Shown: positions 1 to 64,000 of the stretch, piece after piece
Layout of the letters: every line of letters starts with the position of its first letter
Numbering within the stretch: position 1 is the stretch's first letter
Origin: Bugula neritina
Lineage: Eukaryota > Animalia > Bryozoa
DNA length: 64,000 nucleotides
Direction: 5' to 3'
Assembly (NCBI GenBank): GCA_964035545.1
Contig: OZ037768.1
Location: forward strand, 12,246,741-12,310,740
Program-made: the position numbers and the translations under genes
The notes under the pieces: model-generated
Database searches by the model: none
Seen by the model: the letters and a program-made list of their open reading frames with translations, nothing else
What the model was told of the DNA's origin: nothing

Positions 1-756
1 AGGCTTCTTTAGTATACAATGGGAGGAATTTAGCAATCAGTAGAATGAAAAACAAACACAGTGCAACAACCAAAAGTGAAAAGGTACCGGTCATGTGACA
101 TTACATTATATTCAAACTATAATATTTTTCTAGAGTTTATTTATTTAGAGTTGTCTTACATTGGGATAAGACAACTTACCCTAACAGTTTTTTTTGAAAA
201 GTGTGACTTTATTGGATCTAGCTTAAACGAGTCATTAGCACTTTTCTTCCCTTTTTAGATGACAATAAATACCGCTAGAATTAAAAGTTCAAGAAAAATG
301 GTGCTATTTAATTGTATTTAAAGCTATCACCATTTTAAACATTTGTTATTTCATATTTCTATATATATGAATAGTTTAATGATGAAAATACACGTGAAGT
401 AAATAGTAAAAACCCTACCCGGACGAGTTTAATAGCACAATAATAAATACTCGTAGTAAATTTTAGGCTTATCTGTTCATAAACTCTTGAAGAAATTTTT
501 TGCTACAATAAACTGACTGAAACTATCTTATACATAAAGCTATTTGTAATAATTATTGATTTTTAATAAAAATGTTACTACCATTTAGTTTTCCCTAGCG
601 TTTCGTACAAGAATTAATATTTCATAGACTGAATATTAATTACAATTTATGCACTCTCTTTTGCACTTCACGTGTGTAAAAGCAATGCTTATTCAACTAT
701 TGTTATGGTCTAGTTTATCTAAGCTGTGGTTGGTTGAAATATTTGCTACGCTTCTG

Positions 757-830
757 ATTGGCTAGTCTTACAGAGTAGGTCGCTATAGTCCCAGGGTATA
801 AATAAACTGCAAGCTGCAGGCACTTCATTG
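757..830 (+). promoter_or_regulatory. Pol II core promoter of the 901-1338 gene (inverted CCAAT box, TATA box, Inr)
   Basis: ATTGG at 757-761, TATAAATA at 797-804 and TCATT at 825-829 about 28 nt downstream of the TATA. This is canonical spacing, about 75 nt upstream of the ATG at 901. Confidence 0.65.
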
Positions 831-900
831 ACCCGACATCTACAGCTTAGCTGCTACATTCTATAGATCTGTTCACTGGTTACTTGTTCACTCATCAACT

Positions 901-1338
901 ATGGGAAAACTCTTGCTAGTCATAGGCATCTGTCAGATTGCCGTTGGAGTGGTTGTTGTTGGTTTGGTTGGTAAAAGCTACTATGATACGACACAGGCCT
1001 TTGGATCTTCCAAAATTGAGCAGATTAATGCGTTTGGACCAGTATTAATTGGACTGCTAGTTGTAATGAATGGAGTTTTTGGAGTGTTCACAGTATGCTG
1101 CTCAAGTAACAAGAAGATAGATGTGATCTACTTGATGGGTGCAGCAGTAGCTGCTGCTGCCGCTGCTGCCATGGTGTGGATCTACGCACTACGTGTCTAT
1201 GAATGCAGAAATATTTGCCTGTACAACCAGAAAACTCAAGACATTCACGCCACTCTACTTGCCTTCAGTTTGGGGTGCTGTGCTATGAGTGTGTTCGGGA
1301 TGATTGCCTCTTCTCTTGCTATCTGCCGGAAACTATGA
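901..1338 (+). CDS. Single-exon four-transmembrane protein, MS4A/CD20-like (145 aa)
   Basis: Intact ATG-TGA ORF with four hydrophobic segments. IGICQIAVG in TM1, GP-x2-IG-x5-G in TM2 and a Cys pair in loop 2 (ECRNIC) resemble the CD20/MS4A pattern. Own promoter upstream; ATTAAA at 1562-1567. Confidence 0.75.
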   Translation: MGKLLLVIGICQIAVGVVVVGLVGKSYYDTTQAFGSSKIEQINAFGPVLIGLLVVMNGVFGVFTVCCSSNKKIDVIYLMGAAVAAAAAAAMVWIYALRVYECRNICLYNQKTQDIHATLLAFSLGCCAMSVFGMIASSLAICRKL

Positions 1339-2536
1339 AGTGGTTTACACTCCTCTTATCTTCAATGACTATTAACATAATAATGTTGTAAATCTGGACT
1401 CATGCTGGACTATGAACTGATAAAATGATAAACTCACCTGGAGTTAGTGATAGACACGAAGCTCTGGCAGAAGTTGAGATGAGAGACCTAACATTATTAT
1501 CATAAACTTAGCATTCTATATGATTCTGTACAGCATTGATATATATGCTTCTGTGGCAATAATTAAAAGTCTATTACTAATATTGTTGACTGTAGATTTG
1601 TTTACTGTATTATTATACTAAAGAATCTAATAGGAATTCTGTATTTCAGAAAAGCAGTTACTGAAAAGTTAACTGCGTTATATTTTTGTAAATAAACTAT
1701 TTTATTGAAAGAGGAAAGTTTTAAATGATTTAATAATAGCACACCCACACTTTGTGGCACCCCACCCATAATGACACTATCAGGGTACATCAAAGCACTC
1801 ATGCTATGGTCTTGCTCTCAGTATTTTCTGTCTTCAGAATTTGTGTTAGGAGAGAGAAATGCAATCCGAATAATCTGCACTCTTATAGCATAGATGATTT
1901 TTTATGACGATTAGTGCATCAAAGGGCCTCGTTGTCATATCATGTACTAGGTTTTCTCACTGGGCCTTCTATATATAAACAGTGCTATTGAAACATATTA
2001 AGGTTGCTATTAGCAGCTACTGTGTATGGATTTAGGAAAATGTAATTACGTGTTAGTTTACTTCTGTCTTCATAAATCATGATTTAATACAATGAGGTAG
2101 AAATCTAATAAAATCTAACATTAGGAAATAGTTTATAACCATTGCTATCATTATTCAACCCCAGCAGCTGGCAAACTATGAGCTGTACATCTTTATAGTT
2201 ATTAATAAACTAAATGAGATTTCACCTATCAAATATGAAACTTGCAGATGGTGCCATCAGTTAATTAGCTGAGCTAACTAAATAAATATCATAACTAACT
2301 TACAGCAAAGCCAATATTGCAGCTGAAATGCATGGATATAAGACTTGAGTAAGTCAAATAACTAGCATACCAGACCAATGCCTAACAGACTTATTAGGCT
2401 ATTTTATACATATAAGGGGTCATTGTTTTCTAATTGCACACCTTTTTATGTGTAGGTATCAACACATGATTTCATGATATCCTTACACACACACTTACTG
2501 CACACACACACAGTAAACATATTTTGTGTTTTGTAG

Positions 2537-5500
2537 GAATTTTTCCACATATTGTTTCAATTAGAAATAGGCTTCTGTCATCAGATAAAGGCCGCGGGCC
2601 CTCAGAAAGCTGGTTGTTCAACAAATATTTGAATTTAGAGCAGAGTCTGGGTGTGAGAAGAGTTCTAGAAGCCAAGTGTCGCCCATTTCCTTACGTCATC
2701 TTTGGTCCTCCAGGTATTCCCTATATGGGGTTTCCCAAGAAAATCATTTTAACTCTAAACATATAAAAACGTTGATAAAACGTGATTTTGTTATGTTGTG
2801 AAATTGTCTGTTAGAAAATTATTCTCACTAAAGTTTCTAAGTAGGTGCAAGTTATTAATACTATTTTTAAGGCAACTTAAAAGAACTTCATGCTTTTCTA
2901 ACCAGTTTCTGCTTTGCTCTGTAAGCTGGTTTTACTGTAGGAACTGGAAAAACAGTCACTGTCGTAGAATGTATACTGCAAGTGTTTCATCGTGTCAGAG
3001 GAAGTAGAATTCTCGTGTGCACGCCGTCCAACAGCGCTGCCGATCTTATTGTATGTACTTTACGAAGCCTGTTGATTACCTTCAAGTATCATAGTTACTC
3101 ATTAATTGTTATGGTCTATCTGTCTTATATAATATAATTCATCAATGTATTACTTGGAAATGATGCTTGAATATTTTGCATAATCACATCCTAACAGTTT
3201 TTAAGCATCAACTAATATTTTTGCAAAATATTTTGCTCTAATATCTTTAATCATGCTGCAGTATGTGGTATGCAGGGGAGCATTTTGTGATAACGAGATG
3301 TGCTATGCAGTATTATGTAAAGGTTAGTGTAATGTTTATACATAGTAGTGTATAAAGGCTAATGAAGTGTGTGTATGTAATGCTGTGTAGTACTCTCTCT
3401 GCAGGCGGTGAAGTTGGTAGAGAGTTGTGATTGGCCAGAGAACAATCTCGTCAGACTCGTCTCTTTTCGAAGACAGGAAGAGGTATGATGTCATCACTAG
3501 TGTGTAGAACATGGCATTGCTCTGCAGTCAGTCAGTTACTGTTACTAGTTTAATGGACTCGTTTATTCCCTTTGCAATATGATGCACATGTATAGTTAGT
3601 GTGGGAACAGGTGTTGTGTGACTGACATATCTCATCACTTTCTTATCTCAACTTATATATGCTTTCACCTCCTTTGACTATCAAAGACCAACTTGATATG
3701 CAAATCCATTGAAAATATGCTTTTCAGTGTTTACACTGTCTAATACAAGACCGTAGTTGCATTTAGATTTATGCAGTTGATTTTTATAGCACTAAATTGC
3801 ATCAAATCCACTTTTTTCAATAATAAAACACATCAAAGCAATATGTTTGAAGCTTGAGTGAACTGTGCTAACATTAAGGTATTTTATGATGAATCATACT
3901 TCTGGTTCCTACTCATCTGAAACTTAAGTGGGCACCGCCCCCTCGTCTTTCTCACAATTAATCAAAACATGCCATTCCATCAATCTGTCAGAACCTCACC
4001 CCATAATCAATCTTACTTATGGTTTATTTTCTAGTTGTTCACATTCAGTAATTATCATGAAATGCAAGTGGTTTATGGTAGTATATGACGCATAATAATA
4101 CTAGTATATAACACATAGTAATATTATATAATACATAGTAATATTATGTTAGACATAGTAATATTATATAACACATGATAATATTATGTAATGTGTAACA
4201 CAGAATGTTTTGCATGCTGCCTATGTCGTATTAAGTTGTGGATGAGTAACCAGTTAACAGAATGCATTTTATATTAGTAATTAGGTAGTGTATTAAAATA
4301 CATGCTGGGGTTAATACACTGCTCCATATATATCTCACGATTCCAGTTCTCACGAAATTCCATAGGTCACTAGGAGGGTTCGGACCTCTGTTTTGAGGCT
4401 TATGTATGTGTGTATAGGGACAAAATGGCCGGATTTAGCAGATCCGTGAGTTAAATCTGGTATTCTACTATGTCACGAGTCAAGGTTTCCGGAGCTGCAG
4501 CTTAGTGCGATACGGAAAGAGCAGTGTATATGTAGTATTTTGTAATTTGCCTATTGGTATTTCATATATTAGTAATATGTATATCAGTAATTCATATATT
4601 AGTAATATGTATATCGGTAATTCATATATTAGTAATATGTATATTGGTAATTCATATATTAGTAATATGTATATTGGTAATTCATATATTAGTAATATGT
4701 ATATTGGAAATTCATATATTAGTAATATGTATATTGGTAGTTCATATATCAGTAGTTTATATGTGACCAGTCGCGACAAAACCGGGGATGTGGCGGCGTT
4801 TATAAAGTGTAGTAAATGAAGGTTTAATTTGGAAATACTTAAATTTGAAATTAATTTCCAGTTTTTAGGTTTTGAACTTTTCTAATACAAAAAAATCCAA
4901 GGATTTCAAAAATCATACTTTCGTAAGCATTTGATGATTCCTTCAGCTCTAAAATTGCATTTAAAGTTGGTAACTAAGGCGTTCAATTTTTTAAATGATG
5001 AAAAAATTGCGAAGTTATCAAGTAAAGAAAGAAGACAATTTTAGTCATTTTCATAGCATGAGATCTTGCAAATTTATTTTTTATCAAATGAATTTAGCTT
5101 ACACCTCTTTCTTCGCATTGTCAGAAGCATCGTATTTAAAATCGAAGGCTAGTTTTAGTTTTTCATCGTGCTCCATCCAAAGTTAGCTTTTAAGTTACTG
5201 AGCTGTTTTGCCCTTTGGTGATAAATGCTAAACTTAATCTTTATCTTTAGCGTTCAAGCTTGAAAATCACAACAATGCAGGTAATTATACTCAAAACCAT
5301 CATTTACGCTACTAACTTAGAATTGTTGCTAGGATTATTTGTAGTTATTTTCTTATTAATATTCATACTAATAATATCACTAGGAGTATGTCTATTCTAA
5401 TTCTATATTTATATTAGTAACTATTTAAATGACTCTCACTATGACTCACAGTTTGAGGTACGGTTACTCATAATGATAATCATAATGAATATCATTCATG

Positions 5501-8500
5501 ATTTACTGATACTGGTATTTGGCAGTAAAACCAAATGTAGCTCATTAATATTAATAGTATAACTTAAGTAATGATTAATAATTAAATTCACTATTTGAGT
5601 CTGACTCTGAGTTTCGCCTTACTTACTTGATTTACTTGAAGATGCAATCACGTTAGACCACTAGATTAGCGTAAGCACTTGATACTCATACTGATAGTAT
5701 TATATTTATTGATTTATTCTATAGTTGATATTTAAATTTACATTGGAATTACTCTTAGTAACTTTTAGCCTCTGTCTTAGATTTTGTCAATACAGTTACT
5801 GATTACTGTTACGATTAACGGTTCCTTTTGTGATTTTTAAATTAGCTCAAAGTTTTATTTAAAATATAATGATAAAATATTATCACATTATGCAGGCTTA
5901 CAGTTACTGTCAAAGCTCAATTGATAACCCTATTTATATTGATAAAAGCATCACCTCTAACCAAATTGAAATGGTAAATGTGATTAAATGTAAATGAGTA
6001 TAATGATGAAATATTAATGCGAGTTCATGGTGATTCTATAGTTGACTGACTTAGTTCTTCAGTAAGTTACTTTTAGTCTTATTTAGTGAGTAGTAACACT
6101 AACTGAATGCATAAATAGTCTAAACTTTTTAATTTTATTATAAAGGATGAGCAAAAATTTATTCATATTTTAAAGTAATTTATTGAATTCAAATTGATTT
6201 TATAGTAAATGTCTGTAATAGATTCAGTTGCACTTAGCTAGCTTTTTTACTCAATTAAATGCTTGAGTGGTTAATAGACATTGCTTCAAAATTGCCAATT
6301 GCAGATATGCTAGATATTCAAGTGCATAATGTGTAATTTTACTGATAATACTATGTTAATATAGAATAATCCGATATTCTGTACATTTTAGAAAGTGGAC
6401 TTATGAGAGCATTAGAGTGAAGACTTATACCTACACAACTCTACTACCTATCAATCTAACACTTCTAATGTAGACACTCTGAATTTTGGCTTGCAAGGTT
6501 ATGGCTTCTGCTTATTTCATTCATAAAAAGGTTTGCAGTCTTTTAATGATGTGCTTGAAAATTTTCAACAATTTTTTAAATTTAAATTGTTCTGTTTAAT
6601 TCAATAAATTTAAATGTTGATAAAATGCAGGATGACAATTAACTGCTGCTATAGTAGTACCACAAGAGTGTTTAACCAACTAAATTTTTATAATATAACT
6701 GCGTATAGTTTCTAATCAAGCTACCGTTTTCTTTTGTTATTTAAAAAAGTCAACATTGTACTTGCAGCTCTGGAATAGACAATAGATGGGTAGATTGGCA
6801 GGATGGATGTCAAGTAGCAGCATCTGTAATTGTTAGAAAATCAGCTGATGATAGTGATGAAGCTTTTGCCACACACATGATGTTATGTGTTCATACTCCG
6901 TAAACTCATATTATGAAGACCAAGGAAGTAGAAAGATGAAAAGTGCCTTTTTTGCAAAAACCGTAGAAGCTACCTAATTTTCTTCTCTTGATTAGAGTTA
7001 ATTCAAGCACAATGGTTGTATCCAGGCTGGATTTTTTACTGCATTTAATTAATTTTTTAAAATAATGTGTTTGATGTTTTAAATGTGAATATTAATGCCT
7101 AATAAAACTCAAACGTTCTAATAGCTGATTTTATGTTTATATTTTCAACATCAATTGCTAAATTTAGTTGCCGTTAGAGATTATAAAGATATTTATGAAT
7201 GAATCTCGAATGATCTCATAATAGTCAAATAATTTTCTCATAAGTGTTCTACTCATTAAGCAATAACTATGAAACAGCACAGCTCAATAGCTGCAGTTTG
7301 ATATATTACACAATATATTAGAGGAGAGGAAGATATTCAATGTATAACAGGAAGCAGCTGCCATTTTGTTTTATATGACTTCCTGCTGACTTGGATGCCT
7401 AATTTAAATATCTCAACACACAAACTTGCTGAAACATCCTCTTCTTTGCTGGAATTGTTAAACCTTTCATTAAATAAACAAAATAAAAAGCAAATTGACA
7501 AATGAATTAGACGAAAAGTTTGGCGGCCATATTTGACCTAATTTTAAGTTGAGGCAGCATGAAATTTAGTTTAACAGAAAGCCCAAATTTTCACAATTAT
7601 TTTGGTACCAAATTTGTCACCATTCCTATTATACAAAGACCCGTTGCTAAGGCTTGTAAATTGTAAACAAATAATTCTCAACTTATTCTAGAGTTGCCAA
7701 CTTTAAATGCGATTTTCTCGAAACAGTAATTTAGAAATTCTAAAAACGTTAAGGTTTTTAAATATTAATATCTCGAGTTCTATTTATGCTAGAGACTTCA
7801 AATAAAGTGCAAAATGTTTGGAAAAGTCTGCTCTATCACTCCATAGTAATAACTAGGTTTTCAACATTTTATATACATCCCTTGTTTTGTGGTGCCAGGT
7901 CACATATATTAGTAATATGTATATTGGTAACTACTGACTGCCATGGTTACATCTCTTGCACACAACTAGCTGCTATCACCATAGTACTGTGTTCCATGCA
8001 GTCAGCTATGTGAAATTATTACCTGTGTTAAAACTGCACCAGGCTACATTTACTGCTTGTGTTTACCAGAATAATCATATCTACCCCTAATCATGATAAT
8101 TATCACTTGTTTGTGCAATTCGTCAGATCTTAAAACTTATTTGCACTGCAAATATTCCCTTCTCTACTATTACTACCCCAGTGACCTACATTAATGTTTA
8201 GTATCATTGCCAATATAACTTAGTCAATGCATAACAATGCCTTTCCTGTGATTGACTCAAAGTTAATCTCTCCTTCACACTTCCACCCACTCCTGCACCC
8301 AGCCCACTCCCACACATTCTCATTACATGAGACATGCACTATCTCTAAGGTAGCGGCATGCAGTCTCCTCATATCCACTTTCACAACAACATATCTCCTC
8401 CACTCTGCTCTTGTGATAACAGCTTCTTAAACCTACTGTGTCTCTCTATTATTGTAAATCATGTGCGATTGCAGTTGCTTTCAAGTTGTGTTAGTTTGAA

Positions 8501-11500
8501 ACTATAGGAATTATTTGCATTAGATTTAGATATGCTGTACATATTGTAGAATATTATGTAACACAGTGTATAGTATAGTATGTAACACAGTGTATAGTAT
8601 AGTATGTAACACAGTGTATAGTATAGTATGTAACACAGTGTATAGTATAGTATAGTATGTAACACAGTGTATAGTATAGTATGTAATACAGTGTATAGTA
8701 TAGTATGTAACACAGTGTATAGTATAGTATGTAACACAGTGTATAGTATAGTATAGTATGTAACACAGTGTATAGTATAGTATGTAATACAGTGTATAGT
8801 ATAGTATGTAACACAGTGTATAGTATAGTATGTAACACAGTGTATAGTATAGTATGTAACACAGTGTATAGTATAGTATGTAACACAGTGTATAGTATAG
8901 TATGTAACACAGTGTATAGTATAGTATGTAACACAGTGTATAGTATAGTATGTAACACAGTGTATAGTATAGTATGTAACACAGTGTCTAGTATAGTATG
9001 TAACACAGTGTATAGTATAGTATGTAACACAGTGTATAGTATAGTATGTAACACGGTGTATAGTATAGTATGTAACACACAGTGTATAGTATAGTATGTA
9101 ACACACAGTGTATAGTATAGTATGTAACACAGTGTATAGTATAGTATGTAACACAGTGTATAGTATAGTATGTAACACAGTGTATAGTATAGTATGTAAC
9201 ACAGTGTATAGTATAGTATGTAACACAGTGTATAGTATAGTATGTAACACAGTGTATAGTATAGTATGTAATACAGTATATAGTATATTATGTAACACAG
9301 TGTACAGTATAGTATGTAACACAGTGTATAGTATAGTATGTAATACAATGTATAGTATAGTATGTAACACAGTGTATAGTATAGTATGTAACACGGTGTA
9401 TAGTATAGTATGTAACACGGTGTATAGTATAGTATGTAACACAGTGTATAGTATAGTATGTAACACAGTGTATAGTATAGTATGTAACACAGTGTATAGT
9501 ATAGTATGTAACACAGTGTATAGTATAGTATGTAACACAGTGTATAGTATAGTATGTAACACAGTGTATAGTATAGTATGTAACACAGTGTATAGTATAG
9601 TATGTAACACAGTGTATAGTATAGTATGTAACACAGTGTATAGTATAGTATGTAACACTGAGTATAGTATAGTATGTAACACAGTGTATAGTATAGTATG
9701 TAGCACAGTGTATAGTATAGTATGTAGCACAGTGTATAGTATAGTATGTAACACAGTGTATAGTATAGTATGTAACACAGTGTATAGTATAGTATGTAAC
9801 ACTGAGTGTATTGTGTGCTAACATTCTCTATGCCTGCATCTATTCCAACTGGTGCATATTTTTATGACTTATAACTCAATTAGCTGGCTAGTTTTATAGT
9901 CCATTACTGTTCTCTCTGGCATAATAAATGCAGGCATGGCAATAACCTCCAAGTATCATTGCATATCCTTCCAAGAGTTGAGTAACTCTGGGATTGCTAA
10001 CTTGATCACTAGTTTTTCGGTCAGTTGGGTTCAGTCTGATCAGCTTTTCATGACTTCATCTTTTCGATCTCTCGTAGTTGCCTTCTCTTGTTAGGGAATT
10101 TGGATATATGAATTTAAAGTAGCCTACCTGTATTTTTTATTGAATCAACTATTCGTTACTATCAATTTTCTTGTGTTTCAACAGCTTGTAATGCTGTACA
10201 TGTTTACAATATATTAATACACCATTTGGCTCTACTCGCAGTTGACAATGAAAATTTTATTGCTTAACACAAATGCAAATGTCACTAATAGAAATTACTT
10301 TTCCTAGTAAATAGTAACAAATTATTTTTCACTCAGTAACCTGATGTAGGTTTACAAAAAGTAGTCTTCATTCTTTACCTCTTTGATGTATGAGCTGTTC
10401 AGCCCAGATCGATCAATAATTTTCTGTGAATTTGTTACTCTGATTGAACTAAGTTGAGTTTTAAGCATTAATAAACTGTCTCAGAGCTGCAGGAATGAAC
10501 TTTGACCTGTTTCTGCTGGCTGCAGACAACTGAGATCAATACATGTGAACCAGGAATGTGTATCTTTCTAAACTTTAACGTAGATTAGAGATGAAAATGC
10601 AGTTAGTCAGATGAAGAGTATTAGATATAAGGATAATTCTTGCAACTACAATATATTATAACCAGGGTATTCGCAATACGCAACATGCAATGACATTAGT
10701 TACTGTATTAGGAATGGTCTTAGCCAAATGGTGTATATTATAGTGGAAAGTTTTCCCATTTCATGCTAACTTATGTTACATCTGTAGTCTAATGATAAGG
10801 GTCTAATGAAGTACTGAAGAGTAATAACTGATAAATTTCCAATATCTGCAACATATAGCTTCAGTGTAACAGCTCTTCTATAGCATAATGTGAAACTTTA
10901 TTCTATTGTAGAGAAGGGTTTTACTGCAGTTGTTTATGAGAGATTTGCATTGTAGAGTTGTTTTCTTAAAAATATTTTCGATTTGTCTTGTAAACACTCC
11001 TTGTTTCTCAAAGTCTATAATGTTTATGCGGTGGCTTGCATTCATACATGCAATATATTATTATGCACATGTATGTATAACAATTATTGCCCATGACTCA
11101 GTTAATATACACAACATATTATGCTAGCTGATATGCTTCAAGTAGATAGATACTTACCAAATACAAGTGCAAAGGCCAATTTCTTTACTCCTAATGTATA
11201 ACGCAGATTGCTGCCCAGTAACAAGTTTAAAATTAACCCATATTTCTATCAGAATCTAAAAAGAAAAACTTTGGACTTTTAACTTGAAAAAGTCTGTCAA
11301 AATTTTGTGTAAACAGCATGTGATCCCACAACTTGTAGTCTCTGCCAGAAGAAATAAAGGCTTATTGTAAGGATGGGCAAGACTTAGCCCTAGTTGCTGA
11401 GCACAGGGTGATAGTTAGCACGTGTTCCAGTGCTGGCATGCTGTACGGACTGGGTCTCAGTACGAGACACTTCACTCACGTGTTCGTAGACGAGGTTAGT

Positions 11501-14500
11501 CAACTTTCAATATGGAACAGGATGTGCTGGCTGTTAATAGAGATTAGACAGTGTTGCTGCAGAAGCCAATGTGCTAGTTATATATGGTGTACTGCCCCTG
11601 TAAACTACCATCATATTTAGTATACTTTTCCCTTGGGTTCTCTGTTGAATTAAAATGAGGGTAGTCAACCTAGTAAAAATAATTTTATTGGGCGTATGCT
11701 TCAAAACTGCATATAAAACCTGTTCCTGTGGGAAGCTGTGCCAACATAGAATATGATTTAGTATGTATGACAGCATGCTGTTCTGTAATATGCATCAGTA
11801 CTAAAAACTAGTGCGGCAGCTTTGGCTTGTCTTACCAATCTAGTTGACTTGGTTCTGCCAGTTTAATTATCCTGGCATAAATTACTAACCTAGTTTTTCT
11901 TGTACAGTAATGCTATCTTTTAATTTTGATTTGGCTCTCTTACTTTAAGAGGTAAAATCACATTTCATCAGTAGCTGCACATGCCTAACATGGTAGTGTG
12001 GAATGTTAACAGGCTGGCCAGGCAAGTGAACCAGAATGTCTCATTCCAATATCTCTGGCAGCCGCCAATGCTGACGCATGCATTGTGATGGCTGGTGATC
12101 ACAAACAGCTGGGTGCTGTCGTCAAATCCCAGATCTCTCAAACCTGCGGGCTATCCACGTCTCTTCTAGAGAGAGTCATGCAGTTTCCACCCTATCAAAG
12201 AGATGAGGAACAGTTTCAGGATCACACAGGCTATGATCCTAATCTAGTATGGATATTGTAGATACTGCCTTATTTGCGTGTTTCATATTGTTTTTAAAAC
12301 ATTTGTAAACTTTGTTGAAATGGCATAATTTTACCGGTGTTTATCATCCTTTGTTCATTTTAAGACAACAAAGGCTTGTTTTGTGCTCTGTAATTTTTGT
12401 GAGCAATTACATCATGAATATATAAATTCTATTTTTGAAAAGATTGTCTTAAAAATTTGCGAAAAAATACTGTATCTGTGTGTCTATCACGTTTAAAGGT
12501 TAAACTTAGCTGCCAATTATCAATTCGAAATGCATGTTTATTACATTCACTGTATGAAGAGTATAATACAAGTGATATAATATATTATCATATAACTCTG
12601 GCAGGTCACAAAGTTAGTGCAGAACTACAGAGCACACCCCTTTATCCTGTCTCTATACTCTCAGCTATTCTATGACAACGAGTTGGTAGTGTCCGCTGGT
12701 GCTGAGGCTTTCTCCCTCCAACATTCAGATCTGCTGCTCTCTCTTAATAAACCCATTATCTTCCACGGACTTCATGTAGGTAGTAGTGGTGGTAGTAGTA
12801 ACTGTATGTAGTAATGATAGCAGTAGTAGTACTCTAGGTATCAGTGATAGTAATGGTAACTGTAGATAACTTAGAGATAGTAGTAGTAGTAACTGTAGAT
12901 AGTACTGGTAGTAATAGCACTGTAGGTAGTAGTACTCTATGTAGTTAGTACTGGTAGTAATAGCACTGTAGTTAGCAGTAACAGTAAGCAGTAGTTGTGG
13001 GTAGTACTAATAACTGTATTGTTTAAAGATCACCAAATACTATTTTTAGTGTGCTGTAGATGGTAGCTATGGTTTTACCATCTGCTATGTGTCATATATA
13101 CTGTTGCTAGCCAACATACTTCAACTGTGCTACATTTTGCTACTTTATATTTGGTATTAGTAATCATCATCAAAGCAATTTTCACACCCATGTGATTTTA
13201 TCTTCATAACAGAAAAAAATGTCAGCTTATCATCAATCAAGCTGTTGCAGTTGAATCAGTGAAGCTCTAATCTTGGAGCTACTCCCATGTTTCAAGTACA
13301 ATATTTAATCATGAGTAACACTCAGCTGCATGGTTATTTATAGAATTTGTTAGCCGTGATATTCCAGGGCAGTATTTAGATAGGATTCAATGTAGTGATA
13401 GGACATGTGTACTCCTTTATATGGTGCCAGTATCGTAGCAAAGGAAAAATCTCAACAATTTCTCTAAGAAATAACATACAGGCGTGGTTTGCATAAGCTG
13501 ATCTCTACACTACAAGGTAGCGTCTTTCATTTTTGTTATGAAAATCCTGCTATACTTCCACGCTATTTCAGGGTGAAGAGTTAAGAGAGGGAAACAACCC
13601 ATCCTGGTTTAATGCTGTAGAACTTGTACAGGTTGTCAAATACCTGCAGGCACTGCTGAAAGTTTGTCAAGCTGAGAAGATTGGAGTTATCACACCTTAC
13701 AGGAAACAGGTGCCTATGCAACAAGTTATAGCAAATTTCGCATAGTTGGATGAGAATATGAGCTGAAAGCGTAGAGATCTTGTTGTGCAGTACTACTGTA
13801 AAGGATTATCACATACATCTCACACGAGTCCTTAGTCTGGCTTTTAGAAAAATAAAACCCCTTCCATGTGGGGGGGGGTTCTCACAGGGATAGTGACTAT
13901 AAACTTGCGCTAGTGTTTTTAAAGGAGTGTTACATGTATTGTTAGAAACACATGATTTTAATATTAGGCCATTTAAATACCACATTTCTACGTGTACAGG
14001 TTGAAAAGATAAGACAACTCATGGGTAGTGTTGGAGTGGATCCAGAAGTAAAAGTTGGTTCAGTAGAAGAGTTTCAAGGACAGGAGAGACAAGTCATAAT
14101 AGTTTCTACGGTGTGTTAGTTAATATATTGTATAGTTTCTATGGTCTGTTAGTTAATATATTGTATAGTTACTACAGGGTGTTAGTTAATATATTGTATA
14201 GTTTCTACGGTGTGTTAGTTAATATATTGTATAGTTACTACTGTGTGTTAGTTAATATATTGTGTAGTTACTACAGGGTGTTAGTTAATATATTGTATAG
14301 TTACTACTGTGTGTTAGTTGATATATTGTATAGTTGTGCTTTTTCTACTGCTCTATTGTGTCTGCAGCGTTACCAGTTTGCTATGTTGACCTCATTAATA
14401 TATTAAATTGCAGGGTGATGGCACCATAATGAGATATAATAAATTAGTCATTACATATCCATGATATAGTTTAGCTTGCAAATGCTGGGTGTAATTGTCC

Positions 14501-15572
14501 ATTCGTTTCATTGTGTTTTCTGCAATAATCAAGTTCATACAAGCTTTTTGAGTTCCAACACAGGCACACAAATGTCAACTTGTCAGTATTAGACTCATTA
14601 TAAGATAAGTTTACTGTTCAATAAACTAGTATATCTACTTTTGATTCAACTACTTGTTATCTCTTGATGCATGTAAATCATGAAAGTATTTTAAGTATGT
14701 CTAGTTGTAGAGTGATAGTCTTGATGTGATGTTTTTTTAGTGTTTGTTGCACATGTGGATATTTGTAGCTGGTGATTTTGTGTTCATATTTTTATAGTAG
14801 TCTAAAAGTAAAGGTTTTAATTTAACTTACGTAATTTCTCTATAGTCAAAGCTAATTATTGTCATAAATGAATGTTGAGATATTGAAATAGTAATACAAT
14901 ACACTACTCCAGTTGTTTGAATCCCTAAATTTATACCCCTATTTAAATATCCAGCAATTTTCTTGTTATAAAATAGAGTATACACACCTTTATCTTATAA
15001 AATCTATTCTCAACTTTTAAAGGGAATGTTTCAAGCCTGCTATGTTTTCTCTAAACTATTTTTTATGTTATATTCTTGTGTTGGTGTCATACAGGTTCGG
15101 TCTAGGACTGAAGGTGTTGATGCCCTTGGCGCAAGAACTGCCCAGTCTTTAGGCTTTCTTACCAACTCTAAGAGATTTAATGTGACTGTAAGCAGAGCTC
15201 AGGCGCTGCTTATTGTTTGTGGAAATCCTCATATATTGTCACAGGTAATGCATTGCAAGGGTAGATTAATTAAAATAACATGCTTATATCCATCTCCAGT
15301 TTCTAAAATTTCAATTTTTATAATTTTGATGCCCTTTTTTGCTGAAAATTGCAAAATTGTGAAAAATTATGTACATGCTAAATTTATTTATCTACCATGG
15401 AAATCTATTTGGAGCTGTAATACACATATTTAGATAATGATGGTAAGACCATATATTCTACGATTGTTTATCTCGTTGCTAGGATACACACTGGAAGCAT
15501 CTCATAGACTACTGTGTGGAGAATAGTTGTTACATTGGAGTTCCTTACCAGCAAGATAACAGAGAGACCTAA
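2537..15572 (+). CDS. MOV10L1: MOV10L1/Armitage-like SF1 (UPF1-like) RNA helicase, C-terminal approximately 470 aa; 5' exons not identified in window
   Basis: Exons with GT-AG boundaries: 2537-2713, 2941-3050, 3405-3482, 11339-11494, 12013-12246, 12605-12775, 13572-13709, 14000-14110, 15095-15244, 15483-15572. They join in frame to give [93 protein letters not shown] and [24 protein letters not shown] and YQRDE..F favour MOV10L1 over MOV10. AATAAA at 15623-15628. Confidence 0.9.
4107..4190. repeat. Degenerate 20-bp tandem repeat, about 4 copies
   Basis: Units of the form ATAACACATAGTAATATTAT. Confidence 0.7.
4317..4526. mobile_element. Approximately 210-bp MITE with CACTGCTC terminal inverted repeats flanked by TA
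   Basis: ta|CACTGCTC...GAGCAGTG|ta. Weaker similarity extends to about 24 bp (tatctcac vs tatcgcac), and the interior is more GC-rich than the flanks. Confidence 0.55.
4550..4760. repeat. 30-bp minisatellite, about 7 copies
   Basis: Unit TTCATATATTAGTAATATGTATATTGGTAA. One more near-complete unit occurs at 7905-7930. Confidence 0.95.
4762..7904. mobile_element. Approximately 3.1-kb non-autonomous TIR DNA element, superfamily unassigned
   Basis: Left end TGTGACCAGTCGCGACAAAACCGGGGATGT; reverse complement of right end TGTGACCTGGCACCACAAAACAAGGGATGT (24/30 identical). Both ends are flanked by TATA. No transposase ORF is visible. Confidence 0.75.
8555..9810. repeat. 24-bp minisatellite, about 50 copies
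   Basis: Unit TATAGTATAGTATGTAACACAGTG, highly homogeneous, with occasional +5 (TATAG) and +2 (CA) variants. Confidence 0.98.
12778..13015. repeat. Degenerate (AGT/GGT)n low-complexity repeat
   Basis: Runs of gtagtagt, agtaact and agtactgg starting at an intron donor. Confidence 0.8.
14098..14335. repeat. 33-bp minisatellite, about 7 copies, spanning an exon end and splice donor
   Basis: Unit approximately TAGTTTCTACGGTGTGTTAGTTAATATATTGTA. The first copy overlaps the exon end at 14110 and the GT at 14111. Confidence 0.92.
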
Positions 15573-16121
15573 TGGCAACTCATTGATTCATCCTAGCAAA
15601 ATTCTGTTTTATGTTGTATAAAAATAAAAATTACCTTTCTTATTGTATCACAAGTATTATTTTATTGAAAGATTATGCATCTAAAGATAGTGTCTTCATA
15701 GTCTTGTAAAATGCCAACACACAATACAGGGGTATAAATGTGTGATGGTGGAAACTCCATCTTATTTAAAACAAGCAAATTCTGGAAAGTAAAGTCCTAG
15801 GTGCTAAGATTAGGCATTGAGCAAAGTTGTAATTTTTCAGCTTCTACTATAAGCATATGAAACAGTTATTGTATTAACATGATGTCACATGACCACCAAC
15901 AAACTCACCTAAAGGTGTGATGCTTTAGTATATTTTTGTTGTATTTCATAGAAAACTATAAATGTGATTGTATATAAGTATACAAAAATAGAATATAAAA
16001 TATTTTTAAATATCACAGTTCAAAGTACAAAAATCACAGAGACAAACATACAGCAACTCGAAATTCATTTTAATAATATAAAAGTAACACAAACTTTGTA
16101 TACAATAAAACCTGGACGCCA

Positions 16122-19100
16122 TCAAAACATCAAGTAACCGCCATTAGGAAGAACTTCTGGGTACTTCTTTGCTGGAAGAGGAGGTAAAGGAAGGAGAGCG
16201 GGAAGAGACTTGGTGATATAGACCGGTCGACCAGCCTTTGGGGGCAGAGGGTGAGGGCTTATCGGTCTCAGCAGAGATTTGCTGACATTGAGTGTCCTGG
16301 TCATACCTTTAGAATTTGCTGTGTGTCCAGAAAACACCTTATGACCAATAGCTCTCACCAAATCACGAGAATGTTTCAAACTGTAGGCTGCAATATAAAT
16401 ATGTGTGTACACAACATCGGTACTAACTGGTAGAGCAGGAAATCCATATAAGGGTTAATCATATGCATGTGTTTTACCCATAAATATGAAAAATAAATGT
16501 TTGAATGTATTTTTATACAATAAATGAGCACGTTATTCAAGTAGGAAAGCTTGAACGCACCAGATTTTGCATAAATTCACCGATACGTGGCAATCACTAT
16601 ACAATATTTGCTAACTGAGAAAAGTACCTTTGAGTCTTGTCACAATTTCATCTGTGAAGAATCCACTTTCGATCCATTCATCAAAATCATTGATGTAGTC
16701 TAGGGCGGTCAATCCTAAGTTCAAACAGATAGATATTATTGAATAAGTATAGCAAAAGGTTACAATAGTATCAGTATGACAACTCCTAAATCCTTATTTA
16801 TCTCCGCTTTGTTTGGTCCGGGTAGTGGACAACTCTTAAATATTTGCATAAATACTAAAATATTGAGTGCTTTTACTAGTTACAATTTAGCTACCTAACA
16901 ATGTGAACAAATCATTATATAACTAGAAAATTACAACCAAGTTATCTCAAATGGTCATAGTGATTATCGGGTGGAACGGGCAACACAATGAGTACTTTGA
17001 TAAACATTTTTATAGGGCATAAAAGTTTATAGTAGTTTATAGACTATAATTGTACTACACACAGTATTTTCGATCACAGCATAAAACACAATTATTTTAG
17101 TTGCTTGTTTTATTGGAATAAAATATTGCCCAGACAGACTTTCTTTAAATATTGTGCAAAAGCTTAGTTCACATATCTAATGAAAAGCAACTTATCAATA
17201 ACAAAATCGTACTACTTTACTTAATATTTCAACAATATATTATATTTCATATATCCCAGTACTTTCTTTGTTTTGGTAAGACTGTAGATATTTGCAATAA
17301 GCTGAAATTATGCAAATATAGCAAATTTAAAACTAATGCTTTCAAGAAATAAAAAAATGTCAACGTCAACTTGAAAAGCTATACTACAAAATGAAGTTAA
17401 TTTTTCTTGCTAAAACATGTGATGTGTCGCCTTACCTTTATTATTTTTCATCCTGTAATCAGCACCTCTTGCAAGTAAAATACTAGCTGAGAACATGTTG
17501 TTAGCTTGGCAGCCGAAGAACAAAGGTGTACTATATTCAGAGTTGGGGGCGTTTATGTCGGCCCCGTGACTGAGCAATAGTTCCAGCACGTCTGTAGTCC
17601 CAGGCATCATTGCAGCAAAATGTAAAGCTCTAAAAAGGTAAACTTTCAAAATCAATCACGATCAACTACAACACGTAGAGTTCCTTCACATAACAAAATA
17701 ACATTTTAGAGTTAGTTTTTTTTTAAATATCGTGAGACAATTTTTGGATAACCAATGTGATGTGCTAGAGTTAGTACAAACTTTGCTCAGTAACAATTAC
17801 TATGTTATTCCAGCTGCAATATTTAGTTGCAAGAACATATTTAATTATAACTATGAATGAATATTACATATACAATATTACATATACAATATTACATATA
17901 CAATATTACATATACAATATTACATGTACAATATTACATATGCAATATTACATGTACAGAGGGGAATTTGTAAAAGAAAGAAAAATTGAGAACACTGAAA
18001 AAAAACAAGGTTGAGGAAGATAGGCATAGTCAACATGTTGAAGTTATGAGGGGGGAGAGGAGGAGAAGGGTGGCGCCTTACAGTATATGTATTATTAAAT
18101 GTATCTAATTTTAATCATATTTACTTGAGGAAAAAAACTTAACACACAAAAATGACATATAAATATATTCTAAACCTAGCAAGACCAAATTTGCAACCAA
18201 AGATGCAAGCTAAAATGACAAATCGTGTAAGATTTGTCTAAAAATCCTACGAAATATCTTAAAGTAAATGATATCCATCAACTGCTTTTTTCTGTTGATA
18301 ACGTAGCACTGCTCAACATCATACTGTGATCATGGCCAACTACAGATTCCATACATACAGCTGTTTAAACAGATGTACTGCCTCTAAGCTAACTTCTATT
18401 ACCAGATTCAAAACTGCTGATACAGAATCGAAAAACAATATAACATCGGTTCTTCATAATACAGTGAGTGAACAAAAAGGGAAAGGATATTCACACCGGC
18501 ACTTTGACTACATAATCTACTATATATATGTACTACTCACATTGGATATATAAACTGGTGTCATCACAAACTGTAGTTTTATTAATTTTCAAAATATCAC
18601 TAAACAATGAAAATAAAGCTGTAAGTCTGCGGTTTTGAAAAAAAAAGGTTTATTGCTTACGTGTTTCCGCCTGGAAAAGTTGGATTCACTGTGGCTCCAC
18701 ATTCAAAGAGAAATGCTAAGACCGCAGCTTGCTCATTACTGAAACCATAGACATACTCATTAGAAGCATCTTGTCACAGTGAGTGGGGAAATGTGATATA
18801 AAATGAAGCTGACTAGTGTACTTATAGTATCACAGAAACTGCACTACCCACTCCAACACTTGGTTCAATACCTTTTAATAGTTTCTGTAAGAACTTTCTC
18901 CACTAAGAAATCAGCTTCAGTGTCTTTGAGTAAAAAATTTCTTTCAGCCAACCTATAAAATACAGCATAAACTATGCAGCTGACCTATACTTGGTGACAC
19001 AGTAACAATGAAAAACACTAGAGAAACTAGTTTAATACATGCTTTAGGTTAATGGTTTGCTACGGGATGAGTGAAGAGATCTAGACTAACCACTTAGCAC

Positions 19101-22100
19101 AGGCCAGGTGGTCATTAGCTATAGCGAGGTGAATCAGACTGGGGGGTGTAGATTCCTCCTCTTTCTCTAAAGCTTCACGGATTTCCTTATCTCCGTGTTT
19201 CAGCAACAGCTCCAGAGCATCTATTCTACCTTGCATGGCGCAACAGTGAGCTGGCATTAATTTCTACAACACAAAAATAATACAAGATTAAAAAATGAAA
19301 ATTTGCAAAATGAAAACCCTACATACTCTAAATACACAAGTGAAGTCTAGAAAATCATGAGTTGTTATAACAGCTGATGAAGTGCTGACAGATCTAGTCA
19401 ATAAAACCAGGTTTAGTGTCAAAAACAATTAATGATGGTGAAATTGATTTGAACAAAATATTTTTATATTTCATGTTTTTATCATTTGGATCACAGTTTA
19501 GAGACGCAACAGTTTCAAACTTAATATGTGTAAGTATGTCAATTCCCTCTTGTAAAGTTATAGTGGCATGCATGTCTCATCTGATAAACAAAGGATATTA
19601 CTAAACTGCAGCCAACATTTAAATACTCGTAAATAAATAAATCTAACTGCAGGCATACCCGATGATTTCGTGCCACAAGCCTTGCTCGGTCTTTGATCAA
19701 CATTTCGATACAGTCAATTTCCGAGGGTTTGTTTGTTTCACCAAAGCATTTAACATGAAGAGGAGAATTTCCTTCATCGTCAGAGATATTTACCAGAGCT
19801 CCAGTATCAATCAAAGCCTGTAAGAAATGCATTCGCTGAGTTTACAAAAACAGCTTGTGAATGCAGCACATTACATGAGCATATAATTGAAAATTATTTA
19901 AATTTTAACAGCATGCATGATTCAAAGAGCTGTTAAAGTTTAAGCAAAAGCCTAAAAAATCAGATTACCAAGTAATAATAATTAGTAGCATTATTATATT
20001 CACTATCATAGTTTTTATAATAATAATGGATCCAGAAGCTAAAGAAACAGAAAACAACTAATATAGCACTGGAAATCATGCATAGTTTGCTCAAAATCTC
20101 TAGTCATTCTAATAAATACATTATTTTCACCATAACCCATAGCATTTTATTTTAGAAAATATTGATCTACATATTAATTACTGAATCATCTAATGCTATT
20201 GGCTCTACATACAGTGCTTGCCTTTGCTAATATAAAGAGATAATATTCTTATCACAGCTTTATCAGATGTCATAAGCTGATCAAGGACAATGCATACCTT
20301 CATACACTCGGAGTTGCGAACTCGGTGAAGGGCTGTAGCTCCTTTATAGTCTGTCAAGTTAACATCAACTTTATGGCTGAGGAGGGATTTCACCAGAGGT
20401 ACAGAACCAAAATAGGCAGCGGTGTGAAGAAGAGTGCTGCCATTAATACATCTAAAATAAAATATAACACAAACAATGAACTACCAAATAATTGGTGCCA
20501 TGACTCATAACCCGAATCACTCTCATTTTAGAACTACAGCTCTGAAGTCGTGACCAGCTTCAATAAAAGAACGACGAAAAACTCTGATGAGTAAATAAAT
20601 ATGAGAGAAAATTAAAAATAAATATATTGAACACAACAGGAACTATAACCACAACCATAATGAACCAAACTTTAATATTTACTATATTCACTATATGTTA
20701 TAGCTTACAGTTGAGTCATAATCAACACAAAATCATCAAAAATAATATTGAGAATGAATTTACCTGCTTCTAAGAGTGCAAAGAGGTTGCAGGCCACTAA
20801 CATGCTCTTTAATCATCAGCTTCAAGGTCTCTGAATCTCCATCAGTAATCTTGGGCACCAGAGATGCAAATCTCTCATACTTATTAGTCAAATGATCACG
20901 GAAATCGTCATTCTTTATGGATTCAAAGGCTGTCGTACCTCGTACACTCCTTATGTTTACATCACAACCCCACTCTATCAGCAACTAGAAAAAAACATTA
21001 TACAGAATATTTGTTGTATAAATGATATACAGAACACATATGATAAAAGCAACATGCCTTTAGCAGAAGGGGGGAAGGGGGTTGAAACTTTACAGTATTT
21101 ATAAGATTATCAGTGCGCAGTGAGCCCTTATCCACTGTACTACCAGAGTTCACAGAAGGCATGTCATTTCTTATATCGCACTAACAGGTAGCCTAAACTA
21201 TGTACATGCATGTGATATACGCTACTTCAAATAATAATACAAGTCACCATCATGATGGTCAGCAATCCATTAATATGTGCCAAGAAAAATGTGAGGAAAA
21301 AATGTAACTATTTATGTAGAATCACTGCCAGCGTATCATAGTTAAGCTCAATATATTTGACAAATGTTCAACTCTATCTACAGAAAAGCTGGTGGAGCAC
21401 AACTGTTCTAAAATACAATATCAATTATGATACTCCATCCTCAAATTTCTTTTCTAGAAAGATCTAACAAGCAGGACTTACATTACATATCTTCCTTTGC
21501 ATGCCTTCAACTGCTGAGAAGAGTGGTGTTTGGCGATAGTTGTTTCGAGCATTGATATTGGCGCCGTGTTCAAGCAGAAAGAGAGCAATACTCTGTTAAG
21601 AAAAACCTCCATAGGTTACACAATACATTTGAGCAACAAGGCAGCAAGGTGACCACATTACTTTACAACTACATGATAATATCTGATGACTTTGCCTGCA
21701 ATCATCAGCAATGCATAAATAGAATTTGAGGTATTACTATATTACTGAAAAAACTGTAAATATTTTATCACCATTTCAATTAAAGACCAGTTTTGTAAAA
21801 TATAATTTCAAAATATTAAGCAATTATTCTATTTCATAGTGGCTTTAAATTAATTCCTAGAAATTTTATATGAAAATTTGCTAAGGTGTCATAAAGACAT
21901 CAAAATATTATTTTTGTGATCAAATATAGAACAATAGTTTTATATTTTATTAAAAGAAACATAATAGCAGTCAAGAATAAACAAGGCTTACTTTACTCCA
22001 TACCTTGAAATACATGTTTTAACAATCACAATGTCATAATATGTCGACTTACGTAGCAGCCAAGTTTACAAGCGCAGTGCAGAGCCGTATTTCCTGTACT

Positions 22101-25100
22101 CGATTCAGTGGCGTTGATGAAGGAAAGCTGAGTTTTGAAGAAGGTAATCATGTTCTTTACGGTGTCCACTTCATTTTCCTTAATTGACTTGAGGCACTGC
22201 CGATGCCAGCCAATATGGTTGCCAGGAAACACCTGATACAACATTATGGCTCCACTTTTCAAAACTTTGTTGCGGGACGGTGCCTCAAAGAAGAACTGTG
22301 GAACAGGAAATACAACAGCTATACGAACACAGACAGGGACATATTTTACCATTCTTCATTGAGAAACTTGGTGGCATAAAATCACCAAATTAAAATTTTT
22401 AATACAAGAAGATATGAGAAAAAGTAATTAAATCATACTGAACTCTTTTTTATAATATATTTTGTAGGTAAACCATAGTGCTAATACTAGTACATATATT
22501 ATTAGATGTTGAATTATAAATTTAAATGAATATAAGAATTCTTACATCATATTGAGGGAAATCTGCAGGTACCACATCAACTACATCAAATAGCCTGAGG
22601 CCAAGAATCTTTCTTATTGGCTCTAAAAAACAACTTGACAATTAATTTGATTGTCTCAAAGACATAGATTTTGCAACATTTAATAGCATTAACAATGTTT
22701 TGATTAAAAATCCTCGCAATTACTAGGTTAGTAAACATTCATGATTCAAAAAGATGCACTAGCTTGTTACTCCGCCAACCTTTATTTCTTGCTGTGAAAT
22801 CGTCGATATACTCTTGTGTCTCCTTATTTCTCAGCACTATCTTCCTGTACTCAGAGCACGGCTCTTTGTCGGTACTCAAGTAAAAAGCTGTTCCACTAGT
22901 GAGACTCTGTAGTAACCGTTGGTAACACATCACTTATATATTGCATAATGTGAGGCAAGACATTGTAAATAACCAGCCTTATATGAGTAACAACAACTGG
23001 AGAAAATACCATTTCAAGAGTTTTGAAAACTCACAAAAACAGTGTGTAAGTTTGGTTATAGTTTAGCTTAAAGGTTTGAAACGTGGAAACCGCATGTGTG
23101 TGTGTGCGTGCGTGCGTACGTGCGTGTGTACAAACAAATGTAATCCCAAACTCCAGTTTCCCATTCGTTGTTTAACGTACAAAATATGTTACCACACAAG
23201 ACTTTAGAGAAAGAAATTATTAACTCACCAAGTTTATATTCATGGCCAAAGACAAGTCATTGATGCTTATGGATCTTGGAACTTCAACAGTATCAAACCT
23301 CTTTGCTATTTTACTTCGAATGGATTTATGAACCTGTAAGTATAAAGTTCTACAGCGTTGGAAGTTAGCAGAAAGGCTAACAAACACGCGTATGTTGCGT
23401 GTATTATATGGAGTTGCTGGATCATACTTAGTACAACAATTAAATATTTTACAAAACTAAAAATACAAATAATATGTAAGAAATACCTCTCTCTGAGTCA
23501 AGATAACATGGTCCACCCAGTTCCTGCAGTGAGCCACATCAAACTTCCCTTCAATTGTCGCTATTTCTGAACACAAAAATGTAAAGATGCATAATGGAAT
23601 ATAGAAAAGGCTTACACTACGTTATATTTTACATAGTTTTAGCTTAAAATTAAACTGCGGTCAGTCAATTTAGGATGTTCCAAAATTGGACAAACCCCAA
23701 TGTCTCTGGGCAAAAGCAAGCCGGAGAAAGTATAGCATAACTTACTTAATGATAATACCTAAGATAATTCCTACATATTTTTGCAGGTAGGAATAAGTTA
23801 TTTATGACATAATATACTAGTTCAACAAAGCCAGCAGGTTATGCTGATGATCTCATCAGTTTAGATTACTAACCAGCCTTGAGCTTGTCTATCTTCTGTT
23901 GCAGTTCATTGTGCTGTCTCTGCTGAATAGAGTCTTCAGTCTTGGGTGGGATTTGACTCAGTTCATGATCACACTCTCTGATCATCTGATGGATAGAATC
24001 CTACAGTTACAATTACCATATATTTATTAATTACATCAAGAATCAAACATGCATAGGGAAAGCTTTTTCATCGTTCTTAAAATATAAAATCCATTTGTGT
24101 CAATATAGATATAATTTGATTCAATTTTGGTGAAATTGTTTACATTATTGTGCCCTTCATTTATGATAAAAATACCATTTTGGAAGGATAACTGCATTTA
24201 TTATCATTTCTTTTCTATTTCGAGCAATAAGTGGTAAAATGGTTCTAGTGAAGAGACAGAAACTTTCCTGTAAAGAGTGATACAAAAATTTAACCTCCCT
24301 GCCCTTCTACTGACTGGCTGACACAAATTTTGCAGTAAACCTGATATGAGTGGGTCATATTATCCCAGCTGTATAGGCTAAACTTTAAATTACCCTCTGA
24401 GTTTATGTTACAGTACAAAAGTATAACACAAAGTTTATGAATTTGATCATTTAAATCTTCAAAAGAAATAACTTCTCTGTACTTATGTTTCAGCAAATAA
24501 GATATACAATTATTTAGTGGTATGGCTGACTACTGATAGAATGTAGAGCTTGCTTGACTAAACTATGTAGGAAAATAGAGAGTTAAAAGGTTAAATTACA
24601 ATTCGGTCAGCAACAGATTTTGCTTGTCTGTACTTGTACGCAATCATGAAAAAGTAGCAGAAATAAGCGCACACAGCCATGGGGTCTCCTTCAACCAAAT
24701 CCGCTGATGTAAATGATGACTCGCCGTGAAACATTTTGTTAATAGTGTCCAGACAGATATTAATTGTCCACCTGCAACAACCAAACATACTCTATAATAA
24801 ATTTGTTTAACTTATTTAATGGAGACGCGTGCATTTTTCAAGTTTAGTTGTTTTGAGGTCAATTGACCAAATTGTTTTCAATCACCTGTTGTCATTAAGT
24901 GATAATGTTATTAAATTGGTGAAAGAGAAATACCAATCAAGTGTAGTATTACAAAGGCCATAGTTATATCACTAGAGACAATTACATGTCAACATTTAAA
25001 GAATAAAATGATTGACTAAAACATACCACAATAATCCTGCCACATAAACATACACTTGAAAAATTTATTAAATGTTTATTGCAATACAATTAAAAACAAT

Positions 25101-28100
25101 CTTATATGTTCACCTGTCATTTGGAAGCACTTCAGAAGTGAATGTAAATGGTACAAAAGAGTTGACAAGACAACAGAGAACTCTGTGATCTGCCATGTCT
25201 TCAACCCTCACAACAGACAACTTCTGTCCTTCTTGCGTTTTCTGCATAACCAATAAGAATGAGTTGAGTATTGAACCTGTGGCTTGAGCTATCTAATTCT
25301 ATCCCCAAGATCAAGCAAATTGTGTAAGATTTATTCAACGCTTAAATTATAAACTTTGTATACATCAAATTTGAAAAACTGGTAATGAACTTAAAAATAC
25401 ACAGTATAAAGTATAAAGTATAAACAATATGATGTTAAAATAATAGCTACATAATACAATTTAGAAATGAAAAAAATACTTCATCTCAGCTGTATGAAAA
25501 TCTTACATTAGCTCGAAAAGAAATTAAAATTTAAAGTAATATAACATTTAACTCAACTGAAGTTTAACTGCCAAGCCCTAATGAGCAGTGCAATGTCTGC
25601 TGGCTGCTTATCTTACACTGTCAATAGACTTGTTCAACTAAAAGATGCTACTTTACTTAAAAAATAGAGAAATATTGCAAACCTTAAGGTGGGCATTGAT
25701 CAGTTCAAGGATGCACTCATCAGCTTTTGGATATTTAGCTTTATCTGGTAACTTATTCTTATAGCTTTTGAACAAGTCACTGTCTGGCCAAACAACAGCC
25801 ACAGAGGAAGACTAAAAAGAATGTTCCAGATGTATTAGAAATATGGAGACTTCTTCACTCAACAAAAAAACTTCAATGTTTAAGCTTTTATTCAAGTATT
25901 TAAAAAAAACAAACAAACGTATAGTTATTAGAATAAACATTAACATTTAACCAAAAGGAAACAAGAAAAAATGATTTCCGGATTCTCCTACTGAGCATAA
26001 ACCAAACAACCTTAAGATAACCAAAAAGAAGCAAAGTGGGAAGTACAAAATATAAATAAGTGTTCAATAATATATAAATGAGCAGGCAAGTATAATTCCA
26101 ACCTTTAGACTCTAAATGATGGCTGCAAAAGTTATAATTACACATTACAATAACATAAGCAAGTTAACAAAATATTATGCCACAATACATGATATTATTA
26201 AGAATGAATAATTTATTATATTGCATACATTTATTGAAACTGTATGTTAGAACCAATCTCATCATTTAGGTTTCAAGAATTATATAATACATAATATCAT
26301 ACAGAATGTATAGCTTATGCAAATAATTCAGAACAACATTGAGACAAACTAACAAATATTTATATTCTTACTGATCGTGGCTGTGGACTAGAAGACGCTG
26401 ATCCACCTCCAAATCCAGCCAATAAAGAAGTATCTGCTTTTTTCTTAGATTTGCCAGACTTTCCTTTGATTTTATTTGGAATCCACTAAAAATTAATTAA
26501 TGAAGTCGTCAAGTATAATGGCAACTTTTGGTGAGTGAAAACTTATACTTATTATTGTCATGTTCACCTTATTTGCATATCTTACCTTGAATGGGGCTTG
26601 CACCAACACAGCAGGATTATTATGCTGAAGATATTCTGCTCTTTCCCACACAAACCAAATATCGTGGCAGACTAAACGCCAAAGCAGATCGAATACCTGA
26701 ACGACAAATGGATAATACATAATATTGCTAACGTCACAAATTTCAAGAGCTAGTAAATTTCTCAATTGGTACTAAAGTTCAAATATATGAAATATTTTCA
26801 TGTTTATATTTATAACATTATACTCACATGATCAGCACTGCGCATTGCAAATAGCCTTGCATCTACAAATGTGTCTGGGGGTATGACGTTGCTGTAAAAA
26901 AGCATTAATTGTAAATATGCATCCAAATAAATCTTAGTGAAACTAAATTATCTACAACATTCTTGAAGTATCCTTTGTTTAAAAAAAATAATTGCTGTAT
27001 CTAATAGTCTATGACTCTATGTCCTTTGTGGAGGCATTATGTTAAACTGTGTAAGGCTTACTTCCTAATTACAAACATATTACTTGTAAGGGTTTCTTTT
27101 TGATTAGAAACAAAACATGTATATTTAAAGCAATTAGCGTAAAAAAATTCAGTGTAAAAGCTAAGTGCATACTAGAAAAATTCTTATAGATAAAACTAGT
27201 ATATACAAAGCTAAATAAGTGATACTAAGCTAAATTTTGACTACAATTATGTATTATCCAAAACAGTAGTAGAAGCCATTTGTAGCTGAGAATAGAGAAA
27301 TGCAAGGATTATAAGTTTTAAGCAAAACATATACATTCTAATGTTTTGGGTAATTGTGACAGCAAATTTTTTCTCAATATAACTTGTCTAACTTGTATCT
27401 GAGTGACCAACAATTGAAGTTACTTAATATGATAACTCACAAAATGCATAAATATTAATATTTTTGGTTAGATGGGTAAACTGAAAGCTATGTTATGTGA
27501 CTTTATATTTTTAAACATTTCAAATGATATAGCTTCACCTGAAGACTATGCAGTGTAGCCTTTTGATAAAAGGTTAACGAGGACACTTACAACTAACAGA
27601 TGACAAAACTTTACATGCAGCTTAGACTGAGTATTTTGTGCCAAACTATAAACCAGTTAAATGTTATAAAACACCTTTACAGATATTCACTAAAAGTATG
27701 AATTTATTTTCACCAACATAATACAGAGATTACTTGCCATTGCTTTAACTCTCGCACAATCCATTCTGCCCTAGTAACTTTTTGTTGCTGTGTTAGACTA
27801 CAACATAAATCAATGCATGAGTACTTTTTAAAACTTTGAGAAGACAACATATGAGGATTAAACTATGCTGATTAAGTTGTGCTAAATTTATTATTAAAAT
27901 TATTGGTCTAAGTACTAATCAAAAGTAAGTTTTGAAAACTATTATTAGTGTTAGACATATGGCTGCATGAGTGCTTAACTTACCCTTCTAAAGACTGGAC
28001 ATTTGAAATATCTCTGCCAGTCATACTCTCGACCAGTGTCTTCAAATTAGTACCACTCATTAAATCTAGCATAACATTGCTGAGGGATACGTTGTACTCT

Positions 28101-28156
28101 CTCAATCGCAAATTAATCCAGGCAGTAAAGCCATTGACACGGGTTCGCAAAGACAT
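16122..28156 (-). CDS. Uncharacterised approximately 1077-aa protein: two N-terminal calponin-homology-like domains, coiled coil and many ankyrin repeats (24 coding exons)
   Basis: Exons in plus-strand coordinates, listed 5' to 3': 27984-28156, 27738-27797, 26828-26891, 26586-26696, 26372-26485, 25683-25811, 25114-25241, 24600-24771, 23874-24000, 23487-23566, 23229-23333, 22780-22906, 22546-22622, 22053-22295, 21482-21592, 20764-20984, 20298-20451, 19659-19817, 19091-19263, 18872-18952, 18661-18738, 17436-17629, 16628-16714, 16122-16387. They total 3234 nt in one frame. CH-like motifs: FTAWINLRL...DLMSGTNLKTLVE...VFDLLWRLV and ILELINAHL...VEDMADHRVLCCLVN. Ankyrin motifs: GNTALHCAC, QTPLFSAV, GATALH, GNSPLH, STPLFFGC. 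Confidence 0.88.
17861..17958. repeat. 14-bp tandem repeat, about 7 copies
   Basis: Unit ATATTACATATACA. Confidence 0.9.
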
Positions 28157-28210
28157 GGATATGCCTGTAAAAAATTATTCTTCAAAACATAATAATAATA
28201 CATAAAAAAT

Positions 28211-28266
28211 TCCCCCTCCACTGAGATTCGAACCTGAGACCTTCGGCTTGCAAGCAAGATGACTAC
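28211..28266 (-). mobile_element. tRNA-derived fragment (probable SINE head or tRNA pseudogene 3' half)
   Basis: Reverse complement reads ...CTTGCAAGCCGAAGGTCTCAGGTTCGAATCTCAGTGGAGGGGGA, with a B-box-like GGTTCGAATC and a T-arm-like context. There is no intact 5' half or acceptor stem. Confidence 0.5.
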
Positions 28267-29211
28267 TGGGTAATCTTATCACTACATGATGAATGTTTAA
28301 GATATTCAATATAAGTGGTAAGTCATAAGTTGAGATAAATGTTATCAAATTTATTCTCTCAATTTTTTTTCTAAATTACATGTTGTGCATATCTACAAGT
28401 AATTCACTAAGACCTAAGTCATTAAATTCAATTTTAATTTAAACCCAAGCTTAAATGTCAAACTGAAAATGACGCTAAAAACCAAACTAGTACTAGTAGT
28501 AGGAAGTTTCAGTTTTAAAAAGTGATTTTTAAGACTTAGTCAAAACCTTAAGCTAATAATGTTGATAGATTTTTCCAGCAATAACACTAACAGTAACAAT
28601 CATTAATAATAGTAATACTAATACTGATGGTACTAGTACAGTAGTAGGCTAATAAATACAACTATCAAAATAATTAAATTTAATTAAAGGGTACATTATA
28701 ATTATTATCATAAAATTAATCAGTAAATATTTTAATTTATAATTTATATAAAATACTATTTTATATACTAATACTAATAGTAATAGCAAGGCCAAGAGCC
28801 ATGGCCTATGCCCATGGCCATGGGCTATGATATTCATATTGATAATGATGTTAAAATAAAAATTAGGTGAAGTTCATAATCTCAATCTATTCTTAGCTAA
28901 AATATATTTTTAATTTATATAGGAGCCACACTAAAACGCAAATTAAAATTAGTTAGTTTTCAAGTAGCTCCTGAATAAACAGTTACAAATATTTAGAGTG
29001 ATATTCGAAGTCGGTGAATTGGTAGGTTTCCCTATATTCTGCCATATTGAAATTACGCACGGACATGCTTGACAACCGCCAATCAGAGTCTTCTGTTTAT
29101 CACGGGAAAAGAATAAAGAAATCAATCCGAATCGCGTACAATGACCATAAATAAGCACAGACTATCATTTACAATCGACAAATTGTATGATAGCCCTTTT
29201 ATGATTAAGTG

Positions 29212-30924
29212 CAGGGCTGTCCAACAGGCGGCCCGCGGGCCGGATCCGGCCCTCCAGCTATATTTGTGTGGCCCCCCAAGGTATAGCCAGTTACAAATTT
29301 TTGTTGATCAAATTTGCTAACTAGCCTGAAACAGCAGCACATAGGATAGTTGAGAGCATCCCACTTTGAATTTCTATTAAAATGTAGTTTAAGTTCTTCT
29401 ACAATATTGTTCTGTGGGTGGTATGCGTGTTGCCTACTTGTCATTGTTTAGCCTGAGATCAAACTACAACCAATAACAGCAAGCTAGTCATTATAGTCTG
29501 TTAGCTAGCAAGCCTGTGACTTATAGCAATGTAGACGCCTATAACATTATAATATGCTCATCTCTACGCGTTCACTGAAGTGTGAAGTTATGCACAGTGC
29601 TTACTAGTGAAAAAGAAATATACCATTTCCAGTGTATAAATAAATCCACAATTTATATTAAATCTAAAAGTCATTGCTTTTTTATTCAGATATCATGTTT
29701 TCCTGCTAAGATTGTTTATTGGTACTAAAAAAATCAACTTTTGAGGCAAAGTTAGCCAAAAATGTGCAGTTTTTTTCTATAACTTTGCAAAAGAATAAAC
29801 AAATTCCAAAAAAGTTGCACTGGGAAAAATAAGATTCACAACATAGCTTTTTTCTTTTAATTCTAGTACCCTACAATCAAATGAGATTGTTTTTACTGGT
29901 ACTGAATTTTTACACAGTTACAATGCAAACCTCAGCAAGGCAGTTGCAGCTAAAAAGTTGCCCTTAGCTATCCTGTGCAGACAGATATTTTAAAGACATT
30001 TAATCAGGACTGGCCAAGTATAGAGACAAGACTTTTTTGAAAGTATAACTGAGATCTCATTTTTATTGATTGTATTGTGAAAGATAAGTAATTGAAGAAT
30101 CCCTGACACACTTCACTTATGCAGTACTAAAGTATTATTGTGTATATGTTCGTTTTCATTTACATACTGTCTTAAGGTTAGATGCTTAAACAATTTTGTT
30201 TTATAATGAATTTTGTGCGAGTATGTACTGAAATGATTTGGGAGTTGTAATCATCTTGACCTTTGACCTTTAACTGCTTGTTAGACACTGCACTGAGACA
30301 GCTTGAAGGTTTGAACTTTGAACTTTCAATTTTCAGTCAAATGAGATACACAAAAATAGATACTACACTTCACTCACTAATCAGCACATAGTCCAGCAAC
30401 TAAGGGTTGCATGTTCTGATACGAAACTAGATATTAACAGAATTGTTCAAGGCAAACAGTACTCACTGTGTACTCACAACTGTCTCACTGATGGTTGTAA
30501 AATACAACTATACCGGTATTAGTACAGACTTTTAGCACTGGCGCATCTTGTTTAAATTTGCATGTGCAATCATGAATATATACTTTGTATGTATATATGT
30601 ATAATTTTTTATGCACAAACATAAATGCATATATAATTATTGATTATTTAAGTAATAAAAATGAAATGTTTCTTGTTTACCTATTTTAATTAAATGCATA
30701 TATATGCACATACACACACGTAAGTAATATATATCTATTTAAATATATTATAATTTTAATAAACATGCAAAGCCTAGCCATTGCTTATAATTATAATACA
30801 TATAGCCTGCAGATGTTTAATGAATCTTGAAAATTGATTTTAAAAACAGAAAAATTTTTGTGGCCCTCGGCCCAAGCTAAAACTTGCAGACTGGCCCTCG
30901 GTCTGAAAAGGTTGGACACCCCTG
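29212..30924. mobile_element. Non-autonomous hAT (Charlie-like) DNA transposon, 1713 bp
   Basis: TIRs CAGGGCTGTCCAAC / GTTGGACACCCCTG (13/14 match). Perfect 8-bp TSD ATTAAGTG at 29204-29211 and 30925-30932. GGCCC subterminal repeats (CGGCCCGCGGGCCGGATCCGGCCC). No transposase ORF. Confidence 0.95.
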
Positions 30925-32052
30925 ATTAAGTGCATTAACCATCGGGACACGATTATAATTGTGTGCTTTGCTTACAGAGCGTTTTATGACAAAAGCACAT
31001 TTGGTAGTTAATGCCTGTTGAAAACTAGCATACTTGGTTAAAAGTCCCCATTCCGTTGAGAACCCATGATGATTATCACCATGATATTAAAGGCTTTTTA
31101 GAGAGCGAAGAACTGTACCTCTTATCATGCTGGAAATATTATGGTTTTGAGAGCTTCTGCTTGAAGCACTTCCTAACATCACCAATATGACCTTACCTGG
31201 ATTTAAGCAAGCATAAGTGCTTACTATAGTGCAAGTGCTCAAACCACTGGCACTAGGCAATGACTGCCTCATATACCTTTGATAGCCTATGCCTCATGCA
31301 ATTAATGCTGTGCAAAATAATGTAACGTTATCTGATTATGTTCAAAGTTACTATGCCATCTTATGAAATTTATTTTAACTATTTGCATTCACTTTATGGG
31401 TGCTAACTGTTTATCAACATGTATAATATATTTTTGTACAAACTTGCATTTAAAAACATAATATAGACCCAAAAATAAAAGATAGAACCTATAATTAGTA
31501 TATGTAGCTTTAGCACATAATATTTTTTAAGCTGTTATATTTAGAGAAGTTTAGTGATATACAGTAACCAAATTTATAGAAAAGATGATTCCAGCTATGG
31601 AAGGTAGTGTAGAAACCATATACATGTATTTGATTGCCTATCATAAATATCAACTATTGAAATTATCAGTGTTTATATTATGTTATGGGAGAAGGTAGAA
31701 AGAGTTAAGTTTTCCTTAAACTAATCAGGAAAATCTAGGTAAAAGTTTTAGTGTCATCTAATGATTTTTTGCCTACAATTTTCTGAGAACTCACTAAAAC
31801 ATGTTTGCTCATAACTCATAAGTTTAACAAAACTCTTATCGAGAAAAAAGAAACTTTATTTATACTTTCTGACAGTGGTATATTTAAACTTATTTCTACT
31901 TTTTAAGAACCAACAAATGTAGTGTGTGATGTGATCCAACACACATTGTTTAGGTCATGTGACCATGATGCAAGCATGATCTAATTTTAAGCTCATTTTA
32001 TATAACGTTATTTTTGTGACGATTGCCATTTACAGATAAAAAATCATGAGTA

Positions 32053-33379
32053 GGGGTAACGGGGGCACAACGGTCATAGGGGTACAAAAAGCCGGCCAAA
32101 TTGTCAGAGAACTTATTGACTTAGAGTTGTGATTTTTTTTTCATAAAAAGATATTGACATAATTATTCAGCCTCTGTAGTTTCAACACTTGCGGAACATA
32201 CGTGTTGAAAAGGCGAGTAAAAAACTGTTTTTACCTACTTTTGTAAATTTTTTAGGATGTCGTTGAAGCCTTATAACTTTTTACACTCAAAGGCAAGAAG
32301 CCTAAATTTTACTAATATTGTTGCCATTGCTTGTCTCTACAATGCTTAACTAGTATAACAGCAAACACTGAAATAAATTTTCCTTGAGGCACATTTATTT
32401 TCGATTTGGCCACACGGGGCACAATGGGCCACGCTGACCAGGGCACAATGGGCCACCTGATTATTGCACCCTGATCACTGTTATTAGTTTGTTTGCCCAA
32501 AAAGTTGGCTGAACTGTTACTAAAATTTATAAATATAGCCATTTCTGACCTTTTTGTAAAATATCAAAGACATCATGGTAAGACTACAAAACTACAAGTT
32601 GAAGCTCCCCTAATACATACATCTGATAAGGTTAAAGCTTTGCCATTTTATACATAATACAAAACACTTTGTTGTTGCTACTATAGTAGATAGTCATGAT
32701 AATCATTATATATTACACCATTGAGGGAATATACATGCATTCGACTGAAATAAATTGTGATTTGCTAATTTGCTCCCCCCCCTCTCCTTTCCGTACTCCA
32801 GTCACAAACCTCAGCCATGCATGCACCTTAGCTACAGTTCATTGAAAAAAGTTCACTCAGAATTTTTTAGTACATTTTAGTAAATTTTTTTTAATAAACG
32901 TTGCTCTGAAGTGAAAATAACAAAACATTTTTAGTTTTAAACAATAATGATAATGGCACTGCAGAACTGAGTGACGTGCGTTTGATTTTGCCTTCCTCTG
33001 CTATCCGTAGTGGCACAAACTGTACAGCTAAAACATGAATTTTGCTGTAAATCTGAAAGAGTATCTTTATTTATTTGTATTATTAAATAAATAAAGATCA
33101 GATATAACAAAATACGCAAAATTTCAATATATTTGTTGTGTCCCACCCAGTGGCCCATTGTACCCCGGTACCGGGGCACAATGGGCCAATTTTTTCGTCA
33201 TGAAAATTTCATTATTCTGAAAGTCGTGAAAGAGATAGAAACAACAAACTGGTACCTGTAATAGACAACAGGTGTAGCATTAGGACTAGAGATCATTGAA
33301 CTAGTAACTTGAAAAACAGACGAATGAGAGCAACAAATGCAAAATTCGGCCCGTTGTGCCCCCCCCCCCCCGTTACCCC
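32053..33379. mobile_element. Non-autonomous TA-flanked TIR element (probably Tc1/mariner-pogo type), 1327 bp
   Basis: ta|GGGGTAACGGGGGCACAACGG ... CCGTTGTGC(C)nGTTACCCC|ta. TIR-like motifs GGGCACAATGGGCCA recur internally at about 32416, 32441 and 33173, and inverted at about 33150. Confidence 0.85.
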
Positions 33380-35078
33380 TATTAACAGTGTAAACTTTGA
33401 AGAATAATTTAATTTAAAGCATGGCTTTGAAGTGGTTGAACTATTGATTTTTCCAATAAAGTTGTCATCCTGTTTTCCTACATTGAACTACCTGGATTGA
33501 AATTTTATTAAGGGTTAAATACATTATGCAATTAAGTTATAATTTAAGTTTCTGCCCTATTGCTGTGCAATAATTAACTTTTTACACATTATAAATGGTG
33601 GCTAATGGTATGCTGACCTAGCAATTGAGGTTTACCTTATTAGGAGTATCATTATAGAGGCTAACCAGGATTTAAATTTGGCTGCCAATAATTATATATT
33701 AAGAAGCCAAGGGTGGACAAACTCTTGTTCTATAACTACACACTAGACTCTAGAGCCACAGCAACAAAACGAAAATTTCAAGTCTGCATCTGAACTGTAG
33801 ACAAAACCATAAAGGAACTGAATGATGCAAATTAAAATTTAGGAATGGCAAATACAGAGAATATTAAAAAGATGCAGATGCTGCTTGTGGCAAGGGCTAA
33901 ATTTTAATGGACATGTGAAGTTGTCTGTCTTCAAGCTGGGAGACCAACTCCAAGCTGGCAATTAATTCATAAAAACAGTAGCACAAATCTGACACATGAC
34001 TATTAGGTATTTAATACAAACCACACTGTGCAAGTCATGATATATGATAGTCATAAACATAACTTAATTGCCTTTTTAGCAATAGTAGCAACAGATTTTT
34101 TCCAAGGCACATTATACATTACATGCTATAAAATAGAACTTTCCAAATACATCCTTGCAGAAGTTAAAACTTCATGTAAGTCAACACTCGGCATGTATTT
34201 TCGAAAAAAAAGAATAATTCTGAAAGGTTAGCAAATAATAAATCTCATTTTATGCAAGTGATTCAGGTTTGAAAATAAACAGTTCTATATGTCCTAACAA
34301 AAATAAACTAGCGAACGCTGCTAAGAATGGCTATTTTGAAACTAAATTCAGTCTCGTGACCTGATGAGGGCTCAACTGCAAACATATGTAAATGCTACAA
34401 TATTTACATTCTCGCACTGTGACCCATCTATTTGACCTGGAAAGGTGATAAACTGCTTATTATTCTTAAAAATGGTCAAAGAACTCTGCACCCAAAGAAC
34501 CCAACAACGTATCTAAAGAAAGATCTATAAGAGAGTGGTAAATATTTCAAGCTATGCAAAGAAATAAGTTGGAAAACAAAGCTGCTTTTGAGAAAATTAC
34601 CAAAGTTGCCAATGAGATTAGCTGCATTGATGTAGTTACTTGTGTTTCTATTTTTGAGAGAAATTTTTATAACTGAGAAACTATATTTAGAAAAATAGAA
34701 ACAAATATTAAAGAGTTGAAATTCTTTCATTCATAAAAATATGGTATCCACAATTGTGTTACAGTGTAAAATGTATATTTAGAGACTTTGCAAGAAAAAG
34801 CTTACATATAATACAAGGATATTGACTGCATTTAAAAATTATAGAAAAACATATACAAATATTCAAAAATATGGTAAAATAAATATAAAAATTGCACTGT
34901 TTCAAGTATATTGCATCATGTAGTAATTCTTACTATGCTAAATGTCTGACTGTAGTAAGTCACAAGCGCCAAAAAGCATCTATAAATGTATCCTCATTAT
35001 ACAAGACAAAGAATGCATCAGAAGTTACTTAAAAGCTTTGGAATTTATGTTGCCATGCTGGTATTTTCACTCCAAAAA

Positions 35079-38000
35079 CTAATATTCTGTTTGATGTTCA
35101 CTGCCCAACTTATCAAGATTAAAGATAGCCATGTTCATTGATTTGGAGCCCTCGGTTAAGGCGGCCTGCAAACCGTCCCACAAATCCTCGTTAGACATGT
35201 TACTCAAATCAGTCACTTGTTTACGGGTTGCCTCATCCGTTAGTTTTAAAGTTTCTTGTAGTTGCTCGGGAATAAATCCTACATCTGATCCATTCTCATG
35301 ACGAGAACGAAGTAACTGCTGAATAGTTCTACAGAATTATAGTTCAACAATTACACTACACATCCCACTAATTCACAATTATCTATTAAAATAATAAAAT
35401 GGCAACAATAATAATATTAGGTAAGAAGCATAGTCAATATTTTAAAGAATTCATAAAGTTTTCAAGATGTTATTTACTCTGCTACAAAATGAGGGTTGAT
35501 GCAACTGAATATCTCATAGTTGATAGTATCAACTAACTCATAGCTGATAGTATCAACTAACTCATAGCTGATAGTATTGAACTTTAGCAAACAGTAGGAC
35601 AACTACTGAAGTCAAACAAAATCAAGAGACTGCATGTTCCGACATAATATATATTCAAACAAAATATAGTTAAACTAAGATGTTATAATATTTTAGTCAT
35701 TCTTGTTCACAACCTGTGAAATAGAGTTTTATAGACAGAATGTTCTGTCGCATGATATGAAGAGAAAACCACCTGCAAAGCAGCTGAAATACTTACTTTA
35801 CTTTGACGTGATTTTTTAAGGCTTTAACACATTGCACTCTAATGTCTTTGCTTTGCCTAATCAAATCATCTTTTCGTACTTTTTCAGCTAACAAGTAATT
35901 TTCTGTCAGAGATCTGATGTTCTTCTCCTGCTCTAGTTCTTTGTGATAATGGTGAAGTTGGGTGTAAGTCTGAAAAGAGATTTACATCTATATAATATAC
36001 GATAATATACATAATATATGATAATGATTATAATAATGACAATATTGATAAATTACGTTAGGAAAATACACAAAAATCCCTGCAAACTGGTTTTTTTAGC
36101 ACAAAACCCTCATAAGTTTCAACTAAATCAACCACAATACAGATCAAGAGCATTATTCTCGAAAGTTTGTTGTATAATAATAGTAAAAGAATAACACAAA
36201 GCTCTTTATACCTCATATAGGTCAAAAATATTTCAAGCATATTGCTATAATGTTATGACCTAGAAACCAGATCTATCAGAATTTTAGCAACATGATTGGT
36301 TATTGAGTGAACAGCAAGAAAAAAAAATAGAATTAACATGCAACTTTTTTCTATTCTCAGGAAATCACAAAAAAACTTTAATTTAACCAATCTGGTTCGA
36401 TCTAATTGGCGATGATTTCACTGAGACTACAGGTGACTTAATTAATACTTCATTTGACTTTGATTGAGTAAACTTAATTGATTGAGACTTTACCTGACTC
36501 AACTGCCATGTTTTTTCTTTCAAATCTTGTTGAAGGGATTCTAACTGAGTGGCTAATGAAGCATCATTATTCCCTATGTTGTTAGCAGGCGTGTTATTCT
36601 CCTTATGCCAGCTAGCTATTGCATTCGTAATCTTACGACGAGGTCCAAACTTATCCAGACCTATTTCTTTGAGATCTTCTGCAGTGAGTGTGAGAAACAC
36701 CTACATATAAAAACATTACAGACTAAAGATGATCTGCTTTACCTTGTTAAACTCACTTCTGTCTAGGACTAAAATCTTTTGATTTGAAGATTGAAAAATT
36801 AAACACTGAGAAGAAACTGGCTAATTTTCGAGATTGAAAAAAGTCAAAAGAAAATTTTTAGATATATTTTTGAACGCTTAGCGTGGGGCCACACGACGTG
36901 AATTTCCCACACGAACCACATGCAGAAAATTCGTCTAGGCTAAAAATGGGCTGTTGTGTGCGGATTCCATGCGAATAACATGCTGAGCTGGCAGTGCGGA
37001 GAGCTTGTGCGGGTTTGATCTAATTAGCTGGTTGTCACTAGCGAGTACACTTTTTGTGTTTTAATACGCAATTAAATTTTTAGTGAACTAAATCAAAACA
37101 TATTCCTATAGTTTGCATTTTCCGCTTTTATAATATCTAAAGTCACTTTATCGAGGATGTAGATTTAAAAACAAACGCTTGTAGGCGAGCAGTAAAGTTT
37201 AATGCCAATATCATTAACTAACAAATTTCCGCACCTGCAGCCAACGCACTGAGTGTGGCAGATCGTTCCCACATTTGGAGCCGCATGAGAGAAATCCGCA
37301 CCGTGTGGCCTTACGCTGGTCTTAAATTTTGAAGTCATTTGCAAAAATGTGGTATATGAATAATATACAATCAACCAAAAACTTGAGAACTATATGCATA
37401 TAATAGACAAAACTATATAACTATATGAATGTACCCAAATATAAACAAACACGTTACATTTTTATAACATAACACGATAAAACATTGTAATGTCCAACTA
37501 CCCCATACCTCAATATCTATGTCATTTTCTATGAATTTGTTCTCATAGTGACTTAAACCTAGTGGCTGAAGTATTTCAAGAATGTTGGTTGGTCTGCTAG
37601 ACGCTATCTTTGGTGTAGGAGATACTTGCATTCCCCTAGCACCGCCTGCAGCTTGCTGGGGGCCTTTTGGCACTGATCCAAAACATTTCCGTTGAGCGGG
37701 AGACTTGGCTTCTTCACTGTTTTCAACATTCAGGCCTCGGAGATTCGAGCTCACACCATCTTCAACTGCCACAAATTGTTTGGTCAGTATACATTATATA
37801 TAAGTGTCCTGCTAATATGAATTTGTTGAGCTAACAAAATAAGAACATAGAATTACTTTTATCACCTAATTGTTGAGTCAAAATGTACTACCTTGATGAG
37901 AGTGGTGCTGAGATTTCCTTCTATGAGTATCAGTTTGTATTGATACTGGCTCTTTAAAAGTAACGCAGCTTTTCTGGGCTACAAACACATTTCTATGCTA

Positions 38001-40335
38001 CAGCAACATGGTCTTAGTTGCTTGAACAAACAATGTATTGAATTTGTCACTTTATCGAACATTAGTTCTGTAATTATACTCACAGTGTGGTTTCATCATG
38101 GATAAAGCTTCAGGTCCAGCATTAATATTAAGCTTTTTGCTGCGCTGGTGTCTTCCCCTCCCTAATGTAGTGTTTTCATCTGAACTGCTGTCATCTAGAA
38201 TGAATTTACAAATAACCTAACTGGCTGTCTTTCATTATTTAATGACATATAAAGCTCAAAATTAAGAACAATTTGTATCTCAAATCAAAATACATAATAC
38301 TTTATTCAGACAGAAATTTTTCAGTTATGCAAAACCACAAACCAATAATATAGTTTATATTCTTTTAATCATCAGCATGCTGAGCTATCTTATTTTACTA
38401 TGCAAGTACACTGCTACCAACACCTCTGAACATATATAATTATCATCCGGTCTCAACTAAATTAAGAATATCTATAAGTTTACAAATTTGACCATCATGT
38501 GTAAAATTACATACCGTGGTGAGACGAAGCTGACCTGGATGACACCTGGGATAACGCTTTGTTATCTACTAAACTCACTATTTTTATAAAGTTTTTTCTC
38601 ATAGCTAGTGACCTGGCAGTATCGCCAATCCTGCTAGTCTTGTCTACATCTGCACCCTGAAACAGAGATGAAAATCCTTCCATCTTCAGTGAGCACAAGA
38701 TCAGCATAAGGTTGTTTCATGGTAGCTTAAATCACAACTACAAAACTAAATTGCATGTAAAATGCAGAAAAAGTGTTATAATATAAATAATTTACCTGTT
38801 GCAGCAAACACTGGGCTATTATTTCATGGCCGTGATATGCAGCTTGCATCAGAGGGGTGAACCCATATTTTGGCTCTCTGTAATAACATAAAATATTGCA
38901 CTGAATGAGACATTACACACTTAGCTTTATATTTACACTACTGATCGACAACTCTCCACTTGTTGAGTCATAAAGTCTTTTTCACCAGTTTAAACTTTCA
39001 GAAACGACTAAATCTTTAATTTACTACATTTTCTTTTTTACGTTATTCCATTAGAATTGCCTATAGGTTATAGGGAAGCCCAGAAAAATGTTCTGTTGTC
39101 AATTGTTTAAACTTTAAACTAAACTTACACGGCATTAATATTTGCTCCTTTGTCAAGAAGAAATTTCACTAGATTCTGGTGTCCATTGAATGTAGCATGA
39201 AACAGGGCAGTCCAGCCTTTTTTATCTCTAGCCTCAAGGTCTGCACCAGCCTAAACACACCAATGCGGTACACAGAGGGACCTGGCAGAGCCATATTGAA
39301 TAGCTTAAATAAATGTGATTAAGATAACTGCTAATTAATTGATTGTATTAACTTAAAGTTACCAGAAAAACTAATAATATCTAACAGAAGCAATTACTTG
39401 TATTTAATTGATCATTATATTACATATGCACATTAATTAGTAAAACTCCGTCCAATCACAGTTTATTATTTAATAGAAGCAATCAGGTGGATAAATAACT
39501 TAGCAGGTGAACAATTAACCTTGCAACAGTTCAATATTGCAAAAACATGGAGGTATTTAAAACAAGCTTTAGCCCGCAATTCAATAACCTAGACATTGCA
39601 AGACAATAATATACATGACCACAACAATATTATGTTGATAATTTAGTCTTACATCCTTGAGAAAGTCACAGACACTCTCATTTCCACAACTTGCAGCCAA
39701 CATCAACGGTGTGTGGCCTTTATCATTTGATAAATTGACATCTACTTGAGCATCTATCAGCATATTGACTATATTGTCATGTCCGATGTATGCAGCGTAC
39801 ATTAGAGGAGTGTATCCACCACTATTCTTAGCATTTAGGTCTTCTTCACTACAAAATGGCCACATAAAATACTATGTTTTGCTTATGCATTTAAACTAAT
39901 GGCAAAAACATATCTTGAGAACAATACTTACATCAAGTAATACTGAGATGCTTTATGCCAATTTGAGAGCGAAATGTATGAAATACATAATATAGGCTCA
40001 ATATGAGCAAGATTATAAAATAAAAGCCTCATCAAAATCAATAACATACTTAAGGCTCTGGGCAGAACCGAGATAAAATTTAGAAAAGTAACACGTTTAC
40101 TAGATGCAAAGACATTGTTGGGCTCTAAAAGAACCTACCTATTGATAAACATTCTAACCACATCAAAGTTACCGATGCTACATGCTGTGTGCAAGTCTAA
40201 AGGTATTGTCTCATATTCTCCTTCAAGCGAAGACCTTGGTCCTCTCCAAATAGATAAACTACTATTGAAGAAATCAGAATCACCGGAGTCGTCAGATCCC
40301 GCTGCAGCAATTTGGGCTGTAGTAACTCCATTCAT
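35079..40335 (-). CDS. ANKS3: Ankyrin repeat and SAM domain-containing protein 3
   Basis: Exons 40139-40335, 39653-39848, 39129-39250, 38796-38877, 38515-38656, 38084-38194, 37892-37978, 37509-37765, 36494-36700, 35797-35969, 35079-35328. Motifs NSSLSIW, PLDLHTACSIG, GGYTPLMYAAYIGHDNIV, TPLMLAASCGNES, GWTALFHA and EPKYGFTPLM; SAM domain (LGLSHYENKFIENDIDIEVFLTLTAEDLKEIGLDKFGPRRKI); C-terminal coiled coil. An in-frame upstream ATG at 40353 is an alternative start. Confidence 0.92.
35513..35578. repeat. 24-bp tandem repeat, about 3 copies, with an internal palindrome
   Basis: CTCATAG(T/C)TGATAGTATCAACTAA repeated. Confidence 0.8.
36880..37317. mobile_element. Approximately 440-bp MITE, possibly PIF/Harbinger-like, in an ANKS3 intron
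   Basis: Left end AGCGTGGGGCCACACG; reverse complement of right end AGCGTAAGGCCACACG. No clean TSD is preserved. Confidence 0.6.
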
Positions 40336-41699
40336 CCTCACTATTTTCAACATATAATTCAATTAGTTGTCTGATTGTAACTTGAGTAGGCCAATAAAAA
40401 ACTTATTAGTTTGCATAAAACACTTTATTGCAGTATCTTTTAATTTTTCGGTCAATACAGGATAAGGGTCATAATGAGTAACTCTAAATATGATGTATTA
40501 ACATTAGAATTGGCGTTGTTATTGGCATATTTATTTAAAAATGAAAAACAAATTACAACCATTAGCTAAAGCTGAAATTCTAAAGGTAAATCAGTAGTAC
40601 TAGTACCTACAGCAACAAAACATATCATCCTAGATAGCATACAAGTTTACACTTCATCTCTACTCAACGGCCATGTTGTAATAATATAACCAACAGTTTA
40701 TTAGACTTGATTATAAACCGATTAAGAATAAAAGAAATATCTGTGGTGTGTATGGAAATACTAAAACCAATAATAAGCTGATGGCTCATTAACTTTCTCA
40801 TTTTGTGTTTGTTAAGTACTCATATTACCAACCCAACTGCAAATTACTAGCAATAACATATTCACACAAATCAATGATCACCATTCATACTAAAATTGAC
40901 TTTTGTCTCTCAGTAAATGTGGCAGTAACAGTTATGATGAGTTTTACTATGATAGTCACTATAATTTAGCCAACAACTATTTGTGACCTCCACAAACAGG
41001 TGACAATCACAGTCACTGCCATGACCATGAGTCTGTTTTCATGGGTGGTTTAGTTATGACTATGATTGAAATATTCAGTCAGTTAGTTTTACCAGCTCTT
41101 TATTAGCTCTTTAGTCATCATATATACGTACAGTAAATGTTGATAGTCCAAAAATTAATCATATTCACTATTATGTGATAAAGACTGTTATTGAATTGAT
41201 GGCATATCATAACATATTCACCATTGCCACTACCATTGTAGTTGAAATCGTAATTCCAGGGCTAATACTCATGACTATTAGGTCTAATAATTATAGCAAG
41301 GTTAAGTAACATTTGGTACATTAATTATAACCAAGCAGACACTAAATAGTTACATATGATTTAAATTTAGCTTACTCCTAACCCAAAAAATATATATTTA
41401 GTAGAGAAGGGTTGGTTGTTACTCCAACATTAGTTTACCTTGTATTTTAATTAAAAGTATAGTTTCAAGATTGAGCTTTGCATGAACCAAATTATAAAAA
41501 AGCTAACTCAAATAAAAATATCCATACTTATAGTTGCTACTATAACAAAATTAACTATTTAATTTTATTTAGCATTTACTTTGATAGTTATGATTATCCC
41601 ATATTAGTAGGCCTAATACTGGTTGTATTGAAAATAAGAAAATAAAAATATTAATAAATTGATTATTATTATCATCATCATGATATTCATATTGCTTAC

Positions 41700-42420
41700 C
41701 ATTAGTATCAGTATCACTTAATTATAAATTAAAAATACTATACTTTATAGTTTAGAGCAACAATTGTTTATAAATATAATATAATTATATAATATATTAA
41801 CATTTAAATAAAAGTTTAAACAGTACTAGTATTACTAGTCTACTAAAACTAAAAGTAAATGATAATATTATAAATAATATTAATAATACTAATAGTAATA
41901 CTAATAGAAACACTAATTGTATTGCTATTAGTATTAGTATTACTATCAAGTATTACTATTACTAGTAGTATTAGTATTACTACTAGTTATACTTCATGAT
42001 TATTTATAGGTATACTTATAAATTAAATCACATTAAGTAATGTTAATACTTATAGTTATAGTAATACTAATACTAATAGTAATAGCTATATTTCTAGACT
42101 TAATCACTATCATTATGACTATCAGACATCAGTATCACTATCACTATGACATTGACTATGACAATCATCATGGTAATACTGTTAGTATTAGATTTAGTAA
42201 TAGTAATGACTAATGGTTAATTTAAATTTAAAAATAAATTAGTTAATGTTATACTTATAGTTATAGACTAAGAGTAAGAGTAAGACTTATACTTATAGTT
42301 AATGTTATACTTATAGTCATTAGGAAAGCTATAGTTACACTTACACTGCTACAGTAATACCAATTGATTAATATTATCAATAGTAAATGTAATAGACATA
42401 GTCATAGTGATAGTAAATGC
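41700..42420. repeat. AT-rich low-complexity tract (TAG/TAA/CAT-type degenerate microsatellites)
   Basis: Runs such as agtattagtattactatc, aatactaatagtaat and atacttatagtt. Confidence 0.7.
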
Positions 42421-43319
42421 TCAAAATTTACAGAAAAGTCAAAAGCCAAGGACTGAAAGTGAAGGACTAGGACTCTAGAGTCTACTGTCTAGTCTCTAGG
42501 AGTGGACCAAGTCTAAGAGCAACTGCAAGGCAAAGCAGACTACCATAACCATTAATACTGAGTAATTTACTGTAATTTACTAAACTAGTGAATTCAAATT
42601 TAATAGTTTTATTCTAAAAGTAAAAGAGTTCTAAGATGAGGCTTTTAGACTGACTTGATTTGGATAATCGTTCTGCAGTAAGTGTATTAATTCTTCCTTA
42701 CGGCATCGACTCATGGAATCGCTAGAAAGAGCACTAAGTTAGGGGTGACGGAGTGCAAAGTTTGTATAGATTGTCGTCCGAAATGCAAACTCGAGACCTC
42801 CAGAACCACTGCACTCAGTGACCACTAACTTGGTGCTGTTGCATGCAATTTCCCTCGAGTCAATTTATAGTCATAATCTACTGCGTTAACATTGTGCTGG
42901 TGTACGCCGTACGGTAACAGCATTGTAAAGTCAATTATTGTCGCCGAAGAATTGAACATTTGCTTTAGATTTAAGGCAACATGCAAAAGCGGAAACACAG
43001 CCCACTTAAATATCACTCCAAAATTTAACGTCTCGGGCCGTATTATCCAATAAACTCAATTATATTATGGTCTTTTCCAGTTCAGTGGTATTATCTTCTA
43101 GAACTAATCTGTGAAAGACTTCTGCGCTTAATTAAGAAACTTCAAACTATCTGCGTGTCAATTTTTCAATGCCATGAAATTAATAGCATCGGCACATACT
43201 TCTGCAATTCCATCTTCGGAGTTAAAGTTTTTTTGTATTGACCATACCTATTAGTTAGACTTCAGAGCTTAGAAGATAGTCGTAATATTAGTGGTAGTTA
43301 GCATAATTATTTTGGTAAG

Positions 43320-43490
43320 GATGTAACCGTTGAGGACAAATTAGCAATAAACCCGGAGTCATGTCTCATTTGGATGCTGTGCTGTGCTTTATGTAGCCAA
43401 TTAAATCTCCTTCAGGCGTTGCTCCGTATTGTGATTGGTTAGATGTCATATCAGAAACACGCGTTATGTGTGAGCTTGCAGTAGGTTTCC
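43320..43490. promoter_or_regulatory. Candidate bidirectional promoter between ANKS3 (-) and WDR37 (+)
   Basis: The genes are head-to-head and the WDR37 ATG exon has an upstream acceptor, which implies a non-coding first exon. A CpG-richer patch spans 42700-43480, with oppositely oriented CCAAT boxes (AGCCAAT near 43396, GATTGG near 43433). The TSS cannot be determined. Confidence 0.3.
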
Positions 43491-43641
43491 TTCCTTGAAC
43501 TTCTCATTATAACGGACTGCAACTCGCTGAATACTCATCAACTTCAAGTTATTCAAATATGCCTGGAAGTTCTTATATTTGAGCTGTGGAGTTCTCAGTA
43601 AAATTGCTTCATTATATTTGAATATTTTCATAATAAATGTA

Positions 43642-43798
43642 TGTAAAATGACCATGAAAATCAAAGTGTTATTTTCTAGTCAGTATGAGTATCAGTATGA
43701 CTATGAGTATCAAGTTGATACTCATACTCATAGTCATACTGATACTCCTACTGATACTTACTAGAAAATAACACTTTGATTTTCATGGTCATTTTACA
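43642..43798. repeat. Near-spacerless inverted repeat (palindrome)
   Basis: TGTAAAATGACCATGAAAATCAAAGTGTTATTTTCTAGT and its exact reverse complement, with inner microsatellite arms meeting at TATCAA-G-TTGATA (centre 43714). Confidence 0.93.
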
Positions 43799-44607
43799 GA
43801 CTATCAAGTATGACTAGGAGTATCACTATGAGTATTACTATCACTATCAGTATAGAAAGTAAATTAAAACTTGTAGTTGCCGTTGGACTTGGTTAGTTTA
43901 ACGATAGCTTTAAATTTATAGTGATATATCACTATCATAACCCTAGTGGTGATTATAAATTATAACATATCATAAACCAAATATTATGAATTTACGTTTT
44001 CAGTTTAAAAGCTTATAACTTTAAATACGTATTTCACAGTTTGAGTTTGAGCGTTGGTTTCAATTACGATGACAATTTTAATGATAAACCTTTTATCATT
44101 TAATGTTATGCTTGCAGCGAGCTAACCATTTATTATTATGAATTTATGGTTTTTGGCAATCATTATGGTTATGCTGGTACTGACTACTTGTAGTTTGAGA
44201 ATAAGTTATTAAATATTTATTTTGTTTTTATGTTATAATTTTAGTAGACTGCAATTATAGTGAGAAATTTACTGTTAGGGTTGAACTTGGTGGCACGAGC
44301 CACTAATAATAATACTGGTATTTAGTATAAAACTCACTCAATGAGCAAGTCACTTGTATTAATACCAAGTCTAATAATCAATTACCATAAAACCCAAAAT
44401 AAGAAGCAACATAATTATTATTGCAAGTGAGCCTGTTTATTTATACAAAAAAATAAAATTTAATGCTAGGAAGGTTAGTGATAGTTAGTCATTTATTGTG
44501 AATCAATATTAATGCTGGCTTACTATCTCATATGGTGCATCAATAAATATAAATACTATTATGATTTTAATTATAACTTTCATTATTCCCCTTCTATGTA
44601 AGTATAC

Positions 44608-44790
44608 TCATGATTTTCACCATGTTTCATCCACTCCAAGCAGGTTGACTGTCATGGATCTCTATTTGAATCCATCTTCTGGCATCCCTACACATTCTCT
44701 ATAGCTCATTTTGGTCCAGTCTTTGATATTGTTCATCCACATGACTCTAGGGCCTAGGCTGACCTCTTCCTCTCTTTCCTTCAATCTTTG
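44608..44790 (-). mobile_element. Decayed 3' fragment of an RTE-type LINE (ORF2 C-terminus)
   Basis: The minus strand reads KIEGKRGRGQPR, then a frameshift, then MWMNNIKDWTKMSYRECVGMPEDGFK*RSMTVNL. This matches the typical RTE C-terminal GKRxRGRPR..W.D.I..W...WR pattern. Confidence 0.8.
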
Positions 44791-46895
44791 AACTTATAAT
44801 TTTATATACTGATACTGTTCTAATAGAGTTTTATACAAATGATGATGAGTTGTTGGGGCTTACAGTGCGAGAATATTTTCTACATGCTACTACATGTAAA
44901 CAGATTTTAATATAAAATATCACTGGAGGTATATATTTGATTGTGTAAACTGCCAAATTAGAAATAACAATATAGTTTTTGGTTTTGTCTCAGATGTGAA
45001 ATATAGACTAATGAAAAACTTGTACTAGTCCTGGTTGATAGAGCATGTTTAAGAGTGTGCCAACAAATTATAGTTTTGGTAATCATGGCATAAGTGTATA
45101 TTTAATGCATGCTGAAGCTTAAATAGTGCCATCAGATTGCAGCTCGAACGAATGAAACTTTTCTGGCATTGAAACGGTCTCTGTCAAGTTTGTTAGTAAA
45201 AAGTTGTAGGCTATTTCTTTACAATATAAGTTACTATGCAACTAGTAGGGTGTTGTATATATTTATTTTTCGCTCATTGATAACAAAATGGGTCAATCTT
45301 ATTAAAAATTTAATAGGCATAACATTTTTTTGCATTTGGTGTCATTTATTGTTATATTTACTGCTAATAATGCATTATAATATGCTCTTGAAAATCGAGA
45401 AACAATGTAGTACACAATGATTAAATTTAGTTATTTTTAATTCTTAAACTAGGAGTTAATATAGATTGTATACATGGCCTTTTGTTTAAGGTTTTAATAA
45501 ACAGTGTTACCTGCATGGAAGGTTTTTGATATAGGATTAAAATTTATATTCTGAAGCAATATTAGGGTGTTTTGCATTACATTTGATAGTTTATTAGTGC
45601 CTGGTTCAGAAAACCTTTCTGCTGTATATAGCTAAAGTTTAATAATCTTCAGTTTTAAGGTAAATGATTTTAACAGCTAATAAGGGTATAGTTGCCTGCA
45701 GACAAAAGTTTTTACACATAAAGTTGTTTGTGGCTGCTTCTATGATGTATGTAATTGTTGTGTTGCAATGGGTAAACAAGACTCAATGTAACCCTATCTA
45801 GCAGAAAACCTTGCTATTAATAAATTAATGAGAGTGTCAGAAATGCAATTAGCTGTTTCATTTCTCTTATAGATTTGTTGACCTTTAGGCTGTGAACGAA
45901 ACATGTGCTATGATTTAATGTTCTGTAATCATATTGATTGTTCTTTGCTTACATTCAAAATCAATGTTTCTTATTGAATTTGTTGCTTTCTTTACCCTTA
46001 ATTAAACAATGCTGTGTTTGCACAAACTGCTGCAGCAGACTAAATAAAGGTCACCATAAGCTTGTAAAATATTAGGTTTCCTTAAAATAGCAGTGTTGAA
46101 TGGTGTATAAAATTTAGGATTTTTATAGTACATAAAAGCCTTTATATTAAGGCAAGTTGCAAATAATACAAACTCTGAAAAACATTTCAGAGTTTTATTA
46201 TTTTATTTAAGATGGAAAACCGAGCTTACACTTTCTCTAGGAGTTTGCGTAGTCAATAGTTATTATGCAAATTACAAGTAAGCTACTTGAAAGTAATACC
46301 TTCCAGAGCCTGATAATCTCCTAATTTAGTTTGCATTGACATCATAAGAAGCAAAACTGTTTGTCCTCAAGCTTAGCGTTAAACTTGTACATTGCAAAGC
46401 TGCAGCTGACGTTATTTCAAACTAAAGGCTGCCGCGTTATCTTCCAACTCTTATTCAATAGACTTGTTCTTAAAACATATTCTGCTGGAGTCTTATAAGC
46501 TGCAGAGGGAAAGGGATCAAAACTTTCTCTGGTTTTAACTAGGGAGCATTCACCAATAGTAAAAAGATGGGAGTCATCAGGCTCATTGCTGTGGCATCAA
46601 AATGATTCAATACTCACACACATTTCTCAACTTCTGGGATATAATTTGCTGTGTTTAGTCTTTTTGAGCTATAAGTATAGCCCTTTGTAGTACAGCGATG
46701 GTGATAGCCCAGAATTATGATAACATATTACTGTATATCTCTGTCGCAATAAAAAAATATGCTGGTTTCTAATTATTAAAATATATCATGGGTTTTATTT
46801 TATTTGCTATCCGACAGATGACCAAAGTCAGAGCTGATGGTGCATCGATCTACAATAAAAACTGATATAGTGAATGCCTGAATAAAATATTTATC

Positions 46896-49800
46896 ATGCC
46901 TGGAGATAATGGTGTGGCCCATGGAGCTAGCAAATTTAAACATAAAGTCTGGAAAAGACAGCGAAGTACTACAGAGGGAGAAAACTCCCGTTGTGCTGAC
47001 TCTACTACCCTAGACAGCTGCAGGTAAGATAGCACTGTGTTGTGCTGATGTTAATAGCTGTATAAGACTAATATTATATGATGATACTTCCTCAATCCAT
47101 GACAAATACTGGGTTTTTAAGACTGCTAAATATCTCGATTTTTTGCAGTCATAATGCACCCAGCATACTACTATTACAAATAGTCTGTTTCTGCAGACCC
47201 TTCTAAACTGTGCTGTTGATTAATACTTTTATGCTGTATGTGTTAAGACTTCAGAGAATGCCACTTTGCAGTTTTTGACATGTAGCTCTTCCAAATCCAG
47301 GCTGAACAATAATGTTTAATCTGCATTTCTGCACTTGATGGTACTAATGCCATTTTCAGCTCTTTACATATATTACTCTTCTAGTAACTGGAAATGTATT
47401 TTAGTTGCTGCTTTGTTGTTACACCCTATGTATTGTATTCAGCAACAGCCTGCAGGTTGCAGAAGCTGCAGCTGTTGGTGTAAATGTTATATTCTTATAA
47501 AGCCTTGAGTTTGGACCGCTGCTTGCATAATAATTGTTTGTATTGAAGGCAGAACCTGAGAGCCCTATTCAGTCAGATAGAACAGGAGTTTGAGAAGTTA
47601 TACTCTGAAAATATCAGCTGTAAGTTAATTCACATAGTTGTGCTATCAGTTGTTACAGTATCAGTGTATCAGTATCCTGTACTTGTTAGCCGACTTCTAA
47701 CAGTAAAACTAGTTTTATACATTCTAGGTATGGTTCTCTCCCCTCCCTAATATCTATTCCCTAATATCTATATACTAAATAATTTCTGTTGATTTTTGAT
47801 TTATGAAACATTAAACGAAATTTCATGTAAGTTGCGTACTATATATGAGGTTGAGACATCCTCGATAAACTAAGACCACTAGTGAGTCAAGACCATTCAG
47901 TGTAATAGCAATAGGTAAGGCCTGATCCCGCATAATAATTACACTCAGTCTGTTTACGAAGATGCTGACATTTAGCTGATGATATCATCTGTCATTCATG
48001 TATAAATAATGTTAAAGTACTTTAGCCAGCCACCATTTCACCTCAGGTTGTTGCTAGCTATCCAAGTATTCAATTACTCACTCTAACCCTACATTCACCT
48101 ACTGATAGTCTATCTGTTTCATGCAGACACATGCTGGCTATATATGGGCACTTTAAACCATGCGATACCAGCTGTAAGCTGTTACTAGCCACTACAGTAT
48201 ATCATACTCAATCGAGATTATGGTGTAATATGTAAACAATGAGACACTATCACTGATGTTGCTTGGATAGTGTTGTTTTAGGTCATCACACAATATATTC
48301 ACCAAATGTTTTGACTTTTTGGCAATTAGTAAGTTAGTGGAAAAATAGTTGGGATCCACAACAGCTTTAGCTGTCAGCAAAATATATGAGTATTGTGCTT
48401 TGTCAACTTATGCCACTATACTGGTGTCAAAAGTTGACAAATAGAATTTGAATAAACTGCTATCTAAATTAGAAATTGTTATTAATTTTGTCTACTAGTG
48501 TCGTTGTTATTACATATTACAGTATATATTTAGGAGGTCCTGATGTTGTAGTTAGCAGCCATTTAAGTTGGTGGCAATCTTCTTTGTATCATGATTTAGA
48601 GAGATATCCATACTCAATTGCTATCTACAGATCTGAGAGGCACAACTCAGCTATGAGAAATCATGCCATGAAGCACGTCCATGTTATGCAAATTAAAACT
48701 TGCTTATTTTTTGTCCCAGATTATGCTAGCCAGTCTATTCTTATAAAGCATATTGTTATAGAGTAAGTGGCATTAAGGTCCCATTGCTGTTAGATCTTAC
48801 CATTTCTGTTTTAGTGCAAGACAGAGTTAACTTATTGTCCCTAAGATTGGAGCAGTGTGGATCTGCAGAAAGGGCAGACAACTATGATCAAATTGATGGT
48901 GGTCTGCAGAAGAACGCTAAGAAATGTAAGCTGATTATCCATGTTGTTGAAGCAATGCTATATTCATAGGTGTGTGGCATCCGGATAGAATTGCCGCTAC
49001 CTCATACATTGTCTTTCCACTGCAAGATTGTGATTTATGGCGGTTATTAATGTGCTATTTTTAGCCTAACAAAGCATAATATTTCACATTTAATAATGGT
49101 TGTATCTGCAGTCACTGAAGTTAGTCTCCTATCAAGTCTTTAATAGTTGTAACTCTTTATGTAACTGCTTTATCTCAGTGCTGATCTGATAACGTCCTAA
49201 CTATAAGCTATACCAATATGACAGCATAGTAATGTACACTGTACACTGTATATCAATATGACAGTATAGTAATGTACACTGTACACTGTATATCAATATG
49301 ACAGTATAGTAATGTACACTGTATACTGTATATCAATATGACAGTATATTAAATCACATAAATGAGTTGTTTGTTTGCATATTATCTGGGGACTTGAACA
49401 GTATTCAATATAAGTTGGTATAATCATGTCCTGATGCTAATCACACTAACTAGTACATTTATTGCACACCATATTTTATTTCTTTAGCTGGCAGTCAAAT
49501 TTCACAGAAAATAAAAAGCACCTACAAGACGTCTACGAGTAGGTTTACCAGCACCTTTAAGAGCACCAGCCAGCCGTACTGTGGTCAGTTAGTTCGGACA
49601 TTCGCTGACCATACAGACGGTGTGTGGGAGGTCAGCGTATCTCACCAGGGTCATAGAGTGCTGGGAACAGCTTCTGCAGGTAAACGCAAGGTCTTGACAG
49701 TTTATGTATGCCCTGTATAGTAAATACTGCTTAACATCAAGCTTGCTGGGTATACTTTCCTCTGAAATAGATTTTGTACACTAGATGATGTGTACTGAGT

Positions 49801-52800
49801 GTATCCCATATACTCTGTCATCAAATTTGAGGATACTCTATTGTTGAACAGCATTTTATTTTCATTGTGTTGGCCAACCCATAACTTATATGATGTATTG
49901 TGGGATAGTCACTACATTGCAGGTGACTCAACATAATGTGCCCATTTTGCTGTAGATTACACTGCGAGAATCTGGTGCATTGAGTCAGGAGCTGTGCTGC
50001 TGCAATACTATGGCCACCATGGCTCCGTAAACTCCATCAGATTTCACCCAACCAACGACTTGGTTCTCACAGCCTCTGGTGATAACACAGCTCATATATG
50101 GAAAGCCTCTATTCCAACTTCTCTACTTACCAGTTCAGAGCTCAAAAATGTAATCACCCTGTTTATTAGCTTTATTTGTTGCTGATTTTTCCTCCTATCA
50201 GTTAGCATGTGGTGTTGAGTGAGTACAGGTGCACCTGCTGTAAGATTTTACCAACTGAATGTATAGACTAATAGAGGGATTGATTAAGAAATTAATTGGT
50301 ATTATTAACGTTTTAGTGTAGCCTGAACTATTGCATGTTGAGGTGCTTGCTGCTGTAAATTGATACTAATGAGTTTCATTGAAGAGACAAATGAATATCA
50401 ATTACAATGTGTTAATACTGAGGTGGTTAATATATGGTAGGTAATGAGTAAGTTTTTGAATATAATAATTAGGATGAAATAAATACATGTGTGAATGAAG
50501 TTCATGCTGAGCTGTTATGATTTCTACTCTCTATGGTTGAATAGAAGCAGTCTTCAGATGAAGAGGTGGAAGACGAAAAAGCTGTAGATGTAAGCAACAC
50601 GCACTTTATACATGCCCCACTACAAACTATACTCGGCCATTCCAATGTAGTAGTTGCAGCTGATTGGCTGGTGAAGGGGGATCGTGTGATCAGTGGCTCG
50701 TGGGACGGGTCTGCTTTAGTGTCGGATGTGGAAACCGGTGTAACTGTCGACACTCTATCTGGTCAGTTGGTCTTTAAGGCCCCTTCACTTACTTAATCTA
50801 ATATAGTTTCATTTCGTGCCATTGATGTCTTCTTAACCAACTGACTGTTAAGAGGGTCAAACACTCAATCACTGATTAAGGATGTTGTACTGATAACTCT
50901 ATTTATAGTAACAAATCTCTGCATGCAGTAATTCCCTTAAGCCGCTGATTCGATTATTGACTACTTGATTAGGAACCAGTCTTTGAATTTCCGTTACAAT
51001 TTCCTATTTTATATATTTGCTAACACTTTTCTTTTTAGTAATGCCTAATAGAATTAATTATATATTGGTAATTGCACTTTTCCACTACAGATTGAAAGAA
51101 GTTTTCTCATCTATGTTTTGTATTCTGGCGATAAAGTTTGTTAGTATGTGTGTGCGACCATGTGTGTTTGTGAGCATAGCCATAGCTGTGCATCTCATGT
51201 TACTAGTAAATCAACTTTGCTCAACCTTTATGTTCGCCGCAAGTTTGTTTTTTAAAAACGCTGTGTCCTGTTGGGAAAACTTTTTTCAACTTTTGAAAAC
51301 AAAACTTTATTCAATATGAAAATATTTCACCAGCTAGGCTGCACTGTTTTCGTTGTGGGAAATGTTATTATTCTAATGCTTTGATAGATAGCTAAATTAT
51401 TTACAATTGTAGAGAGTAATAGGTATATACTGACTATGCTGTATACATTTCTTACCTCTAGGGCATGAGAATGCTCTCACCAATGTAGTCTGTCACTCCT
51501 CTCAACCTTTTGCTCTAACCTCTTCCAAAGACTCATCAGTTCGCCTTTGGGACATCCGAGACAGCTCAGTGCAAGTCAATGCTCTAGTCGGCCATTCTTC
51601 GTAAGTGAACAACAACGCTCTTCTCTATTGTCAAGTTTTGCACCAAGTTTCCATCTCTTGGAATAATTCAGCATTTTTGGTTTCAAATTATGTTTAATAC
51701 CTACTAAGCACTGCTAACTTCCGAATGAGACATGAAGTAACTTGATAAATAGTCTAAAATCTAAAGCAACAGGTTTCATTGTTGGCAAGTTGGTAGGTGC
51801 TCTAGACTTCTAAGACTGTCTTTACAATTGGGCAACGCAATAACTGAGCTAATTCCTAAGAGTTTCTGCTGTAGATCTAACATTTATGACTTTGGAGTAA
51901 TTGGGAGCCAGTTTCATCCTGCCACATTACTCCGTCATCATTTTCCTTTTTATATTTTTTTATTTTCGTGAAAATTAATTTCTCATCCACTAGATTACAT
52001 CAACTTTTCGGAACTTTTAAAGACTCATTAAAGCAATCTGCATGGCAAGAAGAGCATTGTGACATCATAAATATCTTTCAAGTTGACGTTTTTGTTTGTA
52101 CAAAATCTCTTCAGTTAAGCATTATTGTAAATAATTCGCGTGCATTGCCAACTTTGGCTCATAAACCTGCCTATCACAATTTCCAGAGCATGAAGGAAGT
52201 ATATCATCTAAATGAAATAACTGTATTAAATGGTGCTATTGAATGCACACAAGTTACTTTGTGTCTTGCAGGTCTGTCACATCAGCAGTGTTTGCGGCTA
52301 CTAATAGAATTGTCTCCAGCAGTGATGACCGAACTGTAAAGTGTTGGGACATGAGAAACATGTCAACTCCTTATATAGTCATCCGTTGTGATTCCGCAGT
52401 CAATAGGTAACGGACTACGGCTCTTTGTCCTTGGTATAATGGTCCATTGATATTACAAAAAGTGTCTTGTTGTACAGCTTTACTGTATGCTCCCAACAAT
52501 GTAGTAATCAACTGGCAGTATGACAATGATTTTTGGTGCACCTCATGTTTATAAAATGAGAACTCATTTGTATTTAAAATAAGACAGCCATGCTCTTAAT
52601 TCAAACTACAACTTAAAATTTGAAGCCAACTTATATTTTAGTTTTTCTGTCAGATCTTTGACCTGCATGCTTCTTATTTTAAATGTGTATTTTTAGATTG
52701 TCCGTCTCAAACACTGGAACCATAGCTGTGCCTCAAGACAATCGCCACATCAGGCTGTATGATCTTAATGGTGCAAGACTTGGCCGTCTTCCCAGATCTA

Positions 52801-53663
52801 ACCATGTGGTGGGTTTGGGCTTTAGATAGTTTATGCTTTGTGTAATGTTGCTGAAATTATTTCAGTTACAGGCTACTTTATGAATAATGTAAAAGCTCAT
52901 AAAAAGAATAGTGTTTAAGCACACAGATGAATGCGATATGTTTTTTGCTCTTTATGTTGGTTCTTGGTTATTCAATATATTGTCATTCTCACTAAAAAGT
53001 AATACTTAACAATTAAACTACAATCTACACTTGTAGTCGTGCAGCTGCTTCTATTATACTTATATTTCCTCTCTGGAGAGTTAGTGATGCAAATGCACTG
53101 TACATGTCATGTTGTTTACTGTTCTGCACTAGATCCTAGTGTGCTTAGTGCAGCAGTATCAATTTTTCTTTTTCTTTCAACTGTCTTTGCATGTATTTTT
53201 CTTTATATTCATAAAGTATTCCCATGTTGAAAATAACTAAACCGTGTAATTGTCATACAGGGGTAGAAAAAAATGAGATTCTCAAATTGAGGTTGTCTGT
53301 TCTTGACTAATAAGGCCATGTTTTTTTGTCAAAACTCTAAAACTCATTTTAGTTCTTGAAAAAATATTTTCCTCTTCCATTTTGAACTAGTTAACACTGC
53401 GATTTACTCTGCAGGTATTTTATAACTAATTAATTTAAGAAGATAACTCCAAAAGTTTCTTTTTTACATAATTGTATAGCATTATATGCATTGAAATTTT
53501 GTTATTTCAGGGACATACTCGTATGGTTTCCTCTACTGTGTGGAATGATGACATTGGAGGATGCTGCAATTTATTCACAGCTGGTTTTGAAAAACGAGTG
53601 TTGGGTTGGAATGTGACTGTAAAAACTTCAGACTCTAAAGATAAAACTAAGTCAAATAACTAG
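46896..53663 (+). CDS. WDR37: WD repeat-containing protein 37
   Basis: Exons 46896-47023, 47549-47619, 48815-48925, 49488-49679, 49956-50149, 50545-50761, 51462-51600, 52272-52406, 52697-52808, 53511-53663. Motifs [95 protein letters not shown] and GHTRMV. Confidence 0.93.
49211..49348. repeat. 40-bp tandem repeat, about 3.5 copies
   Basis: Unit TATCAATATGACAGTATAGTAATGTACACTGTACACTGTA. Confidence 0.9.
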
Positions 53664-54086
53664 TCACCATTATACATGTACTCATTACTTTTTCTGTAGA
53701 TATGATTGAAAGTGTTAAAAACACTATTGCTATCTAACTCTGCTGGTGGAATCGTTTTGTGTTTGGTCACCTAAGTGAAATTATCTCGCTTATTATAAAT
53801 TACAAAACTGAATTAGTCTACTTACAAAATGGCACTTTTACATTTTTGGCTTACGTATTTTTAGCTCTATTTATTTACTCTGTACATGTTTTCTGACTTT
53901 AATTTATTATAGCCATTGCATGAGAATTCAGAGTTGGTCCACTTGCTTAAAAGAAGTTATTCTAAATTTTGCTGTTAAATTTTATTTCACAAAACCAAAG
54001 AGCATGATTTACTGTAACATCAAGATAATGAATATTTTTAACAGTTGGCTTTAACAATCAAGAATGAAATAATCTTTGGTCAATGA

Positions 54087-56458
54087 CTAACAGCTAGTTT
54101 TGCTGTAGTATATAGAAGTAGGTTTTCCAGATGTAAAAGATTTTCCTGATCCACAGAAGTAGTATCTACAAAACCATTCAGATATCAAATATCACCTGAC
54201 TTTTTACATATGATTATTATGTATAAAGTGTTAACCATGTTTTCCTAGAGTATAAACTATAATACATTTGTGTAGTCGAAATACAACACTGTATACAAAC
54301 TAGAACTCACCCATTTTTGTTGCTGGTTGTCAATGCTATCTCATGGATTTTTACGGCGTTGTTGCAGAACCTCAAGTATCCACACGCCTGGGTGTAAAAA
54401 GCAATTGAAGTTATAAACACATTTAATTTGAAATATTTTCTAGCATGGTATGATGATCAACAGCCCTCTACACTACTTGTAGATTAATATTGAAATCACC
54501 CTCTGCCAATTCTTGCAGCAAGATAGTTGAGGAGGTCATGTTGAGCCTTTATAATTCTTTTACTCACGCAAGAACTATAAAGGCTCAACATGACCTCCTC
54601 AACTATCTTGCTGCAAGAATTTGTAGAGGGTGATTTCAATATTAATCTACAAGTAGTGTAGAGGGCTGTTTACCATACCATGCTAGAAAATAATTCTTTT
54701 ACATTATGGTTTAAATCATTTGCAAAATATGTGTACAAAATGATAATATTATATGTTTTATGATACATACTTTGGTAATCACTCTCCACCATGATAAATC
54801 TCGAGTCCAGACTATCTCCATGCTTGTCGGATGGCCCATAGTCTTAGGAAATGCAACAACATAGCTATGCGTAGCTCCAGCTTTGAGAACATTTCTACAG
54901 ATCAACACAATCTTATTTTTAAGGTTATTTTCAATCTGATGACAAATTGTATCATCAGGTTTAGTGAAGACAAAACAAAGGTCAAAAAAACTGTATTCAT
55001 TATTAAAATTTTTTTGGTACACTTCATTTTAATTTGAATTATATATGTGTACATAGATTTACTGCGATATAAAGAACATACATATGTTGTGCTTGCACTC
55101 CTAGAGTGCAAGTAAAATGTTACAGAACCATATTCTTATTGTAGTCAGACTAATTATAAAAATACAGTATGCAATAGAGTTGTTAACTTACTTTTCTTTG
55201 TTCACTTTGAATGTTTGTTTTGTGCCTTTGCTGTCACTCACGGTTATATCTACTTCACCATAAAACTCTAAGGAGCCGGGGTCCATTGTTACATCCACTC
55301 TGTACCCAGATGCTGGAGGTATGTAATTTTTTTTCAAAATTTGCACTGATTAGTCCAATTATATATAAATAAAAAAGCATTTATATCATGTCTTTAAATT
55401 TTTTAGGATGGTTTATGTGCTAAATTAGCTCAAGGTTGAGAAAATAGAGGTTAACGCAAATTGTTATTATATTGTATATTCACATGTATCAATTGCAGAT
55501 TTGAAATTAACGTTACAGCCCTGTGTACAGAAAATCAATTGAGTCATGGCTCTAGGCTGTCATCATGCTGAAGTCATTGCCAATGAGTCATTGGCTAAAT
55601 TCTTATTCCAAACAGCTAGATAATTAAATTATTAAACTGGATATGCCATATAAAACACGGTCTGTCAACATTAGAAGTAATGTGTTGGTAGTGTTTAAAG
55701 GATCTGTGATGACTACCAATGCCTTGCAATGCAATGTTATAATAATCAGAAATATGGCCAATTTGTACCCTACTATATACACAATGTCAGATATTCTTCT
55801 AGATGTTGGGCTAGAAACTGAACGCTCCAAACTAAGAAAGGCATATAATTGTGAAACTGTAGCTAAATAATGCTTATACATTAGTTTTATATATAACTAT
55901 ATATCATAAGATTGGAAGTTAGCTTATAATCAATAATAGTAAATTGTAAAGTCTGACTTAATTACATAACAGGCTTGCTAGGCATAACATGAACACCCAG
56001 TAATTGATCATCTTTTGTACACTAGAGCTGCTCTAATGAGTTCTAAAAGACAGACTGAAAGTTAATTATATACACTAGTTTATGATCAAGGATCTTTTAC
56101 AACGCCATAAATTTCGACTTTCTCAAGTGTGTTTTGTGTTCCTGTGTTTATATTTGCATGCATTATAAAATAATAAATAGCTATTCCAATAATAGTGCAA
56201 CTGATATAATATAGTTAGGATAATCTAGTAAAATTAAGTCACTGTTTTAAAACTTTATGAATGGTTACATGCATACTATGTATAAGCCAATTTGAGAAAA
56301 TAATGCATCACGTACCACAAAAGTTGTTATCAATTCCAGTAGTATGAAGGTAGTACTTTTTATAACCTTTATTAGCCGGTTTGTGAGCAGCAAACCCCAT
56401 TGAGTTACAGTTATCGGTTGTGTCACAGGCAATGGAGCATTTCCCTTCTTCATAATCT
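54087..56458 (-). CDS. Pancreatic-lipase-family protein, 3' exons (end of catalytic domain plus PLAT domain); 5' exons lie beyond the Gypsy insertion
   Basis: Exons 56316-56458, 55192-55312, 54771-54894, 54311-54387 and 54087-54165 join in frame: DYEEGKCSIACDTTDNCNSMGFAAHK...YYLHTTGIDNNFCASGYRVDVTM...YYFCGSG...C*. The G.C..C....C..MG..A...YYL.T....FC..Y.V.V pattern is characteristic of PNLIP-like lipases. Confidence 0.82.
54434..54692. repeat. Long inverted repeat: arms about 125 bp, loop about 10 nt, in a lipase intron
   Basis: TATTTTCTAGCATGGTATG...GAGCCTTTATAATTCTT, then loop TTACTCACGC, then AAGAACTATAAAGGCTC...CATACCATGCTAGAAAATA, with only a few mismatches and one small indel. Confidence 0.96.
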
Positions 56459-56991
56459 CTGCAAATTCAACAAGTTATAAAGTAGTCAACAGTTTTAGAT
56501 ACTTTCCATGGATATTTTCTATATTAATATTTAGGCATGGGCTCTCAATAAATTGTTAGATTTATAAAAAATAATTGAAATTGTTAATTTTTGCCCCACT
56601 ATGTACTCACTTGAAGCTACTACATAAAATTGAGTTGAAATCACAGTCATTGACAGATTCACTGAAGTACTTTATTGCTCGATCGTGGTCGCATGCAAAG
56701 AACCTTTTCAAACCTGAAATGATTAAAAAATCTAAAATAATATGTGTGCGTGCGTGCGTGTCTTTTTTCAAAGATGTAATATTTTATATAAACTAAATAT
56801 CAGAATTCACATTTACCTACGAAACTAGTTATAAACAACACAGTTTTTTGAATAAGATAATCTGCTTAATAAAGCACCTATTTTATATATGAACAACTAA
56901 TATATATTCATTTTATTTTAAATTCAAATGCATGCAATACAAAAATGTTCCGCACCCTTGTTGTAAACTTATATTTCTTTCAAGCAACAAT

Positions 56992-57296
56992 TGTGGTGGT
57001 TCGTGGAACTACCAGCAGCACAACATGTAGGGTCGCGTAATTGACCCGGAACAATGGATAGCCAATTAGCGTAGTTGATAGTTAGCAGCAATTGTAGTTT
57101 CCCGCTGCTAACTCAGTCGAAGCTAGAGTGTGAAATAGATTAGATGTGTAACTTGTTTGGAGATAATGTATCGTTTTTATAATGTATAATTGTGTGTAAA
57201 ATATACTCGTTCACTCGACTTATCCTGGTGCAGTTCTATAGTAAATAAATAGACTCTCTGGATAGCACATCAACCCTAAATCTGAAAATCTTAACA
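56992..57296 (+). repeat. Putative 5' LTR, about 305 bp (left boundary approximate)
   Basis: Starts TGTGG, ends TTAACA one nt before the PBS, and contains AATAAA near 57244. The left end cannot be confirmed without the 3' LTR. Confidence 0.65.
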
Positions 57297-57297
57297 G

Positions 57298-57315
57298 TGG
57301 TGGCAGCGGTGGGAT
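57298..57315 (+). promoter_or_regulatory. Primer-binding site complementary to the tRNA-Leu 3' end
   Basis: TGGTGGCAGCGGTGGGAT is the reverse complement of ATCCCACCGCTGCCA-CCA, the conserved 3' end of animal tRNA-Leu(AAG/UAG). Confidence 0.9.
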
Positions 57316-57327
57316 AGTGCATCCAAG

Positions 57328-58281
57328 ATGGAGACTGAAAATGCTGGAACTCAACCACCGGCAATCGAAGGTGAGCGTAGAGACAATGCTGTAGAGACAA
57401 TGCCTGTTAACCATGTAGTAGAAGAGCGAAGGGTTCCGCGAGAACTAGCTGAGGACCGCTACAGGTTAAAGGCGCCCACCTTCACGGGTGAAGAGGAGGT
57501 GGAACAATTTATCCAAGAGTTTAGCGACGTAATGGACGTCGCTCAGTGGCCCCCTAGGGTAGCCTTGCTGAAGTTTAGAATGGCATTGATGGACAAAGCC
57601 AAGCCCTATGGGCTGGGCGTAGACATTGATAATATCTTTGCTTCTCTGCGGGCCCGCTTTGGCCTCTCTGCTACAGATGCCAGGGCCCGATTGCAGAGGT
57701 TGCGGCGTGATCCCCGCACCCCGCTGCGGGAGCATGCCGCCGCGGTCATGAAGCTGGCACAGATCGCGTACAGCGACTTGCCCCCAGTCAACCGCGAGAG
57801 GTATACCCTCGACGCTTTCATAGCATCTGTCGACGATCTGGGTCTCCACCACCAGTTTCTAGCTAGGGGAGTCACCACCGTTGAAGATGCTCTGACTGAG
57901 GGGGAAGCTTACCTCCTAGCTAATCAAATGCATAAAAGTCGCGGAAGCTCCCGCCAAGTGGAGATAGACCGCGCAGACACGGCCGCGGGACAAGGGGAGG
58001 AAACCCCCGCCGCGGCTGCCGTGTCCCAGTTGGCGACGGCATCAAAAGTCACTCAACTGACGGACATGCTAGCCAAGCTGATAGCAACACTGACACCACA
58101 AAACCCAGTGAGTACCGCCCCTGAGCCCATGCGGCCATCGGCGCCGCCATAGGGAGAAACGGTCAGTTTTTGCTGGGAGTGCGGAAATCAAGGACATTTC
58201 CGCCGATATTGTCCCTTCCTAAATCAGGGGTTAAACTACCGCGGCCCGCAGATGTTCCCACCTTCCGCGGGCCGACGATGA
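57328..58281 (+). CDS. gag: Gypsy gag, interrupted by an in-frame TAG at 58150-58152 before the CCHC zinc knuckle
   Basis: ORF 57328-58152 has the capsid-like motif KAPTFTGEEEVEQFI. The same frame continues after the TAG as GETVSFCWECGNQGHFRRYCPFLNQGLNYRGPQMFPPSAGRR* and ends at TGA 58279-58281. Confidence 0.88.
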
Positions 58282-58295
58282 AACCTCCAGGGAAG
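58230..58295 (+). promoter_or_regulatory. -1 programmed ribosomal frameshift signal (gag to pol)
   Basis: G_TTA_AAC at 58230-58236 in the gag frame, a 5-nt spacer, and an 8-bp GC stem CGGCCCGC (58242-58249) / GCGGGCCG (58267-58274). Loop TTCCC could pair with GGGAA at about 58290. Pol is in the -1 frame. Confidence 0.8.
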
Positions 58296-61200
58296 AAGAA
58301 ACGCAGGTCACCCAGACGGGTACCGCGTACTGGCAACCAACAGTGGCAACAGCCACGACGGACCAGCAAGGGGCTTCGCCCCGCAGCTGCCTTTTCTATG
58401 CCCCTTCACAACAGATTCACAGGGCTACAAGTCCAAGAATCTGGATGGGAGCCCACAAAGGTAGCTGAGAATCTAGCCTCGGCACCCCCGAGGCCTACCT
58501 ACCACCGCCCTAAGAGACCTCCTTCGCGACCCAAAGCGAGGGAGGTACTCCCTGCGAGAGTAAGGCCTGAAGGGAGAGTTCAGGTGCAGCCCCATGGGAA
58601 CAGCTATTTCTTGCCCGGTAAACTGGAAGGCAAAGCTGTTACTTTCCTCATTGATTCGGGCTGTACCACAAACCTCTTAAGCCGCCAACTCTTCGACACC
58701 CTCAGTACTAGGGTCAGGGGCGAGATGGAAGCATACGAAGGGGAATACGGCACCCTCGCTGACGGGTCGTGCCTTCCCTTCTATGGTATAATTGAGCTGA
58801 CGGGACGAGTCCGTGATCAAACGATCCAAGAGACGTTCATCGTCAGTCAGCTCAAGGAGGATGCTATCCTCGGGATGCCGTTCCTTAAACGGCACGGATG
58901 TCACATAGATTTTAGCAGATCTGCAATGATGATGTCCGGGCGGGAACTCGCCTGCGTCGACAAGTTCGGCCGCCCTTTAGTGGGAGGTGTGCAAGTGGTA
59001 CGCAACCGTATCATACCAGGCCGCTCCCGGGCTACCATTCACTGCAGGGTGAATAGTAGCCGGATCTCTGGACTCGGGGTGGTTGAAGGCGCGCACGAAA
59101 AGATCCAACTTGCCAGCAGTCTGAATCAGCTGACTGAGCAAGGGGAGATCTTAGTGCAGTGCGTCAACCCCTTTACCGAGCCTATCAAGCTCCCGGCTGG
59201 GTCGATGCTGGGCCGTTTTCACTCTGTTCAGGAGGGAGACGTAGGCCCGTCGCTGGGTGATGCGACGGAGGCACCCCCTCAGTGCCCTATTCAGGGACGA
59301 GGGGCAGTCCCAACACATCTCCGGGAGTTATACGAAACAGCCAGTGGCGGCTGCGCGAGTAACAGAGAACGCCAAGCTATGGCCAAGTTACTACGCGACT
59401 ACGGTGATGTGTTCAGCAGCGGAGAGCATGACGTGGGACTGACTGGAATTGTCAGACACAAAATACCGCTGACTGCAGGGACAGTCCCTGTCCGGCAGCC
59501 CACACGCAGGCTGGGGCCGGAGAAAGAGAAGGAGGTTAGCCGACAAGTACGGGATCTTCTGGACCGGGGACTGATAGAGCCCGCCCATAGTGCGTGGAGC
59601 TCGCCAGTCGTACTGGTCCGGAAGAAAGACGGCAGTTGGTGGTTCTGTGTGGACTACCGCAAACTCAATAGCGTAACCATACAGGACGCCTACCCTCTAC
59701 CTCGTATTGACGAGTCATTGGACGCCCTAGCCGGCAGCAAGTACTTCAGTACGTTAGACTTGGTAAGCGGCTATTGGCAGGTTCCTCTGAGTCCCGACGC
59801 CCAAGAGAAAGCGGCGTTTATCACACGGGACGGTTTGTGGAAGTGGAAGGTGCTGCCCTTCGGGTTAACCTCCGCCCCAGCCACCTTCCAGAGGCTGATG
59901 GAACAAGTCCTTAGCGGACTCCATTGGAAGACACTGCTGGTCTACCTCGATGATGTCATCGTAATCTCTCCAGACTTCGAGACACATGTCAGTCGTCTGC
60001 AGGAGGTTTTCGAGAGACTCCGAGGTGCCGGTCTTAAGCTCAAACCTTCCAAGTGCGCTCTATTGCAGCCGGAGGTCAAGTATCTGGGGCACGTTGTCGG
60101 TCGAAACGGCGTGGCAACGGATCCCGAAAAGGTACGGGCAGTAGAAGACTGGGTCACCCCCCAAGACTTGACCGGACTCCGGGCTTTCTTGGGGCTGGTA
60201 GGGTATTACAGGCAATACATACCAGACTTTGCGGGCATAGCCCAGCCGTTAAACCGGCTCACCGCAAAGGGAGTGACGTGGCAGTGGACTCCAGTCGAAC
60301 AAGAAGCGTTCGACCGCCTCAAGGGCTGCCTACTAACGGCGCCCATCTTGGCCTACCCAGACCCCACTCTGGAGTACATCCTAGACACGGACGCCGGTGA
60401 CCAAAATGTTGGCGCTGTGCTGTCACAAGTGCAGGAAGGCCGAGAGGTAGTAGTAGCCTACTACAGCAAGTCTCTCTCACCCGCTGAACGAAATTACTGC
60501 ACTACCCGCAAGGAGCTGCTGGCAGTAATCAAGTCAGTGAAGCACTTCAGACCATACCTATATGGCAGGAAGTTCCGGCTGCGTACGGATCATGCCTCGC
60601 TGATCTGGTTGTGCAGGAGAGCAGAGCCCTCTAGTCAGGTCGCCCGGTGGCTCGAAATCCTAGCTGAATTCTCATACCGGATCAAACATCGACCGGGCAA
60701 GAGACACAGCAATGCGGATGGGTTGAGTCGCCGACCTGACGGAGGTTGCAAACAGTGTCTCAACATCGAGAGGAGGGATGGAGGTCCCCCGCGATGCGAG
60801 TTGGAGACGCTGGCTCATCACGGAGCACCGTTTGACTGGGATCAAGGTCAACTCAGGCAAAGAGTTGATGAGTACCCGGAGGATGTACAAAACCTCCGCG
60901 CCAACCCTGTACTGGCCGGTAATGTTCGAGAGCTGAAGAAGCTCCAAGAAGAGCTGCCTGGAGTCGTGGCAGACATATACCGGGCCAAAAGGGAAGGGCG
61001 ACGACCCAGCGAGGAACGCATACGACAGGGATGCGCCGAGTTCCGGCTATACTGTCAGCGTTGGGACTCGCTGCGGATCGGGCAGGATGGGTTGCTAACC
61101 ATCTCTCTAGCTGCCAGCGGCAGACACCCGGAAAGGAAGAGGGTAGTCTGCCCCACAGCCATCCGCCGTGAGTTGATTTGGGATACTCACAAGCAGGCTC

Positions 61201-62801
61201 ACGCAGGGGTCAAGCGAGTGATGTCCAAATTACGACTTCGGTGGTATTGGCCACAAATGGAGCGTGATGTCCGGCTCAGAGTCAAACAGTGTGAGATCTG
61301 CCAGGCCAGTAAGCATAGCCGCCCCCCTGGTGAAGCAGGACGGCGGAGGCTATACGCTGGTAGGCCCTGGCAAGTAGTCGCTGTAGACCTGGTCGGACCC
61401 ATGCCCCTGACCCCCAGAGGCAACAATTGGATCCTAGTACTAACCGACCACTTTACTAGGTGGGCGGATGCTCTGGCTATCCCAGATGCATCAGCCCCAA
61501 CAGTGGCCAGGGCACTAGACCAACATGTATTCTGTTATTTTGGGCTTCCCGAACAGATACACTCTGATCAAGGCGCTCAATTCCAGTCTCAACTGATGAG
61601 CGACCTTTGCCGCCTCTGGGGAGTAAATCAGAGCAGGACCACCCCCTACCACCCTCAAGGTAACGGGGTGGTGGAGCGCAACAACCGGATGCTAGGTGAT
61701 GCACTCCGGAGTCTCCTCCTTGGACGAGGTCAAGAGGAATGGGATACGGTGTTGCCGCAAGTCATGCGTGCATACCGTAGCACCCCACACACCAGTACTG
61801 GTGAGACCCCAAACCTCTTGATGCTCGGGAGAGAGACTCGTGTCCCTGACCATCTCACCTATCACGTTCCAGAGCAAGATAATTCAGTCCACGAGTATGC
61901 CAGTGAACTAGTGGAACGGATGAAGGCCGCACACGATATACTGCGCCAACAGCAGTGGAAGGTGCGGCACGAAGATTCCGATGAACCACCTCTCTATCAA
62001 AGGGGAGATAAGGTGTGGATGGTCAATTACCGTAGGCGCCGCGGACAGGCTGATAAGCTGAAGCCTAAGTTCGTAGGCCCCTACGTGGTCGTCGAGGCTA
62101 TGCCCAATCATACGTACAAGATTGAGCGCTCAGGACAGGTGTCTATCCAGAATGAGTCTCGCTTGAAACCGTATTGGGCTAGCCCCGGCGAAGTGGGAGA
62201 AGCCCCCCCGTTGTTAGAGCCCAGGAGGCAAACAACAACGCGCGGGCGACGGCGGCATGGACCTGAATACGAAGTGGTCATACCGCGGGAAGAAAACTTG
62301 GTGAGAGAGGAGCGGCAGCTTTTGTCAACAGAAGCGTGTCCGCCACCGCCAAGTCTAATTCCATCACTTCCAGAAACCGAGCCGGTTCCGGAAGTGCAAA
62401 CCCCCACGGAGGGAGGGGCTCCATCCGGAGAACAAGAAGAGGTGACCGCTGACGGTGAAGTAGAGACGCCATTAGAGGCCCCTACTAACGAACCGGCAAG
62501 CGTGTCACCCCCCCTAGAAAGGGGACAGCGTACGAGGCAACCCCCCGCATGCTTGAAGGACTTCGTATGTGACTGCGTTAAAAGCGGCACACAGGAAAGT
62601 CTAGGGGAAAACCGTACGAGAAAAGAATCGAGCAAATGTGGGAGTTGTCAACACCACGGAAATATCAACTTTTGTATCGGCGGAAATAGAAACAAAATTC
62701 ATCCGCCGGGTGCACAAAGTCTTAATCACGCACCCCAACCACGTTGCTCGATCTTTTCATACGCTGATGCAGTCAGGAGTAGACGTGTTTCTAAGCAGTA
62801 G
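58230..62801 (+). CDS. pol: Gypsy pol polyprotein (protease, RT, RNase H, integrase)
   Basis: Uninterrupted ORF with LIDSGC (PR), PFGLTSAPATFQRLM and YLDD (RT), DTDA...ERNYCTTRKELLA (RH), H-x3-H...CEIC (zinc-binding), D-D-E in VAVDLVGP / IHSDQG / VVERNN, and FVGPY. Confidence 0.97.
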   Translation, partial: VKLPRPADVPTFRGPTMKPPGKKKRRSPRRVPRTGNQQWQQPRRTSKGLRPAAAFSMPLHNRFTGLQVQESGWEPTKVAENLASAPPRPTYHRPKRPPSRPKAREVLPARVRPEGRVQVQPHGNSYFLPGKLEGKAVTFLIDSGCTTNLLSRQLFDTLSTRVRGEMEAYEGEYGTLADGSCLPFYGIIELTGRVRDQTIQETFIVSQLKEDAILGMPFLKRHGCHIDFSRSAMMMSGRELACVDKFGRPLVGGVQVVRNRIIPGRSRATIHCRVNSSRISGLGVVEGAHEKIQLASSLNQLTEQGEILVQCVNPFTEPIKLPAGSMLGRFHSVQEGDVGPSLGDATEAPPQCPIQGRGAVPTHLRELYETASGGCASNRERQAMAKLLRDYGDVFSSGEHDVGLTGIVRHKIPLTAGTVPVRQPTRRLGPEKEKEVSRQVRDLLDRGLIEPAHSAWSSPVVLVRKKDGSWWFCVDYRKLNSVTIQDAYPLPRIDESLDALAGSKYFSTLDLVSGYWQVPLSPDAQEKAAFITRDGLWKWKVLPFGLTSAPATFQRLMEQVLSGLHWKTLLVYLDDVIVISPDFETHVSRLQEVFERLRGAGLKLKPSKCALLQPEVKYLGHVVGRNGVATDPEKVRAVEDWVTPQDLTGLRAFLGLVGYYRQYIPDFAGIAQPLNRLTAKGVTWQWTPVEQEAFDRLKGCLLTAPILAYPDPTLEYILDTDAGDQNVGAVLSQVQEGREVVVAYYSKSLSPAERNYCTTRKELLAVIKSVKHFRPYLYGRKFRLRTDHASLIWLCRRAEPSSQVARWLEILAEFSYRIKHRPGKRHSNADGLSRRPDGGCKQCLNIERRDGGPPRCELETLAHHGAPFDWDQGQLRQRVDEYPEDVQNLRANPVLAGNVRELKKLQEELPGVVADIYRAKREGRRPSEERIRQGCAEFRLYCQRWDSLRIGQDGLLTISLAASGRHPERKRVVCPTAIRRELIWDTHKQAHAGVKRVMSKLRLRWYWPQMERDVRLRVKQCEICQASKHSRPPGEAGRRRLYAGRPWQVVAVDLVGPMPLTPRGNNWILVLTDHFTRWADALAIPDASAPTVARALDQHVFCYFGLPEQIHSDQGAQFQSQLMSDLCRLWGVNQSRTTPYHPQGNGVVERNNRMLGDALRSLLLGRGQEEWDTVLPQVMRAYRSTPHTSTGETPNLLMLGRETRVPDHLTYHVPEQDNSVHEYASELVERMKAAHDILRQQQWKVRHEDSDEPPLYQRGDKVWMVNYRRRRGQADKLKPKFVGPYVVVEAMPNHTYKIERSGQVSIQNESRLKPYWASPGEVGEAPPLLEPRRQTTTRGRRRHGPEYEVVIPREENLVREERQLLSTEACPPPPSLIPSLPETEPVPEVQTPTEGGAPSGEQEEVTADGEVETPLEAPTNEPASVSPPLERGQRTRQPPACLKDFVCDCVKSGTQESLGENRTRKESSKCGSCQHHGNINFCIGGNRNKIHPPGAQSLNHAPQPRCSIFSYADAVRSRRVSKQ

Positions 62802-62825
62802 TTCAAACCATTTCACACATTCAGT

Positions 62826-63903
62826 ATGTCTTACGACAACAGATCGTGGGGTGAGTTAACTATATCTTAATACGAAACTAGATTGCATCGCTCAGCTCTG
62901 ACTCACTGAGTCAATCGAGCTGGAGATAGGTTAGTGAAATACCGTAGTAAGAACTCAGTTTGACTTAGAGATTTTTATAATCTCATTGCAATACGTGTTC
63001 TATCTGACTATTCACTACCATTAATCTCTACGAGGTAACTGAATTAGGAGTTGCCAAGCTGTTCAAGCTGACAACACAGCAGTGTACTGTATTAACACTG
63101 TTGAAACTTTTTCAGATTACACTCGACCCGCTACAACCAGGGTACGGGATAGAACACTTCCCGCTCCGTATCCGGAGGAGTATGCTAGTGGTGACCGGCC
63201 TGAGCCACTACGCCGCCGTTGGCGGTGGGTGTCTCCACAAACAGAGGAAGAAATAGAAACGGCCTGGGGGTCCAGAGGACGGACGAGATGCCAGATCTGT
63301 GGTGAAGATTGCGCCTCTCACCGCTCCCTTAAACTACACGTCAATGCTCATCTCCTACTAACATTCTGCCCCTGCGGGTACAATGATGTGTATCCCTACC
63401 CCGTCACCAGACACCGAGCGGCGGGCTGTTTCCCTGGAGAAAACTACGTGGTCGACGCTAAGCTATACCCGGAGTTCCTCACACTTATACGACCTCTGGT
63501 GAAGAAGGCCATGTTGTTAGCCGTTCTGTCCTCGGGGTTCCAACGTGTGTTAGACAACGCCCGCCAACAATCCCCGTTGGTGTCTGACCGTCCTCAAATT
63601 ACATACACCCCCGAGGAAATTACATATCCAGAAGAAGGAGAGATCTCCCCTACACCGGCGAAGAGACGAACCAGGTTCCCCAGTCCACCCTTGCGCCGCA
63701 GACGGACACCGTCCCCAGACCCAGTACGCCTGGCTACAGTAGAAGAACGCCTCCTACGATTACAAGAAGAGTTCACCCAGCTGGCACCAGATTTACTTAA
63801 CACTACCACAGGACTCTTCCAGCTAAAGGGATCCGTATGCCGTATGAAACGGAAACTGCGTACATGCCAAGCCAAGCACCGGCGTGCCCAACAAGGACTC
63901 TAG
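62826..63903 (+). CDS. Predicted spliced accessory ORF3 of the Gypsy element: zinc finger, basic and coiled-coil protein (270 aa)
   Basis: Exon 62826-62850 (ATG...TGG G|GTGAGT) plus exon 63116-63903 (ACTTTTTCAG|AT TAC) join in frame as MSYDNRSWDYTRP... The product contains C-x2-C-x12-H-x3-H, C-x-C-x12-H-x4-C, PAKRRTRFPSPPLRRRRTPSP and C-terminal heptads. Confidence 0.72.
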
Positions 63904-64000
63904 TTAGACTACCCGGAGTACTCCAACTCCGCCTCTTGGGAGAAGCCAAGATGTCATGTAAATGTTTGACTGCTTAACAGGTTATCCCCTGTCTAACACC

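Follow-up and report, generated by a model that had tools for sequence, protein, structure and literature searches.

ORF3, the open reading frame that follows pol in a Ty3/Gypsy retrotransposon of Bugula neritina, is very probably a real spliced gene. Its product, predicted to combine a compact two-finger domain with a C-terminal coil, is probably a nuclear regulator of some kind. Below, the window means the whole stretch of DNA analysed (64,000 nt), and X1 (an RNA run) and X2 are the two runs whose contigs were searched.

The element carrying ORF3

The window consists of animal-type DNA (34% GC) with split exons of WD40 and helicase genes. Host exons with WD40 repeats and an AAA_12 helicase piece lie at 49937-50796 and 14972-15433; the former may resemble WDR37 and the latter MOV10. 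The window also contains a MITE-like 107-nt inverted repeat with 95% complementarity (54453-54676), a 40-nt tandem repeat (49209-49352), and a long AT-rich tandem repeat (8459-9861) that is a source of spurious open reading frames. The retrotransposon was delimited by the following features.

56992..57296, + strand: 5' LTR (TG...CA), from sequence, the X2 depth jump and an X1 contig end
57298..57315, + strand: primer-binding site for tRNA-Leu(AAG)
57328..58281, + strand: gag
58230..58277, + strand: putative -1 frameshift signal, GTTAAAC followed by a hairpin
58125..62801, + strand: pol frame with protease, RT, RNase H and integrase

The contig depth in X2 rose from 91 in the bin preceding the LTR edge to more than 80,000 in the bin containing 56992, the same position at which one X1 contig has its loose end. 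The primer-binding site agrees at 18 of 18 bases with the beginning of the Leu(AAG) 3'-end probe given in PMC6103689. The gag frame of this copy is interrupted by a stop codon (58150-58152) preceding the CCHC knuckle; gag relatives lack this stop, with 35 alignments spanning its position, and it is absent from the X2 contigs. Pol lies in the -1 frame relative to gag, and GTTAAAC with its hairpin (z -3.9) is likely to act as the frameshift signal. Pfam matches to pol followed the Gypsy domain order up to the stop TAG at 62799-62801. From this order, the 5' LTR, the tRNA primer site and a gag with a CCHC knuckle, we concluded that the element is a Ty3/Gypsy LTR retrotransposon.

The window ends 97 nt past the ORF3 stop, the 3' LTR lies outside it, and the X2 depth is still high up to 64000. 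Contigs of X2 covered the whole element including ORF3 at a summed depth hundreds of times that of the flank, to the end of the window; this depth reflects many copies of the element but gives no copy number. Three X2 contigs diverge from the window sequence at 62787, and some copies may therefore differ there.

The linkage of ORF3 to pol was also seen in relatives: P0201 is a pol tail fused in frame to an ORF3 relative (E 2e-4), P0296 is a pol tail fused to the N-terminus found in the distant ORF3 subfamily, and diverged X2 contigs run continuously from the pol tail across the mini-exon donor described below. Matches of gag and ORF3 on contigs of equal size were set aside as too weak, with six exact but five at an offset of +1 and about one elsewhere. 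A search of metagenome, viral and prokaryote collections with the ORF3 alignment profile returned no relative, and an integrase search returned two animal-type loci and one bacterial match, none of which scored with that profile. In a distant Gypsy element with 35% integrase identity (L001:4391-4967), pol is likewise followed by an AT-rich spacer; there is a TTTTTAG acceptor at 4720, and an open frame that contains two zinc-finger-like motifs continues to the contig end. This frame matched the ORF3 profile only weakly (hhalign 32%, E 5e-4; not significant with hmmsearch) and appears to be a look-alike of ORF3.

Splice signals and likely first exons of ORF3

The coordinates reported for the ORF3 region in the initial annotation were all correct on re-check. 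The gene was assigned two likely alternative first exons that share one acceptor.

57328..57370, + strand: gag leader, first exon A of ORF3 (14 codons and 1 base), from its phase 1, AAG/GTGAGC, the EGE motif and P0023
62826..62850, + strand: mini-exon, first exon B of ORF3 (ATG, 7 codons and 1 base; 25 nt, phase 1), from sequence and the pol tails of relatives
62851..63115, + strand: intron of 265 nt with donor GTGAGT and acceptor TTTTTCAG common to both first exons, from sequence, read-throughs, variants and folds
63116..63903, + strand: ORF3 exon 2, from 72 and 104 relatives

A gap of 24 nt separates the pol TAG from the mini-exon ATG at 62826. The donor context is G/GTGAGT at 62851, a branch-like TATTAAC lies at 63090, and the acceptor TTTTTCAG ends at 63115. 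The GC content of the intron is 38% vs 55-56% in the flanking coding parts. Splicing of the mini-exon to exon 2 would give 270 codons in total; in the downstream frame alone, the earliest in-frame ATG is at 63511. Dinucleotide shuffling of 62802-63113 produced an in-phase ATG with G/GTRAGT in 21 of 5000 trials, and in 161 of 5000 when any base was allowed before GTRAGT.

Among the X2 contigs, 24 positions between 62740 and 63240 vary at a frequency of at least 3%. None of these variants falls in the mini-exon ATG, the donor hexamer or 63062-63130, and indels occur only within the intron. Two synonymous variants and one non-synonymous variant were found in the mini-exon, and the four non-synonymous and three synonymous ones in the first 120 nt of exon 2 say little.

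The acceptor was examined in 167 relatives, 24 of which have the motif that starts exon 2; P0202 and P0235, with the motif elsewhere, were dropped. The residue preceding exon 2 in the remaining 22 is Ser (19), Leu (2) or Glu (1, P0023). Ser or Leu in 21 of 22 is what is expected if a YAG acceptor is read through. P0026, from a family at 48% identity, reads the intron through from Val-Ser exactly 88 codons before exon 2, which places its donor at the same position and in the same phase as 62851 of the window.

Conservation of the mini-exon was read by back-translating related proteins, which are not independent events. Pol tails were available from 35 relatives. The anchor motif is present in 30 of them, which divide into 18 with an early stop and 12 that continue further. 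In 11 of the 12 long tails the final nine residues fit an ATG and a G/T junction 25 bases apart, vs 5 of 307 control C-termini. The twelfth, the frame-shifted P0310, reads Met, seven residues and Gly-Lys-Leu where the window reads Met, seven residues and Gly-Glu-Leu. The mini-exon ATG, its length and the donor thus recur in divergent families, as the initial annotation had asked to be checked, and the peptide between ATG and donor is not conserved. The frame of the ATG and its distance to the pol stop vary between families, with the stop before or after the ATG; this favours a separate RNA over read-through or re-initiation. Production of ORF3 by pol read-through or re-initiation was accordingly rejected, the relatives having no fixed ATG-to-stop geometry. 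A Trp-Asp motif upstream of the core, considered as an echo of the mini-exon junction, was also discarded, being present in only 4 of 31 distant relatives. In the otherwise variable pol tails, a SYADAV-type motif (62757-62775) is kept in 30 of 35, and its DNA could also be read as an upstream acceptor of the mini-exon, with a pyrimidine-rich AG at 62772.

The gag leader ends in a donor, AAG/GTGAGC at 57371, whose phase 1 matches the ORF3 acceptor. P0023, a protein record from a sister family, reads MAEEGTELPIPRNEDHTRLT, a gag leader joined to ORF3 exactly at the acceptor. That its leader comes from gag was predicted from the splice phase of the window beforehand, and the gag search then bore this out: residues 1-14 of P0023 are identical to the start of the gag relative P0114 and are followed directly by exon 2. 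P0023 is the sole such join among 169 proteins. Asn-Glu-Asp also occurs on its own in one gag, P0081; P0023, however, continues into ORF3. Of 120 gag relatives listed, 57 have an N-terminus of sufficient length for comparison, and 43 of these show the donor-compatible EGE at this place. P0023 would be a spliced transcript or derive from one by copying; a deletion is unlikely because it would need to land exactly on both splice sites. The only apparent natural spliced product found thus uses the gag leader, not the mini-exon, as its first exon.

In a search for splice joints in the contigs of X1 and X2, neither first-exon end (57370 or 62850) was joined to 63116, so the reads linking 62850 to 63116 that had been called for did not appear in these two runs; X1, which may contain DNA, barely covers the region (21 contigs, one in exon 2). 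A three-exon coding route (gag donor to an AG at 62824, then exon 2) was rejected, as it shifts the frame by 26 nt and its pyrimidine tract is not kept in relatives. The original claim of a spliced ORF3 thus holds for the conserved gene and its conserved splice signals but is incomplete, the gag leader being a likely second first exon.

Domains and relatives of the ORF3 protein

Relatives of ORF3 numbered 72 at 44-98% identity, and 104, about half of them distant, were found in the 50% library. Among 20 distant relatives that were checked, species names are attached to three clusters, and each is from a bryozoan, Watersipora subatra in two cases and Bugula neritina in one; the Watersipora and Bugula loci are XP_067940964.1, XP_067944745.1 and KAF6040923.1. 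The protein was divided as follows.

63187..63570, + strand: compact domain, a C2H2 finger and a CxC...H...C finger packed with helices, from conservation and AlphaFold2
63289-63351, + strand: C2H2 finger within the compact domain
63367-63429, + strand: CxC...H...C finger within the compact domain
63655..63717, + strand: Arg/Ser-Pro tract in a variable linker, from alignment A1
63730..63900, + strand: coiled-coil helix with an Arg/Lys-rich C-terminal tail, from heptads, predicted helix and conservation

The positions conserved in at least 90% of 76 sequences are a Trp, four Cys, three His and Val-Asp, and the zinc ligands are retained down to 23% identity. AlphaFold2 predicted residues 24-151 as one compact domain of 128 residues (pLDDT 95.5, pTM 0.87); the full-length model had a pLDDT of 55. 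The first finger has the C-x2-C-x12-H-x3-H spacing with conserved ligands and scored 13-15 bits in Pfam, where the cut-off is 25, and the two-finger domain passed no Pfam cut-off. Similarity was weak and limited to single C2H2 fingers; the best profile match was to those of DNA-binding factors, at E 3e-6 across two fingers. The predicted fold had no match at E 0.001 among solved and viral structures, the top Foldseek rows being BCL11A, ZBTB24 and Zif268 at E of about 1. No known suppressor or chromatin reader resembled the protein in Pfam, profile and fold searches. Some relatives (P0198, P0231 and P0248/P0289) have two copies of the domain. Those from Watersipora have gene annotations with isoforms and could possibly be domesticated host genes.

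The variable linker and C-terminal coil are present in close and distant relatives. The Arg/Ser-Pro tract, noted earlier as a feature of the protein, is indeed found in this copy but is not general, occurring in only 2 of the 37 rows of alignment A1. The heptads of the coil were confirmed, with L,L,F,L,L,V,L at the a positions and V,L,L,T,L,M at the d positions. A helix was predicted for residues 208-260, with a pLDDT of 88-92 in its C-terminal half, and the coil is the best conserved block of A1. A homodimer prediction for the coil scored 0.02, which speaks neither for nor against a dimer.

No conserved basic helix directly precedes the coil, and Pfam gave no bZIP match. Ahead of the coil, the residues of the linker are acidic or rich in Pro in 35 of the 37 A1 rows, and by eye basic runs before the coil were seen in about 13 of 21 hand-picked distant relatives. 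The conserved basic stretch is at the far, C-terminal end of the coil, and the protein is therefore not a bZIP.

The view that the product is not Env was upheld: hydropathy, Pfam and fold searches found no signal peptide, membrane anchor or fusion-protein fold. The best 19-residue hydropathy in the window copy is 1.51 and falls within the folded domain; at that segment, values above 1.6 occur in 3 of 37 relatives, with a maximum of 2.15.

RNA structure of the intron and the element

Two hairpins were predicted in the intron, at 62893-62922 and 63077-63103, the second containing the branch-like motif just upstream of the acceptor; the spacer folds at z -3.5. In 150-base segments the intron reaches z -3.1 and -4.6, and exon 2 has none below -1.5. 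A z of -2.5 or beyond was found in 29 of 92 segments of the element and 2 of 65 of the host; with 29 of 92 passing, the intron structure is not unique. In many segments the gag-pol RNA (57328-62801) folds better than shuffles, down to z -6.1 at 59050; host DNA and exon 2 differ from it in this. The stem pair C62904-G62908 reads G-C in P0026, at forced codon positions. AP-1-like sites in the intron hairpin were rejected as an enhancer, since back-translation indicated that they are not kept in P0026, and were read as an RNA stem.

Comparison with known accessory proteins

CERV of the Caenorhabditis elegans element Cer1 is a spliced nuclear regulator of a Gypsy-type element, shares the Gag N-terminus, and is encoded by a frame reaching from pol to the LTR (PMC10309623). 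It is described there with a leucine zipper, a Cys-rich finger, a basic signal and Ser-Pro sites, as a protein of 517 aa from five exons with H-M-G domains, a C4-type loop and a G-protein-like domain, and, in the available part of that source, with no homologs outside nematodes. Like CERV, ORF3 is a non-Env frame that lies after pol and presumably ahead of the 3' LTR of a Gypsy-type element (PMC10309623) and has a spliced product sharing the Gag N-terminus, here P0023 of the sister family, with a matching phase in the window. The zipper, Cys finger, basic signal and Ser-Pro sites of CERV also have counterparts in the ORF3 protein. Unlike CERV, the ORF3 protein has about 270 aa, C2H2 and CxC-H-C fingers with C2H2-type rather than C4 ligands, a C-terminal coil and a second first exon, and no G-protein fold was among its matches. 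The idea of a 'complex' retrotransposon, raised in the initial annotation, is therefore less novel than it appeared, as CERV already makes complex Gypsy elements known (PMC10309623). We infer that ORF3 would work like CERV but be no member of its family, from which CERV's description sets it apart.

HIV Rev, HTLV Rex and foamy-virus Tas are small spliced regulators with a short first exon, an Arg-rich stretch and oligomerisation. ORF3 resembles them in its short first exon, Arg-rich stretch and proposed oligomerisation (for Rev, as described in PMC10309623). No sequence or fold match to them was found among viral models.

Env of errantiviruses is made from a subgenomic RNA spliced from the 5' end. 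Like it, ORF3 is the third frame after pol; unlike it, as far as Env is described in PMC13524379, ORF3 has no signal peptide, membrane anchor or F/gB fold and is half the size or less. LTR elements of bdelloid rotifers carry non-Env, family-specific ORF3s after pol, typically expressed via spliced messages (PMC5408684). These differ from the present ORF3 in being GDSL esterases, DEDDy nucleases, TM or coiled-coil proteins, and the word 'zinc' does not occur in the available text of that paper (PMC5408684). Other accessory proteins of Gypsy elements, some of them nuclear, are 412/MDG1 sORF1 (PMC11952523) and the products of extra frames in plant or fungal elements, Grande gene23 and brtn (PMC7264820), which differ from ORF3 in position or strand; no similarity to them, as given in these sources, came out positive. 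Non-Env ORF3s as such are already known (PMC5408684, PMC7264820, PMC11952523, PMC13524379, PMC8220671). A literature search of main texts, few of them from subscription journals, found no description of the present protein family, which may be deposited in Repbase or Dfam.

Proposed function

We tentatively propose that the ORF3 protein is a Rev/CERV-like factor enabling the export of unspliced RNA, a reading that we hold to be possible. The LTR transcript would be spliced by default from the gag-leader donor (57371) to the acceptor (63115), giving the main ORF3 mRNA, and a second mRNA, most likely from an internal start site, would begin with the mini-exon. ORF3 protein would thus be made first, through default splicing; its basic tail would carry it into the nucleus, the coil would oligomerise it, and the fingers would bind structured, intron-retaining RNA. 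The bound RNA would be exported or protected, and output would switch to unspliced RNA for Gag, Pol and packaging.

This role was proposed because strong splice sites are kept in a genomic RNA that must leave the nucleus unspliced, and because CERV solves the same problem with the same gene layout (PMC10309623). The folding of intron segments, and not of exon 2, counts in its favour; the frequency of such folds elsewhere in the element counts against it. To our knowledge, errantiviruses and simple retroviruses export unspliced RNA without any Rev-like protein, which also counts against it. For Mason-Pfizer monkey virus, export of unspliced RNA without such a protein is described in PMC10309623. 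On the same side weigh the X1 and X2 contigs, none of which links a donor to the acceptor, and the variants of early exon 2, four non-synonymous to three synonymous. Finally, the sole profile and fold hints point to DNA-binding C2H2 fingers, which would fit a transcription factor equally well.

The product of the same spliced gene could be a DNA-binding trans-activator of the LTR or of an internal start site, which we consider rather unlikely. On the logic of foamy-virus Tas, mini-exon mRNA from an internal promoter would come first and the LTR would then be switched on. The matches to C2H2 fingers of DNA-binding factors (E 3e-6; BCL11A, ZBTB24 and Zif268 in Foldseek) agree with this, as does the conserved mini-exon with its own ATG, whose variable frame and distance to the pol stop imply a separate transcript. 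However, structure prediction packs both fingers into one compact domain rather than a tandem array, there is no significant fold match, and 35 of 37 close relatives lack a conserved basic region N-terminal to the coil.

It is unlikely that the protein counters host silencing or guides integration, as a zinc-finger adaptor for chromatin or piRNA-pathway proteins. The high copy number suggested by X2, a linker that evolves fast around a fixed core, and the gene-like bryozoan relatives with doubled domains would fit such a role, and Gypsy nuclear accessory proteins with no assigned role exist in 412 (sORF1; PMC11952523) and Grande (PMC7264820), but the searches above gave no resemblance to known suppressors or chromatin readers. 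A particle or cytoplasmic accessory factor, brought to capsids by the Gag leader or the coil, is very unlikely: the Gag N-terminus is shared in P0023 and rotifer elements have varied non-Env ORF3s (PMC5408684), but the leader in common is only 14 residues long, another sequence takes its place in the mini-exon form, the basic tail appears to resemble a nuclear signal, and there is no membrane anchor. It is extremely improbable that the mini-exon exists for re-initiation after pol or for a fusion of Pol and ORF3 made by read-through, or that ORF3 is a passenger or nested insert: the ATG is here in the pol frame, 8 codons past the stop, and the pol tail of P0201 is in frame with ORF3, but in relatives the ATG is in another frame with the stop on either side, and several families have ORF3 linked to gag and pol.

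Returning to the export factor, a wider reading, which is somewhat unlikely as a whole, would be that ORF3 represents an unnamed, widespread Rev-like family with its own fold in lophotrochozoan Gypsy elements, partly turned into host genes; its two first exons would form an early/late switch, and the strategy of complex retroviruses would have arisen independently outside retroviruses and nematodes. The evolution of Rev/Tat/Tas-like regulators and the nuclear exit of intron-containing retrotransposon RNA are known from very few cases. ORF3 adds a second, apparently unrelated animal Gypsy protein with the gene layout of CERV. Its small domain is predicted to fold well and has no known counterpart, its proposed junctions are placed to the exact base, and some of its relatives come from bryozoans with sequenced genomes.
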